In this document: piece by piece, positions 1 through 64,000 of the stretch
Position numbering within the stretch: position 1 is the first letter of the stretch
How the letters are laid out: each line of letters opens with the position of its first letter
Notes under the pieces: model-generated
Seen by the model: the letters and a program-made list of their open reading frames with translations, nothing else
Told to the model about the DNA's origin: nothing
Database searches by the model: none
Assembly: GCA_965249725.1 (NCBI GenBank)
Contig: CBDFMQ010000002.1
Location: 2,272,001-2,336,000, forward strand
Source of the DNA: Longimicrobiales bacterium
GTDB taxonomy: Bacteria > Gemmatimonadota > Gemmatimonadetes > Longimicrobiales > Gaopeijiaceae
DNA length: 64,000 nt
Reading direction: 5' to 3'
Program-made: the position numbers and the translations under genes

Positions 1-663
1 CTTGACGCGGAACAGATAGCGTCCGATGAGCCACAGCACGGCGCTGGCGATGAAGGTCAACACCACGTAGAGGACCGCCGACATCGAGAAGACCTCGAAG
101 GAGCGGAAGGTCTCGGCGCTGACGTTGTAGGCCCGGCCCGTGAGCTCCTCGAGGCCGAAGATCGACGCGATGGAGGTCGTCATCGTCAGCAGGATGTACT
201 GGTTGCTCAGCGGCGGATATAGGACTCTGATGATATGGGGCAGAATGACGTACCACGTCATTTGTGTAACGCTCATGCCGAGCGTTTCCGCCGCTTCGAT
301 CTCCGCCTTGCGAACGGACTGGAAACCGGCACGCAGGGTTTCCGTCAGGTACCCGCTGACATTGAGCGTCAATCCCAGCAGAACTGCCTGGTAGGAAGAC
401 AGAAACACACCCATCTCCGGCAGCGCGAAGAACAAGAAAAATATCTGGACCAGGACCGGTGTGTTCATGAAGAAGGCGACGTAGCCGCTCACCACACCGC
501 GCAACGCTCGGTTCTTGCTATAGGACAGAACGGTCGCATTGATGGTGGCGATGGTTACGCCACCAGCGAAGGCGAGAAACGCCATCTGGAGCGCGAGCCA
601 AGCTCCCCCGATCAGGTAACCTGTGAAGCCTAGGACCTGCCCCCATTGCAGCGTGTAGGCCAC
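1..663 (-). CDS. Polar amino-acid ABC transporter permease (runs off window start)
   Basis: Manual translation from GTG at 663: VAYTLQWGQVLGFTGYLIGGAWLALQMAFLAF...; hydrophobic, directly downstream of the substrate-binding protein. Confidence 0.8.
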   Translation of the reverse strand, partial: MAYTLQWGQVLGFTGYLIGGAWLALQMAFLAFAGGVTIATINATVLSYSKNRALRGVVSGYVAFFMNTPVLVQIFFLFFALPEMGVFLSSYQAVLLGLTLNVSGYLTETLRAGFQSVRKAEIEAAETLGMSVTQMTWYVILPHIIRVLYPPLSNQYILLTMTTSIASIFGLEELTGRAYNVSAETFRSFEVFSMSAVLYVVLTFIASAVLWLIGRYLFRVK

Positions 664-672
664 GTCAGTCCA

Positions 673-1533
673 CTAGAAGAACGGAGTGATCGGTACGGGG
701 GTAGCCATCGGCGCGCCGAACCACTCCTGCCAGCGAGTCGTGATGAAGCCGGACTCGTGCATCTCGTAGACGGCGACGTTCAGCCAATCTCGGACCGTGT
801 CGTTTCCCTTGGCGACCCCGAACCCCGAGTAGTCGGCAGGGCGGAAGTCGGGCGTGGCGAACCAATACCAGTCGACATTCGAGAACGCCCGAGAGAGCCG
901 GAACTCCAGGGTGTCGATCCCGTCCACCGACGCGTCCGCGCGCCCCTGGGCCAGGGCCCGGTCCCGGTCCGTGTAGTTGTCGAGCAGCAGGAGATTGGCC
1001 TTGGGTAACAGTCGTCTGACGATTTCGACGGTGACCGTCCCCCGTACCTGAACGAGGGTGATACTCTCGTCGTTGAGCTGTTGCCACGTGGTGATGCCCG
1101 TCTCCTCGCGGGTGAGGACACCGTAGCTCGACGTGTGAATCGGAACGCTGAAGTCGATGACCTTGGCCCGTTTGGAGTCCCGCGTCATCGCTCCCATGAC
1201 GGCATCCACCTTTCCCAGGGCGACGAACGGAATGCGGTCCGGTGAGCCGAGGACAACGAGCTCGACCTCGACGCCGAGCATGCGACCGATCTCCGCCGCG
1301 ACGTCAACCTCGAATCCGACGATCTCGTTCTGGTCATCGTACAGGGCGCGCGGCGGGATCTGGGGATTCAAGCCGATCCTGATAGTACCCGCCTTGAGGA
1401 TGTCGTCGAGTGTGCGAGCCCCCGTGCTGTCCGCGGTGCGCTCCGACGCACATCCGCCCGCTCCCACAAGCACGAGAATGCCGAGGATGGACCCTCGGCA
1501 AATGCCTCGTGGGGCAGAATAGCGCGTCTTCAT
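673..1533 (-). CDS. Amino-acid ABC transporter substrate-binding lipoprotein (family 3)
   Basis: Lipobox-like GAGGC; TLDDILKAGTIRIG, GFEVDVA, GKVDAVM, IDFSVP motifs; likely start ATG 1533. Confidence 0.85.
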   Translation of the reverse strand: MKTRYSAPRGICRGSILGILVLVGAGGCASERTADSTGARTLDDILKAGTIRIGLNPQIPPRALYDDQNEIVGFEVDVAAEIGRMLGVEVELVVLGSPDRIPFVALGKVDAVMGAMTRDSKRAKVIDFSVPIHTSSYGVLTREETGITTWQQLNDESITLVQVRGTVTVEIVRRLLPKANLLLLDNYTDRDRALAQGRADASVDGIDTLEFRLSRAFSNVDWYWFATPDFRPADYSGFGVAKGNDTVRDWLNVAVYEMHESGFITTRWQEWFGAPMATPVPITPFF

Positions 1534-1779
1534 CCTAGGTCCCTCCGGGACTCGAGAAGTAGAGTCACGGCGATGGTCCCAGGGCCCCAACGTGCGGGGG
1601 GACGGGAGCGGCGCCGTGGGGCCGAACCGTATTGTACCGGTAGGCGCGACACCGGAACAGACGGGAAAACGCGGGTCGCAAGAGACACAAGAGCACGAAG
1701 GGATAGCCGAAACAGAAGCTCTGCTGGCTCGCGCGCTCCGTCCGCGGTCACCATCTTAGCGCATCTATAAGGCGAAGGA

Positions 1780-2095
1780 AGTCAATAGGGCGTAGCCCTC
1801 CCTTACCCGTCCGGGGTCCCGGAGGGGTGGCTCGGTCCACTGGGCTGTAGCTCAAGGCCTGCGTGATCATCTTCTAGTTTTCAAGTTCAGTACCGACGTC
1901 GCGTCCGATCTTGGGCGAGTCTCCTCTCACGAGGGCTCAGGCATCTATTCAGGTTTCGTCCCAGACGTGGGGACGTCCGAAGATCTGCTATGCGAGTGGG
2001 GGGCTCAGTCAGCAGAAGCGGGTCGTCTACTTCGAGCGACATGCGCGGCTTGGAGCTCACCCCTGTCGTGGTACGGTGCATCATGGTGTGTGATC
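1780..2095 (-). ncRNA. Candidate bridge/seek RNA region of the IS110 element
   Basis: Hairpin-rich non-coding region containing CGATCTT (1906-1912) and GCATCTAT (1941-1948), which match opposite strands of the two element ends. Confidence 0.5.
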
Positions 2096-3133
2096 TCAGT
2101 TTAGTTGTGTCACAGGCTCATCGTGCCAGACCTCACCGGTACGCAGCATCGCGTGCACGGCGCGAGCGAGACGACGAGCGGTGGCGACCCGGGCGACTTG
2201 CCAGCCGAGACGCCCTTTGATCTGTTCGTAGGACCGCGATAGCCAGCTGTCGGGCGCGTGCGTGACGTGGCTCACGACGGCCCGAACGAAGGTGCCCCTC
2301 AGCCAGCGGTTCGCACCGGCGGGGATCGATCCGTGGCGAATGGGCCGGAGCCCTGACTGTGAAGAGCGTGGAGCGAGACCGGCGTAGCTGACCAGGTGGC
2401 CCGGAGTCCGGAATCGTGTGATGGGCAGTGTCTCTGTCGCGATGAGCAATGCCCGGTAGGGACCGATGCCGGGCACCGTCTCGAGCAGCGCCACGGCCGG
2501 GATCTTTTGGCCCATGTGCCCGACCCTGCGATCGAGCGTTCGGATCATCGGTACGATCTGGTCAATGAGGGCCCACTGCATGTCGATGAACAGACGCCGC
2601 TCGGCTCCGAGCAGGGGCCACGCCACGTCGCGCACCCACTGGCGTCCGTTCTGGGTGAGCAAGCGCCCACGCTCCAGATGAAGCCCGACGTTGTGGATCT
2701 GGGCGTGGATGCGGTTCACCATCCGGGTACGTTCCCTCACGAGTCTTGCCCGGTTGCGCAGAAGCACCGCTTGCTCCCGCTGCTCGATGCACTTCGGATG
2801 GACCTCGGGGATGAGGCCTGCCAGCCGCATACGCGCCAACAACTCGGCGTCGATGTCGTCACTCTTGTAGTTGGACTCGGCGATGACGCGGAGCCGCTTG
2901 GCGTGGGCGAGCACGAAGCGGATTCCATTGCCCTGGAGTTGATCGAAGAGCCACGGCCAGGCCGGACTCGTCTCGACGACCACCTCGAGGGGGCGATACT
3001 GCTCGAACAGTTCATCGAGTCGATCCGCTTCCTTGTTATTGATGCGAGCGGGTCCGTGCACGAGCTGACCTTTGTTGCTTACGATAGCGATCACTGAATA
3101 CGTTGCGTGAGCATCAATCCCTGCGACAAACAT
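2096..3133 (-). CDS. IS110-family transposase/recombinase (DEDD)
   Basis: MFVAGIDAH, VVVET, KSDDIDAELLA, LETVPGIG, LVSYAGLAP...SQSG; true start ATG 3133. Confidence 0.92.
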   Translation of the reverse strand: MFVAGIDAHATYSVIAIVSNKGQLVHGPARINNKEADRLDELFEQYRPLEVVVETSPAWPWLFDQLQGNGIRFVLAHAKRLRVIAESNYKSDDIDAELLARMRLAGLIPEVHPKCIEQREQAVLLRNRARLVRERTRMVNRIHAQIHNVGLHLERGRLLTQNGRQWVRDVAWPLLGAERRLFIDMQWALIDQIVPMIRTLDRRVGHMGQKIPAVALLETVPGIGPYRALLIATETLPITRFRTPGHLVSYAGLAPRSSQSGLRPIRHGSIPAGANRWLRGTFVRAVVSHVTHAPDSWLSRSYEQIKGRLGWQVARVATARRLARAVHAMLRTGEVWHDEPVTQLN

Positions 3134-3346
3134 GGCTGGCCTCCTTGGGTTGGGTGCCGCAGGCCTTTGAGCAAGTTCAGCGTAACGCCCCGCTCGAGTG
3201 AGGTCAGCCTTCGCCTTATAAGATCGCGCAGAGCCGCGGCGCCGTACTGATTTCGAGGGGCGGTTTGCTCCACGCCGAGACCACCGAACGCAGCGAGGTG
3301 CATCGCGATCGGTTAAGTACCCTGTCACCGAGACTGAGGTTGTAGC

Positions 3347-4291
3347 GTGAGCCAGCCCAAAAGAGGCCACGACCCCATGTCTGCGCCGCGGTACATGGAC
3401 ATCGCCACGTTCATGCGGACACCGCTGATCGATGATCCGGCCGACTTTGACATCGCTTTGGTCGGAGTCCCTTACGATGGAGCCGTGACGAACCGAGCGG
3501 GTGCACGACACGGTCCCCGCGAGGTCCGAAACGCATCGAGCATGATGCGTTCCATTCATCCGACCACTCGTGAGAGTCCGTACGATGTGTGTCGAGTAGG
3601 CGACGGTGGAGACGTTCCGTTTACACGTCTGTACGACCCCGAGTTGGCACACGACGATATCGAGAAGTTCATCTCCGGCTTCAGTGCCGCTGGTGCCGCG
3701 ACGGTGGCCATCGGCGGCGACCACTCCGTCACACTCCCGATCCTCAGAGGACTGGGCTCCAGTGAGCCGGTGGGCCTGATCCACGTCGACGCACACACGG
3801 ACACGTGGGACGAGTTCATGGGGTCGCGATACAATCACGGCGCTCCCTTCCGTCGATCCGTCGAAGAGGGATTGATCGACCCATCGCGCACCATACAGAT
3901 CGGAATCCGCGGTGCCCAAAACTCTACGGAGGGGTGGGACTATTCGGCCGAGAGCGGGATGCGCGTGGTTTTCATGGATGAGGTGTCTCGGGTGGGGGTT
4001 GAAGAGGTCGCACGGGAGGCGATGGAAATCGTCGGCGACGGGCCCACCTACCTGTCGTTCGACATCGACAGCGTCGATCCTGCGTTTGCGCCAGGGACGG
4101 GCACACCGGAGGTGGGGGGACTCACTTCGGTCGAGAGTCTCACGCTTCTCCGTTCGCTTCGAGGCGTATCGTTGATTGGAGCGGACGTCGTTGAGGTGGC
4201 CCCCCCGTTCGACCCGACCGGGAACACCTCATTGTTGGCCGCTACGATCATGTACGAACTGCTTTGCCTCTTGGCGGACTCTCGTCGTTAG
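3347..4291 (+). CDS. speB: Agmatinase / ureohydrolase
   Basis: GARHGP, GGDHS, HVDAHTD, SFDIDSVDPAFAPGTGTP motifs. Confidence 0.88.
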   Translation: MSQPKRGHDPMSAPRYMDIATFMRTPLIDDPADFDIALVGVPYDGAVTNRAGARHGPREVRNASSMMRSIHPTTRESPYDVCRVGDGGDVPFTRLYDPELAHDDIEKFISGFSAAGAATVAIGGDHSVTLPILRGLGSSEPVGLIHVDAHTDTWDEFMGSRYNHGAPFRRSVEEGLIDPSRTIQIGIRGAQNSTEGWDYSAESGMRVVFMDEVSRVGVEEVAREAMEIVGDGPTYLSFDIDSVDPAFAPGTGTPEVGGLTSVESLTLLRSLRGVSLIGADVVEVAPPFDPTGNTSLLAATIMYELLCLLADSRR

Positions 4292-4342
4292 CGGGCTTGG
4301 ACGTTCGGCTACAGAACAGGAACTATCGCTCGACCATCAGTC

Positions 4343-4600
4343 CTAGTCGTCCCTGATGAGAACATTGAGTGACGACGCGAAGAAGGGCGGCTTGGGGCGC
4401 TCGTCCAGGTGCAGTTCCAGTAGGCGGCCACCACCGGTCACTCGGCCTAGAACTCGAATGACCTCGGCCTCGCCCTCGGTGGTTTGGACCCGCTCACCGA
4501 CCTGCGGCACGTAGTCAGACCTCGCTTGAAATCCCGGGTAATCGGCTGAAGTGACGCGGAGGCTTTCCAACCGCACACGCGATGTATTCGGAGAAATCAT
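4343..4600 (-). CDS. Hypothetical protein
   Basis: 85-aa ORF filling the gap after cspA, protein-like composition. Confidence 0.5.
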   Translation of the reverse strand: MISPNTSRVRLESLRVTSADYPGFQARSDYVPQVGERVQTTEGEAEVIRVLGRVTGGGRLLELHLDERPKPPFFASSLNVLIRDD

Positions 4601-4663
4601 GGTTCCTCACTCTGATGTGGGGCGGGTCGCTCCGCCGTGTCGCCGCGGCGTGGGCTCCACACC

Positions 4664-4702
4664 GAAAAGAAGCGGGGCCGCCCCGACACTCGGAACGGCC
4701 CC
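4664..4702 (-). terminator. Intrinsic terminator of the cold-shock gene
   Basis: GGGGCCG...CGGCCCC stem followed by GCTTCTTTTT on the minus strand. Confidence 0.7.
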
Positions 4703-4733
4703 AGATCTGGATCAGATCCAACTCATCGAGCGG

Positions 4734-4940
4734 TTAGCTTGCGACGACGTTCTCAGCTGCGGGGCCCTTGGCCCCCTCAACGATATCGAACTCAACCTGA
4801 GCTCCCTCGGCGAGGGTTTTGAAACCCTCCGCCTGGATCGCGCTGTGATGGACGAAGCAGTCCTTGCTGCCGTCCGCAGGTGTGATGAAGCCGAAGCCCT
4901 TTTGGTCGTTGAACCACTTCACAGTTCCGTTGGTACGCAT
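4734..4940 (-). CDS. cspA: Cold-shock protein
   Basis: [15 protein letters not shown]...DCFVHHSAI; start ATG 4940. Confidence 0.95.
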
Positions 4941-5393
4941 CGTTGCGCTCCTCGGTTTTTGCCTGTCGGGGGTCACGTGATACGCACTTGCCGACCTGCT
5001 GGTAGTTGCGCGGATCAGCCGCGCGTCATCGTGACCGAATGGGCCACAATAGAAAGAGGGCGGGTGTCTCCAAGAACGAGACCCTCGCCCTCATCAATCT
5101 TGGTACACTCCGACCGGGAGTGACTATGAAGCCTCGCGGCAATCAAACACGCCGTCAACAGTTCTCCACGAATCCGCCCGGTCGTCATGCACCTAAACAG
5201 CTTGGTTCTCCCCCTCCACCACTCCCTCGCCTCCAATGAAGTAACGGGCGGAGGTGGCCGCCAAACCGGACAACGTTCCGTTCGAGGTGTGGCTGCCTTG
5301 GGCGCGGATACTGTAATCCAAACTCGCGCGCCTCGCCCGCAGTCACCATCTTAGCCACGGGCAGAATCGCATCTCCGTTAGGACGCTAGGTGA

Positions 5394-6875
5394 ATGAAGT
5401 CCTTTGCCGCACTACTGTTGGCGACACCCGCCATCATCGTTTCACACTCCGGAGGCGCGGATAGCGGTGCCCCGCCGCCCCAGCTGCCCGAAGTCGTGGT
5501 CAACAGCGACTACTACGACGGAGGATCACCGTCCTCGGCACGAGTCGAGTTGGGACGTATGCTCTTCTTCGACAAAATCCTTAGCGGGAACCGCAACATC
5601 GCCTGCGCCACGTGCCACCACCCCGACCTGGGCACGACGGACGGGCTGGCCCTCGGACTGGGTGAAGGCCCACACGGGCTGGGACCCGAGCGCCGGGTGG
5701 GATCGACCAAGGCCGCAGGGGTCCACGGTCGGGTGCCGAGAAACGCTCCGGCCCTGTTCAACCTCGGTGCGAAGGAGTTCATCAGGGTGTTCCATGACGG
5801 ACGGGTCGAGACGGACCCGGACGGGCTCTACGAGGGTGGGTTCGTCACTCCTGCCAGGTGGAGGCTGCCCAAGGGGCTCGACAACGTCTTGGCGGCACAG
5901 GCCATGTTCCCCGTAGGTGCATCCGTCGAGATGGCAGGCCAGAAGGGTGAGAACTCCATCGCAGACGCCGTATCGCTGAAGAGCGTGGCGGGCCATGGCG
6001 GTGTTTGGGAGCTGCTCGGGGAGCGATTGCAGGGTATCCCGGAGTACGTCGAACTCTTCAAGAGTGCGTTTCCTGAGCGGGTAACCAGTGCCGCAGATGT
6101 CAATTACGTAATGGCTGCCAACGCTATCGCAGCTTTCGAGACCAGTGCGTTCCGAGCCGACCGCAGTCCGTTCGACCGCTACCAGAGGGGCCAAGCAGAC
6201 GCTCTGAGCGCGAAAGCGGAGCGCGGGGCCGACCTCTTCTACGGAAGTGCCGGCTGCAGCAGCTGCCACTCAGGCAAGTTCCAGACCGATCACGACTTTC
6301 ACGCCATCGGCATGCCCCAGATCGGACCCGGCAGGTCCGACAGTGGCGACACCGACTACTGGGCGGTGACGGGGGAGAAGGCGTTCCCAGAGGACCTGGG
6401 GAGGGGGGAAGTCACTGGGTGGCCAGAGGACGACTTCAAGTTTCGCACGCCGTCTCTGCGCAATGTCGCCGTCACCGGCCCTTGGGGTCACGACGGGGCG
6501 TACCAGACATTGGAGGACGTTGTGCGGCACCACGCCGATCCCCTAGCGGCGCTGGAGGACTACCGGCTCGACCCGAGTCTGCTCCCTCCGTTGGATGGGG
6601 TCCTCGAGCTCACGACAATGGCCTCGGGGCTGAGCGAAGACTGGCTCAATGAGCATCGACTCCGGGCGTTCTTGATGCGTGACGATTGGGTCCAGACCCG
6701 GACCGCGCTACGCGGACGTATCGCGGCCGCCAACGAACTGGTCCCACTCTCGCTTTCCGATCAGGACATCGACGATATCGTGGCCTTCCTCGAGAGCCTC
6801 ACTGACCCTTCTTCGCAGAGCCTCGCACACCTGATCCCCCAGCGCGTTCCCAGCGGTCTTCTGGTAGCCAACTGA
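5394..6875 (+). CDS. Di-haem cytochrome c peroxidase / MauG family
   Basis: Two CxxCH motifs (CATCH, CSSCH), LGRMLFFD..LS, FRTPSLRNV, signal peptide. Confidence 0.88.
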   Translation: MKSFAALLLATPAIIVSHSGGADSGAPPPQLPEVVVNSDYYDGGSPSSARVELGRMLFFDKILSGNRNIACATCHHPDLGTTDGLALGLGEGPHGLGPERRVGSTKAAGVHGRVPRNAPALFNLGAKEFIRVFHDGRVETDPDGLYEGGFVTPARWRLPKGLDNVLAAQAMFPVGASVEMAGQKGENSIADAVSLKSVAGHGGVWELLGERLQGIPEYVELFKSAFPERVTSAADVNYVMAANAIAAFETSAFRADRSPFDRYQRGQADALSAKAERGADLFYGSAGCSSCHSGKFQTDHDFHAIGMPQIGPGRSDSGDTDYWAVTGEKAFPEDLGRGEVTGWPEDDFKFRTPSLRNVAVTGPWGHDGAYQTLEDVVRHHADPLAALEDYRLDPSLLPPLDGVLELTTMASGLSEDWLNEHRLRAFLMRDDWVQTRTALRGRIAAANELVPLSLSDQDIDDIVAFLESLTDPSSQSLAHLIPQRVPSGLLVAN

Positions 6876-6993
6876 GGCTCGCGGGTGATCCGGGCCAATG
6901 GGCACAAGAATGGGCACACAAGGACCCCCGGATCATGTGTCAGGTGTGCACCAATTGAGCGCAGTCCGATGGCAGTGCCGCCGTCTGAGTCGT

Positions 6994-7407
6994 TTACGCA
7001 CGTGTTGACCCGATCTCCGCACTTATCCTGGCGATGATCTCGGTCGTGGAAATCCCCGGCGTGTAGCCCACCGAGCGGTAAATGCCCATCTCGATCGGAA
7101 TCTTGTAGCAGAGCTCTTCCATCTCACTGGAAAAGTCATCTCCGTGCACGATCAGGTCGATATTGTGCTGTTCGATCCAGGCACCGTCGATCGTGAGTGG
7201 TGCGTTGGATACTACTTCATCGACGTAGCGACAGCCCTCGACCGAAGCCACGCGCTCCGCCATGGACAATATCGGGCGGCTCTTGTAGCTCATCACCGTT
7301 TCATCGGCGTGAACACCCACCAACAGGTAGTCACCGTGTCTTCTGGCCTGTCGGAGGAAGTTCACGTGACCGTAATGGAACAGATCGGCCACCATATCGA
7401 CGTACAC
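6994..7407 (-). CDS. Cytidylyltransferase-family protein
   Basis: DLFHYGH (HxGH), GVHAD, HGDD, TPGISTT. Confidence 0.85.
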   Translation of the reverse strand: MYVDMVADLFHYGHVNFLRQARRHGDYLLVGVHADETVMSYKSRPILSMAERVASVEGCRYVDEVVSNAPLTIDGAWIEQHNIDLIVHGDDFSSEMEELCYKIPIEMGIYRSVGYTPGISTTEIIARISAEIGSTRA

Positions 7408-7464
7408 GCGTGTGATTTCAGGTTCTCCTGGTCTAGGTCTATGCGTTATTGATCGAAGCCATTG

Positions 7465-8361
7465 TCAGACCTGTTCAGCAATCAGGGCGTCCGCTCTGCC
7501 CGAGGGATTCTGGGGATCCGGTTTGTAGACGTAGTCAACACCAGGTGTGAGGTATTCGACATAGAGGATCTCCTTATGGTCTCCATATTGGACGGCGACC
7601 ACGTATCCAGCTTCCCCCGGCAGGCTGAAGTAGACATAGCCATGTGTATTGGTTCTTGACCTGTCCAGCCCTGTCAGAACAGTCGTGGCGGCTAACGAGA
7701 CCTCGGCCCCCTCAACCGGACGACCCTCGAGATCGAGGACCCTCAGACTGCCGTTGTGCCGTTGAGGTTCAAGTTTGTTAGCCAGGCCCATGATCCCATC
7801 GGAGGCAGTGGGAAGAGCGTTCTTGGCCATAAGATCTAGGACTTCCTGTTCGAACCCGCCCGCTCTCTTTGGGATCATCCATTCCGGACCGTACTTGAGC
7901 CGAAGGTATTCTTCGGGCGGATTCGGTACCAAGAATTTCTCGCCAAGGAAATCGATCTCTTTCAGGTCCGTGTGAAGGCTCACCGGGATTTGAACGACCG
8001 GCCACTGGTAGATGCTGTCGTCAATGATTCGATAGCAGGACCAGTCCATCTTGGTGCCGGATTTCTCCAGATCAACGCTCAGACTGAGTTCATTCTCTTG
8101 GATTTTCGCATCGAACCCGTGCTCCTTGAACACGTCCGCTGCACTACGTACAAGTTCTTCGGTGAGCCCGTGCAGGCCGATCACCGAACCGATGTCCAGG
8201 TCATCGTCCCATTCGATGAAGGCGCGATCCCTCACAGCGCCCAAACACGTGCCGTGGCGCAAGAAGAAGACCAGTCCGAGTCGATCCAGGATCTGTTTCG
8301 CTTCTTTCAGCAGCGCTTCGGCATTGGTCTTGTCCATTGGCTCGAGAACGGTGGGCTTCAT
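7465..8361 (-). CDS. LicD-family protein with C-terminal extension
   Basis: GTCLGAVR...WDDDLDIG, P.NPEEYL..KYG..WMIP; start likely ATG 8361. Confidence 0.8.
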   Translation of the reverse strand: MKPTVLEPMDKTNAEALLKEAKQILDRLGLVFFLRHGTCLGAVRDRAFIEWDDDLDIGSVIGLHGLTEELVRSAADVFKEHGFDAKIQENELSLSVDLEKSGTKMDWSCYRIIDDSIYQWPVVQIPVSLHTDLKEIDFLGEKFLVPNPPEEYLRLKYGPEWMIPKRAGGFEQEVLDLMAKNALPTASDGIMGLANKLEPQRHNGSLRVLDLEGRPVEGAEVSLAATTVLTGLDRSRTNTHGYVYFSLPGEAGYVVAVQYGDHKEILYVEYLTPGVDYVYKPDPQNPSGRADALIAEQV

Positions 8362-8574
8362 GGTCGTGGATAAGCTCCTGTGTGGTTGTCTTGCGTGTAT
8401 ACACTGCAACTCATCCGGCGCTTCGGCGGCTGCCGACTCCTTCCTCCGACAGCGTTCTCCCCGTGGGAGGCACGCGAACCCCCCGATAGCGAACCGGCCC
8501 GCAAGGCCGGCGAACCTGAGTGGCATATCCAACGGATATGTCTACGAGGGTTCGATGTAGATCACAGGCGAGAG

Positions 8575-8599
8575 CTTGAGTCAGGCGTTACGTGACGTG
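8575..8599. repeat. Cassette-boundary site, right half only (distal end of array 1)
   Basis: GCTTGAGTCAGGCGTTACGTGACGT matches the right end of family-A sites. Confidence 0.6.
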
Positions 8600-8683
8600 A
8601 GTGCGGTCAAGGTACCGCGTCGGGGGCTCAGAGAACCGCGAGCAATCCGTCCAGAGACTCCGCCAGACTGCAGCAATCGCTTC

Positions 8684-9655
8684 TTAGCCGGCCACCTCCC
8701 CTGCGGCGCGGGAATCAACCTCTATTAGGCCAGGTCGCGGATCTCGACGGACTCGCAACTCGAAGACGTCAGGGCGCGAATAGTGCCCCGCTATGTCCAA
8801 CTGCCAGCGAGGTCCGACAAGTTGATCCGGTTCTATATCCGCGTAGAGAATGCCTTCTTCCCCCTCCAGCGGTCCCGCAACGACCTTGCCGTCTGGATCG
8901 ACGATCAGACTGAGGCCTGGATTCAGCCAGCCCTCCAACTCAGCCAAGTACTCGTCCTTGAACGCCAGGTGATCCGGCACATCGTCTTTGTGGAAGGCCT
9001 GGCACGCCGCGATCACGAAGCAGCGCCCTTCTTTCGCCACGTGCCGCATGGTCGAGATCCACGGCTCTCCGCGGTCCCATGTTGGAGCCACGTGAACCTG
9101 CTCTCCCCACGCCGTGAGTGCGTAGCGAGCCAGCGGCATGTAGTTCTCCCAGCACAGGAGTCCGCTGAGGCGTCCGAATGGGAGATCGAACACTTCGAGG
9201 TCACTGCCTGCGGCCTGCCCCCACACTAGCCGCTCACCAGCGGTCGGGATCAGTTTCCGGTGCTTTCCGAGCACGCGTCCGTCCTGGCCCAGGTAGAGCA
9301 GCGTGTTGTAGAGCGTTGAGTCGCTGGCCTCTGAGTTCCTCTCGTTCACCCCAATCGCAACGGTGACACCGCAATCACCGGCGGCGTCAGCCAAAAGGCT
9401 CACCTCGGGCCCAGGAATGGAAACGGAATTGCCGTGGAGCTGAGCGTAGAGCTCCCGGAGGGGGTGCGTCTTTCCCGGCGGGATGAACCAGACCCACAGT
9501 GGATAACCGGGCACGAACGCCTCTGGGAACGCGACGAGCGTAGCCCCCGCGTTTGCGGCGGCCTCGATCAGTTGGCACGCCTTCGCAATCGTGGCGTCCA
9601 AGTCTAAGAACACAGGGGCGGCTTGGACCGCCGAGATTCTGAAGGGTTCCGACAC
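8684..9655 (-). CDS. Nitrilase (carbon-nitrogen hydrolase), cassette gene
   Basis: Glu-Lys-Cys triad: FPEAF, HRKLIPT, LCWEN. Confidence 0.9.
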   Translation of the reverse strand: MSEPFRISAVQAAPVFLDLDATIAKACQLIEAAANAGATLVAFPEAFVPGYPLWVWFIPPGKTHPLRELYAQLHGNSVSIPGPEVSLLADAAGDCGVTVAIGVNERNSEASDSTLYNTLLYLGQDGRVLGKHRKLIPTAGERLVWGQAAGSDLEVFDLPFGRLSGLLCWENYMPLARYALTAWGEQVHVAPTWDRGEPWISTMRHVAKEGRCFVIAACQAFHKDDVPDHLAFKDEYLAELEGWLNPGLSLIVDPDGKVVAGPLEGEEGILYADIEPDQLVGPRWQLDIAGHYSRPDVFELRVRRDPRPGLIEVDSRAAGEVAG

Positions 9656-9718
9656 CGTCCTGGGTCTCCTTCTTCAAGGGTCCGTCCAATCTGTGATTGT
9701 ACTTCGAAAACTCATGTC

Positions 9719-9861
9719 CGATAACGGGCTCACGGACTCAAGACGCGGAGGTGGCGAAGCCACCGGAGTGTCCGCGAAGCGGCCGGCCCGTTGCTCACGT
9801 TAGAGCTTCGCGCTCCAGAGCGACAGCGGACCCAGGGCCATGCGTGAGTCTGGCGTTATCG
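9719..9861. repeat. attC-like site, family A
   Basis: CGATAAC-GGGCTCACGGACTCAAG...GAGTCTGGC-GTTATCG. Confidence 0.85.
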
Positions 9862-10004
9862 GGCGTGAGTGCGGTCGCACCATCACGATCGCGCCAGTGC
9901 GATGCACTCCACCTTGCGCCGACGCCGGTTGAGAGTAGCCCTTCCCCCAGGCCCTCTGATCCGTTATACGTACATTTGGATATCACTCATACGTAGGGGG
10001 ACCT

Positions 10005-10235
10005 GTGGCCAAGACCAAACTCACGTTGTCGGTCGATAAGGCTTTGGTGGTGAAGGCGAAGCAGTTCTCGCAGAGGAACGAGACAACGGTCTCGGAGTTG
10101 GTATCACAGTTTCTGGCGTCGTTGGACGATGACCGTGGGATAGCGGCACCCATTACCTCACGCCTTCGTGGCATATTGCCTTCTAGCGTCGAACGCGAGG
10201 GATACCGCGAACATCTCGAGGAGAAGCACGGGTGA
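10005..10235 (+). CDS. Antitoxin (DUF6364-like)
   Basis: KTKLTLSVD..LV.KAK..S......VSELV; overlaps the PIN gene. Confidence 0.75.
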   Translation: MAKTKLTLSVDKALVVKAKQFSQRNETTVSELVSQFLASLDDDRGIAAPITSRLRGILPSSVEREGYREHLEEKHG

Positions 10236-10648
10236 CGCGGGTGCTACTCGACGTCAACGTGGTGCTCGACGTCTTGGCTGACAGGAAGCCTTTCGCAGAG
10301 GAGGCTACCGCGCTATTCGGCGTGATCGAAGCCGGTGGACTGCACGGCTTCGTGGCGGCCCATACGATCACCACGCTTCACTATCTCCTGGCGAAGCACC
10401 TTGGGAAGGCGAAGACGCGCAGGGTGTTGATGGACCTACTTCAGCTACTCCGAGTGGTGGAGGTAGATGAGGATCGTCTGCGGCATGCGTTGGGACTGAA
10501 TTGGACCGACTTTGAGGATGCCGTGCAGGCAGCCTGCGCGGAGAAGGCGGAGACGGACTATCTCGTAACCCGGGACAAGAAGGGATTCACGCGGTCCGCG
10601 GTGAAGCCGGTAACGCCTGCCGAGTCGTTGGTCCTGATCCAAGAATAG
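10232..10648 (+). CDS. PIN-domain (VapC-like) toxin
   Basis: VLLDVNVVLD...DFEDAVQ...LVTRD. Confidence 0.85.
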   Translation: MTRVLLDVNVVLDVLADRKPFAEEATALFGVIEAGGLHGFVAAHTITTLHYLLAKHLGKAKTRRVLMDLLQLLRVVEVDEDRLRHALGLNWTDFEDAVQAACAEKAETDYLVTRDKKGFTRSAVKPVTPAESLVLIQE

Positions 10649-10691
10649 ACCGAGCTAGCTGATTAGCGTGAGCACCTCCAACATTCATGTC

Positions 10692-10835
10692 CGATAACGG
10701 GCTCACGGACTCACGACGCGGAGGTGGCGGAGCCACCGGAGTGTCCGCGAAGCGGCCGAGCCGCTGGTCATCGTAAGACCCGTCAGCCTACTCGCGAAAG
10801 CGAGCTGAGGCTCGAGCTTGAGTCCGGCGTTATGT
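10692..10835. repeat. attC-like site, family A
   Basis: CGATAAC...CTTGAGTCCGGC-GTTATGT. Confidence 0.85.
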
Positions 10836-11014
10836 GGCGTGAGGGCGGTCACGGCGCCACATGAGCTCGAGTGCAATGCACCCCACTTGCTCTGTCAGAG
10901 TTAGGCGGCCTCCGGTTGAGCGAATCAACAGCCGGCCTCGGCTCACAAAGCACCTGTGATTGAGTCCTCCTCGTCCCACACAAGAACCCCCAAGGGTCGT
11001 CGTGGCGCCAACAC

Positions 11015-11764
11015 CTAGCTTATTAGCGAAAGCCCCCAGGACCTCATCGTGTCCGTGGTGCTAAGTCCTGCCGCCGCACCTACCAGTACGATCAGGCCGA
11101 CAAGACCTCCCAGGAGCACCCAAGGTGGTCGCCGCCGTATGATCCAGTCGCTCCCAATGACCGTGACGACCAAGGCGAGCATCGACAGGGGGAACCACAC
11201 GTCCATTGCGTTTTCGACGCCGGACCGCCGCCAGATGCGATCGATCGCCGGAAAGACGATAGTGATGGACGCCAACAGCATGAAATGCTTATGGATTTGA
11301 GGTGTCCGCCGGTAGTACGCCGCACTCCCCACAAAGATGGTGAATACCAACAGGAAGGCGATGTTCACGCAGAGGTCGAGCACGGCCTCCGCCATGAACG
11401 CCAGTGCCCGTTCAGGGCCCACCAGACCAACGAGGCGATGCGGGATGAACAGAAGTGTCGTAACTGCGCTTGCTACAACGACGGGGATGGCCAAAAGGAG
11501 CCCCGCAGCGCCGAGTCTTCGGTGCAGGTCTGGGCGACGCGACGCGATCAACAGCGTCTGCGTGAAGAACACGACAAACCAGGCCGTGAGAACCCCGCCG
11601 TGTACGTGTATGTAGAGGGGTAGCTCGGGTGTCTCGAAGAAGACCTTGAGAAAGAAGCTTGGTGAGAAGCCGACCAGGACGATCACGAGTAAGACACCGG
11701 CAGTCACCACAAAGAATCGATCGTACAGTTGTGCGCCACCCCACGAGCGTGTTCCGTTGCTCAA
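11015..11764 (-). CDS. Multi-pass membrane protein, cassette gene
   Basis: ~7 hydrophobic segments; HG..LTAW, LHRRLG, HKHFML His motifs. Confidence 0.7.
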   Translation of the reverse strand: MSNGTRSWGGAQLYDRFFVVTAGVLLVIVLVGFSPSFFLKVFFETPELPLYIHVHGGVLTAWFVVFFTQTLLIASRRPDLHRRLGAAGLLLAIPVVVASAVTTLLFIPHRLVGLVGPERALAFMAEAVLDLCVNIAFLLVFTIFVGSAAYYRRTPQIHKHFMLLASITIVFPAIDRIWRRSGVENAMDVWFPLSMLALVVTVIGSDWIIRRRPPWVLLGGLVGLIVLVGAAAGLSTTDTMRSWGLSLIS

Positions 11765-11861
11765 CCTTTGGAGTCCTGTGGCTTCGAGACTTCACACCAC
11801 GGTGTCAGAGTTATTAAGACCGTCTAGCTAAGTTAGTGATTGCACTTCAAAAACTCATGTC

Positions 11862-11975
11862 ATATAACGGGCTCACGGACTCACGACGCGGAGCAGAGCC
11901 ACCGGAGTGTCCGCGAAGCGGCCGAGCCGTTGGTCATCGTAAGACCCGAGCTGCCGGAGCGCGACAGCGCGGAGG
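11862..11975. repeat. attC-like site, family A, right end missing
   Basis: ATATAAC-GGGCTCACGGACTCACG...; no closing GGCGTTA. Confidence 0.7.
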
Positions 11976-12021
11976 CCCTGCATCGAGACGGGATCAGGAC
12001 GGCATCGCTAGGCCATCGGTG

Positions 12022-12642
12022 TCAGTCTTCGCCGCCCGGGGTGGGACGGGCCTGGGATACAAACAACCCCGTCACGCCACCATGTACCAACACCGACAGC
12101 GCGACGTACATACCCGTCGGTCCGCTCTGGGTAATCGCGCCGACAGTGACTGAGGTGAGCAGTCCTGCGGCTACGCCGAGGGTGCTGCCAAGGAGCGCGC
12201 GGCCCGACGAAGGTGTGCCGTTGGCACGACGAGCGCCTGCGTGGGCGCCGATGGCGCCTCCGACCCACCCTCCGACTAGGTAGCCCAATGCTCCCCCAAC
12301 ATCGCAGTCATCGTAGCCGCAATCCGAGGTGAGTGACTGACCGATGAGGTAGCCCAGCGCCACGCCCGTTCCGGAGCCAATCACGCCTCCGAGCACCGCA
12401 GTGCTCCGCAAGCGACCTGAGACGGTGTCCTCCTGTGTCACCCGGGGCAGCCGACTCGGTAAGAGCGATTCACGACTACCCGCGCAGTTCGCCGAAGAGC
12501 CGGGCAGAGGTGTCACGAGCAGCGAGCCCGGTTCCGCCGAGCCCACGCGGGGGTTCGCTGGAGCGTTTCGGTCCAGTGAGCCAGTCGCGCATCCGGCTGC
12601 GAGGACGGCCGCCACAAGAGGTGGGAAACGGCAAGTCAGCAT
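12022..12642 (-). CDS. Gly-rich membrane lipoprotein, cassette gene
   Basis: LAAGC lipobox, glycine-zipper-like hydrophobic helices. Confidence 0.6.
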   Translation of the reverse strand: MLTCRFPPLVAAVLAAGCATGSLDRNAPANPRVGSAEPGSLLVTPLPGSSANCAGSRESLLPSRLPRVTQEDTVSGRLRSTAVLGGVIGSGTGVALGYLIGQSLTSDCGYDDCDVGGALGYLVGGWVGGAIGAHAGARRANGTPSSGRALLGSTLGVAAGLLTSVTVGAITQSGPTGMYVALSVLVHGGVTGLFVSQARPTPGGED

Positions 12643-12726
12643 AGGCCCTCCAAGAACCAACGCGGTCGCTACGACCGATGGCGCTCGTCTTCAATAACTC
12701 GTGATGCTACTGCAAAAACTCATGTC

Positions 12727-12868
12727 ATGTAACGGGCTCACTGACTCACGACGCGGAGTGCCGAAGGCACGGAGTGTCCGCGAAGCGGCCGGCCTGCTGC
12801 TCACGTTAGAGCTTGTAGCCTACCAGCGACAGCGGCTCCGAGGGCCGTGCTTGAGTCAGGCGTTATAG
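12727..12868. repeat. attC-like site, family A
   Basis: ATGTAAC...CTTGAGTCAGGC-GTTATAG. Confidence 0.85.
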
Positions 12869-12881
12869 GACGTGAGTGCGG

Positions 12882-13250
12882 TTACTCCTCGCTCGCTGGT
12901 GTAGCAGGCTCTCTCAGACGTGCGCCGAGAAACCCCCCGAGACACGCGGCTATAAGGCCAGAAGCGAGGAAGGGCAAGTCGTCCCCGAAGAAGGATGCGA
13001 ATTGTCCAGAGGAAATCAGGCCGATCGTGACGAGTAGCAAACCGGGGGCAACTACCCACAACCCCCATCTCCAGGCACCACCCGGCCAGAGGATGCCGGG
13101 AAGTAACCCCGCGGCACCGAAAATGGCCGTTGAAATGAGGATCGCTGTGGCGAAAGACGGCGACTCCAATGGCAGGTTGGCTGGCGCGGCTGCCGCGAGG
13201 AGACCGAGGAGGACGGCGATCACGTAGGCGTAGCGTGGCTGCCGGTTCAT
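12882..13250 (-). CDS. Small membrane protein, cassette gene
   Basis: Four hydrophobic segments; fills the interval between two sites. Confidence 0.65.
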   Translation of the reverse strand: MNRQPRYAYVIAVLLGLLAAAAPANLPLESPSFATAILISTAIFGAAGLLPGILWPGGAWRWGLWVVAPGLLLVTIGLISSGQFASFFGDDLPFLASGLIAACLGGFLGARLREPATPASEE

Positions 13251-13313
13251 TGGGACTTCCTCTGAGATGGTGATCGTCGTCCAACTAGTCGTTTAACTTC
13301 GAAAACTCATGTC

Positions 13314-13457
13314 CGATAACGGGCTCACTGACTCAAGACGCGGAGGTGGCGGAGCCACCGGAGTGTCCGCGAAGCGGCCGGCCCGCTGCTCACGTTAGAG
13401 CTTCCAGCTTCCCCGCGACAGCGGACCCGAGGGCCGTGCGTGAGTCTGGCGTTATGT
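13314..13457. repeat. attC-like site, family A
   Basis: CGATAAC...GAGTCTGGC-GTTATGT. Confidence 0.85.
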
Positions 13458-13622
13458 GGCGTGCGCTTGGTCTCGTGACGAAAACGCCACCAAAATGGTG
13501 CGTCCGCATGGACAAGACGGTGATGGGATCATTGAGACGAAATCAGTAGTAGGACGTCACAGGATACGATGAGCCGTCCAATCCACCTGGATGTCGGCAA
13601 GGTCCGGTAGAGTGAGGTCCCG

Positions 13623-14135
13623 ATGAAGAAGTGGTTGCGGCGCATCCGAGGTGCGGTCGGAATGGGATTGACGTGGGCGGCTGGGTGGGCACCCATAGGA
13701 GCTGTCGTCGGCCTGGTGCTGGGAGTCGTTATGCCCCCGGTTCTCGGCCTTGGTGCAGTCGTCGCACTCAACGCTAAGGCCTTCGCCGCACTGGGCTTCG
13801 TAGGTGGGACGCTCTTTTCGACGGTCCTCCGGCTAGCAGAAGGTCGTCGCAGGTTCGATGAGTTGGCGCTTCCACGATTCGCCGCCTTGGGCGCGCTGGG
13901 GGGCTTTCTGCTAGGAGGGCTCGCAGTCACGCTGGGGATGTGGGGTTCGGGTTTCCAGGCTTTGGGTGTCGCGATCACCGGCATAGCCACCCTACTGGGC
14001 GCGGGCTCTGCGGCCGGTTCGCTTGCGCTCGCGCGAAAGGCTGACCAACACGAGCTGCTCGAGGCCGGTGCCGACGTGGCGGACGTTGGATTGACGGAGG
14101 AGGAGAGGCACCAATTGCTTGAGGGCCCGGCTTAA
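13623..14135 (+). CDS. Membrane protein, inverted cassette gene
   Basis: GAGG RBS, four hydrophobic segments. Confidence 0.7.
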   Translation: MKKWLRRIRGAVGMGLTWAAGWAPIGAVVGLVLGVVMPPVLGLGAVVALNAKAFAALGFVGGTLFSTVLRLAEGRRRFDELALPRFAALGALGGFLLGGLAVTLGMWGSGFQALGVAITGIATLLGAGSAAGSLALARKADQHELLEAGADVADVGLTEEERHQLLEGPA

Positions 14136-14231
14136 CTCTCGCATGAACCGAGTTTCTCGATGGCTCGGGCCCGCAAGCGATGCGCGCGCGCCGGACAGCC
14201 ACTCTGAGTGATCTATGCGGGAGCGCATGTC

Positions 14232-14380
14232 ACATAACGGGCTCACGCGCTCCCGGCGCGGAGTGCGCGCCAGCGAACGGAGTGCCCCGAAGGGACGGGC
14301 CCGTTGGTCTCCACGATAGTGTCACAACAGGTAATGCGCGAAGGCGCACCGGAGGGTCCGGCGGGAGAGCGGCGTTATAC
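14232..14380. repeat. attC-like site, family B
   Basis: ACATAAC-GGGCTCACGCGCTCCCG...CGGGAGAGCGGC-GTTATAC. Confidence 0.85.
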
Positions 14381-14476
14381 GGCGTTCCCGCCCGCCCGCC
14401 TCGAGCAGTCACACGTTGGACGACGCGATCAAGATGCCGCACGCGGTTACGGCACCTGAGGGAAAGCAATCGCCTG

Positions 14477-15067
14477 CTAGACCTCTTCCTGGCCCGAATC
14501 TGCGGGAGTCGGCATCACCTTAAGCCGGGGATCCAAGATCTGTGCGGCGATCCAAAGGTACCAGACGAGAGTTGTCAGGCCATTGGCGATCTGTGCGTAA
14601 GAGCTCGACCTCGGTTGTGCGATACCGCTCTTCCAGTTCCGTAGTGTGGAGGGCTCCACTCCGAGCAGTCGAGCGAGATCACGTTGCGTCACGCACAGCG
14701 TCCGCACTGCATCGGACACGGTCTCCGGAGGAGCCAGACCGGATGTGGAGATCTCCTCGTCTTCGAAGAAGAGAGACCACAGCGGGTCGCCTGTGGTCAT
14801 GCGCTTGAAGCGAAGCCCGACGGCCCAGAAGTAAGCGACCTGACGTTGTCGTAGGCAGAGTTCGGCCAGCTTGCGGCGATAGAAACGACCCACGCTTCCG
14901 GACGAAGACCAGTTTCGGACTGTACCGCGCGAAAGCCCAAGGAACTCGGCGAGTCGAACTTGCGGTATGCAGAGGTCTTGGACGAAGCCCCCAGCCGTCA
15001 TCTCCTCGTAGACACGTTCCGCGTAGAACGTGAAATCAAGCAGCCCGAGGGACTCTAGTTCGGTCAT
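14477..15067 (-). CDS. Protein with two XRE-type HTH motifs, cassette gene
   Basis: QVRLAEFLGLSRGTVRNW and TQRDLARLLGVEPSTLRNWKSG. Confidence 0.7.
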   Translation of the reverse strand: MTELESLGLLDFTFYAERVYEEMTAGGFVQDLCIPQVRLAEFLGLSRGTVRNWSSSGSVGRFYRRKLAELCLRQRQVAYFWAVGLRFKRMTTGDPLWSLFFEDEEISTSGLAPPETVSDAVRTLCVTQRDLARLLGVEPSTLRNWKSGIAQPRSSSYAQIANGLTTLVWYLWIAAQILDPRLKVMPTPADSGQEEV

Positions 15068-15446
15068 GCCTTGGGGTCATCGCCTGTACGTGGCGGACAA
15101 ATCATCATCCAGCCAGGACAGGCAGCTAGGACGGGCGAAATGCGTGGGTTGCCAGGCACCGTGTCCGCGGAAAAGCATGGAACGAAATGGACACATGGCA
15201 ATCTTTTTTTTCAAGAAGGCAAGCAGAATAAGCAACAGCGCTAGCAGCTTGCCAAACGGATCCGGAAGCAGGAGCTCAAGAAGGTCGATGAGCAACGACG
15301 GATCCAGGGCGTGATCCAGGATAAGGGCAGGCATGGCTAATGGACATTATAGCACGCATCAGCTGAGAGACCAAGCCAGAGAACGTGCATCCTGTTACGC
15401 TTCAGGGCCACCAGCTAATCCGCCGACGAACTGACCGCTATCAGGA

Positions 15447-15474
15447 ATGCCGTATAACGGATTTTATACGGCGT
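15447..15474. repeat. 28-bp mini recombination site (11-6-11)
   Basis: ATGCCGTATAA-CGGATT-TTATACGGCGT. Confidence 0.8.
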
Positions 15475-15498
15475 CGTTTCGCCACGCCCTCCGGGACG

Positions 15499-15993
15499 CT
15501 AGCAGGGCGTAGCGAGTAGAGTATTGAATTCCGAACGGAATTCGGGCGAAAACGTGCCCCTCGTGGCGCACCAGCGCGGTTGGTATTGCGGGAAGGTCAT
15601 GAAGCCCCGCCACGCCTCCCGTTGGGCGGCGAACTCAGCCTCGTCGTACAGCCCCCGGCGGTACTGGTAGTGCACGTTCTCGAAGTACCGAAACATCGCC
15701 ATGGTGCGGTGGTTGAGCTGGACGGAATCCGTCGGCGTCAACGCTTCCGCCCTGTTCGCTCGCCTCACCAAGTCGGCCAGTTCAGGGTTTGTGGCGCCGT
15801 CACTCATCAGGTCGACAATCTGGACGGCTATCTCGTTCCTTGTCTGAGCCTCCATCATCTCTCGATTCTGTGCGAGTTCGAACGCCACGAGGAGGATCCC
15901 AGCCAACACACCGACCTCTGTAACGATAGTCAGCCATCGATTCAGTCGATCATGCTTCGGTCGTGACTGGTTCATCGCCGCCCTCGGATTCAA
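15499..15993 (-). CDS. Hypothetical protein with N-terminal TM helix, cassette gene
   Basis: GVLAGILLVAFELAQN...FENVHYQYRRG; fills the cassette. Confidence 0.65.
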   Translation of the reverse strand: MNPRAAMNQSRPKHDRLNRWLTIVTEVGVLAGILLVAFELAQNREMMEAQTRNEIAVQIVDLMSDGATNPELADLVRRANRAEALTPTDSVQLNHRTMAMFRYFENVHYQYRRGLYDEAEFAAQREAWRGFMTFPQYQPRWCATRGTFSPEFRSEFNTLLATPC

Positions 15994-16021
15994 CCGTTGG
16001 TTCTTCCTGCCTGCCGATGCC

Positions 16022-16165
16022 GTATAACGGGCTCACGCGCTCCCGACCGGAGCCGCATCGCGGCGTAGGTCCCGAAGGGACGGGCCCGTTGCCCTTCACG
16101 ATAGTGCCTGTCCGTCCATCCCGCGAAGCGGGTCCGAAGGGCCCGGCGGGAGAGCGGCGTTATAC
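16022..16165. repeat. attC-like site, family B
   Basis: GTATAAC...CGGGAGAGCGGC-GTTATAC. Confidence 0.85.
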
Positions 16166-16257
16166 GATGCGCCGGATCGGTGACTTTAGTCGTCACTCTC
16201 AGTGGCAACCCAACCGGCGCGGGGTTGTAGTATGTCGAAATTGACATAGTTTCCACC

Positions 16258-16596
16258 ATGAGTCCTGACGACAAGCCGATCGTATGGATTGCCGGTGAGG
16301 TGAAGACGCCGCCTTTCTCCGCAGAGGCGAGGATTGAGGTGGGCATGCTGTTGCGACGACTCCAGAGGGGAGATCGTCTCTCGATGCCGCACTCGCGGCC
16401 GATGACTTCAATTGGACGAGGGTGTCATGAACTCCGGGTTGTGGATGAGGGCGCAACGTGGCGCATCGTGTACTTCGTGGACTCGGATGCAGTGGTGATC
16501 CTCGACGTGTTTTCGAAGAAGACGCGGGCGACACCGAAGCGAGTGATGTCGATCTGTCAGGGACGTTTGAGAGACTACAAAGAGGCTAGGCGGTAA
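16258..16596 (+). CDS. RelE/ParE-family (Gp49-like) toxin
   Basis: EVKTPPFS...SMPHSRPM...CHELRV...WRIVY...VFSKKT. Confidence 0.85.
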   Translation: MSPDDKPIVWIAGEVKTPPFSAEARIEVGMLLRRLQRGDRLSMPHSRPMTSIGRGCHELRVVDEGATWRIVYFVDSDAVVILDVFSKKTRATPKRVMSICQGRLRDYKEARR

Positions 16597-16617
16597 GCGC
16601 CCGAGGGAGACGCGAGA

Positions 16618-16950
16618 ATGGACAAGGCCACAAAGAAGAGACTTGAGCGGGCGGGGTGGAGCACCGGTGACGCCAAAGACTTCCTCGAACTCTCAGAGGC
16701 GGAGGCGGCGTTCATCGACATGAAGTTGGCTTTGGCAGAAGACGTCCGAGCTCTGCGCCTAAACAGACACCTGAACCAGACACAGGTAGCGCGAATCCTC
16801 GGATCCAGTCAATCACGGGTCGCGAAGATGGAGGCGGCGGACTCGAGCGTGTCGATCGATCTCCTCATCCGGTCCCTCTTGAAGCTCGGAGCGAAGCGGA
16901 AGGATGTCGCGAAGGCGGTAGCACGGAAGAGGGTTGAGGCAGCAACCTGA
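16618..16950 (+). CDS. XRE-HTH antitoxin
   Basis: QTQVARILGSSQSRVAKME; follows the toxin. Confidence 0.85.
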   Translation: MDKATKKRLERAGWSTGDAKDFLELSEAEAAFIDMKLALAEDVRALRLNRHLNQTQVARILGSSQSRVAKMEAADSSVSIDLLIRSLLKLGAKRKDVAKAVARKRVEAAT

Positions 16951-16975
16951 GCCCTAACGCCAGGTTGAAGTAGGC

Positions 16976-17003
16976 GTGTCGTATAACGGATTTTATGCGA
17001 TGG
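16976..17003. repeat. 28-bp mini recombination site (11-6-11)
   Basis: GTGTCGTATAA-CGGATT-TTATGCGATGG. Confidence 0.8.
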
Positions 17004-17014
17004 AGGCCGGACAC

Positions 17015-17050
17015 TACGCCATTGACGTATGTGCGCCAATGGCGCATAGT
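17015..17050 (+). promoter_or_regulatory. sigma70-type promoter with palindromic operators for the higBA-like pair
   Basis: TTGACG-17 nt-CATAGT overlapped by TACGCCATTGACGTA and TGCGCCAATGGCGCA. Confidence 0.6.
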
Positions 17051-17054
17051 TGTG

Positions 17055-17373
17055 ATGGTCATCAAGGAAACCTCCGTGTTCACGAGGCAAGTCGATAAGC
17101 TGCTCGACAAGGAGTCCTTTCGACTCCTTCAGCTTCGGCTCGTGGAGAACCCTGAGGCAGGAGATCTGATCAGAGGCACCTGGAGGGCTCCGCAAGATCC
17201 GTTGGCAGGGCTCGGGCCGCAGTAAGCGCGGGGGAGTCCGAGTGATCTACTATTGGGCCCGCGAGGATGAAGTCGTTCTCCTCCTTCTCATGTATGGGAA
17301 GAACGAGCCGGGCGACCTCTCTCCCCAACAACGGACGATTCTGAAGCGCTTGGTGGAGGAAGAATTCTCATGA
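17055..17373 (+). pseudogene. HigB/RelE-like toxin with a 1-nt frameshift near 17181
   Basis: MVIKETSVF...NPEAGDLIRGT | GGLRKIRW...KRGGVRVIYY...YGKNE continues in another frame. Confidence 0.8.
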
Positions 17374-17657
17374 ATGACGATCTATTCAATGAACTCGTAG
17401 CGAGTGTTGAGGAGGGCGGAGCCATTCTTCGAGGGGAGAAGGAGGCCTCTCGGACTCACGTCGTCGAGGATCCCGACGTCGCCGCGATTCGAGAGGGGTA
17501 CGGTCTCTCTCAGGCGAAGTTCGCCGCTCTCCTCGGAATCAGCGTGAGGACGCTCCAGAACTGGGAGCAAGGACGTCGCCATCCCCATGGACCCGCGCGA
17601 GTGCTACTTCGAGTTGCCGCTCGCCATCCCCGGGCGGTTCTTGAGACTGTTAAGTAG
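17370..17657 (+). CDS. HigA-like HTH antitoxin
   Basis: GLSQAKFAALLGISVRTLQNWEQGRRHP.GPA. Confidence 0.88.
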   Translation: MNDDLFNELVASVEEGGAILRGEKEASRTHVVEDPDVAAIREGYGLSQAKFAALLGISVRTLQNWEQGRRHPHGPARVLLRVAARHPRAVLETVK

Positions 17658-17691
17658 CGACTCCCACTCGCCACTCGTTCGTACCTCCGTC

Positions 17692-17840
17692 GCATAACGG
17701 GCTCTCGCGCTCCCGGCGCGGGCTGAGCGCCAGCGAACGGAGTGCCCCGAAGGGACGGGCCCGTTGGTCTTCACGATAGTGCCGCACCCGCTAATGCGCG
17801 AAGGCGCGCCGAAGGGTCCGGCGGGAGAGCGGCGTTAGCA
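17692..17840. repeat. attC-like site, family B
   Basis: GCATAAC...GTTAGCA; interior identical to the 18704 site. Confidence 0.88.
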
Positions 17841-17856
17841 GACGTGCCGGTCCATC

Positions 17857-18657
17857 TCACCACCTGTCGGTGCGGAAGGATGATGCTGGAAGCCCAGCGT
17901 TGTTGAAGAGAGAACCGACAATCCAATTCGTCCAGGCGTATCGGACGGCGGTAGGATTCGGAACAGCTTCACTTGAGACACGCAGGTTTCCACCGCCAAC
18001 GATGACGGCTTCGGCGGGATGGAACACCTTGTCTTCACCCGCCACAGTGAAACTGGTCAACTCGCGGCCGAAACTGGATAGGCCGTCGGGTGCGTGGTCG
18101 AACTCCAGGACGGCTGCACCCTCTTCGACCGTGGAGGACGTGCTCGACGTGCCCTTCGGCGCCATTGACAGCTCTTGGGGCGGTACGCCGCATCGACTTC
18201 GGCCAACGCGTTGGACTTCAGCGCTATCGGGCATGCGTTCATCATCGTTGCTGCGCAGGACGGGTTGGCTGGGGTAGCCTCTGAAGGGCATTTGCATGTT
18301 GGACTGGCCAGACATGAGCCAAACTTCACCGACGACGACATCTTGGAATCGAACGGTCTCGGTCGCGTCACCCGTCCGGGCTTGGACGGAGAGCTCACGA
18401 GGCTCAGCGCTGGCCTCGGGAGAATCGAGGCGGATCATCCATCTCCCGTCGGCCGCGGAGGTAGTCGAGTAGGACTGCCCGGCGAAACGCACGGTGACCT
18501 GGGCGCCCGCAGCGGCCCATCCCCAAACAGGATCTGGAGCGCCGCGCTGCAGAACCATATGGTCGGAGAAGATCGATGGGAGACGAAGTTGAGCGGAAGC
18601 AGGGGCCGGAAACAGAAGCGCGGCAAGGACCGATAGATAGGCTACTCGTCGTGGCAT
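17857..18657 (-). pseudogene. Sialate O-acetylesterase with apparent internal deletion
   Basis: N-terminal LPSIFSDHMVLQR and GEVWLMSGQSNM plus C-terminal AVRYAW...GLPASSFRTD are present; the central region appears missing (266 aa). Confidence 0.7.
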
Positions 18658-18703
18658 AGGTGTGCTCCGTCCTAACTCGCCATTGTGAAGCTCAAAGCAT
18701 GTC

Positions 18704-18852
18704 TGCTAACGGGCTCTCGCGCTCCCGGCGCGGGCTGAGCGCCAGCGAACGGAGTGCCCCGAAGGGACGGGCCCGTTGGTCTTCACGATAGTGCCGCACC
18801 CGCTAATGCGCGAAGGCGCGCCGAAGGGTCCGGCGGGAGAGCGGCGTTACGC
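18704..18852. repeat. attC-like site, family B
   Basis: TGCTAAC...GTTACGC. Confidence 0.88.
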
Positions 18853-18865
18853 GGAGTCGCGCACC

Positions 18866-19090
18866 CTAGTGGTGGGCCAGGTTCCGCACGTGGAGAATCT
18901 CGCGGGCCTCAATCGGACGCAGATCAGCGCTCGAAAGAGTGACGACCGCCACCGTTCCACCTTCCCCGGAGACGAATTCGACCTCATAGGAGTCGTCGGC
19001 GTGCCGATGCACAATCGCCCCGACGTCGCCCACCTCGAGTCCGGCATCTGGAAGGTCCCGGCGCAGAACGACCGTATCGAGCTCTTTCAT
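18866..19090 (-). CDS. DUF4926-like small protein
   Basis: ELDTVVLRRDLP..GL..GDVGAIV.......YEVEF. Confidence 0.75.
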   Translation of the reverse strand: MKELDTVVLRRDLPDAGLEVGDVGAIVHRHADDSYEVEFVSGEGGTVAVVTLSSADLRPIEAREILHVRNLAHH

Positions 19091-19094
19091 ACCT

Positions 19095-19296
19095 CTATCT
19101 CCGCGTCGGGTAAGCGGTTACCAGTACAGGGACATCCTCACCCGTGACCATCCATACGGTGCCGAGGGACACGAATCAACACGTCCTGCTGTTTCCAGTC
19201 GCTGGCCAAGTCCTCTTCAGAAATCTCGGACGTGAGCGACGAGACTCGCTCTAGCGCCTGAAGCATGTGGGCCAGAAAGGCCCGGTCACGATTCAT
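19095..19296 (-). pseudogene. Fused remnants: HEPN/DUF86 N-terminus joined to DUF6883-like C-terminus
   Basis: MNRDRAFLAHMLQALER...QQDVLIR (19296 to ~19171), then out-of-frame TVWMVTGEDVPVLVTAYP. Confidence 0.65.
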
Positions 19297-19573
19297 CGAA
19301 GACGACGACGGCCGAGCCGAGAATGGACTCGCGCATGAAGGGGCTGATACCCGGCTCCGTCAGTAGGTCAACCGGGCGCCTGAAGAATCTGGCCAATTCG
19401 TCTTCGGCGCGGATCAACTCGAAATAGCCGATGCCGCTTCCGAAATCCGCGATCAAATCAACGTCGGAATCGGAATGCTCCTCGCCCTTGGCCGCGGACC
19501 CAAACATCCGAAGCCTGACAATGGCATGGCGACGACAACACTCGGCGAGCCGATCTTGATCAAACTGAACCAT
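19286..19573 (-). CDS. MNT minimal nucleotidyltransferase antitoxin
   Basis: FGSAAKGE...SDVDLI...RPVDL. Confidence 0.85.
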   Translation of the reverse strand: MVQFDQDRLAECCRRHAIVRLRMFGSAAKGEEHSDSDVDLIADFGSGIGYFELIRAEDELARFFRRPVDLLTEPGISPFMRESILGSAVVVFDES

Positions 19574-19629
19574 GTCGAAAGGTCTCTCCTAACAACCTCC
19601 AACGTCAATCGGCACCCCTCACAAGTGCT

Positions 19630-19657
19630 TTGTCCGATAACGGATTTTATGTGACGC
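19630..19657. repeat. 28-bp mini recombination site (11-6-11)
   Basis: TTGTCCGATAA-CGGATT-TTATGTGACGC. Confidence 0.8.
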
Positions 19658-19721
19658 GCCGTTGGTGGACCTCATCAATAGCTACGAAACCCCAAAGGAC
19701 CTAAGGCAAATCGCGGTCTGC

Positions 19722-20537
19722 TCAGTCCCAGGCGACCACCTCGACCTCGGTCGGCTCGTCGAACCCCTTGAGACTGATGGAGCCGAGCGAAGTGAACGAG
19801 AGGCCCTTGCCCATGCACAGATCCCGGACGACTCGGGCGGCCAGTATCTGACCTGGCTCGGCGTGATCGCAGATGCGGGATGTGAGGTTGATTGTCGATC
19901 CGAACAATGCGTCGCCGTCGAGAACGGGCTCTCCTGCCCCGATGCCGATCTTCGCCCGCACGGGGATGCCGTCCGCGCCGTCAGAGGCATCCGCAGTCAG
20001 CTTGGCCTGAATCGTCATGGCGCAAGAGACTGCGGCGAAGGCCGACTCGAAGCTCGTCAGGAATCCGTCGCCCGCGCGGTCAACCTCCCGTCCACCGTGC
20101 TCGACTAAAGCTGCTCTCACCGTGTTCCGATAACGTCGCACGACTTCGAGAGCTGCAGCATCACCCAGTGTTCGAGTGATGTCCGTCGAGCGGACCATGT
20201 CGACGAAGAGGATCGCTCGAAAGGCACTCTCTCGAATCGGCTCCGAGTCGACGCTTTCGGGATCGGCGACCCGACCGAGGAAATGCGCGACAGTGGTTGG
20301 GTCGACCTCGATGACTTGGTGGGGAATCAGCCCGTGAGCTTCTCGATGCATCTCCCGGACGGCCTCCGCTGAGGGAGCCTCGACGAGGCAGAAGGCGGCT
20401 CCCCGAGGCTCGTCGTACCAGTAGGTGAGGGCCTTACAGGAGTGTCTGCCCTGCACCTTGACGTCCTGGTGATGGGCCGCCGCCACTTCCTCTGAGGTCA
20501 CGTCCCGAATGTCGTGTCGATCCATGAATAGCGGCAT
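19722..20537 (-). CDS. DUF4242-like domain + class III nucleotide cyclase, first cassette
   Basis: MPLFMDRH...FCLVEAP...HREAHG; ILFVDMVRST, GDGF, GDALFGSTINLTSR. Confidence 0.8.
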   Translation of the reverse strand: MPLFMDRHDIRDVTSEEVAAAHHQDVKVQGRHSCKALTYWYDEPRGAAFCLVEAPSAEAVREMHREAHGLIPHQVIEVDPTTVAHFLGRVADPESVDSEPIRESAFRAILFVDMVRSTDITRTLGDAAALEVVRRYRNTVRAALVEHGGREVDRAGDGFLTSFESAFAAVSCAMTIQAKLTADASDGADGIPVRAKIGIGAGEPVLDGDALFGSTINLTSRICDHAEPGQILAARVVRDLCMGKGLSFTSLGSISLKGFDEPTEVEVVAWD

Positions 20538-20626
20538 GCGTACGTTTCCTTCCGTGGGGTCCGGCCCAATAGGACGAATCGAGGCTCGCTCTGCGCTTCA
20601 CCCGCCAATTGTACTACCCGACAGGC

Positions 20627-20702
20627 GTGTCATGTAACGGGCTCTTCACGAACCATATCAAGTTATCCGCCAAACGGCGACGTCATAACGTCTGACGTCG
20701 CC
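20627..20702. other. Candidate primary (attI-like) site
   Basis: GTGTCATGTAA-CGGGCT not followed by the hairpin body; nearby GTTATCC and a GGCGACGTCA/TGACGTCGCC inverted repeat; lies at the recombinase 3' end. Confidence 0.5.
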
Positions 20703-20761
20703 AAGACGACCACGAGGCGACGCACGTCGCCGCCCCGGTCCCATAGCGATACGCCTACCCA

Positions 20762-21395
20762 CTACTCCTCCCGCAACAGCCTATCTAGCGGGCTCTCTAC
20801 ATCCGTGGCCTCCCGGCGTGCGACGTGCGTATACAGCACGGTCGTCTTGATCTGACTGTGGCCGAGCAACTTCTGGATGTAGCGAAGGTCGGTTCCGGCC
20901 TCGAGGAGATGGGTGGCGAAGGAGTGCCGGAGCACATGAGGGGTGACGGGTCGGTCGATCCCGGCACGTTTGGCGGCGGCCGCCACTTGCCGTTGTACGG
21001 TCCGGGTCGTCAGGTGACGGTCGCGGCGGTGACCGGCCGGGAAGAGCCAGTCGTGAGGCCGTTCTACCGCAGCGTACTCGCGGAGCACCGCCAGCAGCAC
21101 AGCCGAGAGCATCACGTAGCGGTCCTTGCCTCCCTTCCCGTCGCGTACATGGATCATCATCCGATCGGAGTCGATGTCCGAGACCTTGAGGCGTACGACC
21201 TCACCCACACGGAGACCGCTCGCGTAGAGGACGAACGCGATGGCTATCAGTCCGCGCTTCCAGAAAACGCCTGGTGTGGGCCAGATAGAGTCGCTTCGTG
21301 CCGCGGGCGAACCCGCGAAGCGCCATCTCTTCCTTCATCCGAGAGAGCAACTCCTCGGAGTGAGCCGAGCGCCTAGGGTCTTTTGGATGGGGCAT
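20762..21395 (-). pseudogene. Tyrosine recombinase (SAM-like N-terminus + catalytic domain), internally deleted and frameshifted
   Basis: LLSRMKEEMALRGFARGTKRLYL..RRFLE joined out of frame to LYASGLR...GKGGKDR...HVLRHSFATH...LGHS....T..Y...SPLD. Confidence 0.85.
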
Positions 21396-21743
21396 TCCCA
21401 ACGCTGCACTGGCCAGTCGGGCAACTCCATAGCGCCTCGGGTCCGGGTGGGAAGTCGGGCACCACTCCCCGACCGGCGACTACATCATCAAGGTCGCCGG
21501 CGGAAAGGATCTGATGAGCACTCGCACGCACGGGACGGCGTCCCTGTGGTCGGATAGCGACGCCGATCTTCGTGAGGTCTTGGATGGTGTCGACGCGCTT
21601 CTCGCGGACCTACGCCCGTAGACGAGGACGAAGGCGGACCCCAGCCCGAGGTCGGTATGCGATAGATCGACTAGCGCTGGCCGATCGGGCCCGCCAGTAG
21701 CGATCAGATCGCCGAGCCCCCTCCCCCGCCGTCCAGTTTGCGC

Positions 21744-21898
21744 CAAGTAACCGGAGTTATTGCGGCCCCACGTGGGGTCCCGAGGCCCCATTCCCACCCC
21801 TAACTCACCGACGCCAAAAAGCCGGAAGCCCAGATCCCTCCTAGACTCCCGGCGAGTGAGCCGGGTGGGTCTCGAACCCACGACCTACGGATTAAAAG
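21744..21898 (-). repeat. att repeat: tRNA-Lys 3' part (21857-21898) plus conserved arm region
   Basis: 42-bp identity to the tRNA; diverged copy of 47566-47678. Confidence 0.85.
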
Positions 21899-22387
21899 AA
21901 CCTGGATGGATGCTCGCCAACGCTGGTAGCCGCTTGACTGCTGGGTTTGACGCTCGTGGGCGATCACTGGGCTCGTGCCCTAGGGTCCAGGGCACGCTCC
22001 CCTGCCGCCCATCCACGCGTCCCGGCGTCTCATCCGCGTATCGGAGTCTCCACTGCCGCCCTTTCCATCCGATCACGCTTCGGTGTGCCCTTACCCAGAG
22101 TCTTCCCTCCAACTGGACCATCCATCACTGCACGCCATACCTCGGCCTTGGACCCAAAGGGCGGTTGGATCTCCTATCCATCAGCGCGGAGATCGTCGAG
22201 GAGAGCGTTTCGGAGCTGGGCAAGCCCTTCACGGTCGTCATGTATGGCAACGGCGATCGCGGCTTACGGGACGCCGACAGCGGACAGCCGATTCCCTATT
22301 GGAACGATTTACTCCCCTGGCTAGACGGCGTCATCGAGTAAGATCAGGCTGAGTACGGACCATCGCGTCGTGGGATTTCGTCGGGAC

Positions 22388-23719
22388 TCAGTCACGCGCG
22401 ACCTCGAGTCCCTGCTCCGCCCACTCGGTGGTTCCGCCATTGATGCTGCGCACATTTCGGTAGCCCAAGGAAGCGAGGAACAGGGCTCCGGATAGAGATC
22501 GTACACCCGTCGCGCAAACGACGAGAACGGGGGCCTCGCGATCCTCGGGCAGGAAGTCGACGTAACGAGTCATCTCCTGCAGTGGCATCAGAAGCCCACC
22601 GGGAATACGCACGGCCGCGTATTCATCGGGCTCGCGAACGTCGACCACCACAGCATTCGCGGTCTCGATGAGGTCGTGGGCAGGCCCGACCTCGATGGTG
22701 AGGCCTGGCGCGCCCGCCGCGTTCTCGAGGAGCACGTCCATCATGTGCTCACGTGGACTGGGGGCCGCGGTCGAGCCCAGCTTTGGGAGGTACTTGGGCA
22801 CGGACGAGGCGTACTTGAAGGCACTGTCCGGGAACAGAACTACAGCCAGCACCCCCGGCTCATCCGGCACCAGGTCGAAGGCACCCGCGAGCGCCATGCC
22901 TGAACTCGGACCGGCTATGATGCTCTCCTCACGGTTGAGCCGGAGGCAGAGGTCGAAGGCCGCCTGGTTGGTCACCTCAACCAGAGTGTCATACTCGTCG
23001 GGCCGGAACAGCTCGGTCTGCTGAAGCTGGCGAAGGCTCCGCACTCCCGGAATGTCGTGTCCCTCTTCCGGGTGCACACCATGAACCTTGATGACGGGGT
23101 CCTTCTCCTTCAGGAACCGGCCCGTCCCCGTAATCGTTCCGCAGGTGCCCAGGCCCGCCACGAAGTGCGTTACCCCGCCGTCCGTCTGAAGCCAGATCTC
23201 GGGGCCTGTGGTCTTGTAGTGCGCCTCGGGATTGGCTTCGTTCTGATACTGATTAAGCATGTGGAAGTCGGGAGCCTCGGCCAGGTCGTTGGCTCTGGCG
23301 ATCGCGCCCTCGGGAGCACCGGGAGCGGGGCAAAGCGTGTCCTCGAGCTCGATGACGTCCGCGCCGAAGAATCGCAGCATCGTGCGCTTCTCGAGTGGGA
23401 TCGCCGATGACAAAGGGGTGGTGAGCGAGTACCCCCTCGCATTGGACATCATGGCCAAGCCCATGCCGGTGTTCCCCGACGTAGGCTCGACGAGCTTCTG
23501 CTCCGGGTGCAGCCCCCCCCGCTCTTCGGCATCGGCGATCATGTTGGCGGCGATGCGATCCTTGACCGCACCGAACGGGTTGTACCACTCGAGCTTTGCA
23601 TACACTTGTGCGTGCTCGAACGGAACCACACGATTGAGCCGCACGAGAGGCGTGGGATTCTCGGCGTCGCAGAGGAGGCCGAGTACGGAGTCGTATACGC
23701 GTCGTCGGTGATCTCGCAT
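22388..23719 (-). CDS. Cysteine synthase-family PLP enzyme fused to rhodanese
   Basis: AKLEWYNPFGAVKDR, EPTSGNTG, GTCGT; C-terminal DVREPDEY...CATGVRS. Confidence 0.88.
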   Translation of the reverse strand: MRDHRRRVYDSVLGLLCDAENPTPLVRLNRVVPFEHAQVYAKLEWYNPFGAVKDRIAANMIADAEERGGLHPEQKLVEPTSGNTGMGLAMMSNARGYSLTTPLSSAIPLEKRTMLRFFGADVIELEDTLCPAPGAPEGAIARANDLAEAPDFHMLNQYQNEANPEAHYKTTGPEIWLQTDGGVTHFVAGLGTCGTITGTGRFLKEKDPVIKVHGVHPEEGHDIPGVRSLRQLQQTELFRPDEYDTLVEVTNQAAFDLCLRLNREESIIAGPSSGMALAGAFDLVPDEPGVLAVVLFPDSAFKYASSVPKYLPKLGSTAAPSPREHMMDVLLENAAGAPGLTIEVGPAHDLIETANAVVVDVREPDEYAAVRIPGGLLMPLQEMTRYVDFLPEDREAPVLVVCATGVRSLSGALFLASLGYRNVRSINGGTTEWAEQGLEVARD

Positions 23720-24086
23720 GAGCCGTTCTCCTTGATGTCGACGGTGGGACCCGCCGGGCCTTCAGTTCCCGAATTCGCACCCCCCCTTTCCTAGTCCTCC
23801 GGAAGCCAGCGAGGGTTCTCCCGTCTCGGCTGTGAAGGCCCTACGGGCAACCGACTGGGTGACGCTGTCTCACTTGGCCGCCCCTTCGCGGGCCGAGAGC
23901 TCGTCCCGCTCCGTCGTTACTCGGGCCATTTCACCTGACCTACACCACTGCAATAAGGACACAATATTGAACGGAAAGTGAGCGCTCGTCCTCCCCGACA
24001 ATGCTATCGATCCTAAACTACCTTGACGCACCGGTGTTGGACAGACAAGTTTGGTTTCGCTACTATCTTTCCCACGGTGTAAACGA

Positions 24087-24947
24087 ATGTTTTCTTCCCC
24101 CCATGGTCTGGATTCGTTCGATCAGTACCTGCAAGACGTAGAGAAATACCCACTTATTCAGGACCCGTGGGAGGAGCGTGAGCTCGCGCGACGGGCGCGC
24201 GCTGGGGACAAGGAGGCCGCCGAGCGGCTCGTGACCGCGAACCTCCGATTCGTGATCTCCTTCGTGAAGAAGTACCGGGGCCGAGGGCTCGAGCTCAGCG
24301 AACTCGTGTGCATCGGCAACGAGGGGCTCCTCAAGGCAGTCAAGAGGTTCGATCCGGACAGGGGAGTGAAGTTCATCTCGTACGCCGTGTGGTGGATCCG
24401 CCTGACCGTCTTCCGGGCGCTGGGTGAGCAGACCCGCTCGGTGCGCATCCCACTGTATCAGAACTCGAAGCTCGCGAAGCTCGCGCGCACCAACACACAG
24501 CTCACGCAGTCGCTCGGCCGCACGCCGACCGACGCCGAGATCGCCAGTGAGATGGAAGAGCCGGAGGGGACCATTCGGGCTCTTCGTCGTGGCGCGGCCT
24601 CAGAGCTCAGCCTGGACGCTCCCATCGGCCGGAGGGATCGTGACAGCGCGAGTTTCGGTGAGCGATTCTCGGGGGCCGAGGCGTCGGATATCGAGGAAAA
24701 CGTCGACGCGATCGCCTGCAGGGACTTCCTCGAGACGATGTTCGAGCAGTACCTGACGGAGCGCGAGCGGAAGATCCTCTACCTGTACTACGGCCTCGAC
24801 GACGGCGAGGAGAGGACCCTGGAGGTGATCGGATCGCTTCTCGGCGTCACACGCGAGCGCATCAGGCAGATCCGCAACCAAGCGTTCGAGAAGCTCCTCG
24901 AGAGCCCGCACGGCGAATCCCTCTCAGGATTCTGGAACGCCAACTGA
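24087..24947 (+). CDS. sigma70-family factor (RpoD/RpoS-like, no region 1.1)
   Basis: NLRFV, RFDPDRGVKFISYAVWWIR, RTLEVIG..LGVTRERIRQI. Confidence 0.9.
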   Translation: MFSSPHGLDSFDQYLQDVEKYPLIQDPWEERELARRARAGDKEAAERLVTANLRFVISFVKKYRGRGLELSELVCIGNEGLLKAVKRFDPDRGVKFISYAVWWIRLTVFRALGEQTRSVRIPLYQNSKLAKLARTNTQLTQSLGRTPTDAEIASEMEEPEGTIRALRRGAASELSLDAPIGRRDRDSASFGERFSGAEASDIEENVDAIACRDFLETMFEQYLTERERKILYLYYGLDDGEERTLEVIGSLLGVTRERIRQIRNQAFEKLLESPHGESLSGFWNAN

Positions 24948-25294
24948 AGCAGCGCCGGCCAGGGCGGTGGCGCCCGCCAGTAACGCTCAAGAGAGTGCCA
25001 GACACCCGGAGGCGAAGACGACTCGGCCGTCGGCTGCATGTCACGATGATGGCATGGTCCCGCCGAGTCGACATGGGTTGGCCCAGGTCGAGTCCGATTA
25101 TGACAAATAGACAACGTAAGAAGATCGAATTCCCACGCGGGTCCCGATCTCAAAGATTCACCGTCCACGCGGCGGCCTCTGCGAGAGGCGGCATCTACGT
25201 GGTGTGCCTGCGACCGGCCAGACACGCCCAACGCGGCGAAAACGCCATCTGACGCGCCAGGGTAGACATTTCACCGATCCGATGGAGTTAGCGT

Positions 25295-25933
25295 TCACCT
25301 CCGCTCGTCAAGCGAGGCGGAGAAGAAGCCGAGCTCACAGCGCATCGCGTAACGGTAGGCCAGAGAGACGTTGTGCGTGCCCTCGGCTAGCTGGTCGAGC
25401 AGCGACTCGAGCTCGGCTGCCAGCGCCTCGAACTCCTCACTCGAGTAGGTCTCGATCCACTCCCGATAGGGGTTTTTGGAGTGATCCTCTCGGGCCAACT
25501 CCTGTCCTAAGTATGCATAGAGGCGCATGCAGGGGGTCATCGCCGCCATGATCTCACCCGCCTCGGCGGTCCAGGCCGTCCGACGGAGGAAGTTCGTGTA
25601 GGCGCTCGTAGTCGCGTACGGCCGGACGTTCACCAGCTCGATGCTCAGACTCTCCGCGTACCCCTCGTGAAGCTTGAGTTCGTCGAGCACACCCCCGATG
25701 AGCCCGTGGAGGCTTCGAACGATGTCGATCCGATCTACTGCTTTGGCCGCAGCAACAGCGTAGGCGCTAAGAAAAGCCCTCAGGAAGAATGCGTCTTGGG
25801 ACACATATCTCGTGAATACCTCTGCATCCAGAGTCCCGTCTCCCAGCCCGCGGACGAATGGATGTGCTAAGCAATCCTCGACCAGCGCACGATTCTCTCG
25901 CCACAGGGTCAGGTGCAACGGCTCCAGCGACAA
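25295..25933 (-). CDS. TenA-family protein
   Basis: HPFVRGL.DGTL, QDAFFL, PCMRLY, PYREWIETY. Confidence 0.85.
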   Translation of the reverse strand: MSLEPLHLTLWRENRALVEDCLAHPFVRGLGDGTLDAEVFTRYVSQDAFFLRAFLSAYAVAAAKAVDRIDIVRSLHGLIGGVLDELKLHEGYAESLSIELVNVRPYATTSAYTNFLRRTAWTAEAGEIMAAMTPCMRLYAYLGQELAREDHSKNPYREWIETYSSEEFEALAAELESLLDQLAEGTHNVSLAYRYAMRCELGFFSASLDERR

Positions 25934-25940
25934 GCTCTGC

Positions 25941-26555
25941 TCAGCCTTCCAAGGTCATACGCCAGAAGTCCCGCTCGTGGCGCAACACCGCGTTGAACAT
26001 TTCCTGCTGCCGCGGATGGCGGTGCTGGTCCGCGAGTTCACCAAGAGAATGCACATATGCCTGAAAGTCCTCGCTGGTCCAGCGCTCAATGAACTCGGTG
26101 TAGGGCCCCCTGGGCTCGAGGGTACTCCAGGCGACCGTATAAGCCACCTCGACGCCATAGAAGATGGCCAGCAACACCTCGAAGGACTCGCTATAGGCCA
26201 TGGCGACGAGAAAGTCCACATAACGCCGGCACACGGGATGCAGTTCGGCCCCGAGATCCAACGACCGGGCTTTGGCTTGTTCTTCGAACCAGTCGAGCTC
26301 GGCGTCCAGGGCTGAAAGGCCCCAGATCAGGAGCCTCTGGGCCGGCCTAGGTGTCTTCGCGACCGTGAGAGCCACGAACTCAGTGAAGCCCCCGACGAAC
26401 AGGTAGTCCTGCACGAGCCACCGGTTGAATGCCTCCTCGGGCAGAGAGCCCTCGCCGACAGCGTCGAGGAAGTGGGCCCGGGTGCCGCTCTCCCAGAGTT
26501 GTCCGGCGCCCGAGGCGAGGCGTGATTCTGTGAACTCTTTCACGTCGGGCGGCAT
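25941..26555 (-). CDS. TenA-family protein (TenA_E-like)
   Basis: FNRWLVQDYLFV, ELDWF, ERDFW; start ATG 26555. Confidence 0.8.
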   Translation of the reverse strand: MPPDVKEFTESRLASGAGQLWESGTRAHFLDAVGEGSLPEEAFNRWLVQDYLFVGGFTEFVALTVAKTPRPAQRLLIWGLSALDAELDWFEEQAKARSLDLGAELHPVCRRYVDFLVAMAYSESFEVLLAIFYGVEVAYTVAWSTLEPRGPYTEFIERWTSEDFQAYVHSLGELADQHRHPRQQEMFNAVLRHERDFWRMTLEG

Positions 26556-26556
26556 C

Positions 26557-27627
26557 CTAACCCCCAACGTGGGACATCTCGACCTTGGGCCACGACGCGG
26601 TCTCGGAGGTACGTATCTCAGAGTAACGATCGCTGCGGCCGGACCAGATGGCTCGAACCGTCTCGGAAATCTCCTCGTCTGACCGACCATCACGAAGCAG
26701 GTGACGGAAATCGTGCCCGCGCGCGCCGAACAGACACGTGTATAGCACGCCTTCGGCCGTAAGTCGCGCCCGTGTGCAGTCTCCGCAGAAGGGCTGCGTG
26801 ACCGAGGCAATCACACCGATCTCTCCTTCACCGCCGCGGTACCTGTAGCGTCTCGCGACCTCACCCCGGTAGTTCGGTTCGGCCGGCTCGAGCGGAAGCT
26901 CGTCGTCTATACGGCGGACGATCTCGGCGGCGGGCACCACATCCTCCAGCCGCCAACCGTTTGTCGTTCCGACGTCCATGTATTCGATGAATCGGAGGAT
27001 GCAGTCCGTTCCTCGAAAGTAGCGCGCCATGGGGAGCAGCTGATCGTCGTTCACGCCCCGCTTGACGACCATGTTGATCTTGATTGGGGACAGACCCGCG
27101 GCCCGCGCAGCTTCGACACCCTCAAGTACGCGCTCAACCGGAAAATCCACGTCGTTCATGGCCTTGAAGACGGCATCGTCGAGGGCGTCGAGGCTAACGG
27201 TCACCCGCCGCAATCCGGCGTTCTTGAGCCCTGTAGCCTTCTTAGCCAACAGGGAGCCGTTCGTGGTAAGGCTCAGGTCCCGCAGGCCATCGAGCCCCAT
27301 TAGCATCTCAATCAGCCGCTCGAGGTCCCGGCGCAGCAGCGGTTCCCCACCCGTGACGCGGATCTTCTGCACGCCATGGTTAATGAATATCCGCGCGAGG
27401 CGGGCGATCTCTTCGAAGGTCAGCAACAGCTCCCGCGGAAGAAACCGGTACTCTCTTCCGAACACTTCTTTCGGCATACAATAGGTGCAGCGGAAGTTGC
27501 AGCGGTCAGTGACCGAAACGCGAAGATCGCGGAGCGACCTCCCGAGAGTATCAGTCACGCCGCCGGGGGTGTCCCCCATGACGAGGGCCCGCATCAGACG
27601 ACCACCGTGATCGGATAGCTTGGGCAT
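26557..27627 (-). CDS. moaA: GTP 3',8-cyclase
   Basis: [28 protein letters not shown]-terminal MSHVGG. Confidence 0.95.
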
Positions 27628-27649
27628 CGGTCCCTTGCGAATCCCTCAA

Positions 27650-27880
27650 TCAAAAGTGGGCCTTGTTCTTCTCGGTGTAGGAGTTCCACTCAGGCGGGAC
27701 GTCCGTGTCCAGGAAGATCGCCTGCACGGGGCATTCCGGCTCGCAAGCTCCGCAGTCGATGCACTCGTCCGGGTGGATATAGAATTGATCTTCACCCTCG
27801 TAGATGCAGTCCACGGGGCACACCTCCACACAGCTGGCGTCCTTCGTGCCGATGCAAGGTTGAGCGATGATGTAGGTCAT
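27650..27880 (-). CDS. 7Fe-type ferredoxin
   Basis: [10 protein letters not shown]...[13 protein letters not shown]. Confidence 0.92.
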
Positions 27881-28104
27881 CAGGTGCTCCTCACCGCGGC
27901 TTCGCACATCTTGATGGTCAAGGTGGTCGAGGGTGGTGGAGGGCAGCCTTGCGTGCACGAAAGTCCGGGACTAAATAGTAGCGATACCATACTAAAGCCT
28001 GGTGCCGGGCATGTCAATCTGGAGTTCGGCCCGCGGCTGAGTGGAAGCCAACGGTCACGGTACCGGCGTGGTCAGGGAGATCCGGCATCGCTACTATTTC
28101 GGAG

Positions 28105-28671
28105 ATGGATCCAGATACTGATAGGCGTACCCTCGCTGAGTTGATCGTCTTGCTGGGCCGGCTCGCGTATAGCGGAGGCCGACTCGCTGCTCTGACCCCC
28201 GCCCAATGGGCCGTCCTCCGCTACTTCGCCAGAGCCAATCGCTTCTCACGGACGGTCTCGAGCTTCGCGGAGTTCCATGCGACCACCCGAGGGACGGCCT
28301 CGCAGACAGTCAAGGCACTCGTGGAGAGCGGGTATGTGACCCGCACCCGCTCCTCGTTGGACGGAAGAAGTACCCGCTTCGATCTGACGGATCAGGCGCA
28401 CGCCGCCCTGAGGGAAGACCCCTTCAACGACGTGGCCACGGCGGTTGGTCAGCTCCCAGCCAAGGCGCGGGCAGAAGCGGCGGGAAGCCTCCGCCGGATA
28501 CTGGCTGAGCTCGTCAAGGGCCGGGGAGGGAAGGAGTTCGGCACCTGCCCCTCCTGTGGCTACCTTAGGAGATTCGAGGATGGTGATACGTTCCGATGCC
28601 ATTACTTCGGTGTTGCCGTGGAACCCCTCGAGCTGGAGCTGCTCTGCTCGAACTTCGCGCGAAAGGCGTGA
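28105..28671 (+). CDS. MarR-family regulator with Cys-rich C-terminus
   Basis: LTPAQW..LRY, wHTH, DGRS, CPSC...C...C. Confidence 0.8.
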   Translation: MDPDTDRRTLAELIVLLGRLAYSGGRLAALTPAQWAVLRYFARANRFSRTVSSFAEFHATTRGTASQTVKALVESGYVTRTRSSLDGRSTRFDLTDQAHAALREDPFNDVATAVGQLPAKARAEAAGSLRRILAELVKGRGGKEFGTCPSCGYLRRFEDGDTFRCHYFGVAVEPLELELLCSNFARKA

Positions 28672-29050
28672 CCGACGGGCAGGGTTCCCCCTCCCTCGTA
28701 GCGCTCAAAATGAGGCTCAGAACGAACAGCCATTTAGTAGCCATACGACACCACTTTGTCTGTTCCAGTGATGGCAAACGGGACTGGTACCGCACAGGTA
28801 GAGAGATCCGATGGCGGTAGCTGGCGGCGGTGATGGGGCCACAGCCACAGGTGGCTCGAAGCACGGAGCGGACGCAGTTGCTCCTTGTCACCGGTGCCGG
28901 GGAACCGGTCCGTCATCACATGTCCAGTGAGTAACACAGGTCGCCCACGAAGAGCAGTGGCGGCACCTGAAAGATGCTCTTGACGAACGCGTACGCCTGC
29001 AGTTCTTTGATTTCCGCTCTTGACGATCACAACAACAATGAGGAACTATC

Positions 29051-29524
29051 TTGAAAACTCAGACCCAGGCCGCGATCGCCATGCTCTTCCTGGTTCCTGC
29101 GGTCTTGGGAGCTTCACCGGCAGATGCTCAACAGTCGCTGACGTTTGAGCAGGCCAGGATCGCCATGGATGCCGCCGAGGCGCAGGCGCGTGAGAACGGG
29201 TGGCACGTGGCGATCGTTGTCGCCGATACGGAAGGTGTGCCCATCTACGTCAGGCGACTCGACGGTGCGAGCACCCGCGCGTATGGAATTGCCATGGGAA
29301 AGGTTCAGACCGCATTGGCCGCAGGGATGCACACGGGCGATTACGGCGAGGCGCTGGCGGCGGGGCGCGCGGATACGATTCCAAATGGGATCACCTTCGA
29401 GGGCGGGTACCTGATCCGTCTCGGCGGCGAGGTTGTGGGTGCGATGAGCGCGAGTGGTGTGAGAGGCTCGGAGGACGCTCAGGTGGTGCGGGCCGGAATG
29501 GCCGCTATTGGGGCGCACCCGTAG
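29051..29524 (+). CDS. Secreted GlcG/HbpS haem-binding family protein
   Basis: Signal peptide; AIVVAD..G...RLDGA, VVGAMSASG. Confidence 0.8.
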   Translation: MKTQTQAAIAMLFLVPAVLGASPADAQQSLTFEQARIAMDAAEAQARENGWHVAIVVADTEGVPIYVRRLDGASTRAYGIAMGKVQTALAAGMHTGDYGEALAAGRADTIPNGITFEGGYLIRLGGEVVGAMSASGVRGSEDAQVVRAGMAAIGAHP

Positions 29525-29596
29525 AGAAGGTGTCGAGGAGGTCGCTAGCTCGATGGCGGCTGCGTCGTGACATCTATAGAAGTGCAACGCCGCCCA

Positions 29597-29851
29597 TCTC
29601 GAGACGCCGAATAAGCGTCGCCACCAACACTCGACCGTGCCCTACAGTAGTCATGAAGTCCCCCGAGTCCCCTCCCCCACCGACCAGTTCCAGACAGGTA
29701 ACCGGAGGTTTTGGGGCCCCATGTGGGGTCCCGTAGCCCCATTTCCGCCCCTAACTCACCAACACCAAAAAGCCGGAAGCCCAGATCCTTCCTAGACTTC
29801 CGGCGAATGAGCCGGGTGGGTCTCGAACCCACGACCTACGGATTAAAAGTC
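29597..29851 (-). repeat. att repeat: tRNA-Lys 3' part (29808-29851) plus arm region
   Basis: Near-identical to 47566-47722; leftward extension shared with 38241-38436. Confidence 0.88.
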
Positions 29852-30165
29852 GATCGCAGCTTATACGCAGAGTGCTCGTGAGGTAGCTTAAGTTGCTGCG
29901 AGTTAGGGTGTTAGGGAGTCTGCTGTTCTCTTGAGCGTTCCCCAGACTCGACCTGTTTCGGGGACTTGGGGTCCCGGTTGGGGTCCCATGCCGGGGTTGT
30001 TCACCACGCACAGGACTCGAACTACCGACCTCACGCTTATCAGGCTCCTACGGAAGGAGACCCGCTGATAGCCGTTCACGTAGTTGTTACGATCCGCCCT
30101 CTTGGTTACGACGCAATAAATCAGCGTGAGTCATTCCCGAGCCTTCCGCGCTGCCCGTCGGTTCC

Positions 30166-31266
30166 TCAGCACCAGGGCGCCCCTCGAGAGACGATCTCGA
30201 TCACCACACCGTACTCTTCGTATGCACCTGGAGCACCCACCATACGCAGAATCTCCTCGACCTCGGCTCCGTTTCTGTCTCGGAGAATCCGGGGCGAGCC
30301 CATCCAGACCTGTCCATCAACGAAGAGGGTTGCTCGGAGTCCATCCCCATTCGTCCATTCCGGCCGCTCGAGGCGGATGATCTCGTATACGGAAAGGGTC
30401 TCGTCGAGCGCGGCGATGTCCTCCCGCACAATCAGCTCCATCATGACGATCGAGTTCTGGGGCGACGCCCCGGAGGGGACGACCCGACGGCGGCGGCCTC
30501 CTCCCCAAACACTCGGGTTGAGGCTGACACCGACCTGGAATGAGAGGGCAACGTGCTTCCGAGCATAGAGATCGTCGTAAGGCGCCTCGTCGAACTCCGT
30601 CACCATCCTCGTATAGCGGGCGTCGAGGGTAACCCGGGTGGGGCCGAGACCGAACAAGAAGTCCGCCCCGACAGTACCCCCATAGTCATTCCCCTTCGTG
30701 TTTAAGGTCAGCGGGTTGGAGTAGGGAATCGACCCGGGTGCGGGTTCCGTGCGACAACGCAACTCCCCTGTGTCAACTTGGCGAGCGCACATGGTCAAAT
30801 CGCCCCCCACCTTGCGACCTGTTGCCTTTGCTCCAACCCGGAACGAAACCACGGGTCCGGTGAAGAGGCTCAACGAAGGCAACGATTGTTTGGAGGTCAC
30901 GCGCAGCTTGAGGAGCACCGCGAAATCGAGATAATCATAGCGCCATGCGCCATCGATGACGTCACCATCAACGAAATTGGGAAGGTCGAACTCCTGTGCC
31001 CCTCGCTCCGTGTAATACGCCTCGGGCTGCAGCGAGAGCGGGCCTCCGAAATCGATCAGTACAAACGCTCCGAAGTTGTACCCCCGCGACGTCTCGGAAT
31101 CGCCTACATCTGTGCCGTAGAACTTCGACAGGTTGAGGCCACCCTTCAATCCCACTCTGATTGAGGAGTCCTGCGCAAATAAGGGGACACTGATCAGAAA
31201 GCTGCTCAGACTCAACACGATCAAGAGAGACGACCGCCCACTCGGGAATCCGCTAGGGTCGGTCAT
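30166..31266 (-). CDS. Outer-membrane beta-barrel protein with plug-like C-terminal domain
   Basis: GLKGGLNLS, LSLQPEAYY..RG, LDARY. Confidence 0.65.
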   Translation of the reverse strand: MTDPSGFPSGRSSLLIVLSLSSFLISVPLFAQDSSIRVGLKGGLNLSKFYGTDVGDSETSRGYNFGAFVLIDFGGPLSLQPEAYYTERGAQEFDLPNFVDGDVIDGAWRYDYLDFAVLLKLRVTSKQSLPSLSLFTGPVVSFRVGAKATGRKVGGDLTMCARQVDTGELRCRTEPAPGSIPYSNPLTLNTKGNDYGGTVGADFLFGLGPTRVTLDARYTRMVTEFDEAPYDDLYARKHVALSFQVGVSLNPSVWGGGRRRRVVPSGASPQNSIVMMELIVREDIAALDETLSVYEIIRLERPEWTNGDGLRATLFVDGQVWMGSPRILRDRNGAEVEEILRMVGAPGAYEEYGVVIEIVSRGAPWC

Positions 31267-32120
31267 CTCTGAGTGTAGTCCTTCGTCCAAATGAGGATCG
31301 CGCCGCACGGGCTAACGGGTCCAGCCACCCGTTCGGGCAACCCCGCCTGGCCGGCATATACTTCGATCGCTGCGACGTCCCTGACGTTGAGGCTTTCGTG
31401 CCACCCCGAGCTCTCCTGGCCGCCTCTTTGCTCGATCCGGTTATCGATTGTGACGCTGGGGCGACAAACCGCCTCCGATCGTCGGTTCGAGAGATTCCAT
31501 TCTCTTCCATTCTCTCTCACACTCGTTCGGTTCGAGAGCACATCGACGGCAAACGTGCCGCGCGGTTGAACCACTCTGACCCCACTCATGCCCCAGAGTA
31601 GGTCAGAGAGATCTCGAGGCCTCCTGGTCTCGAGTTCTTCTGGAGTCCGGAATTGACCGGCCCCCATCCGCTGTCGCCTGTAGAAGCCGACTCCAGCCAG
31701 GACGACATTCTGCCCTGCGACGATGGCGTCCAGTGGGTTCAGCTCAACCGGGTCGAGTTGCAGACGAAGCTCTGCCATGACACCCTGTCGCGGCGCGAGC
31801 GCGAAGGCGTCCGAGGTGGAAGGCTCGTAGCCGATCCGCGTAGCGCGGAGCCGGTACAATGCAGCATCAGGCATGCGAGCGACGAACCGCCCGTTCTCGT
31901 CGGTGACATACCAGCCGACGATGCTGTCATCCGTGCCCAGCAAAGCGACCTCGACCGTTCCCATGGGGACGCCGGATTCATCGTCTACCACGGTGCCCCG
32001 AACGGTTTGGGCCCCGACGGTTGTGGCCGTCGTGAGGAGGAGCGCCGACAACCATCCGGCCGACAAGCTGGCCGTACCTCGCATGCTTGCCTCCTTCCCT
32101 TCTGAAGCGGTCGATTCCAT
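31263..32120 (-). CDS. Carboxypeptidase-regulatory-like + TonB-plug-like secreted protein
   Basis: VRGTVVD..SG.P, RIGYEP, AIEVY...CGAILIWTK. Confidence 0.7.
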   Translation of the reverse strand: MESTASEGKEASMRGTASLSAGWLSALLLTTATTVGAQTVRGTVVDDESGVPMGTVEVALLGTDDSIVGWYVTDENGRFVARMPDAALYRLRATRIGYEPSTSDAFALAPRQGVMAELRLQLDPVELNPLDAIVAGQNVVLAGVGFYRRQRMGAGQFRTPEELETRRPRDLSDLLWGMSGVRVVQPRGTFAVDVLSNRTSVRENGREWNLSNRRSEAVCRPSVTIDNRIEQRGGQESSGWHESLNVRDVAAIEVYAGQAGLPERVAGPVSPCGAILIWTKDYTQR

Positions 32121-32293
32121 TACGGACGACTACAGTTGGTCACCAGTGACCTCAACGCCTCTTTGAATCCCACAGTCCCCGACGGCAGGCTGAGTTCTTT
32201 CCCCTTCCCTTTTCCCTGAGCATTTCGGCAGTAGGGTCCGGTTCACCCACAGAAGGCACAGGCCGTTCAGGTGCGATCCAAATCGCATGCCCA

Positions 32294-33562
32294 CTACCGT
32301 ACCCATTCCGGTGTGAGCCCAGCTATCCCCAACTCAACGACATCGGCACCGTCTGCTCGCATCACGTATATGCTGTGGGGTCCAAGAATGGACATTCGCT
32401 GGCCTCTCGCGTCCCACACTAAGCCCCCGGGACAGGCTACATGGAACACGATCCAGCCGCCGTCGGGGGACCACTTCGGGGTCAAGGCATCGCACCCGGC
32501 GAGCGCCGTCAATTGCTCGATGCCGGTGCCATCGGGGTTCATGACGAAGATCGTCTTGCCCTGATCCAGCTCTCTCACGAACGCAATCCGGGCTCCGTCA
32601 GGCGACCAACTCGCCTCCCCGTCTCCACCCCACGTACCGTCCGTGAGTTGCTCCACATCGCTGCCATCGGGATTCATGACGAAGATGCTCCCCAGGACGA
32701 AAGGCCCTTGGAAGTCGGGTCCTCCGGCGCGATGAAAAGCGATTCGGGTACCATCGGGGGACCAGTCCGGTCTGTCGTGTGTTGGCCCGTTCCCGGAAAT
32801 CTGCGTGAGCCCGGTGCCATCGGGATTGATGACGAAAACCCTCTTCGCTGTGCTATATGCACCTGCGGAGTACGCGATCCTGAAGCCATCCGGGGACCAT
32901 GTAGGGGAAATGTCATCCCAGTTGTTGGTATCCGAACCAATCCCGGCAGAGCCGGTCAGCTGAACCTGGCCCGAGCCGTCCGCGCGCATAATGAAGATGT
33001 GGGGGAATCCATCATCATCGCCCTGGAATAAGGGGATGTCTTGTTCGTAGGCGATCTGCTCTCCGTCGGGACTGACCGAAAAGCTCAGGACGTCACGGGG
33101 TCCGAACGTTCTGCTTTCGCCTCCGATCGCATTCATCGACGAGAACCTCCGAAAAGCCCCGATGCCGCCCAATGTATAGTAGATCGTCCCTGAATTCGGC
33201 GGCAGGCAGAACACGGTTAGCGTGTACGTGTTCGATCCGGCCGGGTGATCAACTGTCGTCTGGCGACAGTTCGACGCCACACCGGTCAGCTGGAGAGTGT
33301 GCAATGCGACCGCCAGGTCGCGAACGGTCAACTGTTCGCTTGGGCCGATCGAGACTCCAGGCCGTCCGTCGACGACCAGCGAGTAGCCGTCTAGATCCTG
33401 CTCGTCACCCACCGTTCTGGTCGTGACGAGGATCTCTTCGCCCTGCGACCCCGGTGGTGGCTGAACCGGTGGTTGAACCGGACCGTCCGAGCCGCCGCAT
33501 CCCCAGAGCACGAGGCAGGTCGCTAACCCGGGCAAAGAAAGCCTAGAGGTAGTCATTGTCAC
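32294..33562 (-). CDS. TolB-like PD40-repeat lipoprotein
   Basis: LWGC lipobox; repeated WSPDG.RIAF and IFVMNPDG. Confidence 0.8.
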   Translation of the reverse strand: MTMTTSRLSLPGLATCLVLWGCGGSDGPVQPPVQPPPGSQGEEILVTTRTVGDEQDLDGYSLVVDGRPGVSIGPSEQLTVRDLAVALHTLQLTGVASNCRQTTVDHPAGSNTYTLTVFCLPPNSGTIYYTLGGIGAFRRFSSMNAIGGESRTFGPRDVLSFSVSPDGEQIAYEQDIPLFQGDDDGFPHIFIMRADGSGQVQLTGSAGIGSDTNNWDDISPTWSPDGFRIAYSAGAYSTAKRVFVINPDGTGLTQISGNGPTHDRPDWSPDGTRIAFHRAGGPDFQGPFVLGSIFVMNPDGSDVEQLTDGTWGGDGEASWSPDGARIAFVRELDQGKTIFVMNPDGTGIEQLTALAGCDALTPKWSPDGGWIVFHVACPGGLVWDARGQRMSILGPHSIYVMRADGADVVELGIAGLTPEWVR

Positions 33563-33828
33563 CCTAGTTCTATTGTAGGTCGGGGTCTGTGTCGTAGCCC
33601 GTTAGCTCTATGACTGAGGCACTAGCCAGAATGAGGTCGTCGCCACTGCAGCAATTCTTGCGCTCGCTCTTCGACTGAGCCTCCATGGAGGCATTGTTGA
33701 AGGTCACGGTCATAGTCTCCTCGGGCTCGGGCGGAAAGATGCTGCCCGGCGAACCGGAGGCGTTGTTGCCGAGTGTGGAGGCGCCGTGGATAACGGCAAC
33801 CGAACGAAGATGTCTTGGTCGGCTCACT

Positions 33829-36021
33829 TCAGTTCCTCCCAGTCTGACCAAGGTGTGCCTTCGTCCAGATCACCACGGCTCCGCAACCCCCGGATCCAGC
33901 CAGCCATTCCGGTAGGCCTGCCGCACTAGGATAGACCTCCATCGCCGCGACGCTGAGGGGGCTTAAGGACTCATTCCATGAGCTCGGCCTGCCCGAACCA
34001 CCCACCTGCACCACCACACCATCAACGCTGACGCTTGGTCGACACGACCGTCCCCTGGTAAACAGGTCCCAGCGCCCCGAACCCGCTGGATTGCCTTGGG
34101 TGCCATTCATGCCCCTAAGCAGGTCCCTCGAACTCGGTCGTTCAGGAAGTGCGACCACCCCAGGGATGTCCCTGAACAGATCCTGCAGGGAGGTCAAACC
34201 CGGCTTGGTTTCAAAATCCTGTGGGGTGAGAAAGTGCCCGAATCCCATCCTCTGGCGATCATAGAAGCCGTCGCGAACCAAGGCCAGCGACTGTGCGTCA
34301 ACGACCGCTTCGACCTCATCCAGCAGGAGCGGGTCGACCTGCAGCCGAAGCTCAGCCATGGCGGCTTGCCCCGGCCCCATCACAAACGCATCCGAAACAG
34401 AGGGCTCGTATCCAATGCGTCTTGCTCGAAGGCGGTACGAGCCAACGGTCGGCAGTCGAGCAATAAAGCGTCCATCCCCGTCGGTGACGTATCGGCCTAC
34501 CACCGCATCGCTGGTGTCCAACAGGGTTACTTCAGCCGTCAGGATTGGTACCCCCGATTCGTCTTCGACGACGATGCCTCGGATGGAGTGCGCGGAGGAC
34601 ATTGGGGCACGCCCGGGGGTTGGGGCTGCAACGCCCCCGCCAGACGTCGAGATCAGGCCCAGGGTCGGAGCCGCCGGGCCCAGGGGGGCGACTAGATGAG
34701 GGTAGGACACCAAGGACATCCCGGCGCTTGGCTCAAAGTACTCCGGAAGGGATTCGAGGACGGTTCGGAGTTCATTACCGATCAATGGCACATCATCGGG
34801 AGGGTTAGACACAGGCGATGAGTCGACGAGGTCTAGGCGTGTCATGTCGGGTTGGTCGGCACTAGTCCAGCGCGCTCCTTCGGCCTTCGCGGAAGCGATC
34901 TCGGCGGGAGGAAGAGCCGGAGCAGCGGCCACGGTTCCTACACCGACGCCGAGCCCGATGATGAGCGTCGAGACCCGCCGGCACAAACTCACGCCACCTC
35001 GGTGACGCCCAGGGTCGAGCACAGCCAGCAGGCGCTCGCCCAATTGTGACGGTCGAGCCATCCTGATCGCACCCGGCGTGAAACCCGAAGTCCTCAAGCT
35101 GGTCACCACCTCAAGGAGATCACGCGCGTACTGGGCTGGACTAGAGCCCCCAGCTAAGACGAGGTCGTCGCACGCGTGCTCCCGCTCCATGCGCATGCGG
35201 GATGCCGCGAGCCATACGATCGGATTGAACCAGTGGATCGCACATGCCACCTCGCAGATCAATAGAGCGACGGGGTCTCCGCGCTTAAGGTGGGCCATCT
35301 CGTGAAGCAGGACGTTCCGGAGCCGACTCTTGGTCCAAACCTCGGCCTGAATCGGTAGGAGGACTCGCGGGCGGGCGATCCCCCACGTTAGAGGCATCGG
35401 TGCTTCGTCGCTTACGAGGAGAGTCGGTGCAGATCGTAGACCGAGCTGTCGGGCGACCTCATCACGCAGTTCGATCCAATCACCGCCGCGAACCCTTCGC
35501 GCCCTCCTCCCCAACACACTAACACGTAGTAATCCTGCGACCAGAAAGAGGAGGATCGCGGCTGAGATCAACGCCCAGAGCCCCAATAGGGCGCGCCAGG
35601 GAGACTGCAACCGGCGTGTGGAAGGAGGTCGAACGGCGGGTAGGACCGAGCCGACGTCATTAAGGTTTCGGACCTCACTCAGGTCCGTAGCAGTTGTGGT
35701 CGGGTCGGACGGAGTCGTCTTTGGTGTCTCAACGAACTGCGGAGGCGACAGGCGCGGGTATATCGGAGCCTCAGTTAGGGTCGCGAGCCAACTGGGAAGG
35801 ATCGCCCACGACGGAGCGAAGCGCCCCGCCACCGGGAGCAGCAAGAGGCAACAGAACGACGTGGTCCAAACCATGTGACGAGTTGCGGCACCCGCCGTCC
35901 GAAATAGCAATGTCGTGCACCAGGCAAGCATCATGAGGAAACTGGCTCGGGCAAAGAAGAGGAGTAGGTTCGCCCCTGCCATATCGCGGCCAAGCTCGAA
36001 TAAGAAGTCTGCAGTCATCAT
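33829..36021 (-). CDS. BlaR1/M56 peptidase sensor fused to carboxypeptidase-regulatory/plug-like domains
   Basis: LLHEMAHLKRGD, HWFNP.VW, REHACDD. Confidence 0.85.
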   Translation of the reverse strand: MMTADFLFELGRDMAGANLLLFFARASFLMMLAWCTTLLFRTAGAATRHMVWTTSFCCLLLLPVAGRFAPSWAILPSWLATLTEAPIYPRLSPPQFVETPKTTPSDPTTTATDLSEVRNLNDVGSVLPAVRPPSTRRLQSPWRALLGLWALISAAILLFLVAGLLRVSVLGRRARRVRGGDWIELRDEVARQLGLRSAPTLLVSDEAPMPLTWGIARPRVLLPIQAEVWTKSRLRNVLLHEMAHLKRGDPVALLICEVACAIHWFNPIVWLAASRMRMEREHACDDLVLAGGSSPAQYARDLLEVVTSLRTSGFTPGAIRMARPSQLGERLLAVLDPGRHRGGVSLCRRVSTLIIGLGVGVGTVAAAPALPPAEIASAKAEGARWTSADQPDMTRLDLVDSSPVSNPPDDVPLIGNELRTVLESLPEYFEPSAGMSLVSYPHLVAPLGPAAPTLGLISTSGGGVAAPTPGRAPMSSAHSIRGIVVEDESGVPILTAEVTLLDTSDAVVGRYVTDGDGRFIARLPTVGSYRLRARRIGYEPSVSDAFVMGPGQAAMAELRLQVDPLLLDEVEAVVDAQSLALVRDGFYDRQRMGFGHFLTPQDFETKPGLTSLQDLFRDIPGVVALPERPSSRDLLRGMNGTQGNPAGSGRWDLFTRGRSCRPSVSVDGVVVQVGGSGRPSSWNESLSPLSVAAMEVYPSAAGLPEWLAGSGGCGAVVIWTKAHLGQTGRN

Positions 36022-36108
36022 GTCTCGCCGCGTTGCCCTCTCTGCCAACTTAGGTGAGACACGGAACGAGTAAAGAATTAGAGTAGGGCGAAGGCAGAGA
36101 AACCGAGG

Positions 36109-36561
36109 ATGCTGAGACACCGAGAGAGAATGGAAGAGAATGGAATCGCCCCACTAACCTGGGAGGGTAAGCGAAGCGCGGCAGCTGCTCCGGACGCGGA
36201 GGTGGTAGATAAGCCGACGCGCCGACGGTTTAGTCCGTCGTACAAGCTGCGGGTCGTCGAAGAAGCGGACCGGTGCACGGAGCCGGGAGAGGTAGGGCGA
36301 CTCCTGCGACGGGAGGGCTTGTACTCGTCGCACCTGACGACATGGCGCAAGGCGGTGCGGAGTGGGTCGCTGAGAGCGCTGTCGAAGAGACGAGGTCGAA
36401 AGCCGAGCGAACGGAATCCGCTGGAGGGGAAAGTGCGCAAGCTGGAGCGCGAGAACACTCGCCTGGAGAAGGAACTCGAGAAGGCGCGCCTGATCCTCGA
36501 CGTCCAGGGAAAAGTTGCAGGGCTGCTGGGATTGAGCCTCAAGGACGGGACGAACTCGTGA
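36109..36561 (+). CDS. IS3 transposase OrfA
   Basis: RRRFSPSYKLRVV...LLRREGLYSSHLTTWR. Confidence 0.85.
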   Translation: MLRHRERMEENGIAPLTWEGKRSAAAAPDAEVVDKPTRRRFSPSYKLRVVEEADRCTEPGEVGRLLRREGLYSSHLTTWRKAVRSGSLRALSKRRGRKPSERNPLEGKVRKLERENTRLEKELEKARLILDVQGKVAGLLGLSLKDGTNS

Positions 36562-37565
36562 AGGCGGCCGAGGCGCTGGCCACGTACGTAGGGGTAAAGC
36601 CCGCGTGCGATGCGCTCAGGGTCGCCCGAGCCACGTTCTATCGTCGTCGGAGGCCATCGACCGGGCATCAGCAGCCCCGCCCGACCCCAGCCCGTGCCTT
36701 GAGCGAGAAGGAACGAGACAAGGTCTTCGACACGCTGTGTTCGGAGCGATTCGTGGACCGGTCCCCGGCCGAGGTTGTGGCGACCCTGCTCGACGAAGAC
36801 GTCTACCTGTGCAGCGAACGTACGATGTATCGCGTTCTGGCCTCCCAAGTGCCAGTTCGAGAGCGCCGAGCGCAGCGGAGTCATCCCGAATACCAGAAAC
36901 CCGAGTTGATGGCGACGGGCCCGGGCCAGGTCTGGTCCTGGGATATCACACGGCTGCTGGGGCCGAGGAAGTGGAGCTACTTCTACCTCTACGTTATCAT
37001 GGACATCTTCAGCCGCTACATCGTGGGATGGATGGTGGCGGATCGGGAGAGCTCGGCCTTGGCCGGGCGCCTGATCCAGCAGAGTTGCCTGAAGCATGGC
37101 GTCCAGCCCCAGGTCCTGACCTTGCACTCGGATCGAGGAGCTCCGATGACGAGCCAATGCACGGCTCAGCTCCTCGCCGATCTCGGGGTGACCCGCTCGC
37201 TGAGCCGACCTCAGGTGTCGGATGACAATCCGTTCTCCGAAGCCCAGTTCAAGACCTTGAAGTACCATCCCTCGTTTCCTGGACGGTTCGAGGATCAGGG
37301 CCAGGCCAAAACCTTCTGTCGCTCGTTCTTCCGCTGGTACAACGCCGAGCACCGCCATGGTGGTATCTCGATGCTGACCCCCGAACAGGTCCACTTCGGG
37401 AATGCAGATCAGGTCATCGCCGGCAGGCAGGCCGTGCTACGCGAGGCCTGGGCCGCTCATCCCGACCGCTTCGTCTCCGGTGAGCCGAAGCCCAAACCGC
37501 TCCCGGAGGCCGTCTGGATCAATCCTCCAACCCCCTCCCTCACGACACAGGAGATTGCTCTCTAA
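36558..37565 (+). CDS. IS3 transposase OrfB (DDE)
   Basis: WSWDIT, DIFSR, HSDRG, DNPFSEAQFKTLK; GTGA overlap with the orfA stop. Confidence 0.9.
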   Translation: MKAAEALATYVGVKPACDALRVARATFYRRRRPSTGHQQPRPTPARALSEKERDKVFDTLCSERFVDRSPAEVVATLLDEDVYLCSERTMYRVLASQVPVRERRAQRSHPEYQKPELMATGPGQVWSWDITRLLGPRKWSYFYLYVIMDIFSRYIVGWMVADRESSALAGRLIQQSCLKHGVQPQVLTLHSDRGAPMTSQCTAQLLADLGVTRSLSRPQVSDDNPFSEAQFKTLKYHPSFPGRFEDQGQAKTFCRSFFRWYNAEHRHGGISMLTPEQVHFGNADQVIAGRQAVLREAWAAHPDRFVSGEPKPKPLPEAVWINPPTPSLTTQEIAL

Positions 37566-37682
37566 TTAATTCCCAAGAGTGTCTCACTGGCGTTGACAGG
37601 CTCCGAACCCCCTCCCTCACGACACAGGAGATTGCTCTCTAATTAATTCCCAAGAGTGTCTCACTGGCGTTGACAGGCTCCG
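37529..37682. repeat. 77-bp tandem duplication of the IS right end plus flank
   Basis: ...GTGTCTCACTGGCGTTGACAGGCTCCG occurs twice in tandem. Confidence 0.85.
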
Positions 37683-38045
37683 TTGCGCCCTGTCGATCAT
37701 GTCCCGGAGTCGTTGCAGTTCGTCTTCAGACATGTCTCTGGAAGAGAGATCGAGCAGTGCGGCCACTGCCCTCTCCGTCGAATTGTCGAAGAACGTGGTG
37801 AGGACCCGCTTCAGGGCCGATTCGGTAGCCACGTCCCGGGATCTCACAGGGGCATATATGTAGCGTGTGCCCTCTCGGTGATGGGTGAGGTGTCCCTTCT
37901 TCTCCAACGTGCCCAACATCGCGCGGACCGAGGAATAGCCGGGAGGGTCGGAGATGGCCTCGCGCACTTCGCCCACCCCGGCTTCACCGAGCCGATAGAT
38001 CGCATCCATGATCTGCCGCTCTCGGCGCGTTAGTGTCTCGTCCAT
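37617..38045 (-). CDS. BlaI/MecI/CopY repressor, 3' end interrupted by IS3
   Basis: LTRRERQIMDAIY...YSSVRAML..LEKKG. Confidence 0.85.
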   Translation of the reverse strand: MDETLTRRERQIMDAIYRLGEAGVGEVREAISDPPGYSSVRAMLGTLEKKGHLTHHREGTRYIYAPVRSRDVATESALKRVLTTFFDNSTERAVAALLDLSSRDMSEDELQRLRDMIDRAQRSLSTPVRHSWELIREQSPVS

Positions 38046-38240
38046 CGGCTCCACTCTCTGCGAGTTAAGTAGCACCTGCGAGATAACTCGCAGAATGCGA
38101 GGCGTCAAGCGCTAACGCCAAGGGCGCTGGCGAGACGGTTTCTTCAGCCGGGAATCAGCGTCAGGAGATTGAGGAGGAGCTGGCTGGGGTCTCGTAGGCC
38201 GACTCTGCGTGACATCAAGTTTGAAGTGCAACGCCACCTA

Positions 38241-38436
38241 TCTCGAGACGCCGAATAGGCGTCGCCAACAACACTCGATTGTGCCCTCCAGTAGTCATGA
38301 AGTCCCCCGAGTCCCCTCCCCTACCGCCGAGTTCCCGCCAGGTAACCGGAGTTTTTGGGGCCCCACGTGGGGTCCCGTAGCCCCAAGTCCACCCCTCACT
38401 CACCGACACAAAAAAGCCGGAAGCCTAGATCCCTCC
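38241..38436. repeat. Fourth copy of the island arm region, lacking the tRNA core
   Basis: Homologous to 29597-29792. Confidence 0.75.
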
Positions 38437-38851
38437 TGATCTTGAGCGCGACAAGCACGCCCAGTGGTTCTACGGCAAGCTGACTTGCCCCTATATCGAC
38501 GGGCGTAGGGGTGAACGACTCGAACTGCTCGAGGATCCGGAGGCGCTCCTCCTCACGGTCGAACCCCTTCCGTGGGTCGCAGTCGACGTGGTAGAAGGCG
38601 AGGCACGCGACATCCTCTTTCTTGGCTTTCTTCCTCACCACCGCACGGAGAGGGTTTACGGAAAAGTAGAGATTGTGGGTGCCGCTGTAGTTCTTCAAGA
38701 ACGCTCGTATCTCTTCGGGCCGATCGCTCGGGAAGGTGCGAGTAATCGTTCGGCCGCCTCTGGGCGGGATCGCCGATAAGGTGATGAGCCCCCCCTGCGC
38801 ATGATCCAAGAGGAAGCGTACCGCGAGGTCGAGGTCGGATCGGAGGGTCAT
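38396..38851 (-). pseudogene. Truncated primase-like replication protein
   Basis: NLYFSVNP...KKEDV.....HVDCD; ORF runs into the arm repeat. Confidence 0.5.
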
Positions 38852-39072
38852 AAGATCGCCTCCTCCTTTCGCCATCCGTGGGCGAGTGATTTCCCCCCGT
38901 TTCCAACAAACTCCTCAATCTGGTGGGCGTCGAAACGCACAGTGCGACCCAAACGCACGCAGGGGATTACTCTCTCTCTAGCGAGCTCGTAGACCCTAGC
39001 CGTTGAAATGCTGAAGGCGTCGGCCACCTGCTCCGCGGTGAGAAAACACATCCACTTCCTGTCAGTATCCAT
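38848..39072 (-). CDS. Excisionase-like HTH protein
   Basis: FLTAEQVA....S..RVYELAR...IPCVRLGRTVRF. Confidence 0.8.
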   Translation of the reverse strand: MDTDRKWMCFLTAEQVADAFSISTARVYELARERVIPCVRLGRTVRFDAHQIEEFVGNGGKSLAHGWRKEEAIL

Positions 39073-39187
39073 AACGACTCCGTCGGTTTGGCCTCCCCCG
39101 AGACTGACCCCAACAGGGAGGGCGGTAACTGGGTAGACGTGCCATCTACGAGTCGCAATTGTATGCTATCGCTCTAAGGAGTCTTAT

Positions 39188-39835
39188 ATGGATATTACGG
39201 AATGGCGCACCTGGGCTACTGATAGCCTCCGAGTAGAGGCTATCCCGGACGAGGTTTGGGACTTCGTAGAGAAGAGGCGGTTCGTCGCCGAGAATATGGA
39301 CGACCAAGAAAAGAAGTCGCTGCTCGAGGTCATCCGTGATTTACGCACCCTGTACGGAGGCAGAAGTCAAGCTGCGAGGCAGCCGCCATCGAGATTCGAA
39401 TTCGTCGAAGATGCGTTGTCGCCTTATGTGCAGAAGCGCGTTCAGGCGACCACCCTGCTCGGGGACGTGCCAGAGGATCATCTCCCCGTGGCGATTACCG
39501 GCACCATAGAGGACGGGTGGATCTCGGTAAGCGCCGAGCCGTGGGTACCGGCAAGGGACTTCCAGCGGTACTACCGGGTGCTACAGAATCTCGTCTTCGA
39601 TGGAAGACGCGTTCGACCTATGAAGACTGAGACGCTCAAGATGTTTCGGTGGACCACCCAACGTCGTCATGAGAACGCTGACGAGACCTGGGACGCAACG
39701 AGGCGAGCCTGGAACAGAAGTCACTCGAGGCACTATTCGGAAACATCAAATCTTCATCGTGACTACCATCGAACGAAGAAGTCCATCGATGAAGTGAAGC
39801 GGAAGACGAGGAAGTTGACTTCCGCTTCTGAGTAG
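39188..39835 (+). CDS. Hypothetical protein of the integrative element, divergent from the excisionase-like gene
   Basis: TAAGGAG RBS; 215 aa; lower GC. Confidence 0.65.
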   Translation: MDITEWRTWATDSLRVEAIPDEVWDFVEKRRFVAENMDDQEKKSLLEVIRDLRTLYGGRSQAARQPPSRFEFVEDALSPYVQKRVQATTLLGDVPEDHLPVAITGTIEDGWISVSAEPWVPARDFQRYYRVLQNLVFDGRRVRPMKTETLKMFRWTTQRRHENADETWDATRRAWNRSHSRHYSETSNLHRDYHRTKKSIDEVKRKTRKLTSASE

Positions 39836-40272
39836 GAGGCACGGGCCGAACAGCCACAGCCGAGATGCCCGAAACCCCACCCTTAGTCCCACCGCTATGA
39901 GGTACCCTTTTCGGGGGGCACCTCCACCCGAAGATCTCCTACCTACAGCGATCCGCCGGCGGGTGCCGGTAAACCCAAGATACCCGACCCCCTACCCTAG
40001 TCTCCCGCTCGGGCACCGCCCCAGGGCATCTTCGAGTTCGATCAGACCGACGGGTTCGACCCCACTGACCCGGAACCCATTCCCGAATTCGAGTTCGATC
40101 AGTCGCTGCCTGACTGAAAGCACACCGACCGGCCATGGACCCTACGTCCCCGACTCGGGGCCGGCGCCGTGCGGCATCTCTTGCCCATCCACGCATCCCT
40201 TCGTCTCGTCTTTGCACGGCCGGACCGCGAGCATTCACCTGAACCTGTGGTCAGCATTGTAAAGGGACGATC

Positions 40273-40390
40273 TCGCCTCGCTCAGGAAGGGTGCCGGACT
40301 CGAAAGGGTCTTTGAAATGCCTATCCTTGGATGTCGCCTCGCTCAGGAAGGGTGCCGGACTCGCATAGGGTCTTTGGAATGCCTATCCTT
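40273..40390. repeat. Two-unit ~61-bp imperfect tandem repeat
   Basis: TCGCCTCGCTCAGGAAGGGTGCCGGACTCG...ATGCCTATCCTT twice. Confidence 0.8.
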
Positions 40391-40499
40391 CTCGTTCGGG
40401 GCCACGCATTCGGCGGGCGGATCCGTCGCGGCGTGGGCTCGTGGGCCCATCACCCGCCTGAACGCATCCTTTGACGGTTTCAAGTACCGAGGAGTGATC

Positions 40500-41921
40500 A
40501 TGCGCCAGCGAACATTGCCGGTTCTGTATACGCTCACCCTGTTGGCGATCGCCGGTGGCCTCACGGTCCCCAGGGCCGTAGCGCAAGTGACGTGCTTCGG
40601 CGACCCGACCTGCATTCAGCCGGAGACGGGATACCCTGTGGGCCAGCGCGGTACGCCCAACATCGAGGTGGTCTCGCACATTCCTCTGCCCGGGGAGCGC
40701 TTCAGCCACGCCGACATCGAGATCGAGCAGGAGATGGATCGGCCTTTCGTCTACATCGCACAGCGATTAGGTGCGGCGGGCTTCTATGCGATCAGCCTTG
40801 AGGACGAGGAGCATCCCCGGGTCCTGTACCGTTACATCGTGGACGACCCGGATCTGCATCTCGGTTCCGGATGTCTCGATCCGAAGTACGCCAAGGCAGA
40901 GGGACGGTACTACCTGATCGTGTCCTGCCAGTTCGGGCAGGGTGGGCCGGACTCCGACTTGGGGGCGATGGTCTTCGACGTGACCGGACTTCCGGATGCA
41001 TCGACGGTGCGGAAGGTGGCGGACCTCCGGGCTCCGGATCTGCCGGGCGGCTTCCACAACATCTTCACCTACAAACACTCGAACGGCCGCTCACTCCTGG
41101 TCGCGACCACGCAGTCGAAGGACGCGTTCGTTTACGACATCGCGCAGGTCGCGGCGGGCTCCACGGATCCGGTCTCCGCGATCGCCATCCCCGACCCGAC
41201 GGCGACGGACTACCAGCAATGGCACGACATGTACCTCGGGTTCCTCCCTGACGTCGAGCAGGACCGATTCTACGGCGCCGGGGGAGGGGGCTACCACGTT
41301 CTCGACGTTACGGACGTGGAGAACCCGCGGCTCCTCACGTCCGTCACCGGCATCCCGGGGGTCCAGGACGGACACACCTTCACACCCACCCCCGACGGAC
41401 GCTACGGACTCGGGATGTCTGCGCCCACCTACCAGCACGCGCCGATCCGCTTCTTCGACCTGCGCCCTCCCGGGTCGGAGGGTCAGACTCCCAACATCGT
41501 GCGGGGATCCGGTATCGGGGCCTGGATCGCCAAGTTCGGGGGTGCGACCCACAACCATGAGATGCGGTGGCCCTACGTCTTCATCTCGGCGCAGGACGAC
41601 GGGCTCCAGATCGTCAACATGACCGATCCCACGCATCCCTTTACCGAGGCCTACTACCACACGCGGCAGGGCCCCAGCCTTCACGGTGACGCCATGTTCG
41701 GGGGAGCATACGGCACGACGGGTAACATCTACGATGGCGCATGGGGCGTGGACATCCGGAACGCGGACGGGCTCATCGTGGTGAGCGACTTCAACACCGG
41801 ATTCTGGGCGTTCAGGCTCGACGGATTCCTGGGCTGGAACGGAAACGACTGGAACATGCCGAACATCTCGAGCGCGCAGATGTGGGACGAGAGCCCGGAC
41901 CAGCCGCAGCAGATCCGGTAG
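40500..41921 (+). CDS. Secreted LVIVD-repeat beta-propeller protein
   Basis: Signal peptide; VFDVT, VLDVTDVENP, LQIVNMTDP; several His motifs. Confidence 0.7.
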   Translation: MRQRTLPVLYTLTLLAIAGGLTVPRAVAQVTCFGDPTCIQPETGYPVGQRGTPNIEVVSHIPLPGERFSHADIEIEQEMDRPFVYIAQRLGAAGFYAISLEDEEHPRVLYRYIVDDPDLHLGSGCLDPKYAKAEGRYYLIVSCQFGQGGPDSDLGAMVFDVTGLPDASTVRKVADLRAPDLPGGFHNIFTYKHSNGRSLLVATTQSKDAFVYDIAQVAAGSTDPVSAIAIPDPTATDYQQWHDMYLGFLPDVEQDRFYGAGGGGYHVLDVTDVENPRLLTSVTGIPGVQDGHTFTPTPDGRYGLGMSAPTYQHAPIRFFDLRPPGSEGQTPNIVRGSGIGAWIAKFGGATHNHEMRWPYVFISAQDDGLQIVNMTDPTHPFTEAYYHTRQGPSLHGDAMFGGAYGTTGNIYDGAWGVDIRNADGLIVVSDFNTGFWAFRLDGFLGWNGNDWNMPNISSAQMWDESPDQPQQIR

Positions 41922-41968
41922 GCTGCGGCAAGTCGCGTAGGTAAGAGTCGATCAACCGGGAGGTCCTC

Positions 41969-42245
41969 ATGGTAGGCCGATCCTCGATCCTCGTTGTGGC
42001 TGCGTGGCGTTGGCCGCGTGCGAATCGTCGACGCCCCAGCCGGACACCATCTTCACCGGCCGCTTCGTCACGTTGGACGAGGCCCAGCCCGAGGTCGAGG
42101 CGCTGGCGGTAGCCGGCGGACGGATCGTGGCGGCGGGCTCCCGGGCGGAGGTCGAGGCACTGGTCGGCGAAGGCACCCAGACCGTGGCGATCGGCGGCGT
42201 GGCCGTGCCCGGCTTCGCTGCGTCGACCCCGGAAGTTGAACCGCG
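41969..42245 (+). pseudogene. N-terminal fragment of a YtcJ-like amidohydrolase
   Basis: FVTLD..QP.VEALAV.GGRIVAAGS...GG.AVPGF, truncated next to array 2. Confidence 0.6.
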
Positions 42246-42282
42246 CCATCTAACCAGCGTATGTGCTGCGACAGCTCATGTC

Positions 42283-42431
42283 CGATAACGGGCTCACGAA
42301 CTCACGACGCGGAGTGAGCGCAGCGAACGCAGTGCCCCGGAGGGGCCGGGCCCGTTGATCTTCACGATAGTGTTACAGCAGCGAATTCGCGAAGGCGCAA
42401 CGCGGGGTCTGGCGGGAGAGCGGCGTCAGGC
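42283..42431. repeat. attC-like site (A/B hybrid), array 2
   Basis: CGATAAC-GGGCTCACGAACTCACG...CGGGAGAGCGGC-GTCAGGC. Confidence 0.8.
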
Positions 42432-43190
42432 GTCGTCAGCCTGTTCGAGCAGTTCGCCCACCAGATGTGGACGCCAAACCCTGCCCACCTCAACCTCGTC
42501 ATGGATCCGCCCCGAGTAGATTCCCAGAAACGCTGTGGCTCCTCCTCCGATGTTGAGAGCCCCGCTCTTAGAAGGGTAAGACCCCATCGATCGATAAACT
42601 ACCGGTGACCCGGACATCCCCCCACGAGTGGTCGCGTCGATCAGAAAAGCGGGTTTGCCGTCATAGTCAATGTCCGGATCGGACGCGATGTGTCCCGTCT
42701 TCCAGATCGGAAAGGCCACTCCGGTCGCAAGGCCATAGGGGTATCCGATGATCGAAACGGACATCGCCGGTTGTAGCCGCACATCGTGCTCGGCAGACCC
42801 GAGGTCAAGGGGGTGGAGCTGAATATCGGAGTCAGATAGGTCCAATTCGAGCCCTGCAAGATCAACCGCTGCGCCTTCCGGATGCTCGACCCACAGGGCC
42901 TCACCCTCACTATCCACGAGGGGCTGCGTGATGTGCTTCCACGACCCGAGCCTCTTCGCGTGATGAACAATCATGATCTCGTCAGGAGTCGCGCCGGTCG
43001 GTGAAAGCGGTTGGTTGTCCTCAGGGTTCCTGCCGGAGAGAACGTGCCAATTCGTAATCAGATGCGACCCACTCTCAGTTTGAACGACGAAAGCAGTTGC
43101 GGTGCCGAGTTGCTTGCCTCGTGCGCGGAGTTCAACTCTCAGACTCGTGCAACTAAGAGGATCGATGACAATCGTCTTCGGGTCTGCCAT
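42426..43190 (-). CDS. Trypsin-like serine protease, cassette gene
   Basis: ITNWHV, VDLA, GGMSGSPV. Confidence 0.85.
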   Translation of the reverse strand: MADPKTIVIDPLSCTSLRVELRARGKQLGTATAFVVQTESGSHLITNWHVLSGRNPEDNQPLSPTGATPDEIMIVHHAKRLGSWKHITQPLVDSEGEALWVEHPEGAAVDLAGLELDLSDSDIQLHPLDLGSAEHDVRLQPAMSVSIIGYPYGLATGVAFPIWKTGHIASDPDIDYDGKPAFLIDATTRGGMSGSPVVYRSMGSYPSKSGALNIGGGATAFLGIYSGRIHDEVEVGRVWRPHLVGELLEQADDA

Positions 43191-43222
43191 TTCTTGGTCA
43201 ATTCAGATTTCGAGGCGATGAC

Positions 43223-43439
43223 GTATAAAGGGCTCACGGACTCACGACGCGCAGTGTCCGCGAAGCGGCCGGCCCGTTGCTCATCGTAAGATCAGGGCTG
43301 CCGGAGCGCGACAGCGTGGAGGGACGAGTGCCCACCTGATAGCGGACCGACCCCTAAGGTCGGCGATTGCGAGCCGTGTGACTGAGCCACGCGCGGGAGC
43401 ACTCGTTATCGAGGGCCGCGCTTGAGTCCGGCGTTATAG
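43223..43439. repeat. attC-like site, family A, with internal insertion
   Basis: GTATAAA-GGGCTCACGGACTCACG...CTTGAGTCCGGC-GTTATAG. Confidence 0.75.
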
Positions 43440-43587
43440 GACGTGAGTGGGGGGGCAACCGCATATCGTGGTGCGGCGTCCATCTGCGGATTGGAGATCA
43501 ATCGGACACCGGCGCGGCTGCGTTCCGCGCCGGTCATGGCCCGGATAGGGCTTGTTGTCGGGCCCGGACGTCTCCGCCGCCTTCGGG

Positions 43588-44922
43588 TCAGAAGCGATCC
43601 CTATTCCCTACTCCACCGAAGCGCGTGTTGACGACGTTGTTGAAGATCGAGCCGAATCGGTAGCGGAACCCGAAGCTGAGACCCGCCTGGTAGTTCGTCT
43701 CGAGCTGTCTCCGCCGTAGGAGAACCTCCTCCAAGTCGGCATCGCCCTTCCGCAGGTTGAGCTGATTGTGGATGAGCTCGAGCGAGCCGCCGATCTCGAT
43801 CGAAAGCCCCTGCGCGATGCGGACGTCGACAGCTCCGTTGAACTGAACGCTGTGGCGTGAGAGATCGTGCAGATACTGCGATGCGTTGATGCCGACGTCG
43901 ATCTCGCCCCACGGCTGGATCACTTCGTAGCCCGCGTTGAGGATCTGCTCTGGAAGCAGCTGCTCGGTCTCCTCGTAGATCGTCGTGTCCCGATAGGTGA
44001 TGTGTGACGCGCCGACGCGGTAGGTGATGGTCAGTTGTCGCCGAGTCGCCTCCCGGTACGGGTACAGGCTCCACTCGATGGCGGGCATCAGACGGTACCG
44101 CCATTCGACGTTGGCGAACGTCGATGTGAAGACATCTCCGAAAGCCCCCATCGACCAGTGTGGCGAGACGCTTCGGACGACGTAGCTGGTGAAGCCGTCC
44201 CGTCGCGCAGAGCTCTCGATCGTCTCGTCCTCTCGGTCGAAACGGTCGTAGTTGTAGTTGAAGAATGGCCGGAACTGGAGCTTCCAGTCCTCCGTCACAC
44301 GGTCGATGTACACACCGTACCGCGTGTCGAAGGATCGCTGCTTGGACTCGAAGTCTGCGCCGCCGTCCCAGTACATCTCGAAGATCCAGTGATCCCACGG
44401 ATCATCCTGCAGCTGCGCTTGTCCGCTGGCCTCGTCCTCCGCCGGGGCGATGTCGACCCGCAGGCGGTCTCCCATGGCCATTCGCAGGAGGTATGGCACG
44501 AGGACCGCTCTGAGCGTGCGGAGGAATCCCTCGCGCTCTTCGGCCTCGGTTGCATCCACGTTCGTCGTGTAGACCGTGGAGAAGTCCATCCCCTCGAACG
44601 GGCCCAAGCCGATGAGGTCGAACGTCTGCGCCTGGCCGCCTGCACCTGTCTCCTCCTGGGTCACGAGGACGTGGATTCCGGCGACCTCGCGGTCGCGAAC
44701 GTGATCCAAGTACGTGATCTCCGGGCGGATGAAGGTCTCGTCGCAGAAACCGCAGTCCAGGAAGATGGCAAGTCGCGCGGGCATCTCCGTCTCGACGTCC
44801 TGGGACGCGGCTGATTGGGCCGAAGCCCCGAACCATGCGAGGACCGTCAGACAGAACGCCGCAGCGCGCACTCGGCGCCACGCGAAGATGTTCACCCGGG
44901 GTGTTGCGGAGGCTCGAAGCAT
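43588..44922 (-). CDS. Putative outer-membrane protein, cassette gene
   Basis: Signal peptide; IFLDC..CD, C-terminal YRFGSIFNNVVNTRF. Confidence 0.7.
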   Translation of the reverse strand: MLRASATPRVNIFAWRRVRAAAFCLTVLAWFGASAQSAASQDVETEMPARLAIFLDCGFCDETFIRPEITYLDHVRDREVAGIHVLVTQEETGAGGQAQTFDLIGLGPFEGMDFSTVYTTNVDATEAEEREGFLRTLRAVLVPYLLRMAMGDRLRVDIAPAEDEASGQAQLQDDPWDHWIFEMYWDGGADFESKQRSFDTRYGVYIDRVTEDWKLQFRPFFNYNYDRFDREDETIESSARRDGFTSYVVRSVSPHWSMGAFGDVFTSTFANVEWRYRLMPAIEWSLYPYREATRRQLTITYRVGASHITYRDTTIYEETEQLLPEQILNAGYEVIQPWGEIDVGINASQYLHDLSRHSVQFNGAVDVRIAQGLSIEIGGSLELIHNQLNLRKGDADLEEVLLRRRQLETNYQAGLSFGFRYRFGSIFNNVVNTRFGGVGNRDRF

Positions 44923-45087
44923 GGGGCTTGCCTGGGCAGAAGTTCAGACGGGCGTGCGTCCCGGAAGGGACGCGATCCGCCCTAATGACCACTGACGCGC
45001 CCTGGGTGTTGAACCCGCTTGGGGGATCCGATCTCCGGGATTCCGTGCCAGAAGGGAGGGGAGATCTCCGCACCATCCCGAGAATCC

Positions 45088-45115
45088 ATGTCCGATAACG
45101 GGCTATGTGCGACGT
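45088..45115. repeat. Degenerate mini site
   Basis: ATGTCCGATAA-CGGGCT-ATGTGCGACGT. Confidence 0.6.
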
Positions 45116-45286
45116 ACGTCACTCCGCAAGTAGGCCTGTCGACTCGCCGCGGGCGGGTGCCCGCAGATAATCGCCAAGCGATTCCTGCAGTCCCGGTAGA
45201 CGTCTAGCTCGCGCGCTTCGCTTGCGGTCCACATCTTGATCGCGCAGCAGAATCGCAATCCGTTAGATGGCGAACTCGAGGAGACA

Positions 45287-45646
45287 ATGAACGAGCAAGG
45301 TGGCTACATCCTGACCGAGATCTGGAACGCGAGGCCCTCTTGGGCAGCCCTCCCTCCGGACGAGCGCCTTCGTTTCTTCGAGGAGAAGGTCGGACCTCTG
45401 CTCATGGGCCTCATCGATGAGGGGGCTGAGATTCTCGCCTGCGCAATCAATGACAATACGGGCAGCGAGCGCATAGACTATCGGTACATGGCCGTTTGGC
45501 GGGTTCCGGACAAGGCATTCGGCGATCGCCTCGAGGCAGCGGCCAAGGCTGCCGGCTTTCTGGACTATTTCGAGCAGGTGAACTTCAGTGGCAATGCGAT
45601 CACACCCGATGCGTTGAACGGCGATATGCTGCAGTTCGCTCTCTGA
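45287..45646 (+). CDS. Conserved hypothetical protein (DUF6616-like)
   Basis: GAGGAG RBS; EIWNARPSW...Y.AVW..P...YFEQVN.SG. Confidence 0.6.
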   Translation: MNEQGGYILTEIWNARPSWAALPPDERLRFFEEKVGPLLMGLIDEGAEILACAINDNTGSERIDYRYMAVWRVPDKAFGDRLEAAAKAAGFLDYFEQVNFSGNAITPDALNGDMLQFAL

Positions 45647-45691
45647 TGCACGGGGCGTGCGCCGTTCGGGCCTACATGTCCCGGCCCACCC

Positions 45692-45739
45692 CCGTCACCT
45701 AACGCGTGGTTGTACCGGCCAAAGCACGTTACGTGATGC
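45692..45739. repeat. Short (~48-bp) attC-like hairpin
   Basis: CCGTCACCTAAC...GTTACGTGATGC. Confidence 0.45.
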
Positions 45740-45812
45740 AGCGTGGCCGACATCCGCAGTGCGACGTCGCTCATCTAAGGCGGTCTAGTGGAGGCACGCG
45801 ACTCGCTCAGTG

Positions 45813-46427
45813 TCAACAGGGTTCAAGTCGCTGGTTCAGGAGGATCGGTTCGGCTAGTTGGAACAGGATGCAGCCGCCTTGGGGGCGGGGTGGACCGATG
45901 GGGTTCAAGGCGTCGGACTCAAGCGAGGCACTGCCCAGATCGCCAGCGACCTGGCTCGTACCGTCCAGGAGGTCGAAGGACCGGGCCGAAAGCCGGTAGA
46001 TTCCGCCTCCGCCCTCCACCCCGACGTAGAAGATGACTGACTCCCGGACCAAGGGCTTCGAGAGGAGGGGGTGGAGGGCTGGTGCGACTTCGGACAGAAC
46101 TGTCACGACCTCACGATTCCAGAAGGACCACGGGCCAAGGGTCCAGCAAACGGAGTCCCTTCCGCACTCTTCCCAGCGAGATCCGCTGTCCATGACCGGC
46201 TGATAAAGGAATCCGACTGAGCTGACCAGGACTCCGGAAAACAGGTCGACCACATCTACCGGATCGCCGTCAACCACGAGTGTGGCCATCGATCCTTCGC
46301 CGACACCATCCGACCAGGTCGCGGTATCCGTGAGCAAGTAGTCTTGGCCTACAAGTCCGTCGGGGAGAAGGGCAGCGAGGGCGATGCTCACGACGAGCAC
46401 ACGGCATAGAGTTCTGGTCGGAATCAT
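45813..46427 (-). CDS. Secreted hypothetical protein, cassette gene
   Basis: Signal-peptide-like N-terminus; starts just past the 46478 site. Confidence 0.5.
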   Translation of the reverse strand: MIPTRTLCRVLVVSIALAALLPDGLVGQDYLLTDTATWSDGVGEGSMATLVVDGDPVDVVDLFSGVLVSSVGFLYQPVMDSGSRWEECGRDSVCWTLGPWSFWNREVVTVLSEVAPALHPLLSKPLVRESVIFYVGVEGGGGIYRLSARSFDLLDGTSQVAGDLGSASLESDALNPIGPPRPQGGCILFQLAEPILLNQRLEPC

Positions 46428-46477
46428 GGCGTTAGATAGCGACGCGTAGAGAGATGTGTCCGTCGACAAGCTTTGTC

Positions 46478-46623
46478 CCATAACGGGCTCACGAACTCAC
46501 GACGCGGAGTGAGCGCAGCGAACGCAGTGCCCCGAAACGACGGGCCCGTTGGTCTTCACGATAGTGTTACAGCAGCTAATGCGAAGGCGCACCGGAGGGC
46601 CCAGCGGGAGAGCAGCGTTACAG
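46478..46623. repeat. attC-like site (A/B hybrid), array 2
   Basis: CCATAAC-GGGCTCACGAACTCACG...GGGAGAGCAGC-GTTACAG. Confidence 0.8.
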
Positions 46624-46629
46624 GACCTG

Positions 46630-46712
46630 CGTCAGCACCCTGATCGCCTCTGGGGCTGGTGGTCGATAGCCCAGGGAACTGTGGGGCCGGATGGTGTTGA
46701 ACTCTCGGCGCC
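46630..46712 (-). pseudogene. IS3-family transposase C-terminal remnant
   Basis: Manual translation WRREFNTIRPHSSLGYRPPAPEA. Confidence 0.65.
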
Positions 46713-46713
46713 A

Positions 46714-47403
46714 TTATCCGGCGAGCTTCTCGAACAGTAGGTTGAGCACCCGTCCGTTGGAGACACGCATACCGGTCGGCTCACCGGAAGAGTCCATCTC
46801 GAATCGAGCAGTTCCGAAGAATGGCGCGCCCGAGTAAGTGTCCTCTTCTGTCGGCGTCAACTCGAAGTCTGGGTGCAGACGATGTTTCGCCATGAGCTTC
46901 CCGCCTTCCACCACCAGGGTATAGACGGTCTCCAACTCCGGGCTGAAGTAGTGTCCGGCTAGTGCGGCTAGATCCCGCAAGCTCGGCATCCACGGCTCTA
47001 CGCGCGGTGCTGGGAAGTCAGTTTCATGCTGGTGGACGGTCAGCCCTGATATGGTGCCATCAACTCCTCGGTTGAAGGTGACTACCGCCTCGACGTTGGT
47101 GAGATAAAACGTAGAGTCGGACAACGTGATCGCGGCGTTCCGCGTCGGTCCCTCACCCCGAACAAAGAGGGTAGAGCCGTCGTGGGAGATATTGAGGGCG
47201 AAGGTCGGGTAGAGCTGGTAGGCCCCTACGTACTCCGCGAGGATCGCCTCATCGACTTCGATCTCTGCGGGCGCTCCGGTCACCATGGGCTCGGCTCGAG
47301 CTGCGGGCTCGGTAGGCTGCTGTGCAGCGGCGAGGAGCGAGGTGCCAAGCATCGAAATGACGAGCGATCCCACGGTTGCTACGGCATTGATGCGACGGAT
47401 CAT
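46714..47403 (-). CDS. Secreted protein with DUF3471-like domains
   Basis: EAILAEYVGAYQL...; LAGHYFSPELETVY...GRVLNLLFEK. Confidence 0.6.
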   Translation of the reverse strand: MIRRINAVATVGSLVISMLGTSLLAAAQQPTEPAARAEPMVTGAPAEIEVDEAILAEYVGAYQLYPTFALNISHDGSTLFVRGEGPTRNAAITLSDSTFYLTNVEAVVTFNRGVDGTISGLTVHQHETDFPAPRVEPWMPSLRDLAALAGHYFSPELETVYTLVVEGGKLMAKHRLHPDFELTPTEEDTYSGAPFFGTARFEMDSSGEPTGMRVSNGRVLNLLFEKLAG

Positions 47404-47678
47404 GAGCCTGCCTCAAGCTGTGGACGTTCGGCGCCGGCGGACGGATTGAGAATGCGCCCGGGCTGCAGATATCGCTAGCGAACCGATTCCATCCATTGTG
47501 CTACTCGCCCCATCTGACTGTGTAGTGCATAGGTGCAGTTCCGTCCTGTGCCGACCAGTGCCCGCCAGGTAACCGGAGGTTTTGGGGCCCCATGTGGGGT
47601 CCCGTAGCCCCATTTCCGCCCCTAACTCACCAACACCCAAAAGCCGGAAGCCCAGATCCTTCCTAGACTTCCGGCGAA

Positions 47679-47751
<73 letters not shown>

Positions 47752-48017
47752 TGGGCGTAAAACTAGCCGCTAGCCGGTAGAAGCTCCACGGTCTGGTGGT
47801 TCGTCTGCAGAGGGGGCGGACCAGCGCCGTGAACTCCTCGGCGGACTCACGTATTCAGCCTGAGACCAGAGTTACCGGCCGACCCGCCCTTTCGAGCGCG
47901 GTTGCGGAGCCACTTCAGTCCCTCCATTTCAATGCGTATCGAGACCTACCGCGCTTGCCCCGTCCTCGAGAGGGACCCTGCACCCGTTGGGCCTCATCGC
48001 CCGCGAGGAGAGAACTA

Positions 48018-49205
48018 GTGATCGAGACCGACGACCAAAGGCGAGCTCCAGGTGCCGGTACCCAGGAGACGGCGGTCCAGGACCGATATGCCTCTGCGGC
48101 CCAGGCCCAGGCGCCCGCCCTGTGTTGTCCCGTGGACTACGATCCTCAGTACCTGGAGATCATCCCGGAAGAGGTTATCGAACGGGACTACGGTTGTGGT
48201 GACCCGAGCCGTTACCTCAAGACGGGAGAGACGGTTCTCGACCTGGGCAGCGGTACGGGCAAAATCTGCTTCATCGCGTCGCAGGTCGTTGGAGAGACGG
48301 GCAAGGTCATCGGTGTCGACATGACACCGGAGATGCTCGAGGTGGCCCGCCGAAACGCCCCGGTCGTCGCCGAGCGAACCGGCTACGCCAACGTGGAGTT
48401 TCGACGCGGCCGCATCCAGGATCTGTCGCTCGATCTGGATCTCCTGGAGGAGCGCCTCAGTGATCATCCCGTGTCGACCACTGAAGGTTGGCTAGAGCTC
48501 GAACGGACGACCTCGGATCTTCGGCTCCTGGAGCCGCTGGTTCACGACGAATCGGTGGACGTCGTCGTCTCGAATTGCGTTCTGAACCTCGTCGAGACGG
48601 AGCAGAAGCAGAATCTCTTCCGTGAGATCTACCGTGTCCTCAAGAACGGCGGACGGGCGATCATCTCGGACATCGTCTCGGACGAAGCGGTGCCCGAGGA
48701 GCTCCAGATGGACTCCGAGTTGTGGAGCGGATGTGTTTCGGGAGCCCTCACCGAGGAAGGCTTCCTCGCGGCGTTCGAAGAGGTCGGGTTCCATGGAGTC
48801 CGTGTGCTTGAGCGCCAGGCCGAGCCTTGGCAGACCGTGAACGGGATCGAGTTTCGCTCGGTGACGGTCGAGGCCTTCAAGGGCAAGGAAGGGCCCTGTT
48901 GGGAGCGCGGGCAGGCCGTGATCTATAGAGGCCCGTTCAAAGAAGTACTCGACGACGACGGTCACCGTATGGAGCGCGGTAAGCGCTACGCGGTGTGCGA
49001 CAAGACGTTTCGTATCTACGAACAGGAGCCGTATGGGGAGCTCTTCGACTTCGTGGAGCCTCTCGTGGAGATTCCCCTGGAGGAGGCGGAGCCCTTCGAT
49101 TGCACCCGGACCACGACCCGACATCCCAGGGAGTCCAAGGGCTTGGACTACGATGTGACCACGGACCCTCAGGGAGTGTGCTGTGAACCGGGCGACTGCT
49201 GCTGA
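48018..49205 (+). CDS. ArsM/AS3MT-like SAM methyltransferase
   Basis: LCCP, YGCGDP, VLDLGSG.G, VVSNCVLNL, LWSGCVSGA, AVCDKT, terminal CC motifs. Confidence 0.8.
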   Translation: MIETDDQRRAPGAGTQETAVQDRYASAAQAQAPALCCPVDYDPQYLEIIPEEVIERDYGCGDPSRYLKTGETVLDLGSGTGKICFIASQVVGETGKVIGVDMTPEMLEVARRNAPVVAERTGYANVEFRRGRIQDLSLDLDLLEERLSDHPVSTTEGWLELERTTSDLRLLEPLVHDESVDVVVSNCVLNLVETEQKQNLFREIYRVLKNGGRAIISDIVSDEAVPEELQMDSELWSGCVSGALTEEGFLAAFEEVGFHGVRVLERQAEPWQTVNGIEFRSVTVEAFKGKEGPCWERGQAVIYRGPFKEVLDDDGHRMERGKRYAVCDKTFRIYEQEPYGELFDFVEPLVEIPLEEAEPFDCTRTTTRHPRESKGLDYDVTTDPQGVCCEPGDCC

Positions 49206-50130
49206 CCCGCCGCCTGGTGGTCGCGTGAGCCCGGGCACGGACGGCGGGGTGACCCCGACTCCGACCGCTAGTGAGTCCCCGGCGGTCGCCCTTCGATCGC
49301 TCGACACGCTGTGGTTCCAGGTGGGTGGTACGCTCTGCAACCTGACGTGCACGCACTGCTTCATCTCCTGCTCGCCTACGAACCACACCCATGAATTCCT
49401 GAGCCTGGAGACTGTCCGATCCTACCTCGACGAGGCGGTGCCGCTGGGTGTGAAGGAGTACTACTTCACGGGTGGAGAGCCCTTCATCAACCGCGATATG
49501 GAGGCCATCCTCGCCGAGACGCTCAAGGTCGGACCGGCCACGGTGCTGACGAACGGCCTACTCCTCGATCGTGACCGATGCGCTCGGTTGGCGAGGCTGG
49601 CCGAGGAGTCCGACTACTCGCTCGACCTTCGCATCTCGCTGGATGGGTACACCGCCGAGACCAACGACCCCATCCGGGGAGAAGGCACGTTCGAGCGGAT
49701 CCTCGACGGAGCACGCCGCGCGGCCGAGGCGGGGCTGAACCCGGTTCTCACCGTGACGGAGGTCCACGAGGGCAACGGGACCGACCAAGGTCGCACGAGG
49801 TTCCTGGAGCTGTTGACCGCGAGAGGGATTACTCCCCCGCGGTTGAAGGTTCTGCCGGTCTTCCAACTCGGTGCCGAAGCCGAGCGCTCGGGCTGCTACG
49901 AGAGTTGGCAGAGGCTCTCGGCAACGGACGCCCCCGAGGACGGATGGGATCACCTGCAATGTTCTTCTTCCCGCATGGTCACCGACCAGGGCGTCTGGGT
50001 GTGTCCGATCCTGGTCAACGAGCCAACAGGGCGCATGGGGGAGCGGCTCGCCGACACCTTTGGCGACTACCCACTCAGCCACCAGGCGTGCTGGACCTGC
50101 CATGTGTACGAGGTCAGCTGCAGGACATGA
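49183..50130 (+). CDS. Radical SAM protein with Cys-rich C-terminus (ArsS-related?)
   Basis: CNLTCTHC, FTGGEP, LTNG; QCSSSR...VCP...ACWTC...SC. Confidence 0.8.
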   Translation: MNRATAADPPPGGRVSPGTDGGVTPTPTASESPAVALRSLDTLWFQVGGTLCNLTCTHCFISCSPTNHTHEFLSLETVRSYLDEAVPLGVKEYYFTGGEPFINRDMEAILAETLKVGPATVLTNGLLLDRDRCARLARLAEESDYSLDLRISLDGYTAETNDPIRGEGTFERILDGARRAAEAGLNPVLTVTEVHEGNGTDQGRTRFLELLTARGITPPRLKVLPVFQLGAEAERSGCYESWQRLSATDAPEDGWDHLQCSSSRMVTDQGVWVCPILVNEPTGRMGERLADTFGDYPLSHQACWTCHVYEVSCRT

Positions 50131-51080
50131 GCAATCGTCACAAGGGCATGGCTACCTGGGGGGAGCGCCTGGTACCCCTCCCGGAGTTCCGAGCGGCGGC
50201 GGCCCAGTCGGGTCGACCTCTCTCCGAGATGGATCGACAGTCTGCGGTCGAGAAGTACTTGAGGCCGTTGAATGATGCGACTCCCGTCGAGGGTCCCTAC
50301 GACCGGATTGCCGTATTCGGAGGCGTCTACAACAACCGGTTCGGCCTCGAGGCCGTTCTCGACGACGCTCGCCGACGCGGGGCGGAGGAGTTGTACTGCC
50401 TTGGAGATCTGGGGGGGTTCGGTCCGAATCCGGAGGCGGTGTGGCCGCTCCTGGAGAGTGCCGGCGTCCGGGGGATCCAGGGGAACTACGAGCAGTCCTT
50501 GGCCTCGGACCGTGGGGACTGCAACTGCGGATACACGGACCCACGGGACAACCACTTTGCGGCTCTCTCGTATGGCTACACCGAGCGTCACTGCTCGTCG
50601 GGATATAGGGAGTACATGGACGGCCTCCCCTCCCGGCGCCGCGTCCGCGTCGGCGATCGGGAATTGCTCCTGGTCCACGGATCTCCGAGACGGGTCAACG
50701 AGTTCCTGTTCTCGTCCACCTCGTCCACGCCGTTCCTTGAGGTGTTGTGCGACGAAAACCGTTGCGACGGGATTCTGTGCACGCACACCGGTCTGCACTG
50801 GCACCGTCGTCTCCCGTCCGGTCGCGACGTGGTCAACGTTGGTGTCATCGGACGGCCGGCCAACGACGGCAAGACCAACGTGTGGTACACGATCATCTCG
50901 GCGACCGACAACGGGATCGACGTCGAATTGGTTCCGCTCGTATACGACCACGAGTCCTTGGCCGCCGAGATGCGCAGAGAAGACCTTCCCGAGGAGTTCG
51001 TCGAGACGATCCTCACCGGATGGTGGACGACGTGCCTGGAGATCCTCCCCGCCAAGGAGCGGGCGGCCTCGCGGTTCTAG
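50127..51080 (+). CDS. Calcineurin-like metallophosphoesterase
   Basis: CLGDL, QGNYE, VHGSP, CTHTG, VNVG; CNC motif; ATGA coupling. Confidence 0.8.
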   Translation: MSNRHKGMATWGERLVPLPEFRAAAAQSGRPLSEMDRQSAVEKYLRPLNDATPVEGPYDRIAVFGGVYNNRFGLEAVLDDARRRGAEELYCLGDLGGFGPNPEAVWPLLESAGVRGIQGNYEQSLASDRGDCNCGYTDPRDNHFAALSYGYTERHCSSGYREYMDGLPSRRRVRVGDRELLLVHGSPRRVNEFLFSSTSSTPFLEVLCDENRCDGILCTHTGLHWHRRLPSGRDVVNVGVIGRPANDGKTNVWYTIISATDNGIDVELVPLVYDHESLAAEMRREDLPEEFVETILTGWWTTCLEILPAKERAASRF

Positions 51081-51091
51081 GGCACACAACG

Positions 51092-52321
51092 ATGACGAAG
51101 CCCCAACCTCGCATCGCTATTGTCGGCGCCGGCCCCGTAGGGCTCGAAGCTGCGCTCGCCGCGGCGGAAGCGGGCTACCCGTTCAATGTGTACGAAGCGG
51201 CACCCGGAGCTGCGGGACATGTCCGCGAATGGGGCCACGTAAGGCTCTTCACTCCCTGGGAACTCAACGTCTCCGCGCGGATGAGGCGGGCTCTCGAACA
51301 AGCCGGCACAGAGGTGCCCGCGGGAGCTGCGTGCCCCTCTGGGACCGAACTGGTGGAGAACGTGCTCGCGCCGGTCAGTGCCCTTCCCTTGTTGGCCGAA
51401 CACATCCACTACGGGGTTCGAGTTCACCGCCTCGGGCGCACCGGACTTCTCAAGCACGAGGAGATCGGCACAGGTCGACGAGCCCAGCACGCCTTCCGAC
51501 TTCTGCTCCGGGACGATTCAGGTCGTGAGTGGACCGAGGAAGCCGATGTGGTTCTCGACTGCAGCGGAAACCCCGAGCCGAACGCTCTGGGCGACGGCGG
51601 CATTCCCGCGCCAGGAGAGGCGCTAGCATCTCAGATCATCAGCCACGACATGCCGGATGTGTCGGATGCCCCAGAGGCTTGGGCCGACCGCACCACGCTA
51701 GTTGTGGGCGGAGGACACTCCGCGACCACGGCCGTGGCGGAGCTCGTCGAGCTCGCCGGCGAACGGACGGGGATCGAGGTCATCTGGGCTCTGCGGGACG
51801 CGACCCCGTCTTCGGATCCTGACGATCCGCTGACCCAACGCGCTGCCCTCTTGGACAAGGCCGCTGAGCTATCCGCCGATCCACCATCCTCCCTCCGCGT
51901 GCTCGTGGGGGTCGTTGTGGACGCCCTGACGCTCCAAGGCGGCGACAACGCGGAATCGGCGACCCCTCATCGAGCCCGGGTCGATCTCCGTCACAAGGAC
52001 GGAACGGTGGAGGCCGTGGAAGCCGACCGTATCTTGGCACTCACCGGGAAGGTCGGGGACCACATGCTCTACCGGCAGCTCCAGGTGCACGAGTGCTGGG
52101 CGACGCAGGGTCCCATGAAGCTCGCTGCGGCACTACTCGCGCAGAGTGGCGATAGCGGTGACTGCCTCGACCAGACCGGTCTCGGTGCGGCGACACTCGT
52201 CAACCCAGAGCCGGGCCTGTTCATTCTGGGAATCAAGTCCTACGGACGACGGAGCGACTTCCTCATGCGGGTAGGTTGGGAGCAGGTGGACGAGGTCTTC
52301 GGATTGCTGGCCGAGGGCTAG
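51092..52321 (+). CDS. FAD-dependent oxidoreductase
   Basis: GAGPVG, WGHVRLFTPW, GGGHSA, G.KSYGR. Confidence 0.8.
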   Translation: MTKPQPRIAIVGAGPVGLEAALAAAEAGYPFNVYEAAPGAAGHVREWGHVRLFTPWELNVSARMRRALEQAGTEVPAGAACPSGTELVENVLAPVSALPLLAEHIHYGVRVHRLGRTGLLKHEEIGTGRRAQHAFRLLLRDDSGREWTEEADVVLDCSGNPEPNALGDGGIPAPGEALASQIISHDMPDVSDAPEAWADRTTLVVGGGHSATTAVAELVELAGERTGIEVIWALRDATPSSDPDDPLTQRAALLDKAAELSADPPSSLRVLVGVVVDALTLQGGDNAESATPHRARVDLRHKDGTVEAVEADRILALTGKVGDHMLYRQLQVHECWATQGPMKLAAALLAQSGDSGDCLDQTGLGAATLVNPEPGLFILGIKSYGRRSDFLMRVGWEQVDEVFGLLAEG

Positions 52322-52327
52322 TAGCAC

Positions 52328-52361
52328 AAAACGGCCCGCCCCACCAAAGGGACGGGCCGTC
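52328..52361. terminator. Hairpin terminator between convergent genes
   Basis: AAAACGGCCCG...CGGGCCGT. Confidence 0.65.
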
Positions 52362-52379
52362 TGCATTCCCAGGCTGAGA

Positions 52380-55300
52380 TCAGCTTCCCGTCTGGATGAC
52401 CAGTCGAGGGGCGAAGCTGAAGTCGCCCACGGCGCCTGCACCTTCCTTCGAGAAGAACACGATGCTTCCGTCCTTCTGACCGGCCACCTCGAGCACCCAC
52501 CGGGTGCGACCCTTCTTCAGGTCCTTGGTGACGTCGAAGCTCACCGTACCCGTCAGGTCGTTCATGATCTTCACACGATCGGTCCTCTTACCGCGCTTCT
52601 TGGCACCTTGCCATCTGTCCTTCTTGGCGCAGTCGCCCTTGTTGTTCGAGATGTCCTGGTCGGCAGAGCATCGCCACGTGGCGCCCGCATCGGTGCCCCT
52701 GAACTGCTCTGCTTCGGGGCCCGTGTTGATGCCATTGCCCTCGACGAAGTCGCTCTTCAGGTGATGGATGTCCGCTTTGACACCCTTGTTCTTCCAGCCA
52801 GTCGATCCATAGGTGGGATCGATCGTGAAGACGACCTGGGCTCCGGTCACCGTCGAGAAGTCGAGGTCAGCGACATCGAAGGCCACCAATACGTCCTGGT
52901 CCTTCTGAAGCTCCAGGCGTGGGTTGGCACCCTCGTTGGTGTGGCGATTGTCTGGGGCCTGAACCGTCTTCCCCTTCTTGTTGCTCTTTTTGCTCTTGTT
53001 GCTCTTCTTGCTGCCCCCGCTCTTCGCGCTCTTCCCGCTCTTTCCACTCTTCCCGCTCTTCCCGCTCTTGGCGCTCTTGTCGCTCTTTCCGCTCTTGTCC
53101 TTGCGCAGGAAGGTGTCCTTTACGCCGATGTCCACGGGCGGCGGTGGGTCGTCACTCGGCTCGACGAAGGTGTCGAGGCCGTTGAGTCCACCCGTGATGC
53201 TCGCGTCGAGAGTGAGGTTCTGAATGCGCACCTCACCGCTGGACGGGTTGATGCGGTATACCTCTTGGAGGCCGCGCCCACGAGTGGCATAGAACCGCCC
53301 GTCCGGGAGAATGCCCAACCCGTCGAAACCGAAGTCGAGAACCTGCCCATTCAAGCGGAGTTGGACGTGGGCAGACCCCGCCCCGGTCACCGGGTCGATC
53401 TTGAAGATCCGCGGGAACTGATCGTTGCTCTCGATCCCCCAGAGCTGGCCCGTCTCCGGGTCCAAGGAGAGTCCACCGTTGCCGACCACCAGGTTGTCGA
53501 AGGTCCCGAACGTGCCCTTCCGAGCGGCCAAGCCCGTAGCCAGATCGATCTTGACCAAACCACCATCTCTGATCACACGCTCGTTGATGAACTCGCTGCC
53601 CAGCAGCAAGCCGTCGGTGCCGAACTGCAGATCGGACAGATACTGGATGCCCGTGTTGCCGATGTGAGCGGTGATCTGGCCTGTGCCGGAATCCAGCTGG
53701 TACACGTGGGCACACTTGCCCTTGTTCGCTCCGTAGTTCGGCTCACTCGGATCTGGGAAGACCCCGTCGTCACATCCATCGGTCAGGTTCCCGTCCCGGT
53801 ACCGGGCGCTCGCGAACAGCCGTCCGTCCGCCGAAAATGCGAGCCCGGTCCAACCTATGCCCGTCCCACTGCCGCCCCCTGCACCACCGCCGGCCCCGCC
53901 ACTACCGTCACCGCCGCCACCGCCGCCACCGCCGCCACCGCCGACGGTAGCCGTCCCGATGAACGTACCGGTCCCGGCGCCCAGGTCGATCACCAGCAGC
54001 TCGCCGGCATTCGTTACCGCATAGAATTCGCCACCGGCCTGGGCGGGAACACCGCTCGGTACGCTGAAGGTCGCCGCACTCTCACCGACGTCGTCGCCCA
54101 TCTGGAGATTCACCGCGACGGGGGCGCCGATCAGGTTGTTGAGCGTGAGCCCCATCCCTTCTAGATGGAGGGTGCCGCCATCCTCGTCGACGGCCACTAC
54201 CGTGAGGCCGGGTCCTGGCGAGGTGTACTCGAATCCCCCAGCCACTGTGATGAAGGACCCCCCCGGGAGGGTGAAGACGAGGTCGCCCATGTTCATGACG
54301 AAGGCCTCGTTGGGGAGGTCCAGTCCGTTGTTGCCGGCTCCCATCGCGAAGGTCGCGTCCATCACGAAGTCGTCACCGCCCGGATCGCCGGTCGGATCGA
54401 AGTTCACGGTGGCGCTGGTCACCGAAAGCGTCAGGGCCCTCGGAGCCGTTGTTGTTTCGAGCCCGTTGGGGATCCCCTGGAGACCAGCCGGAATCGTGAG
54501 GCTGACCTGCGTCGCCTCACCCGTCGACGGGTTGATCTCGAAGAGCTGGAACGGGGTCCCCCCTCCACCTTGATTCGGTCCGCGGCTAGCGAACATCCGA
54601 CCGTCGGGCATGATCTCGAGCCCGTCGAACCCGTGAACAGCATTCGCACCGCCGATGGTCACCACGATCGCGGGCGAGTTTATGGCTCCCGTACTACCGT
54701 CAATCGTAAACAGCCGCGGTCCCTGCGGTCCGGTGGTGTCCCAGTGGAAGTTGTTCTCGATGCCCCAGATGACACCCGTGTTGGGATCCACGGACAAACC
54801 ACCGTTGATCAGTTCGAAGCCACCGTCGTAAGCGCCCGTCGTACCGGTGCTGAAATAGCCGATGGGGACGGCGGGCGATGTCGGTACTAAGGTGGCGTCG
54901 ACGGCGACGAGCAGCCCTACTGAGTTCTGCACATCGAGCATGCTACCATACACGGTTCCCGGAAGCGGGCCGGGGCCATCGATGTCCGAGACGTTCGCCT
55001 GCCCCACCGACCCTCGATCGGCGGTGACCAGGCCTGTGCTCGGATCGACGTTATAGAGGTGCGTGCAAGCTGCCCCTGAACCGCTCGCCGGGAAGCAACC
55101 GTCGAGACGAGGGTCATCCTTGGTTCGGCTGGTAGTGAAGACCGTCCCCGAGGCGTCCTTGGTGATCCCGGTCCATCCTGGCTTGATTGACGGAGTGCCG
55201 AACGCCTGGGATTGGCCGATCTGCCGGACAGATCCCGCATCGACGTCGATCTCGAGGAGCTTACCGGAATTGGTCGTCGCTAGCAGGACATATGCGTCAC

Positions 55301-55448
55301 CCACTGCGAACGCGGTGCCGTCGAACATCTGATATGGAAGCTCGGCCTTCGCGGGCCGTAGATCGGTCGGTGTCTCAGTTGGGGAGTCGTAACAGCCGGT
55401 GAGGGTCACCGCCGTCAGCGACAACAGAATGAGTCTCTTCACGGTCAT
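52380..55448 (-). CDS. Large lipoprotein: two propeller-like repeats, Gly linker, KSx-repeat tract
   Basis: LTGC lipobox; duplicated GWTG...GGLS.DP.TG..WGIE...GFDGL.I.PDGR; KSGKSDKSAKSGKSGKSG. Confidence 0.8.
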   Translation of the reverse strand: MTVKRLILLSLTAVTLTGCYDSPTETPTDLRPAKAELPYQMFDGTAFAVGDAYVLLATTNSGKLLEIDVDAGSVRQIGQSQAFGTPSIKPGWTGITKDASGTVFTTSRTKDDPRLDGCFPASGSGAACTHLYNVDPSTGLVTADRGSVGQANVSDIDGPGPLPGTVYGSMLDVQNSVGLLVAVDATLVPTSPAVPIGYFSTGTTGAYDGGFELINGGLSVDPNTGVIWGIENNFHWDTTGPQGPRLFTIDGSTGAINSPAIVVTIGGANAVHGFDGLEIMPDGRMFASRGPNQGGGGTPFQLFEINPSTGEATQVSLTIPAGLQGIPNGLETTTAPRALTLSVTSATVNFDPTGDPGGDDFVMDATFAMGAGNNGLDLPNEAFVMNMGDLVFTLPGGSFITVAGGFEYTSPGPGLTVVAVDEDGGTLHLEGMGLTLNNLIGAPVAVNLQMGDDVGESAATFSVPSGVPAQAGGEFYAVTNAGELLVIDLGAGTGTFIGTATVGGGGGGGGGGGDGSGGAGGGAGGGSGTGIGWTGLAFSADGRLFASARYRDGNLTDGCDDGVFPDPSEPNYGANKGKCAHVYQLDSGTGQITAHIGNTGIQYLSDLQFGTDGLLLGSEFINERVIRDGGLVKIDLATGLAARKGTFGTFDNLVVGNGGLSLDPETGQLWGIESNDQFPRIFKIDPVTGAGSAHVQLRLNGQVLDFGFDGLGILPDGRFYATRGRGLQEVYRINPSSGEVRIQNLTLDASITGGLNGLDTFVEPSDDPPPPVDIGVKDTFLRKDKSGKSDKSAKSGKSGKSGKSGKSAKSGGSKKSNKSKKSNKKGKTVQAPDNRHTNEGANPRLELQKDQDVLVAFDVADLDFSTVTGAQVVFTIDPTYGSTGWKNKGVKADIHHLKSDFVEGNGINTGPEAEQFRGTDAGATWRCSADQDISNNKGDCAKKDRWQGAKKRGKRTDRVKIMNDLTGTVSFDVTKDLKKGRTRWVLEVAGQKDGSIVFFSKEGAGAVGDFSFAPRLVIQTGS

Positions 55449-55724
55449 GCATTTCGCATCCCAAACGTACAGCGGGTAGATCCTCGGACACCGATCGAGG
55501 AGGAGTCCTGGGGGGACTAAAGGTTACATATCAACGTTGGGCACAAATAGGGTCAAAAGGCAACAGGGAGATATCGCCCGATAACACCGACAAATGCGGC
55601 TATTGCGGGTCGGCCCCTACGACTGGTAGCGTTAGAATCGGGAGTGTGCCTCCGCTCCCTTGGTTGGCGACGTGCGTCGACCCATGAAGATGAGCTTCAC
55701 CCTCTGACCTCCGAAGGAGGCGAC

Positions 55725-57144
55725 ATGCCCCGGAAGTATCGTCTGCAAGCCGTTTCTGCTTTGTTCGCACTGGCTGTATTGGGATGTGAGCAGGGCGTTA
55801 CTGATGTCGTCGGTCCGCCGACGAAGGATATAGCGAGTAGTCCGGCCGCCGTGCCGTTCAGTGGGACCGCCGAGATCGTTTCCGCAGTCACGGTGACGGC
55901 CGCGCCGACATTCTCGCGTGCCTGGAGTTGGACCATCGACAAAACGGTGGACCCGACCAGCACGACGATCTCGGCCGGGGAGAGCGTGTCCCTTGCCTAT
56001 GCGGTCGACCTCGACGCCGCATCGGTGGATAGCGATTGGGCCGTGAGCGGAGACATTTCTTTCGTAGTCCTGCCCCCCGCTTCGATCACGGATATCACCG
56101 TGTCGGTTGGTGGTACGCCTGTGGTGCCGACATGCAGTACGCCTGTGTTCACCCCCGGTGGCCCCCCCTTCCTCGTGTTGCCTCCGAGTCCTCCGGTGCT
56201 GTTCACGTGCTCGTACGCCGCTAGCCTCGGCAGCGGCTCCCCACTGTCGGTGGATGTGGTAGTGGTGGACGGCTTTGGACCACCTGGATTGGGGTCGGTG
56301 GGCGTCGACTTCGACGTGGCCACCACCGAAGTCGATGCCTGCGTCGACGTCACCGACAGCGAGACGGGCTCTCTCGGCACCTCTTGTGCCGCCGACCCGC
56401 TTTCGCAGGTCTTCGGATACGGCGTGACCATGGGTCCCTTCGTGGAGTGCGGCGACCATGTGATCGACAACACTACCGTCGTTCGCGGCTCCGGCTCCGA
56501 GCACCGCCTCGGGCTCCGCCACGGCATCCGCGACCGTAACCGTCGATTGCACAACCGGCCCGATCGACGTCATCGTCGACATCAAGCCGGGCAGCGATCG
56601 AAACCCGATCAACCTCGGCCGCGGCGACAAGAGCGCCAAGTCCGACAAGAGTGAGAAGTCGGAGAAGAGCGCCAAGAGCAAGAAGTCGAAGAAGAGCAAG
56701 AAGGCCAAGGCGACCCGAGGCAGGGGACCGAAGAGTGGCAAGAGCGCTAAGAGCGGCAAGAGCGCCAAGAGTGGCAAGAGCGCCAAGAGTGGGAAGAGCG
56801 CCAAGCGCGGTCGTCGCAACGCCAACCTCCCGGTCGCCATTCTCACGGCCGACGGCTTCGATGCGGCTGACATCGACGTTGGCTCCGTGACCTTGGGTGA
56901 GAGCATGACGGTCGGCGTTACGGTCAAGAAGAACGGCACTCTGCGGGCCGCCCTCAAAGACGTAGACAACGACGGGGATCTCGACCTGGTGATGCACTTC
57001 CGCATCCCCGCCCTCGTCGCCAGCGGAGATCACGACGAATTCACCACCGAGCTCTGCGTAAACGGGTCGACCACTGGCGGTGACGAGATCACAGGCTGCG
57101 ACTTCGTGACGATCGTCGGTGGCGGCGGCGGCGGGCCAGTGTAG
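55725..57144 (+). pseudogene. Lipoprotein with KSx-repeat C-terminal domain, 1-nt frameshift near 56512
   Basis: AAGGAGG RBS, VLGC lipobox; CTCGGGCTCC has one extra G, after which SATASATVTV...DIKPG...KSAKSDKSE... reads through to 57144. Confidence 0.75.
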
Positions 57145-57171
57145 TCCCCGACCGCTCAAGCCCCCCCCAGA

Positions 57172-57211
57172 TCGGGGCGGTCTCCCCACCGGGAGGCCGC
57201 CCCGTTTTCTT
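57172..57211 (+). terminator. Intrinsic terminator
   Basis: CGGGGCGGTCTCCC...GGGAGGCCGCCCCG-TTTTCTT. Confidence 0.8.
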
Positions 57212-57557
57212 GTACCGCCACCCGGGGCGCTCGGTGACGGTTCAGTTTTCCACAATGCCCTCCCATTCAGGACACTCTTTGCCAGCGGACCGCACATTCT
57301 GCTAGCGGAAGCCGGCTTTCCACAGTGGGACATCAAGCCCCAAATCATCTCGGAAGGCATGCGCTGCAACGGTTTTCAGCCCCGAAGACCGCTTCTGCAC
57401 GCCGTCGGCACCCCGTTTGCACCAATCGGTGCCCTAGACGGCGCAAAACCCCAGGCAAATGACCCGGGAGTCTGCCTCTACTCCCCTCACAGTCGGCCCG
57501 AACCCAGATAGCGCGCCCCATGGACCGACCCTCGAAGAAAGCTCCAGGAGACATCAG

Positions 57558-59045
57558 ATGCTCCGAAAGCAGACTCTCTTAGTCGTGACGCTCGTACTGG
57601 CATTGACCCCGCTCGGTTGCGAGCTGTCCCTCACGGCTCCCGACATCGTGCCTGATCTACCCGACGCCAGAGACGCCAAGGACGCGTTGGCCATCGAGCA
57701 GATGGCACCTCTGGCGGCCGCCACAGTGCAGGGTCCGACCTGCGTAGCACCGGGATCGGCCATCTCGTGGTGGCCGGGGGAGGACACATACGACGACGTA
57801 GCCGGCACGAACCCGATCGTTCGCAATAGCGGCGTCGTGTTCGAGCCCGGCGTGGTGGGCCAGGGGTTCCGGTTCAACCAGGGCCTCGGTCAGCCGTTCC
57901 TGGAGATCGACGACTCGCCTAGCCTGCGGCCCGCGACCTTCACGATCGACTTCTGGGCGCAGCGTCTCAGCGCAGGCCAGAACAACGATGCGTTCGGCAA
58001 CATTCTCGTCGAGAAGGCGATCGATGATGCCAGCCTAGCCGGACTCGGGCTGTCGTACTTCGTCTCGTGGACCCAGGACGACCGAATCCAGGCGGGGGTG
58101 TTCTTCGAGGACGACGTTGCCGTCGACGTGCGGCTGGTCGGAACCTCGGTCCACCCGTTCGGCTCGGTCGTCCACATCGCCCTCTCGTTCGACGGCACGA
58201 CGGCGACGCTTTACGTGAACGGCACCGCAGAGGACACGTACGACGCCTCCGGGCGTCCGCCGGTGGCCTACGGTGCAGGGTCACTCGTGGTCGGAGCGAC
58301 CTACCTGGCCGCACGTAACGCGGGCTTCCCCAGATCACCCGACGGCATCGTCGACGAGTTGGAGATCTTCAACTTAGCGCTGGCGGCGCAGCAGATCCTG
58401 GACATCTACCAGACGAGCGGCGCGTGCAAGGTCGCGACGGAGCCCGAGCCGGAGCCCGAGCCTGAACCCGAGCCCGAGCCAGAGCCTGAACCCGAGCCCC
58501 CCTCGGACCTCGAGGTCGACGTAGACATCAAGCCGGGGCGCGACCGTAACGTGATCCGGGTCAAGTTCCCTCGGAAGTGGGGACACGACAAGAGCGCTAA
58601 GAGCGGCAAGAGTGATAAGAGCGGCAAGAGCGGCAAGAGTGATAAGAGCAGCAAGAGCGAGAAGAGCGTCCGCGGTCGCTGGCCCGGGCTCAATGTCACC
58701 GCAGCACTGCTCAGCAGCGACGGGTTCGACGCAGCAGGCGTAGACGTGGGGACCATCACACTGGGCGACGAAGTCGATCTCGACGTGGGCGTGACCATCA
58801 AGCCACGCAAGAAATGGCGCCGGAAGAAGAAGGACGATCGGCCGCCTCGCTTCCACGCGTCCCTCCGGGACGTGGACCGCGACGGCGATCGTGACCTGAT
58901 CGTACACTTCGGCCTGAACGCTCTGGTCCGCACCGGCGACCTGACCCCCGAAACGACGCAGCTCTGCCTCAATGGCGTGACGTCAGAGGGGGCTCAATTC
59001 CGTGGGTGTGACGAGGTCATCGTGAAGGCCAAGAGGCGGCGGTAG
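57558..59045 (+). CDS. LamG-domain lipoprotein with PE linker and KSx-repeat C-terminal domain
   Basis: PLGC lipobox; HIALSFDG....LYVNG, GIVDELEIFN.AL; (EP)n; DIKPG...KSAKSGKSD. Confidence 0.8.
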   Translation: MLRKQTLLVVTLVLALTPLGCELSLTAPDIVPDLPDARDAKDALAIEQMAPLAAATVQGPTCVAPGSAISWWPGEDTYDDVAGTNPIVRNSGVVFEPGVVGQGFRFNQGLGQPFLEIDDSPSLRPATFTIDFWAQRLSAGQNNDAFGNILVEKAIDDASLAGLGLSYFVSWTQDDRIQAGVFFEDDVAVDVRLVGTSVHPFGSVVHIALSFDGTTATLYVNGTAEDTYDASGRPPVAYGAGSLVVGATYLAARNAGFPRSPDGIVDELEIFNLALAAQQILDIYQTSGACKVATEPEPEPEPEPEPEPEPEPEPPSDLEVDVDIKPGRDRNVIRVKFPRKWGHDKSAKSGKSDKSGKSGKSDKSSKSEKSVRGRWPGLNVTAALLSSDGFDAAGVDVGTITLGDEVDLDVGVTIKPRKKWRRKKKDDRPPRFHASLRDVDRDGDRDLIVHFGLNALVRTGDLTPETTQLCLNGVTSEGAQFRGCDEVIVKAKRRR

Positions 59046-59079
59046 AACGGGGTGGTCTCCTACAGGGGGCCGCCCCGTT
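59046..59079. terminator. Hairpin between convergent genes
   Basis: AACGGGGTGGTCTCC...GGGGCCGCCCCGTT. Confidence 0.6.
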
Positions 59080-59734
59080 ACAGCTCCAGACCGTACTGGA
59101 GTCCCAGGAACGTCTGGCGGTGGTGCGGCGTGGAGCCCAGGCGATCCAATGCATCGCGATGTTCCTGGGTACCGTAGCCCGCGTTGTGCTCCCATCCATA
59201 TCCAGGGTACCGCTTGGCCAGGTTGGACATGAGGCGATCGCGGCAGACCTTGGCCACGATGGACGCGCAGGAAACGGAGTGCACCAACCCATCCCCACCG
59301 ACCACGGCGTCGTGCTTCCATCGCAATGACTTCATGGGAAGCCCGTCGACGACCACGTGATCGGGCGCTACGGCGAGCCGACGCAGGGCTCGGTTCATGG
59401 CCCAGGCCGTCGCCACAAGGATGTTCGCCCGATCGATCTCGCGAACGGAGGCGGCCCCCAGGGCGACCGCCTGAGCGCGCTCGAGGATCACTTCTACCAG
59501 CTCCTCGCGGGCCTTGGCGTCGAGTTCCTTGGAGTCCGTCGCACCCTCGACGACGGTGCCTTCCGACAAGATCACGGCGGCCGCGACGACGGGCCCGGCG
59601 AGCGGGCCCCGCCCGACCTCATCTACTCCCGCCACCCCGGAAAGACCGCGGCTCCAGAACCGCCTCTCGTAATCGAGGGGGTCCTGGAGCCGCTCGGTTC
59701 CAGAATCATCCGGCGACGTCGCCGGCGAGTCCAT
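59078..59734 (-). CDS. rnhB: Ribonuclease HII
   Basis: GVDEVGRGPLAGPV, DSK, ASIVAKV.RD. Confidence 0.95.
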   Translation of the reverse strand: MDSPATSPDDSGTERLQDPLDYERRFWSRGLSGVAGVDEVGRGPLAGPVVAAAVILSEGTVVEGATDSKELDAKAREELVEVILERAQAVALGAASVREIDRANILVATAWAMNRALRRLAVAPDHVVVDGLPMKSLRWKHDAVVGGDGLVHSVSCASIVAKVCRDRLMSNLAKRYPGYGWEHNAGYGTQEHRDALDRLGSTPHHRQTFLGLQYGLEL

Positions 59735-59735
59735 T

Positions 59736-60086
59736 CTAGTTGGTCCGCTTCTCCCGGATCCGGGCCGCCTTGCCGCGTAGACCTCTCAGGTAGTAGAGCT
59801 TCGCCCGCCGCACTCTTCCGCGTCGGACGACCTCGACACCCGTGACGGTCGGGGCATGAAGCGGGAATACCCGCTCGACGCCAACGCCGCTGGAGATCTT
59901 ACGGACGGTGAAGGTCGCGCCGGTTCCGCCGCCACGGCGGCCGATGCAGACTCCCTCAAAGGCCTGGATGCGCTCCTTGACCCCTTCCCGGACATTGTAC
60001 AACACGCGGACCGTGTCACCGGGAGCGAAATCGGGATTGTCGTCCCGCAGCTCCGCCTTTTCGATTTCTTGTATCAGATCAGACAT
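59736..60086 (-). CDS. rplS: 50S ribosomal protein L19
   Basis: [10 protein letters not shown]...[16 protein letters not shown]...RAKLYYLR. Confidence 0.97.
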
Positions 60087-60204
60087 TGTGGTCCTCGTGG
60101 GTCGGGCGGAACGCCCTGTTCGTCAGAAACCTGTAAAATAATGCCGGGCCGGGCAGGGGTGAAGAGGTGGGAGTTATTAGTTTCACCGACCCGCCCGAGA
60201 ACCG

Positions 60205-60900
60205 CTATTCCTCTTCCTGCTGCCGAGAAAGACGAGCCGACAGGCGGGCCGCCTCGGCCCGCCGCCACTCTTCGATCTTGGCGTGGTCCCCCGTGCGAAG
60301 CACCTCGGGTACCTCATGTCCCCGATACTCGGCCGGCCGCGTATAGGAGGGCGCACTGAGAAAGCCCTCGTCGTAGAACGAATCGGTGGAAGCGGAGTCG
60401 TGATCACTCATCGCCCCAGGAAGGAGCCGCACCACCGCATCCGTCACGGCCAGAGCGCCGATCTCTCCCCCGGAAAGGACGAATCGCCCCAGGGAGACCT
60501 CCTCGGTTGCGAGATGGTCCGCCACACGCTGGTCTACGTCCTTGTAGTGGCCGCACAGTAGCGTCACCTCGGGTTGGACTGAGTAGCGGACGGCATCCGT
60601 GTGCTCGAACACCTTCCCGCGAGCCGAGAGCAGCACGACCGGTCCCGAAGGCTCAATGCTGTCCACCGCCTCGAAGAAGGGCTCGGGTTTCATCACCATG
60701 CCGGCCCCACCCCCGTAGGGAGTGTCGTCCACGGTGCGATGCCGATCGTGCGTGAAGTCCCTGAGGTCCACGATGCGATAGCGCACCAGTCCGGCCTGCT
60801 CAGCACGAGCGGGAATGCTCGTCGCCAACGGTTCGCGGAAGAAATCGGGGAAGATCGTGACGATGTTGATCGTCAGGGGCGGCCGCCCGGCGTCAGTCAT
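60205..60900 (-). CDS. trmD: tRNA (guanine37-N1)-methyltransferase
   Basis: VDDTPYGGGAGMVM, SLGRFVLSGGE. Confidence 0.95.
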   Translation of the reverse strand: MTDAGRPPLTINIVTIFPDFFREPLATSIPARAEQAGLVRYRIVDLRDFTHDRHRTVDDTPYGGGAGMVMKPEPFFEAVDSIEPSGPVVLLSARGKVFEHTDAVRYSVQPEVTLLCGHYKDVDQRVADHLATEEVSLGRFVLSGGEIGALAVTDAVVRLLPGAMSDHDSASTDSFYDEGFLSAPSYTRPAEYRGHEVPEVLRTGDHAKIEEWRRAEAARLSARLSRQQEEE

Positions 60901-61435
60901 CGAGCAGCCCCTCCGGAGGATCGAGAACGATCCGGTTCTCCTCCACGCTCACCGACTCGACCATCTGTGAGATGTAGGGAATCAAGATGCTCTTCTCGGG
61001 GCCCCGGATCTCCAGGAGATCCGCCGGCCGCAACTCGTATACCTCGGTAACCTCGCCGAGCTCGCGACCGTCCACCGTCACGACCTCCATGCCCAGCAGA
61101 TCATGATAGAAGACCTCACCTTCCTCCAAGTCGGGCACGTCTCCGATATCACGCAAGACGTACCGGTCGCACAGAGCCTCCGAGCCACTTCGGTCGTACA
61201 CGCCCTCGAAGCCGACGAGAAAGCCTCGCCGGTACGGGCGGCTCGTCTCGATACGACGGGTTGGGCGATCGGGTGACAAGACGCCCTCGGCATCCGCCAG
61301 GTACAGAACCACCCCGGGAGCGAACGTGCTCTCGGGGTGGCTCGTGAGAGGCCAGATGAAGACCTCGCCCTTCGTGCCATGCGCCTTATTGAGGTGCCCC
61401 ACTACCAGGTGCTTCGGGGCGTCCGTCTTACCCAT
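60893..61435 (-). CDS. rimM: Ribosome maturation factor
   Basis: HGTKGEV, FYHDLLGMEV, LIPY; conserved synteny. Confidence 0.92.
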   Translation of the reverse strand: MGKTDAPKHLVVGHLNKAHGTKGEVFIWPLTSHPESTFAPGVVLYLADAEGVLSPDRPTRRIETSRPYRRGFLVGFEGVYDRSGSEALCDRYVLRDIGDVPDLEEGEVFYHDLLGMEVVTVDGRELGEVTEVYELRPADLLEIRGPEKSILIPYISQMVESVSVEENRIVLDPPEGLLDD

Positions 61436-61462
61436 GGTCCAGGGGCCTCCAGTCTCGGAGCG

Positions 61463-62347
61463 TTACTCCGACTCCTTCTCCTCATCCTCTTCGGCATCGG
61501 CCTCTTCAGCTGCTTCGGCTTCAGGCTCAGCTTCCGCCTCGGCGCTGGGCTCTTCGGCAGCCTCGGCCTCCGGGGCCTCCTCTTCAGCTGCTTCAGCCTC
61601 GGGCTCAGCTTCTGCTTCGACCTCTGGTTCTTCGGCTGCCTCAGCCTCGACGGCCTCCTCCTCGGCAGCTTCAGCCTCGGGCTCTTCGGTGGCTTCGGCC
61701 TCCGGGGCCTCCTCTTCAGCTGCCTCAGCCTCGGGCTCTTCGGCAGCCTCGGCCTCCGGGGCCTCCTCTTCAGCTGCTTCAGCCTCGGGCTCGGCTTCTG
61801 CTTCGGCCTCTGGTTCTTCGGCTGCCTCAGCCTCGACGGCCTCCTCCTCGGCAGCTTCAGCCTCGGGCTCTTCGGTGGCTTCAGCCACAGGCTCCGCTTC
61901 CTCTTCAGCCTCGACGGCTTCGGCCGCGGCGGCTTCCGCAGCTTCGACCTCGGCAGCCGCGGCGGCGGCAGTGGCCTGAGCCGCTTCAGCCGTAGCGGCG
62001 GCTTCGCGGGCTTTGGTCTCGGCCTTGCGACGGTCCTCCAGAGCGGCGGCCTTGAGAGCCTTCGCCTCCTCGGGATCGAGCTCGCCCAAAGCGACCGAAG
62101 CGTCTCCACCCTTGCGGGCCTTGTTGAGCAAGGTGCGCACGGTGTCGGAGGGCTCGGCGCCCTTGGCGATCCACTCATCGGCCTTTTCGAGGTCCACGAT
62201 GAGACGGGCCGGCTCAGTCAGAGGCTTGTAGTACCCGAGCGTCTCGACGAATCGGCCATCGCGCGGAGCTTTGGAGTCGGCTACCACGATGCGATAGTGG
62301 GCCTGCTTCTTACGGCCCATGCGGCGAAGTCTGATTTTTGCTGACAT
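61463..62347 (-). CDS. rpsP: 30S ribosomal protein S16 with long acidic tail
   Basis: KIRLRRMGRKKQAHYRIVVADS..PRDGRFVE.LGYY.P. Confidence 0.95.
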   Translation of the reverse strand: MSAKIRLRRMGRKKQAHYRIVVADSKAPRDGRFVETLGYYKPLTEPARLIVDLEKADEWIAKGAEPSDTVRTLLNKARKGGDASVALGELDPEEAKALKAAALEDRRKAETKAREAAATAEAAQATAAAAAAEVEAAEAAAAEAVEAEEEAEPVAEATEEPEAEAAEEEAVEAEAAEEPEAEAEAEPEAEAAEEEAPEAEAAEEPEAEAAEEEAPEAEATEEPEAEAAEEEAVEAEAAEEPEVEAEAEPEAEAAEEEAPEAEAAEEPSAEAEAEPEAEAAEEADAEEDEEKESE

Positions 62348-62402
62348 ATGTGCTTTCCAGTCGGTCCCTATAGGCCGGTAGTCCCGGCGTCTGCCTCAAT
62401 CA

Positions 62403-63725
62403 TCAGAAGGGCATCATGCCCTTCATCTGCTTCATGAACTTCTGTGTTTCCTTGAACTGCTTCATCAGCCGGTTCACTTCCGCCACCGACCGTCCACTTC
62501 CTTTGGCGATCCTCGCCCGCCTCGATCCGTCCAGGATCTCCGGCCTACGTCGCTCACCCGGCGTCATCGAGAGGATGATGGCTTCAACATGCTTCATCCT
62601 CTTCGGGTCAACCCCTCCTGCGGGCATCGCCTTCGCCGCCCCGGGTATCATTTTCAACACCTGTTCCAAGGGCCCCATCTTCTGGACCTGCCTCATGGCG
62701 GTCAAGAAGTCCTCGAGCGTGAAGCGACCCCGGAGCATCTGCTCCTGGAGCTTCTCCTGGGTCTCGGTGTCCATGGCCTGTTCGGCCCGTTCCACCAAAC
62801 CCACCACGTCGCCCATCTGGAGGATCCGTCCGGCCAACCGCTCCGGATCGGCCAATTCCAAATCGTCGACCGTCTCGCCTACGCCCACGAACTTGATGGG
62901 CTTTCCGACGACGCCACGAATGGAGAGCGCCGCTCCCCCTCGTGCATCACCGTCCATCTTGGTGAGGATCACCCCCGTCAGGCCCAACGCCTCGTCGAAC
63001 CCTTCGGCGATCTTCACCGCCTCCTGACCGGTCATGGCGTCGGCCACCAGGAGAATCTCCTGGGGCTCGAGGTCCCCCTTCAACCGGCGCAACTCGTCCA
63101 TCATCGGCTCGTCGATCTGCAGCCTTCCGGCCGTATCGACGATGAGGACCGACCTGTGGTCCCGCCTGGCGACCTCGACGGCCGCCTTCGCCACTTCTAC
63201 CGGGTCGCTGCCCGGCTCGCCCGCCGCGTTGCCCGCCGAGCTCCCCTGGTGGACCGGCACGCCGATCTGTTCTCCCAGCGTGACCAGCTGGTCCACCGCA
63301 GCGGGCCGATACAAATCGCAAGCCGCCAACAGCGGCTCCCGGCCCTCCTTGGCCAAACGCTTCGCGAGCTTCGCCACAGTGGTCGTCTTACCCGACCCCT
63401 GCAGACCCACCACCATGAAGATGGTCGGCACCGACGAAGCCCAATGCAGCGTGGGCTTACCCTCACCCAGCAGGTTCGCGAGCTCGTCATGGACGATCTT
63501 CACGATCTGCTGTCCCGGAGACACGGCCTTTACGACCTGCTCCCCCAGCGCGCGCTCCTGCACCTGCTGGAGGAATTCCCGCGTCACCTTGTAGTTGACG
63601 TCGGCCTCGAGCAGCACCCGCCGGACCTCACGGAGCCCATCCTTGATCATGGGCTCAGTCAGGATACCCCGCTGTCGGAACTTCCCGAGAGCGCTATCAA
63701 GCTTCTTGCCGAGTTCATCGAACAT
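62403..63725 (-). CDS. ffh: Signal recognition particle protein
   Basis: GLQGSGKTT, DTAGR, TKMDGDARGG, Met-rich M domain. Confidence 0.97.
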   Translation of the reverse strand: MFDELGKKLDSALGKFRQRGILTEPMIKDGLREVRRVLLEADVNYKVTREFLQQVQERALGEQVVKAVSPGQQIVKIVHDELANLLGEGKPTLHWASSVPTIFMVVGLQGSGKTTTVAKLAKRLAKEGREPLLAACDLYRPAAVDQLVTLGEQIGVPVHQGSSAGNAAGEPGSDPVEVAKAAVEVARRDHRSVLIVDTAGRLQIDEPMMDELRRLKGDLEPQEILLVADAMTGQEAVKIAEGFDEALGLTGVILTKMDGDARGGAALSIRGVVGKPIKFVGVGETVDDLELADPERLAGRILQMGDVVGLVERAEQAMDTETQEKLQEQMLRGRFTLEDFLTAMRQVQKMGPLEQVLKMIPGAAKAMPAGGVDPKRMKHVEAIILSMTPGERRRPEILDGSRRARIAKGSGRSVAEVNRLMKQFKETQKFMKQMKGMMPF

Positions 63726-63874
63726 CGGCGACCGATCCTCCTCGTTGACGACCCAACCCGCTCACCTCACGACCAGGTACGTACGAGGTGGATGCGACAA
63801 AGCTTTGAAAGATAAGAGTTCCGCGGGATGGCCTCAACGGGTGTACGGAAGCGGAGCCGCTGGGCCCCGGCAAC

Positions 63875-64000
63875 CTACACCCGGATGATCTGGCTCCGTC
63901 GTGTTCCTACAGAAACCATCTGCACCGGGGTGCCGGTTACCTCTTCGATCCGATCCAGGTATCGACGAGCCGCCGCAGGCAGGTCCGTCAGAGAGCGGGC
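63875..64000 (-). CDS. purA: Adenylosuccinate synthetase, C-terminal end
   Basis: Manual translation ARSLTDLPAAARRYLDRIEEVTGTPVQMVSVGTRRSQII. Confidence 0.8.
   Translation of the reverse strand, partial: ARSLTDLPAAARRYLDRIEEVTGTPVQMVSVGTRRSQIIRV

Follow-up and report, generated by a model that had tools for sequence, protein, structure and literature searches.

The question raised by this locus is whether a row of integron-like gene cassettes may be headed by a tyrosine recombinase that does not contain the insertion of the integron integrases (IntI). Integrons are defined and searched by this integrase insertion, which is held to enable the handling of folded single-stranded attC. The window, the whole stretch of 64,000 nucleotides analysed here, is read, with a probability of about three in four, as containing a second kind of integron-type platform for gene cassettes, whose recombinase belongs to an insertion-less clade close to IntI and would exchange strands by analogy with integrons.

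The array was found at positions 8566-20665, with its proximal site reaching 20669, and contained 14 boundary sites that divided it into about 13 cassettes (Table 1). By sequence and direct-repeat families, the sites were eight full hairpins, one truncated, one half, three mini and one gene-proximal site; the count of the original prediction was thus reproduced exactly, and its about 13 one- or two-gene units in about 12 kb were borne out. The full sites spanned 136-143 nt from TAAC to GTTA and 142-149 nt with the 7-nt R boxes. The ssDNA folds were found at -37 to -43 kcal/mol in type A and -43 to -49 kcal/mol in type B, one compensatory AU/CG pair was found between the two types, and the R- and L-box columns paired in 87.7% of the cells against 30-46% when the partner was slid. 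A home-made hairpin scanner, in which the TAAC/GTTA cores were obligatory, returned eight sites in this array and eight matches across 12 control regions of 19 kb, seven of the latter falling in two other real clusters. The features of attC, namely imperfect hairpins, R''/R' cores (TAAC/GTTA) and L boxes, were therefore found by folds, box pairing and scanner, and an Rfam search of the array sites matched no family. The mini hairpins contained an 8-bp stem made of both cassette ends and the loop AATCCG in each; their AATCC-GTTA part equals the R'-side spacer of the IntI-type attC of the genome, and their flanks were complementary to the neighbouring cassette ends at 4-6 of 6 positions when read by eye. 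When the eight sites were searched by BLAST in the complete 4.16-Mb genome, the matches merged into 17 places, of which 10 were in the array, four in the second cluster of the window (42262-46621) and three on contig C1. With 14 of 17 places in two clusters, the repeats are not scattered, and a genome-wide spread regardless of genes, which was to count against the prediction, was contradicted. The distal half site was followed by the presence of LicD-like and then cytochrome c peroxidase genes (Pfam).

Table 1. Features located in the window, with strand and basis of assignment
Feature	Position	Strand	Basis
Distal array end, right-half site keeping one arm (GAGTCAGGCGTTAC)	8566-8593	-	repeat family D8
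CN hydrolase cassette	8684-9655	-	ORF list, Pfam
Full type-A attC-like sites (n=4)	9719-9861, 10692-10835, 12727-12868, 13314-13457	-	repeat families D3-D8, ssDNA folds, scanner matches
DUF6364 + PIN	10005-10648	+	ORF list, Pfam
Three predicted proteins without family	11015-11764, 12022-12660, 12882-13250	-	ORF list, Pfam
Site with right arm truncated	11857-11975	-	repeat families D3-D8
ORF cassette	13623-14135	+	ORF list
Full type-B attC-like sites (n=4)	14232-14380, 16022-16165, 17692-17840, 18704-18852	-	repeat families D1, D2, D6; folds; scanner
HTH protein + small ORF	14477-15334	-	ORF list, Pfam
Mini hairpin boundaries (n=3)	15450-15471, 16979-17000, 19632-19655	-	sequence
ORF cassettes	15499-15993, 17857-18657	-	ORF list
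Gp49/HigB-like + HTH	16258-16950	+	ORF list, Pfam
Broken RelE-like ORF + MqsA-like HTH	16995-17657	+	ORF list, Pfam
DUF4926 cassette	18866-19090	-	ORF list, Pfam
MNT-type nucleotidyltransferase	19286-19573	-	ORF list, Pfam
SCO4226-like + cyclase	19722-20537	-	ORF list, Pfam
Gene-proximal site	20629-20669	-	sequence
attI-like region, recombinase stop codon to first cassette	20629-20761	-	sequence
Pseudogene, Xer/IntI-like tyrosine recombinase, insertion-less clade	20762-21350	-	tblastn with three intact homologues
Copy of tRNA-Lys(TTT) 3' 40 nt + about 115 nt downstream flank	21745-21895	-	ARAGORN, Rfam, pairwise alignment
Second mosaic cluster, same site family	42283-46623	-	BLAST, sequence, scanner, Pfam
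Second-cluster site, R' degenerate (GTCA)	42283-42431	-	sequence
Second-cluster site, R'' degenerate, about 75-nt insert	43222-43440	-	sequence
Second-cluster junction-like half site	45088-45110	-	sequence
L'-R' half of IntI-type attC, orientation opposite to cluster sites	45236-45267		scanner listing
31-nt hairpin of the DUF6616 cassette that follows the IntI-type half site	45699-45733		scanner, Pfam
Second-cluster site	46478-46623	-	sequence

The cassette region (8684-20537) was found to contain a GC of 0.57-0.65 across the array (about 60%), and immunity-type cargo was not found in the array by Pfam. Toxin-antitoxin-like pairs were found among the plus-strand units.

The ends of the cassettes were compared over 21 recombinase-linked arrays with 166 sites, taking the 6 nt after the GTTA of one site and the 6 nt before the next TAAC. 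Adjacent sites were complementary at a mean of 4.77 of 6 positions, and 104 of the 142 pairs reached 5 or more; the means were 3.02 for the same site, 2.95 for other pairs and 2.85 for reversed neighbours. Eight bona fide IntI arrays from the same bacterial order gave 4.60 versus 2.80. The array of the window contained at least 5 of 6 complementary positions in eight of its 12 assessable cassettes, as read from the sequence. Duplicated cassettes in the recombinase-linked arrays were bounded from GTTA to GTTA in at least nine cases, as in the IntI arrays, and none of those duplicated was bounded from TAAC to TAAC. The structure of an integron cassette, in which the first bases pair with the own R'' and a crossover in R' is implied, was therefore found here.

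The attI-like junction was found to contain GAGCCC|GTTACATGAC, reading GTCATGTAAC at 20629-20638 on the plus strand, about 125 nt past the recombinase stop codon in this window, and in the attI-like region a GTTA was surrounded by a perfect inverted repeat of 10 bp (20676-20702). Five relatives (G002, G058, G040, G060 and G050) contained the equivalent junction roughly 100-230 nt past the stop codon. Between the GTTA plus 6 nt of the junction and the R'' of the first attC, complementarity extended to 10 of 10 positions in these five relatives and to 7 of 10 here.

The protein of the recombinase reads ...LREYAAVERPHDWLFP... and was found at the head of the array with its stop codon at 20762-20764 of the minus strand. 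Its C-terminal catalytic part (20768-21244) was contained in one frame and an N-terminal remnant (21243-21350) in another; a deletion had removed about 81 codons from the core-binding domain, and a frameshift was present, and residues 82-117 and 199-357 of a 70%-identical homologue were matched by tblastn in two frames. This breakage is an addition to what had been predicted for the locus. The recombinase was matched by Pfam Phage_integrase (143.6 bits) and contiguously by NCBIfam XerA_Arch (168.5 bits), followed by TIGR02249 at 163.7 bits (cut-off 265) in two pieces with the profile positions 179-230 skipped, so that the additional domain specific for IntI (intI_Cterm, or TIGR02249 above the cut-off) was not found in the local recombinase. 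The best solved relative by sequence was archaeal XerA (4A8E, 154.7 bits), and IntI4 (2A3V) was matched at 135.1 bits in two pieces. An insertion of about 31 aa and one of about 9 aa were present in all six IntI shown in the alignment and absent from the local protein and 25 homologues. The original prediction of an array that stops where a tyrosine recombinase gene lacking the IntI insertion has its 3' end agrees with the TIGR02249 gap and this alignment, which contradicts a catalytic domain aligning to IntI with the insertion; the predicted co-orientation also stands, the gene and the sites being on the minus strand. The same broken state of the gene was found in contigs of four runs from four studies, the break being bridged with 0-1 other letters. 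The recombinase is a pseudogene, in the same state across four studies, and so cannot run the local array now. The contigs of the four runs break at the array repeats with ambiguous joints, and recombination products, circles and polymorphic cassettes were not observed.

The linkage of the clade to arrays was assessed at 40 loci of the same order, among which 24 contained at least 4.7 kb downstream and the contig ended within 2.7 kb of the gene in the other 16; kin genomes are not independent. Of the assessable loci, 18 were found to contain 3-17 hairpin sites just downstream, two contained one and four contained none. This amounts to 139 downstream sites, against one in all the 4-kb upstream flanks of the 40 loci. 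The expected flanking of intact homologues by arrays was thus found, and further array-linked loci outside this set were present in G002, G058, G060, G050 and G040; the subclade of G377, G345, G281 and G018 was apparently not array-linked. Ten array carriers were without IntI, two of them single contigs: TIGR02249 was not matched over the cut-off in G058, G060, G050 and G040, nor in G118, G138, G161, G269 and G100, and G395 contained no IntI match at E<=1e-45. In G118, a single contig without IntI, the two cassettes next to the gene were 100% identical over 383 nt.

An intact canonical IntI was found in the genome of the window (C3:1028977-1029906; TIGR02249 335 bits against the cut-off of 265), where it heads its own array, and this nearest match above the cut-off is 1.26 Mb from the array. 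The array might be an ordinary CALIN, assembled and kept up in trans by the canonical IntI, the recombinase remnant being a bystander, e.g. the integrase of an element entering at tRNA-Lys. Such an origin is unlikely, even if several points speak for it. Besides the intact IntI of this genome, a canonical IntI that may act in trans was present in 11 of 18 genomes with arrays from the order sample; the genome of the window holds several further recombinase-less site clusters; and IntI recognises structure more than sequence, according to the part of Cury et al. 2016 consulted (PMC4889954). The tRNA-Lys copy is directly upstream of the pseudogene and was about 90% identical over about 160 nt, by pairwise alignment, to the intact tRNA with the same flank at 47560-47751. 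The second cluster contained an IntI-type half attC, by which the two site pools are not fully sealed. Against this origin stand the recurrence of the linkage at 18 of the 24 assessable loci, where the array was 3' of the gene every time, the ten carriers without IntI, and G002, in which the same layout occupies another part of the chromosome with no tRNA beside it. The site families also differ, the attC family of the canonical IntI being other than that of the window, and among seven genomes with both systems 54 recombinase-array and 49 IntI-array sites contained no common sequence family, with lengths of mostly 126-161 nt in the recombinase arrays versus about 94-116 nt beside IntI. The proviso that a canonical intI elsewhere might explain the array thus held for the presence of the enzyme and not for its sites.

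In the trees, the clade was separate from IntI (support 100), from the IS91-linked recombinases (97) and from Xer (100), as predicted for a non-IntI recombinase clade. The IS91-linked recombinases were apart also in a 161-row FastTree (0.963), in which the Bacteroidota homologues formed a separate clade of 20 rows (0.938) and IntI was placed within a clade (0.954) whose other rows were insertion-less and array-linked. The branching order of the clade subgroups and IntI was weakly supported (0.297 in FastTree, an open fork in the other tree). The two Xer-like genes of the genome (C3:888 kb and 422 kb) branched apart with a support of 100, by which orthology to XerC/XerD was rejected.

The nearness of the clade to IntI and this unsettled order would fit a clade of degenerate IntI descendants that lost both insertion and activity, with arrays that are relics of an earlier true IntI, as would the same gene-attI-array layout in the IntI of the order (at least three sites downstream in 8 of 12 loci). 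This descent is more doubtful still than maintenance in trans. Most clade members were found to contain stop-free open frames, and the catalytic R, K, H, R, H and Y columns were invariant in 14 intact members. The clade is also wide: at E<=1e-70, with IS91-type matches counted in, 124 of 401 genomes of the order were matched, or about a quarter to a third of them, with a single copy of the gene per genome. The identical tandem cassettes of the IntI-less G118 and the private site families also speak against relics. That the repeats are MITE- or REP-like palindromes inserted between genes, as their long, imperfectly palindromic and intergenic nature might suggest, is already contradicted, with hardly any probability left, by their clustering in two places, by the own-site flanks pairing at 3.02 of 6 against 4.77 for the ends of the segments between sites, and by duplicated units that consist of an ORF and one site.

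The integron-type platform of a second kind is therefore preferred, and comparison of the sequences shows its anatomy, end complementarity, GTTA-bounded duplicates, gene-array linkage including IntI-less genomes and separate site families. On the minus strand, the recombinase gene is followed by an attI-like site, no more than about 130 nt past the stop codon, and by the co-oriented cassette row, each cassette containing an ORF or a toxin-antitoxin pair and then a 142-149-nt imperfect hairpin with TAAC...GTTA cores. By analogy with integrons, strand exchange by the enzyme would take place in the 3' (R') box, at G|TTA, circular cassettes would be inserted at the attI-like site and excised between two hairpin sites, and folded single strands would be the most likely substrate. 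Points against this reading include the local pseudogene, the co-resident IntI, the four assessable loci without downstream sites, and the published accounts of the insertion and of recombinases lacking it that are cited below. The original prediction of a cassette system run by a non-IntI clade is supported at the level of the family, where intact members are co-oriented with and directly upstream of arrays, also in genomes without IntI; in its original wording it is not supported for this window with its pseudogene. Since the local gene is dead, this array probably amounts to a frozen store, unless it is acted on now and then by the distant IntI.

A wider proposal, for which the odds are put slightly below even, is that the insertion-less array-heading recombinases are sister or ancestral to the integron integrases and, although they have no I2 helix, recombine attC-like hairpins in the folded state, and that two orthogonal integron systems with private site families run in many cells of the order. 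The IntI insertion would then be a later refinement and not the founding invention of integrons, and a part of the present CALIN would be a second integron class. The arrays headed by the clade show all the sequence hallmarks of integron cassettes, and a canonical integron that uses different sites is often present alongside. Should the enzymes be active, the need for the insertion could be tested directly with natural proteins, the origin of integrons could be studied in a lineage keeping both forms, and a large pool of orphan-cluster cassettes would gain an owner. The window alone is more modest, being a genuine, probably frozen array with a dead integrase.

Among known systems, the IS91-family ORF1 tyrosine recombinase was found to share about 54% identity in the catalytic domain, and the same bacterial family contains IS91-family members (G011, seven copies of a 2.5-kb unit). 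A Y2 transposase was not matched by tblastn at the local locus, nor downstream in 17 of the 19 clade loci checked; with no Y2 (HUH) transposase downstream, one clade copy in the genome and a separate clade, an IS91-family element was rejected.

The rAID-1 (recombinase-associated acquired interbacterial defence) of Bacteroidales contains a 5' XerD-like recombinase and integron-like intergenic repeats, a structure described there as suggesting that genes are actively acquired (Ross et al., bioRxiv 10.1101/471110, as far as its available text goes). Its definition there comprises at least 44% identity to B. fragilis BF9343_RS08045, at least two co-directional downstream genes with GC <= 41%, and immunity cargo; hairpin or crossover analysis was not found in that portion of the account. 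The array resembles rAID-1 in the recombinase heading an integron-like array and in co-direction, and differs in the phylum, in a GC of about 60% and in the lack of immunity-type cargo; at 0.57-0.65 against <= 41%, membership was rejected. Given rAID-1, as that text describes it, the recombinase-headed integron-like layout is not wholly new in print.

CALIN are clusters of attC sites lacking an integron-integrase, in the consulted part of Cury et al. 2016 (PMC4889954), where only 50 PF00589 proteins without intI_Cterm were found close to attC, none of them with three or more sites, and were dismissed with the verdict that they "are not IntI". At least two sites with no IntI within 4 kb were found here, provided that the sites count as attC, and the array would qualify by the IntegronFinder definition if the attC model recognises them; it differs from CALIN in the conserved clade-specific recombinase gene at its head. 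The I2 helix of the insertion is held by experiments to have allowed the recombination of single-strand attC, as stated in the portion seen of a further account (eLife PMC7790495).

Compared with the IntI arrays of the same genomes, the sites here are longer and share no family with them. The sedentary chromosomal integrons with the 'inverted integrase' layout, in which IntI is co-oriented with the cassettes, have in common with this array the order of gene, attI-like junction and cassettes, the cores of RYYYAAC/GTTRRRY type and the imperfect hairpin ending each cassette. The first bases of their cassettes are likewise complementary to the own R'', and toxin-antitoxin pairs and small uncharacterised proteins are likewise abundant in their cargo; the difference is the insertion-less recombinase found here, with TIGR02249 at 164 versus 265 bits.

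The array of the window was found to contain 14 boundary sites by repeat search and direct reading, and the count of the original prediction was thereby confirmed. In the single-stranded DNA fold, every full site was found to form a long imperfect hairpin with ATAACG/CGTTAT as the closing pair. The named R- and L-box pairs were formed in 87.7% of the cells (13 sites from three genomes of the genus) against 30-46% when the partner was slid, and one R/L-box pair was found to change from AU to CG between the site types A and B. In RNAalifold on the window sites (13 sites; columns 84-97 with 136-154 of the site alignment A2), an internal CAACGGGCC(C/G)G was paired with the R'-side GAGCCCGTT, with five compensatory pairs, which suggests an alternative hairpin, or a nested one, inside each site. 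The Rfam gathering scan of the window matched tRNA-Lys solely and no attC-type family. By BLAST of the whole genome, 17 places were found to match the sites, ten in the array, four in the second cluster and three on contig C1; the repeats are thus grouped and not scattered genome-wide.

The cargo was found to be unrelated between the units and contained a CN hydrolase, a PIN pair, a HigB/HTH pair, an MNT-type nucleotidyltransferase, a cyclase, DUF4926 and family-less small proteins. Ten units were on the minus strand and four on the plus strand, with toxin-antitoxin-like pairs among the latter. A RelE-like reading frame, split in the window, was found to contain an extra A in the contigs of three of four public runs, and other samples may carry an intact form of this toxin gene. 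A LicD-family gene of low GC directly past the distal truncated site may be a one-time cassette.

Coordinates of the features in the window and elsewhere (plain positions are those of the window, G000:C3:2272001-2336000)
Feature	Position	Strand	Remarks
Cassette array	8566-20669		14 boundary sites
Full sites, type A	9719-13457		142-149 nt; n=8 with type B
Full sites, type B	14232-18852		142-149 nt
Site with truncated right arm	11857-11975		
Half site	8566-8593		
Mini hairpins	15450, 16979, 19632		22 nt; n=3
Gene-proximal site	20629-20669		
LicD-family gene	7465-8532		GC 0.55
RelE-like ORF, split	16995-17225 + 17170-17331		extra A at 17193
Recombinase stop codon	20762-20764	minus	
Recombinase, homologue residues 82-117	21350-21243	minus	
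Recombinase, homologue residues 199-357	21244-20768	minus	
Direct repeat	21745-21895 and 47560-47751		about 160 nt
Second cluster	42262-46621		
Canonical IntI of the source genome	G000:C3:1028977-1029906		335 bits; open frame of 382 aa
Third site family	G000:C3:2827911-2834179		six hairpin sites; another copy at C3:1937869
Broken canonical IntI	G001:C10:8979-9854		stop + frameshift
IS91-family unit	G011:C1 (L055 3004-5497; L059 6724-10097)		2.5 kb; 7 copies

A distance of about 125 nt was found between the end of the array and the stop codon of a tyrosine recombinase gene. This recombinase has a catalytic domain that is intact in sequence, but its gene was broken, with intact homologues aligning in two frames and about 81 codons missing. 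Four runs from as many studies have contigs that span the point with 0-1 differences, so the break is genuine and is fixed in the sampled population. The recombinase had been described as lacking the IntI insertion, and this was upheld by alignment, in which the insertion (about 31 + about 9 residues) was carried by 6/6 IntI and by none among the window protein and 25 homologues. The integron-integrase profile TIGR02249 (cut-off 265 bits) matched the window protein at 163.7 bits in two pieces, skipping profile positions 179-230, and the XerA_Arch model matched it in a single piece at 168.5 bits. The best solved relatives, by sequence, of an intact same-genus homologue were the archaeal XerA 4A8E (154.7 bits) followed by IntI4 2A3V (135.1 bits, in two pieces). 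A clade profile search found no second copy of the clade in the source genome and, since the enzyme is dead, the array is probably frozen, with rare help from IntI being possible.

A direct repeat of about 90% identity, starting at GTAACCGGAG, was also found in the window, and it contained the 3' 40 nt of tRNA-Lys(TTT) followed by about 115 nt of downstream flank. Its copies enclose 25.8 kb with core-like genes (a sigma-70 factor, MoaA, a BlaR1-like protein and a cysteine synthase-rhodanese fusion) and the second site cluster. After each copy, one gene followed by a site cluster was found on the minus strand.

Homologues linked to such arrays were found in the same genus and elsewhere in the order. 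The same-genus genome G002 contained an intact homologue (63% identity) at a different chromosomal location, which was followed by a half site, one compact site of 44 nt and sites of the window type. Four genomes of another family of the order had the gene with an array behind it, namely G058 (12-13 sites), G060 (8), G050 (5) and G040 (2 before the contig end); no TIGR02249 match over the cut-off was found in these four genomes, and their best matches were the clade genes, in two pieces. Of 401 genomes of the order, 124 were matched by a profile of 14 clade members at E<=1e-70, mostly once per genome and with the IS91 type included. Forty clade loci were fetched, chosen solely for the flank promised by their coordinates and with contig-end matches excluded. 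Sites were called where TAAC and GTTA lay 30-200 nt apart with a DNA folding energy <= -0.17 kcal/nt, the ends being forced to pair, by a scanner that is GC-tuned and blind to AT-rich sites. Among the 24 loci with at least 4.7 kb downstream, 3-17 sites were found in 18, one site in two and none in four; this makes 139 sites downstream of the gene against one in all 4-kb upstream flanks combined. The contigs of the other 16 stop within 2.7 kb past the gene, as expected if repeats come after it. On 12 control regions of 19 kb the scanner gave eight hits, seven of them within two regions that are clusters themselves. An earlier version, in which the minimum free energy fold must pair the ends, was dropped as too strict for other site families (2/13 sites in locus L066).

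The homologues of G011 and G034 (54-57% identity) were rejected as array recombinases, being ORF1 of a multicopy IS91-family element with a Y2 transposase. The G011 unit contained a 284-aa tyrosine recombinase and a 402-aa Y2 transposase, and one copy begins about 9 nt past the end of a 5'-truncated IntI, the expected attI location in integrons of the order. An N-terminal extension with the motif PGRxWxPxxRxWxxP was found in many clade members (N-terminal 30 columns of the clade alignment A1; loci L017, L018, L020-L026 and L028) and was absent from the subclade of the window (G002, G009a, G035) and from several other array-linked members. A HARP-like domain was rejected for this end, the Pfam HARP model matching weakly in 1/17 proteins (E=0.0043).

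For comparison, 12 bona fide IntI loci of the same order were fetched, with at least three sites downstream in eight and a total of two sites upstream over the 12 loci. By three sequence tests, to which the IntI arrays gave the same answer, the recombinase-linked arrays are true cassette arrays. The six bases that follow GTTA in one site were compared with the six that precede TAAC in the next, and the mean number of complementary pairs of 6 was 4.77 for adjacent sites (IntI 4.60), 3.02 within the same site (2.80), 2.95 for other pairs in the array (2.82) and 2.85 for reversed neighbours (2.90). At least 5/6 complementarity was found in 104/142 adjacent pairs of the recombinase-linked arrays; in the window, 8/12 assessable cassettes reached 5 or 6 of 6, with 15/17 in one case (13449 vs 14227). 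Duplicated cassettes were found to run from GTTA to GTTA of the next site in at least nine cases and from TAAC to TAAC in none; the unit is therefore an ORF together with the site downstream of it, as seen in the orientation of the recombinase gene, and the crossover would be in the 3' box, like that of integrons. The first two cassettes of G118 were 100% identical over 383 nt. The first cassette was found to join about 100-230 nt past the stop codon at GTTA + six bases, and this junction was complementary to R'' of the first site at 10/10 bases in G002, G058, G040, G060 and G050 and at 7/10 in the window. An arm-asymmetry measure had the same sign in 130/139 recombinase-array and 53/55 IntI-array sites, a measure that confounds the central spacer with extrahelical bases and is not usable for strand choice.

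That a canonical intI elsewhere explains the arrays was found to be half right: the source genome does contain one, its single TIGR02249 match over the cut-off, but the array of this gene uses a different site family. Four classical attC sites were found 3' of it, with 94 nt from TAAC to GTTA (TCTAACGGATTGCGATT...AATCGCTTGTTAGGC); the first-cassette junction expected beside it was looked for and not found. BLAST clustering of 54 recombinase-array and 49 IntI-array sites from seven genomes (G215, G295, G371, G172, G106, G330 and the source genome G000) gave no family in both. Genome-wide, the scanner found eight clusters in G000, and the six assignable ones were the IntI array, three more of the IntI-type site, the window array and a six-site cluster of a third family (148 nt, ATAACGTTCAGGGCCTCCGAACC...), near which no recombinase match was found. 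The second cluster of the window contained the L'-R' half of an IntI-type site, and AATCC-GTTA was common to the three mini sites and the IntI-type sites; the two site pools are therefore not fully sealed.

In the order sample, 18 genomes bear arrays; 11 of them were found to have a TIGR02249 match above the cut-off elsewhere in the genome, and G131 has broken pieces only. No match was found at E<=1e-45 in the other six (G100, G138, G118, G395, G161, G269) and, at E<=1e-10, none over the cut-off in five of these (all but G395); G138 and G118 are single contigs. With G058, G060, G050 and G040, ten carriers without IntI were found (G395 at E<=1e-45 only). The same-genus genome G001 contained window-type sites (at least 10 BLAST matches), a broken canonical IntI and no clade recombinase at E<=1e-70; its arrays have outlasted both enzymes.

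In a quick IQ-TREE search of 39 rows, IntI (13 rows, 100), the IS91-linked rows (5 rows, 97), Xer (100) and an 18-row clade (SH-aLRT 91) were each found on one side of a branch. The six rows then known to be array-linked all fell in the 18-row clade, and within it the window protein grouped with G015, G009a, G002 and G035 (99). In FastTree with 161 rows, IntI (30 rows, support 1.0) was found inside a 0.954 clade whose remainder was insertion-less array-linked rows, the order of its three subgroups having a support of only 0.297; the subclade of G377, G345, G281 and G018 appears to have no arrays. The row L151 was oddly placed and may be a frame-extraction error; the genome behind the IntI row G037 is unpublished, and no conclusion rests on that row. 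Against 185,579 species genomes, the clade alignment matched 79 mixed loci, of which about 30 were IS91-linked, with Bacteroidota, CPR and archaeal relatives and a few true IntI, whose upstream arrays of 10, 7 and 7 sites were positive controls. By repeat search, clear downstream arrays were found in 3/10 Bacteroidota or other loci.

This anatomy is best read as a platform of the integron type whose enzyme is an IntI relative without the insertion. From the anatomy and the comparison, cassettes would be inserted at an attI-like site just 3' of the gene and excised between hairpin sites, with a putative crossover between G and TTA of GTTA. The array is present in seven public runs from four studies, always on contigs that break off at the repeats, and no recombination product was seen in them; joints such as 11975>8565, with sides of 30-33 letters at repeats, were rejected as evidence of circles or rearrangements. 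The interest is clear at the level of the recombinase family and modest for the window alone.

The I2 helix of the insertion has been argued to have enabled single-strand recombination (PMC7790495, PMC4792948), and recombinases near attC without the insertion, 50 cases, were dismissed by Cury et al. 2016 (PMC4889954). Within the integron-like subgroup of Smyshlyaev et al. 2021, the insertion 'is not fully conserved' (PMC8138268). No account of attC arrays headed by insertion-less recombinases in Gemmatimonadota was found in the literature search. The rAID-1 element of Bacteroidales, for which the accessible text gives no site or crossover analysis, was reported in 226/423 genomes to contain a 5' XerD-like recombinase followed by co-directional genes with integron-like intergenic repeats, and a comparable layout is thus already published for that order (10.1101/471110; PMC12247911).

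Follow-up and report, generated by a model that had tools for sequence, protein, structure and literature searches.

Cassette-specific arm complementarity in a probable sedentary integron-type array beside a Xer-like recombinase pseudogene of a Longimicrobiales bacterium

Between 9.7 and 20.7 kb of the window (the whole 64,000-nucleotide stretch of a Longimicrobiales genome that was analysed), small genes alternate with long, structured repeats, and the right arm of one repeat is complementary to the left arm of the one after it. What kind of element leaves such ends, and which recombinase would have produced them? In our view this region is very probably a sedentary integron-type array of twelve gene cassettes separated by attC-like sites, each site being a chimera made by crossover. 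Complementary ends are known to result when attC sites recombine through one crossover at G|TT, and the principle is not new; by themselves, they merely confirm that integron logic operates in the array of the window.

The recombinase is a different matter. According to the accepted view, an IntI-specific domain is needed to act on folded attC sites, and arrays without IntI are classed as orphans (CALINs), which in metagenomes are far more numerous than complete integrons. Should a Xer-like enzyme build and shuffle the present arrays in spite of lacking that domain, an overlooked integrase would stand behind many of these 'orphan' arrays, and integron-type capture would span more bacterial lineages than detection tools show. 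Furthermore, the step from Xer/dif to single-strand recombination would become testable with natural enzymes and sites.

Layout of the array and its sites

We mapped 13 sites at 9.7 to 20.7 kb, comprising about nine full sites (eight with listed coordinates), one truncated, three mini and one terminal site, all on the + strand. The full sites are S1 (9710..9870; left core TAAC at 9722, right core GTTA at 9855; nhmmer E 9.5e-42), S2 (10683..10844; cores 10695 and 10829), S4 (12718..12877; 12730 and 12862), S5 (13305..13466; 13317 and 13451), the type B site S6 (14223..14389; 14235 and 14374), S7 (16013..16174; 16025 and 16159), S8 (17683..17849; 17695 and 17834), and S9 (18695..18861; 18707 and 18846). 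S1 closes the array at its distal end and adjoins a nitrilase-family gene (8684-9655, - strand). The 3′-truncated S3 (11853..11979; TAAC at 11865) lacks the right core and covers HMM positions 3-140 only.

Like attC sites, these elements are imperfect inverted repeats of 50 to 200 nt with ...AAC/GTT... ends, lying in tandem between ORFs. The full sites are about 150 nt long, with a TAAC-to-GTTA span of 143 to 150 nt and about 135 nt separating the cores. Mean column identity is 78% across 10 aligned sites, and one helix carries compensatory changes between two site subtypes. Predicted folding energies of the full sites are about -31 to -40 kcal/mol; the body is branched, a strongly asymmetric spacer (about 6 nt versus 1 nt) separates the core stem from the next helix, and no classical extrahelical G/T was identified in the folded array sites.

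Three mini-sites of 22 to 24 nt also bound cassettes: M1 (15443..15478; TAAC 15455, TTTA 15463), M2 (16972..17007; TAAC 16984, TTTA 16992), and M3 (19626..19661; TAAC 19638, TTTA 19646). All three read arm-TAA CGGATT TTA-arm with an identical centre, and this type was found in the source genome only. The arms of M2 fit their cassette partners perfectly and each other more poorly. The mini-sites have no second (L-box) stem, and as folded sites they would offer one binding duplex only. The terminal attI-like site S10 (20623..20668) has no attC body and consists of a left arm and TAAC (20635), which find their complement in the right arm of M3. A GC hairpin comes next, at about 20674-20702.

A smaller array of the same site family, array 2 (42270..46635, + strand), holds four sites: T1 (left and right cores 42286/42425), T2 (43226/43433, with an internal insertion), T3 (left core only, 45096), and T4 (46481/46617). 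A genome search restricted the family to the two arrays of the window plus one fragment on contig C1.

The twelve cassettes (9855..20638, annotated on the - strand) carry 17 ORFs between the sites, and their coding strand is - in eight and + in four. Three of the four + strand cassettes are toxin-antitoxin-like, encoding DUF6364 with PIN (10005-10648), Gp49/HigB-like with HTH (16258-16950), and a pair with an HTH antitoxin (16995-17657). Further cassette products are a DUF4926 protein, a nucleotidyltransferase, an SCO4226-like/cyclase protein, and membrane or unknown proteins. Outside the array, a partial tRNA-Lys copy, which retains the anticodon loop and everything 3′ of it together with about 170 nt of downstream flank, lies at 21760..21905 (- strand); its partner is the intact tRNA-Lys(TTT) at 47679..47751 (- strand).

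Arm complementarity, crossover point and strand

The arms were scored over 12 nt beyond the TAAC/GTTA cores in the 11 cassettes with both arms. Arm pairs of the same cassette averaged 8.64 Watson-Crick (WC) pairs of 12 (10.64 counting G:T; n=11), compared with 5.67 for arms of the same site (n=12) and 5.25 for all other right/left pairs (n=133), and none of 20,000 partner permutations reached the observed sum. The three variable core-adjacent positions follow the same pattern, with perfect WC pairing in 7/11 cassettes and 3/12 sites and full pairing in 9/11 and 4/12, respectively. The seven word pairs given in the preliminary description proved to be exact reverse complements lying precisely where it placed them, and its rule that the right arm of a site matches the left arm of the next one holds in 10 of the 11 testable cassettes. 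The exception runs from S9 to M3 (18846/19638; 3 WC of 12). Homology of this cassette to another Longimicrobiales genome (G041) stops at 19166, and the counterpart of the S9 right arm in G041 has a complementary partner (9 WC plus 2 G:T of 12).

An exact 8-nt reverse complement was found 300 to 1500 nt downstream of 5/22 GTTA-words in the array region and of 0/42 outside the arrays (44.7 kb of the window). The pattern was replicated in 17 cassettes from array 2 and the genomes G001, G002, and G041 (cognate 8.18 WC of 12, non-cognate 5.20; 0/20,000 permutations), as well as in 20 cassettes from three other genera whose arrays have a homologous recombinase at the head, with 8.6 to 8.7 WC of 10 against 4.0 to 4.3 and permutation p values of 0.0000 (n=11), 0.0012 (n=6), and 0.16 (n=3). 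In the G041 array (L035), the three variable positions are often mismatched and one of seven pairs fails outright. When circle junctions were assembled in silico, 9/11 folded more stably than the array sites, and the cognate left arm ranked first of 13 by circle-junction folding in 7/11.

These results suggest that a free circular cassette would carry one site, whose stem would consist of the two arms that flank the ORF in the array. Recombination would be a single-point exchange of one strand, located in the left core at AA|C as read on the + strand and at G|TT as read on the - strand. Each array site would then be a chimera, taking its left arm from the left cassette and its body and right arm from the right cassette. 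With such chimeric sites, the right arm of one site is complementary to the left arm of the next and usually not to its own left arm.

A homology boundary points the same way as the arm-pairing tests. The stretch 18707-19166 is 88% identical to G041, and the homology begins exactly at the TAAC of the S9 left core (18707); the upstream arms differ, and the body and right arm are common to both genomes. This observation bears out the earlier proposal that arms travel with the cassette. The proposed crossover at G/TT stands as G|TT of the - strand, but its position shifts to the left core of each site, at TAA|C in + strand letters, away from the GTTAT words originally listed. Either placement leaves both ORF-flanking arms in one cassette; therefore, arm matching alone cannot distinguish them.

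The residual mismatches are mostly G:T, as had been noted (19 G:T, 3 A:C, and 6 other in the 10 conforming cassettes), but about half of the G:T pairs fall at the conserved position 7, and leaving this position aside, the excess is only about 9 versus 3. The wobble at position 7 is fixed: in the window, it is G:T when read on the strand that does not encode the integrase, and in the arrays of the other genera, it is A.C without exception when read on the integrase-coding strand (25 A.C, 0 G.T). The + strand folds more stably than the - strand in 11/11 in silico circle junctions. These folding energies, the position-7 wobble, the location of both the attI-like end and the recombinase, and the ORF orientation (8/12 on the - strand) agree with the earlier assignment of the + strand as the bottom, probably folded, strand. 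The array is read on the - strand from the attI-like junction (20635), just downstream of the recombinase gene.

Three public runs (X2, X5, and X6) have contigs that span the block 14281-17724, and in all three it is colinear; the X1 contigs leave a gap at 15216-15472. Neither circle junctions nor a rearranged array was seen in the public-run contigs, which break at repeats.

The recombinase at the array head

The array is headed by a tyrosine recombinase pseudogene (20762..21380, - strand), in which an N-terminal piece is out of frame with the catalytic domain and about 85 residues are missing. The recombinase matches PF00589 (E 6.6e-42). Its score against the integron-integrase profile TIGR02249 is 164 bits, short of the 265-bit cut-off, and nothing in it aligns to model positions 179-230. 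It lacks the IntI-specific domain of roughly 35 residues, and its alignment to canonical IntI has a gap of about 41 residues. By sequence, the closest solved structure is archaeal XerA (4a8e, E 6e-44). The ordinary integron assumed in the preliminary description does not fit the adjoining recombinase, which is not a canonical IntI.

This Xer-like lineage recurs beside arrays. The remnant is 62% identical over 157 residues to an intact gene in G002, which heads an array with an attI-like junction in the same layout as in the window. An intact homologue in G041 accompanies a co-oriented array of at least six sites, TAAC/GTTA-ended arrays lie 3′ of the recombinase gene in 7/8 further Longimicrobiales loci, and the lineage heads arrays, as judged by repeat families, in at least five Bacteroidota-type loci. 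A stretch of about 110 nt after the last TAAC is conserved in three loci, two of G002 and one of G041. We found no published description of Xer-type integrases beside cassette arrays.

We lean, with caution, towards the Xer-like lineage without the I2 domain as the cognate recombinase of these arrays. It would represent a second kind of integron in Longimicrobiales (Gemmatimonadota) and Bacteroidota-type relatives, with the integrase transcribed towards the array and with long arms of Xer length. A fixed bottom-strand G:T wobble would replace the extrahelical bases in strand choice, and dif-like mini-sites would also bound cassettes. Such a system may be akin, as a form still alive today, to the intermediate that is postulated to link Xer/dif recombination with the single-strand recombination of integrons. 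Since the recombinase in the window is a pseudogene, its array is probably frozen, unless a distant canonical IntI acts in trans.

That proviso leads to a competing view, to which we assign a lesser though appreciable probability: the arrays are CALINs whose cassettes were made or are moved in trans by a canonical IntI, and the Xer-like recombinase is a bystander. The source genome encodes such an enzyme 1.24 Mb away (C3:1028977-1029906; 335 bits), and G002 (309 bits) and G041 (392 bits) also have one above the family cut-off, so that action in trans is conceivable in all three. According to PMC9024848 and PMC4792948, folded attC substrates need the extra domain. In the stretches examined around array 2, L026, L027, and L029-L031, no recombinase homologue adjoins the array. 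On the other hand, no site of this family occurs within 17 to 20 kb of the canonical IntI genes of the three genomes, and no TAAC/GTTA-ended repeat family lies on their attI side. The co-oriented arrays headed by the Xer-like gene in the window, G002, G041, and most of the other Longimicrobiales loci, its place at array heads in the Bacteroidota-type loci, and the conserved 110-nt junction also argue against a bystander.

It is improbable that the remnant, instead of being a platform integrase, was left by an IS91-family element that carried an upstream integrase gene and had inserted at the end of the array. Homologues with 44 to 58% identity are indeed found together with an IS91 Y2 transposase; in G011 (7 copies) and G089 the pair forms multi-copy repeats of 2.5 kb, and L069 has the coupling too. 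Over 155 residues, the remnant shares 54% identity with the G011 copy. However, it is nearer to the array-heading gene of G002, and a tree places the three IS91-linked genes in a clade of their own (100/99), separate from the array-heading group (89/90). No Y2 (HUH) transposase gene lies directly downstream of the window's recombinase; the sole Y2 match in the source genome is 46 kb distant, none occurs anywhere in G002 or G041, both with an intact array-heading gene, and the array-heading loci lack a transposase in the range examined.

Ordinary palindromic repeats of the dispersed REP/MITE-like type, or genes for small RNAs, with ends that match by duplication or gene conversion, are a most improbable source of the sites, even though these are long, similar, and strongly structured and share a single arm sequence at four consecutive junctions. 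The preliminary description had likewise argued against simple dispersed repeats. The family is clustered (two tandem arrays only) and without an Rfam match at E up to 0.1, complementarity follows the cassette between two sites rather than the site itself, the G041 homology boundary coincides with a core, and arrays whose site sequences are unrelated show the same arm logic.

Comparison with known systems

Sedentary chromosomal integrons, such as the VCR-bearing superintegron of Vibrio cholerae, resemble the array in their tandem short cassettes of one or two genes, within-array site similarity, AAC/GTT cores, and chimeric sites with arms owned by neighbouring cassettes. Both also have many toxin-antitoxin cassettes, mostly in reverse orientation, and an attI-like end adjoining a tyrosine recombinase. 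In contrast, the recombinase here lacks the extra domain of IntI and is transcribed towards the array, the crossover-adjacent stems are 11 to 16 bp long with a fixed position-7 wobble, the spacer is asymmetric and the body branched, and three sites are cut down to arm-6 nt-arm. Chimeric attC sites and the IntI-specific domain are described in PMC4889954, and bottom-strand folding and the extrahelical bases of attC in PMC4792948.

CALINs are defined as at least two clustered attC sites with no IntI within about 4 kb. Both arrays of the window fall under this definition, IntI being encoded elsewhere in the genome, but here a specific non-IntI recombinase lineage recurs at the array head. Neighbouring non-IntI recombinases were judged in 2016 not to be integron integrases (PMC4889954). 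The same source mentions inverted-integrase integrons (Treponema and others), whose integrase gene is likewise co-oriented with the cassettes; their integrase is reported as an IntI matching the IntI-specific profile, whereas the present lineage fails it. The delta-attI-type cassettes of mobile integrons are also bounded by very short non-attC sites, reported to be functional with IntI1 (PMC12901181), but the mini-sites here resemble the attI-like junction in TAACGG only. IS91-family elements with an upstream tyrosine recombinase share the broad recombinase family, but the array-heading genes form a separate clade and have no adjoining Y2 transposase.

A dif-type double-stranded core site has two inverted arms of about 11 bp around a centre of 6 to 8 bp, identical between partners, and Xer/dif recombination is known from the pdif modules of Acinetobacter plasmids. 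Among the sites of the array, only the mini-sites (3/3) would qualify as such cores on sequence, with their arm-TAA and TTA-arm halves, arms of about 11 nt, and identical central CGGATT. The kinship of the recombinase with archaeal XerA is a further likeness. Nothing in the analysis connects the housekeeping XerC/D with the sites of the array. The full sites, with about 135 nt between cores, strand-specific pairing, and cassette-specific arms, set the array apart from Xer/dif.

Array layout and the site family

In the source genome (G000; 4.16 Mb, 64% G+C), of which the window is C3:2272001-2336000, 13 sites were mapped on the + strand at 9.7-20.7 kb. Nine of them (listed as S1, S2 and S4 to S9) are full sites that span 143-150 nt from the left core (TAAC) to the right core (GTTA); S3 is truncated at its 3′ end, three mini-sites (M1 to M3) measure 22-24 nt, and the terminal site S10 at 20635 comprises a left arm and TAAC only. 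Each of the 12 units between sites holds one or two ORFs. Eight units are - strand-coded, and three of the four + strand units are toxin-antitoxin-like pairs. A second, smaller array (42.3-46.6 kb) carries the same site family. Ten full sites from both arrays aligned with 78% mean column identity and fell into two subtypes. A genome-wide profile search placed the family in these two arrays and one fragment on contig C1 only, and no Rfam family matches the sites. T2 of the second array (43226-43433) is 218 nt long, with an internal insertion of ~80 nt relative to the family consensus.

In the consensus fold of the sites, the two subtypes differ by compensatory changes in the helix beside the core stem. 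The junction is strongly asymmetric (~6 nt 5′, 1 nt 3′), and the classical extrahelical G and T were not found in this fold. Several C-GAA-G or GCGAAGC-type triloop hairpins are present on the + strand of the site bodies (9722-18860), the - strand having CTTCG. This kind of triloop is a motif known for its unusual stability in single-stranded DNA. Our own MFE-based and duplex-based attC finders missed known sites, gave false hits and were dropped. An anchored inverted-repeat search, overall at background (47 matches downstream versus 45 upstream), was used just to flag single clear cases.

The 3′ half of a tRNA-Lys(TTT), from the anticodon loop on, forms together with ~170 nt downstream a direct repeat of ~90% identity, the two copies of which (21760-21905 and 47540-47751, both on the - strand) are separated by 26 kb. 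Both arrays have one copy at their recombinase or array-head side. This arrangement suggests tandem islands integrated at tRNA-Lys, or a segmental duplication, with one array in each.

Seven public runs from four studies contain the stretch as contigs; these break at full sites, and rare circles are invisible in them. Site joints in the run contigs are ambiguous, since related site copies of other strains map there at 90% likeness. A contig in four of four public runs joins 11975 (in the truncated S3) to 12839 (in S4) at a depth of 7.5-16.6, like the flanks; the 863 nt skipped are exactly one site-to-site unit. The junction may be a population variant without the 12022-12660 cassette, or a paralogous site. 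Furthermore, contigs of three of four runs have an extra A behind 17193, in a split toxin-like ORF (16995-17372), and those of two of four lack one base at 21184, in the recombinase pseudogene. The frameshifts of the window may be strain variants or assembly errors.

Complementary cassette ends and the point of crossover

Previously, the preliminary description had claimed that the right arm of one site pairs with the left arm of the next, and the seven word pairs quoted for this are all exact in sequence and place. We scored every right-arm/left-arm combination over 12 nt beyond the 4-nt cores. Within-cassette pairs (n = 11) were the best, with a mean of 8.64 Watson-Crick (WC) pairs of 12 (10.64 counting G:T) versus 5.67 WC for within-site pairs (n = 12) and 5.25 for the remaining pairs (n = 133). 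The observed within-cassette sum was reached by 0 of 20,000 partner permutations. At the three variable positions beside the core, seven of 11 cassettes are perfect and nine of 11 are fully paired; within sites, the corresponding numbers are three and four of 12. The pairing extends ~11 positions past the core, and the stem is therefore ~15 bp long.

The same holds elsewhere. For 17 cassettes from the second array and from arrays of three related Longimicrobiales genomes (G001, G002 and G041), cognate arms scored 8.18 of 12 versus 5.20 for non-cognate ones, and no permutation was as high. For 20 cassettes from three other genera, with unrelated site sequences, the values were 8.6-8.7 of 10 versus 4.0-4.3, with permutation p values of 0.0000 (n = 11), 0.0012 (n = 6) and 0.16 (n = 3). 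The complementarity pattern is no local accident. A cassette with DUF6364 and PIN genes was considered as a test of travelling arms; its G001 copy (83-84% identity) lies outside any array and is therefore uninformative.

One cassette, from S9 to M3, does not conform, and S3 has no right arm. Homology with G041 stops at 19166, beyond which three different continuations are seen in the window, in G041 and in a contig from two public runs; in G041, a complementary partner of the S9 right arm (9 WC and 2 G:T of 12) is found 2.1 kb away. The S9-M3 unit looks like a cassette whose far part has been replaced by recombination outside a site, which would explain its non-matching ends.

The arm pattern is compatible with crossover at either core, as both placements keep the two ORF-flanking arms together. 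Four other features assign it to the left core, at TAA|C as read on the + strand. First, window 18707-19166 is 88% identical to contig C4 of G041, the identity starting exactly at the T of S9's TAAC; the arms left of TAAC differ, and site body and right arm are common to both. Second, the mini-sites keep TAAC and have TTTA in place of GTTA. Third, on the recombinase side the array closes with a left arm and TAAC, after which non-site sequence begins (S10 in the window), and the same end with a conserved stretch of ~110 nt is present in two G002 loci and one G041 locus. Finally, S1 at the opposite end is complete and adjoins a nitrilase-family gene. With crossover at the left core, the - strand is therefore the top strand and the + strand the bottom strand, which agrees with the strand assignment of the preliminary description. 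The site body would move with the cassette on its right in + coordinates. A second G002 array ends, at 17032-17200 of locus L026 (G002:C8), in the same attI-like stretch of ~110 nt with no recombinase gene after it; this platform seems to have lost its integrase.

We also folded in-silico junctions, in which each cassette's own left arm was joined to its site body and right arm. These were more stable than the chimeric array sites in nine of 11 cases, and the cognate left arm ranked first of 13 in seven of 11. In predicted folds, the + strand was more stable than the - strand in all 11 (mean -37.5 versus -34.3 kcal/mol). An excess of G:T pairs had earlier been put forward as a further argument for folding of the + strand. 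This holds in part: G:T does prevail among the non-WC pairs of the 10 conforming cassettes (19 G:T, 3 A:C, 6 other). About half of these G:T pairs fall at a fixed position 7, which is G:T in nearly all cassettes of the window; without it, the count over the window and its close relatives is ~19 versus 14, which is not decisive alone, and the excess was therefore set aside as a general mutational signature.

The position-7 wobble turns out to be a fixed trait of such arrays. In the three other genera, position 7 is A.C on the integrase-coding strand in every cassette, equal to a T:G wobble on the other strand, and over all positions that strand has 25 A.C and 0 G.T. The clearest cassettes of Bacteroidota-type relatives share the wobble (GTTR-nnnnn-AAT versus ACT-nnnnn-YAAC). 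Its restriction to one strand would mean that this strand self-folds or, alternatively, that left and right arms differ in a constant way for a protein reading duplex DNA.

The mini-sites (15443-15478, 16972-17007 and 19626-19661) consist of an arm with TAA, an identical CGGATT, and TTA with an arm. With at most one mismatch allowed, they gave 0 matches in G001, G002 and G041 and are present only in this genome. Their arms follow the cassette rule, those of M2 fitting their cassette partners perfectly and each other less well; the mini-sites have therefore served as cassette boundaries. As folded sites, M1 to M3 would have no second binding stem.

Candidate recombinases

The array head is flanked by a pseudogene of a tyrosine recombinase (20762-21380, - strand), whose N-terminal piece is out of frame with the catalytic domain. 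The pseudogene and its intact relatives lack ~41 of the residues that separate the KDR motif from the HxLRH box in canonical IntI. The best NCBIfam model for this lineage is NF040815, 'site-specific tyrosine recombinase/integron integrase' (219 bits for the G002 protein, cut-off 220). The closest solved structure by sequence is archaeal XerA (4a8e), and VchIntIA (2a3v) matches in two pieces. Outside the window, an isolated fragment (G000:C3:2837739-2837936) resembles, at 43% identity, the array-heading recombinase over its N-terminal 67 residues.

In G002, an intact homologue of 307 residues, at 9618-10538 of locus L028, has the same layout, with three or four sites beside it; the G041 homologue, 84% identical to it, is followed by at least six sites. 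Among 151 sampled genomes of the order Longimicrobiales, 37 carry a homologue (E ≤ 1e-40), a tally that takes in G104, a genome flagged as unpublished on which no other claim is based. By repeat inspection, seven of eight long-contig loci carry TAAC/GTTA-ended arrays 3′ of the gene; the eighth, L125, gave an ambiguous picture. Bacteroidota-type MAG relatives (40-48% identity) have such arrays, as repeat families, after the gene in at least five (L037-L040 and L051) of the 16 loci with at least 2.4 kb of downstream sequence, many other contigs ending less than 1 kb from the gene; L037 has textbook cassettes. The Longimicrobiales site HMM had no match in 30 recombinase loci of other genera, where the site families differ, nor in the Bacteroidota-type loci.

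The likeliest array enzyme would be, in our modestly favored reading, an Xer-like integrase without the IntI-specific domain, now decayed in this genome. The less likely alternative is that a distant canonical IntI acts in trans on the array. The genome has a single such gene (C3:1028977-1029906; TIGR02249, 335 bits, cut-off 265), which lies 1.24 Mb from the window; the 40 kb examined around it contain no site of the window family, and its attI side has no repeat family with TAAC/GTTA ends. The canonical IntI genes of G002 and G041 likewise have no family sites within 17-20 kb and no TAAC/GTTA-ended repeats on the attI side.

The remnant could instead be an IS91-family integrase unrelated to the array, as the same broad family takes in integrases coupled to an IS91 Y2 transposase (seven copies in G011, and in G089 and L069); however, the Y2 transposase has no match anywhere in G002 or G041, no array-heading locus has one within the fetched range, and the IS91-linked genes (100/99), canonical IntI (100/100) and housekeeping Xer (99/96) form separate clades. 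In the same tree, which is small (31 rows), midpoint-rooted and labeled for context by us, the array-heading genes group with the unassigned ones (89/90), and the branching between this group, IntI and the IS91-linked genes is not resolved. In G011:C1 (seven places) and G089:C22, the integrase is directly followed by the IS91 Y2 transposase in a multi-copy element of 2.5 kb with 99.8% identical copies.

Comparison with known integrons

Our results support the integron reading of the matching ends, a principle already known, which the preliminary description had correctly recognized. The original crossover papers are reportedly those of Hall, Stokes and colleagues. According to the excerpted text of Cury et al. 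2016 (PMC4889954), attC sites in arrays are chimeras, since crossover occurs at one core point. The same excerpts count 50 of 18,808 tyrosine recombinases near attC without the IntI-specific profile, four of which fall between IntI and Xer and have under three sites, and conclude that such recombinases are not integron integrases. Few elements in Bacteroidetes are reported in the excerpts of IntegronFinder 2.0 (PMC9024848), and those on Antarctic integrons (PMC8435808) hold nothing bearing on integrases without the IntI domain. In searches of published full texts, supplements aside, we found no account in which a recombinase without this domain heads an array of cassettes.

M1 to M3 have the same layout as a dif-type duplex core site, and very short non-attC sites are described in PMC12901181 as functional with IntI1 in mobile integrons. 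Under the CALIN definition as excerpted from PMC4889954 (attC clusters without IntI nearby), both arrays of the window qualify. Judging from its sequence, the main array belongs to an unusual variety of integron-type array.

Follow-up and report, generated by a model that had tools for sequence, protein, structure and literature searches.

Results

An integron-type cassette array headed by a degraded recombinase gene

The window, a 64,000-nt stretch of a Longimicrobiales genome, contains an integron-type cassette array between approximately 8.6 and 20.6 kb. Three short sites, called here mini sites M1, M2 and M3, lie inside this array, each at a cassette boundary. Thirteen array junctions were mapped: eight full long-type sites, one truncated copy (11865), the three mini sites and the attI junction. 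In the sequences below, a slash marks a junction or putative cut.

8564-20638, minus strand: cassette array, with the minus strand of the window as top strand and the plus strand as folding "bottom" strand
8564-8590: 3' remnant of the array
9722-9858, 10695-10832, 12730-12865, 13317-13454, 14235-14377, 16025-16162, 17695-17837 and 18707-18849, plus strand: long-type attC-like sites (~135-140 nt)
11865 (start): truncated long-type copy
15447-15474, plus strand: mini site M1, ATGCCGTATAA-CGGATT-TTATACGGCGT, end site of cassette 15458-16027
15499-15993, minus strand: open reading frame of the M1 cassette
16976-17003, plus strand: mini site M2, GTGTCGTATAA-CGGATT-TTATGCGATGG, site of cassette 16987-17697
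Within the M2 cassette, plus strand: toxin-antitoxin pair
19630-19657, plus strand: mini site M3, TTGTCCGATAA-CGGATT-TTATGTGACGC, site of the first cassette, 19641-20637
19722-20537, minus strand: open reading frame of the M3 cassette, SCO4226-like/cyclase
20621-20660, plus strand: attI-type junction beside the recombinase, GGCGTGTCATGTAA/CGGGCTCTTCACGAACC, where similarity to the long type stops after ~15 nt
20765-21250, minus strand: catalytic C-terminal portion, 162 aa, of a tyrosine recombinase of IntI-like type in which the IntI-specific insertion is absent; identity to the intact orthologue in genome G511 (its residues 132-291) is 84%
21204-21359, minus strand: N-terminal piece of the same recombinase gene, read in a different frame; identity to the G511 protein is 82% over its residues 15-47
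21682-21898, minus strand: repeat just upstream of the recombinase gene, matching a portion of tRNA-Lys (47679-47751) together with its downstream DNA

The two recombinase pieces are in different frames and approximately 84 residues between them are missing, so that 20765-21359 is a pseudogene. The complete IntI of this genome (P0001) has about 45 extra residues between the catalytic K and HxxR, the IntI-specific insertion, and this insertion is absent from the window protein, from P0002 and from five relatives in the same alignment (A1). Moreover, against a TIGR02249 cut-off of 265 bits, the window fragment scored 164 bits, in two stretches, and the intact P0002 206 bits, compared with 335 for P0001. 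Intact orthologues head similar arrays in genomes G511, G002 and G064; in G064, no canonical IntI scored above the family cut-off. A similar attI-like junction was found in G009, on a 1.6-kb contig.

Signs of decay are not restricted to the recombinase. Truncated sites occur at 11865, 8588 and 45094, and the arms of cassette 18847-19640 pair poorly. The site at 45088/45094 had been put forward in the original prediction as a degenerate fourth mini site; it consists of a normal left arm and TAAC GGGCT followed by unrelated sequence with no TTA arm, and is a truncated long-type site. The array, whose own recombinase is broken, is probably frozen now. Over 7 kb, the region is essentially identical in contigs from four studies.

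Three mini sites with an invariant spacer

The mini-site core TAA-CGGATT-TTA is found at 15455, 16984 and 19638, always on the plus strand, which makes three co-oriented copies within 4.2 kb, at 1.0-5.2 kb from the attI junction (20638). Each site is 28 bp long and has an 11-6-11 layout, with a spacer identical in all three and arms specific to the cassette; the letters of all three agree with those given in the original prediction. Short sites do stand in place of long ones at three cassette boundaries, as had been proposed from the letters of the window, and the cassettes that they terminate, 564, 705 and 991 nt for M1, M2 and M3, are of normal size.

Exact matches to TAACGGATTTTA numbered three in the window, with no extra one when a mismatch was allowed, for an expectation of 0.06 (100 shuffles). 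The looser pattern ATAA-N6-TTAT also matched three times, at the same mini sites, for 0.01 expected. Throughout the genome (3 contigs, 4.16 Mb) no other copy of TAA-CGGATT-TTA was present; the motif, which might have turned out to be common outside cassette boundaries, is confined to these three. Among other genomes, ATAACGGATTTTAT was found in 0 of 100 relatives and once, by chance, in 400 genomes of the phylum, and the two matches to TAACGGRYTTTA in 40 relatives both lacked matching arms. None of the cassette boundaries in the other genomes searched carried the mini motif.

Contigs of four runs, from four studies, span M1 and M2, three of them as one contig (14281-17724 or -17603) and X1 as adjoining contigs. 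M3 is spanned in the same four runs by contigs covering 19061 or 19557 to 21000, and 0-1 differences were counted in each across M1, M2 and M3. Since four independent studies yielded all three sites unchanged, they are not an assembly artefact.

Arm covariation and strand asymmetry

The right arm of each site can pair with the left arm of its right-hand neighbour. When G.T pairs are allowed, two of the mini-site cassettes pair at 14/14 positions and one at 13/14, and pairing is complete (14/14) between the right arm of M3 and the arm at 20624-20637. In its array context, the M1 hairpin measures 9 bp, while its cassette-level pairing is 13/14. Arm pairs from 11 cassettes, 176 positions in total, comprise 132 Watson-Crick pairs, 23 G.T, 4 A.C and 17 others. 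The large excess of G.T over A.C designates the plus strand as the folding strand.

The mini arms are the R-type arms of the ~140-nt attC-like sites of the array, and match the long-type consensus CRTGYC-NN-ATAA and TTAT-NN-GRCRTG. What the mini sites lack is the inner hairpin: no L boxes, loop or extrahelical bases are present, and only 6 nt separate the arms. The TAA/C of the attC bottom-strand crossover is found at all three. However, these sites read ...CGGATT-TTA, with a T in place of the G of the R''-side GTT, so that none of them can form the GTT:AAC pair. The first three bases after the putative cut, CGG, are common to mini sites, long sites and the attI of the array.

Comparison with Xer, attC and attI sites

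The 28-bp 11-6-11 layout, with ATAA and TTAT around a 6-bp centre, is that of dif and pdif sites, and the original prediction had related the mini sites to them. If the cassettes were modules moved by the host XerC and XerD, genes for XerD and a XerC-like protein would be available in this genome, and CGTATAA, present in the M1 and M2 left arms, recurs on the XerC side of its dif. Several observations make this reading very improbable. The dif-like site of the genome, AGTTCGTATAA-TATATA-TTATGTTAAGT, is located at C3:914794, at the cumulative GC-skew maximum (~920 kb), some 1.37 Mb from the mini sites, which lie at 2.287-2.292 Mb, off the terminus. Their centre is CGGATT instead of TATATA, and their right arms do not contain the XerD arm TTATGTTAAGT, with which they share only TTAT(G)(T). 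The same arms flank all the long sites, so that ATAA and TTAT are arms of the array rather than Xer arms. Finally, pdif sites are arranged in pairs, unlike three co-oriented copies at cassette boundaries.

The mini sites also resemble attC sites (59-base elements). There is one site per cassette 3' end, R'' and R' are complementary within the cassette, the bottom strand has the AAC crossover triplet, and folding is strand-specific. Known attC sites range from 57 to 141 nt, whereas the core of a mini site is 12 nt, without L boxes, extrahelical bases, terminal loop or the R''-side G of GTT.

A third comparison is with attI. It carries accessory repeats, is single, and lies beside intI, unlike the mini sites, which are three, inside the array, with perfectly inverted R-type arms. 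Yet the L box-6 bp-R box layout of attI1 is the same. In PMC4792948, the attI1 simple site is given as CCCTAAA/ACAAAG/TTAGGC and used as a duplex, with the bottom-strand crossover at G/TT and the top-strand one 6 bp away, a spacing that supports the predicted likeness to an attI simple site. Short sites derived from attI can also replace attC: according to PMC12901181, delta-attI cassettes of class 1 and 2 integrons have 14-18 nt of attI instead of attC, and are nevertheless excised and inserted by IntI1. They resemble the mini sites in having a short hairpin-less site where attC belongs, at the cassette 3' end, and a G/TT crossover.

Could the mini sites be pieces of attI captured in this way? 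They are in the same length class, and the mini top strand ATAAAATCCG/TTAT is similar to the delta-attI2 consensus AATAAAATG/TTRRRY (PMC12901181). Nevertheless, we consider such a capture most improbable. As described there, a delta-attI site is an invariable piece taken from the resident attI, but the mini hexamer matches no attI junction read: TAA/CGGGCTC at the attI of the array (20638), TAA/CTAATAA at a putative junction downstream of this genome's complete IntI, and TAA/CAGTTA at the attI belonging to the intact G511 orthologue. These readings also speak against the suggestion that the spacer is the native attI core. In addition, each left arm is specific to its cassette and complementary over 13-14 nt to the start of that cassette, which is not expected of an attI fragment. 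The mini sites also differ from delta-attI cassettes in their host, a chromosomal Gemmatimonadota array with another type of recombinase.

At the level of the whole locus, small TA-rich cassettes downstream of a co-oriented tyrosine recombinase gene recall sedentary chromosomal integrons with co-oriented ("inverted") intI, and the degraded recombinase recalls some CALIN arrays (both in PMC4889954). The array differs from those described there in that its recombinase family, with intact members in G511, G002 and G064, lacks the insertion that defines IntI. As to whether the motif would sit next to an intact recombinase gene or at the terminus, a recombinase does head the array, but it is broken and without the IntI insertion, and the terminus is elsewhere.

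Discussion

A proposed collapse of attC-type sites

For our preferred reading, to which we give a probability of roughly one half, the mini sites are collapsed attC-type sites that serve, or formerly served, as simple sites in duplex form, in the manner of attI and delta-attI cassettes. Three attC equivalents would have shrunk to a pair of R-type arms and a 6-nt centre (TAA/CGGATT/TTA), most likely from full-length CGGATT-type sites by exact loss of the inner hairpin (L box and loop). In the ~95-nt attC family of this genome, CGGATT forms the unpaired 5' stretch. In an alifold model of the 12 full-length copies of this family, the L stem starts directly after TAACGGATT and stops directly before TTGTTA; with these limits, a mini site corresponds to a ~95-nt site minus the L stem-loop and TTG. 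An array under the intact orthologous recombinase in G511 contains a ~45-nt site that combines a long-type left arm with the same hexamer (GGCATGTCTGCTAA/CGGATT/CCTCCC...). The mini state also looks derived, since a TAA-N6-TTA boundary was found in none of four homologous toxin-antitoxin cassettes of other genomes.

The top-strand junctions TAA/ and /AATCCG would then be the expected duplex cut points of a tyrosine recombinase, 6 bp from the normal G/TT crossover. The product would be built like an attI simple site, with two recombinase monomers bound to inverted arms of duplex DNA. Its bottom strand would be cut at TAA/C and exchanged with a folded long site or attI, the resulting junction being resolved by replication, as for attI x attC reactions and delta-attI cassettes. 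In integrons, one enzyme is already established to use both kinds of substrate, attI as a duplex and attC folded. It is plausible that here, as originally predicted, a single recombinase used simple sites in duplex form as well as long sites in folded form.

Several points count against a collapse. The mini arms are long-type-like, whereas the 95-nt family has CTAA arms that are rich in GC. A full-length parent with long-type arms and CGGATT was not found in this genome, and the G511 site having both folds poorly. For long-type sites, the model predicts a 9-nt spacer, a prediction at odds with the truncated site at 45094. None of the 12 full-length ~95-nt copies elsewhere in the genome is collapsed; three identical collapses therefore call for a special cause, or for a single origin. 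Lastly, the adjoining recombinase is a pseudogene, and the identity of the 7 kb across four studies gives no sign of recent recombination.

The same pseudogene and lack of array variation, as well as the other truncated or lost sites and the absence of the motif from the relatives searched, fit another history. Three attC-type inner hairpins may have been lost by ordinary palindrome instability, leaving remnants that bind nothing and do nothing, and whose common hexamer reflects a shared parent family. Internal deletions do occur, as proved by a 38-nt site in G002, a long-type site from which the ~100-nt centre is gone. This site, however, retains R and L parts, unlike the mini sites. Random internal deletion of a palindrome usually leaves the C...G closing pair (TAAC...GTTA), which is kept in 0 of 3 mini sites. 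The junctions are exactly alike and the 6-nt spacing is exact in all three, and reading the ~95-nt family sequences disclosed no direct-repeat microhomology that would account for the breakpoints. Inert scars are, on balance, a less likely explanation. If they are the right one, attC sites have a very precise mode of decay that would be missed by attC-finding programs, with the result that cassettes would be split or fused in annotation.

Rather than collapsing, the mini sites could be original: native duplex core sites of an insertion-less IntI-like recombinase that would perform two-strand exchange on arm-6 bp-arm sites and single-strand exchange on folded long sites. The link between Xer-type and integron-type recombination put forward in the original prediction corresponds to this reading. 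The absence of the IntI-specific insertion from the family, its position at the head of arrays in G002, G064 and G511, the similar G009 junction and the want of a canonical IntI above cut-off in G064 are all compatible with this, and a 6-bp spacing with identical centres is what canonical tyrosine recombination needs. We hold it to be improbable nonetheless. The few boundaries walked under intact orthologues (two cassettes in G002, two in G064 and one end site in G511) had no mini-type site, arm mismatches of the G.T type only point to selection for single-strand folding, and the motif is restricted to this genome.

Significance of the mini sites

Beyond an origin by collapse, we would suggest, as an unlikely extension, that an insertion-less IntI-like recombinase which has kept a duplex two-strand activity runs this integron lineage. 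By cleaving the top strand 6 bp away from the usual crossover, it would have left the mini sites as footprints, and may have used them in the same way. On this view they constitute natural intermediates between Xer-type duplex and attC-type folded-strand recombination, and bear on how the use of both substrates by integrons arose from Xer-like duplex recombination. In this array, natural sites with only an arm pair and a 6-nt centre stand beside full folded sites carrying the same arms. Together with the intact recombinases of the same family in related genomes, they form a ready set of substrates for asking whether an insertion-less integrase needs the hairpin, which strand it cuts, and whether it exchanges the second strand.

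Three short sites with an invariant centre lie at cassette boundaries

The cassette array spans approximately 8.6-20.6 kb of the window. Its cassettes measure 457-1083 nt, and many of them encode products of the toxin-antitoxin type (PIN, Gp49/HTH, HTH, nucleotidyltransferase and DUF4926).

Features of the array and of the gene that heads it (window positions; slash, junction)
~8588, 3' remnant of a long-type site, GCG/TTACGTGACGTGAG
9722, 10695, 12730, 13317, 14235, 16025, 17695, 18707, full long sites (n=8), palindromic, ~135-140 nt (TAAC GGGCTC...GGC GTTA)
11865, truncated long site
15458-16027, cassette owning mini site M1 (assigned by arm pairing)
16987-17697, cassette owning mini site M2 (likewise)
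19641-20637, cassette owning mini site M3 (likewise)
20638, attI-type junction
20765-21359, - strand, IntI-like recombinase gene; catalytic part 20765-21250, 162 aa

The 12-mer TAACGGATTTTA, the core of the mini sites, has three exact matches in the window (15455, 16984 and 19638, all on the + strand), where 0.06 are expected by chance; no further copy was found there at one mismatch. The same three sites only were returned by the pattern ATAA-N6-TTAT (0.01 expected). Of the 4.16-Mb genome, made up of 3 contigs, the window covers C3:2272001-2336000; the 12-mer is absent from the rest. Their sequences, re-read from the window, were as the original prediction had written them. All three are spanned by contigs of 4 runs from 4 studies, with 0-1 differences each, which shows the mini sites to be real and to be fixed in the sampled population. 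Behind window position 17193, inside a toxin-like ORF of the M2 cassette (16995-17225), contigs of 3 of the 4 runs have an extra A; the window copy of this ORF may carry a frameshift or a homopolymer error.

The arms bear the signature of cassettes: the right arm of every array site is complementary to the left arm of the one following it. Over 11 cassettes and 16 positions, the arm pairs were Watson-Crick at 132 positions, G.T at 23, A.C at 4 and other at 17, whereas arms compared within one site, in array context, were Watson-Crick at just 99 of 176. In the mini-site cassettes, 13/14, 14/14 and 14/14 positions paired, and the mini-site arms match the long-type cassette consensus CRTGYC-NN-ATAA / TTAT-NN-GRCRTG. 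The excess of G.T over A.C indicates that the + strand is the folding ("bottom") strand, in agreement also with the position of the recombinase and with the ~95-nt family, the other attC type of this genome, whose unpaired extra bases lie in the 3' arm on the + strand. In canonical attC, extrahelical bases are assigned to that side, the 3' arm of the folding strand. In the replichore of the array, the folding strand is the C-rich one.

Only six bases, CGGATT, separate the arms of each mini site. The base preceding the right-hand TTA is T in the mini sites, versus G (GTTA) in every full-length site; CGG, the first three bases past the crossover, is common to mini sites, long sites and the local attI. 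At the other end of the array, a carbon-nitrogen hydrolase gene (8684-9655) sits between the 8588 remnant and the 9722 site, and appears to be the last cassette.

Comparison with dif, attI and attC

A dif-like site, AGTTCGTATAA-TATATA-TTATGTTAAGT, was found on the reverse strand at C3:914794, coinciding with the maximum of the cumulative GC skew of contig C3 (~920 kb), and is likely the chromosomal dif. The Xer/dif identity proposed for the mini sites was not borne out: they lack an XerD-type arm and have another centre. XerD and a XerC-like gene are located elsewhere in the genome. As for what was to be looked for beside the motif, the recombinase of the array is broken and the terminus, with dif, is 1.37 Mb off; the location at cassette boundaries stood. 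Nor is CGGATT the native attI core, since the window attI reads TAA/CGGGCTC, that of the related genome G511 TAA/CAGTTA, and a candidate junction downstream of the IntI of the complete integron TAA/CTAATAA. What was taken for a degenerate fourth mini site, at 45088, proved to be a long-type site in truncated form.

The likeness that held concerns architecture: the mini sites resemble duplex-type simple sites within an integron-type array, and, judged by sequence, their simple-site architecture is attI-like. Hairpin-less short sites in place of attC (delta-attI cassettes) work with IntI1, as described in PMC12901181. At least one defining feature of each of attC, attI, delta-attI and dif is missing from the mini sites; we would therefore call them attI-like in architecture and attC-derived in origin, without assigning them to any one of the four classes, and file them as cassette-end sites without the attC hairpin, a variant on a known theme. 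Among the open-access papers searched, none was found to describe arm-6-arm sites of this type in cassettes.

Searches elsewhere were made on samples of genomes, many of them incomplete. ATAACGGATTTTAT had 0 matches among 100 relatives and 1 among 400 genomes of the phylum, whose arms did not match, the reversed control pattern being about as frequent; in two same-genus genomes, no convincing match appeared even at 2 mismatches. With TAACGGRYTTTA, 40 relatives gave 2 matches without complementary arms, against 8 control matches. Matches to TAACGGATTCCTCCCG at 2 mismatches in 120 family genomes were mostly due to chance, an exact one being present solely in G511. Mini-site cassettes have no paralogues within their own genome, and matches to them in the two same-genus genomes were limited to long-type sites and one PIN cassette.

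A possible origin by collapse of a CGGATT-type site

In the ~95-nt attC family, CGGATT forms the unpaired stretch on the 5' side; with up to one mismatch allowed, TAACGGATTGCGATT has 24 copies in this genome versus 3 and 6 in the two same-genus genomes. Alifold on 12 full-length 95-nt copies placed the base of the L stem, the inner hairpin, directly after TAACGGATT and directly before TTGTTA, so that a mini site would equal a CGGATT-type site minus the L stem-loop and TTG. The top-strand reading is TAA/[CAA-L''...L']/AATCCG-TTA, where the bracketed part would have been lost; the four A's in the product leave those breakpoints as the only possible solution. Both would be the top-strand cuts expected of arm-bound monomers, on duplex or folded top strand, 6 bp from G/TT. 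Crossovers of IntI1 on attI1 were mapped at the same 6-bp offset, according to PMC4792948.

Two other routes were considered. Replication slippage or microhomology was rejected for want of a repeat that would fit the breakpoints; cleaving the folded bottom strand twice was rejected by reasoning, as it predicts TAA-TTG-TTA, which is not seen. Collapse itself meets with objections: the mini-site arms are long-type and not 95-type, the genome holds no matching full-length parent, the truncated site at 45094 is left unexplained, and it is odd that three sites should have collapsed here and none elsewhere. A site in G511 combines a long-type left arm with the hexamer CGGATT, and folds poorly. Among homologous toxin-antitoxin cassettes of other genomes, 0 of 4 had a mini boundary.

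Sites of the 95-nt family at C3:5641, 7790, 752851, 753430 and 755935 (-) are interrupted a few bases past TAACGGATTGCGATTCT. The inserted sequences are of two kinds, and a transposase-like ORF follows one of them; both may represent insertion sequences targeting attC, as those of the IS1111-attC group do.

The array is headed by a broken, insertion-less recombinase

The 162-aa catalytic part scored 169 bits with the XerA-type profile, 164 with IntI (in two stretches), 150 with XerD and 148 with XerC. Aligned with P0001, the one bona fide IntI of the genome (335 bits on TIGR02249), it lacks a ~45-residue insertion; a C-terminal SP.D motif (SPLDR) is common to both and absent from two Xer sequences. 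The gene is a pseudogene: of the intact 291-aa orthologue of G511, it retains residues 15-47 (82% identical, in a different frame) and residues 132-291 (84%), and the rest is missing. P0001 lies at C3:1.029 Mb, co-oriented with its own array, whose sites (4/4) are full-length, ~95 nt; speculatively, it could act in trans on the window array. This array is probably static at present, its recombinase being broken and the region essentially the same in all four studies. A contig joint 14271->18833 was rejected as evidence of excision, lying within repeated long-type sequence with one side of 30 nt.

G002, G511 and G064 each have a co-oriented array of TAAC...GTTA sites with an intact insertion-less relative at its head.

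Insertion-less recombinase loci of relatives
L217, 5573-6448
L032 (G002), 11618-12538

G002 is of the same genus (recombinase 63% identical). Its array contains a 38-nt long-type site (L032 10829-10866) with both ends kept and the central ~100 nt gone, so that the central part would seem dispensable or easily lost. G064, of another family, has 145-nt sites and toxin-antitoxin cassettes; in G009, a 1.6-kb contig carries a comparable attI-like junction. Canonical IntI above cut-off was present in G002, G009 and G011, and absent from G064 (95% completeness).

Linkage to arrays is not constant in the insertion-less family. In G011, a 297-aa tyrosine recombinase of this kind occurs in seven identical copies as part of an IS91-like element, and no cassette sites were seen beside family members in G005 or on several short contigs. 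The 2.5-kb G011 unit (~7980-10500 of L033, G011:C1:456000-474000) carries the recombinase and an IS91-type transposase, and is 99.8-100% identical in 3/3 places compared; one copy directly follows sequence resembling the region downstream of P0001. A generic hairpin/attC detector recovered 1-2 of about 10 known sites on positive controls; because of this insensitivity, no inference was drawn from its survey of 79 genome loci of distant relatives, and 80 metagenome loci (35-55% identical, mostly short contigs) were excluded. On sequence grounds, the array-heading pattern is confirmed just for G002, G511, G064 and the window; no description of it was found in the open-access papers searched.

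A second cluster and repeated tRNA-Lys segments

A second small site cluster, without recombinase, occupies window 42286-46620.

Sites of the second cluster (window positions)
42286, long-type site
~43220-43440, long-type-like site with an inserted stretch
45094, truncated site
~45150-45265, inverted ~95-nt site without the CTAAC end
46481, long-type site

A segment that takes in part of tRNA-Lys (47679-47751) together with DNA downstream of that gene is present in four copies, 82-89% identical (21682-21898, 29632-29849, 38276-38437 and 47550-47720), which suggests serial island integration at tRNA-Lys. Each of the two window arrays lies directly downstream of one copy of this segment.
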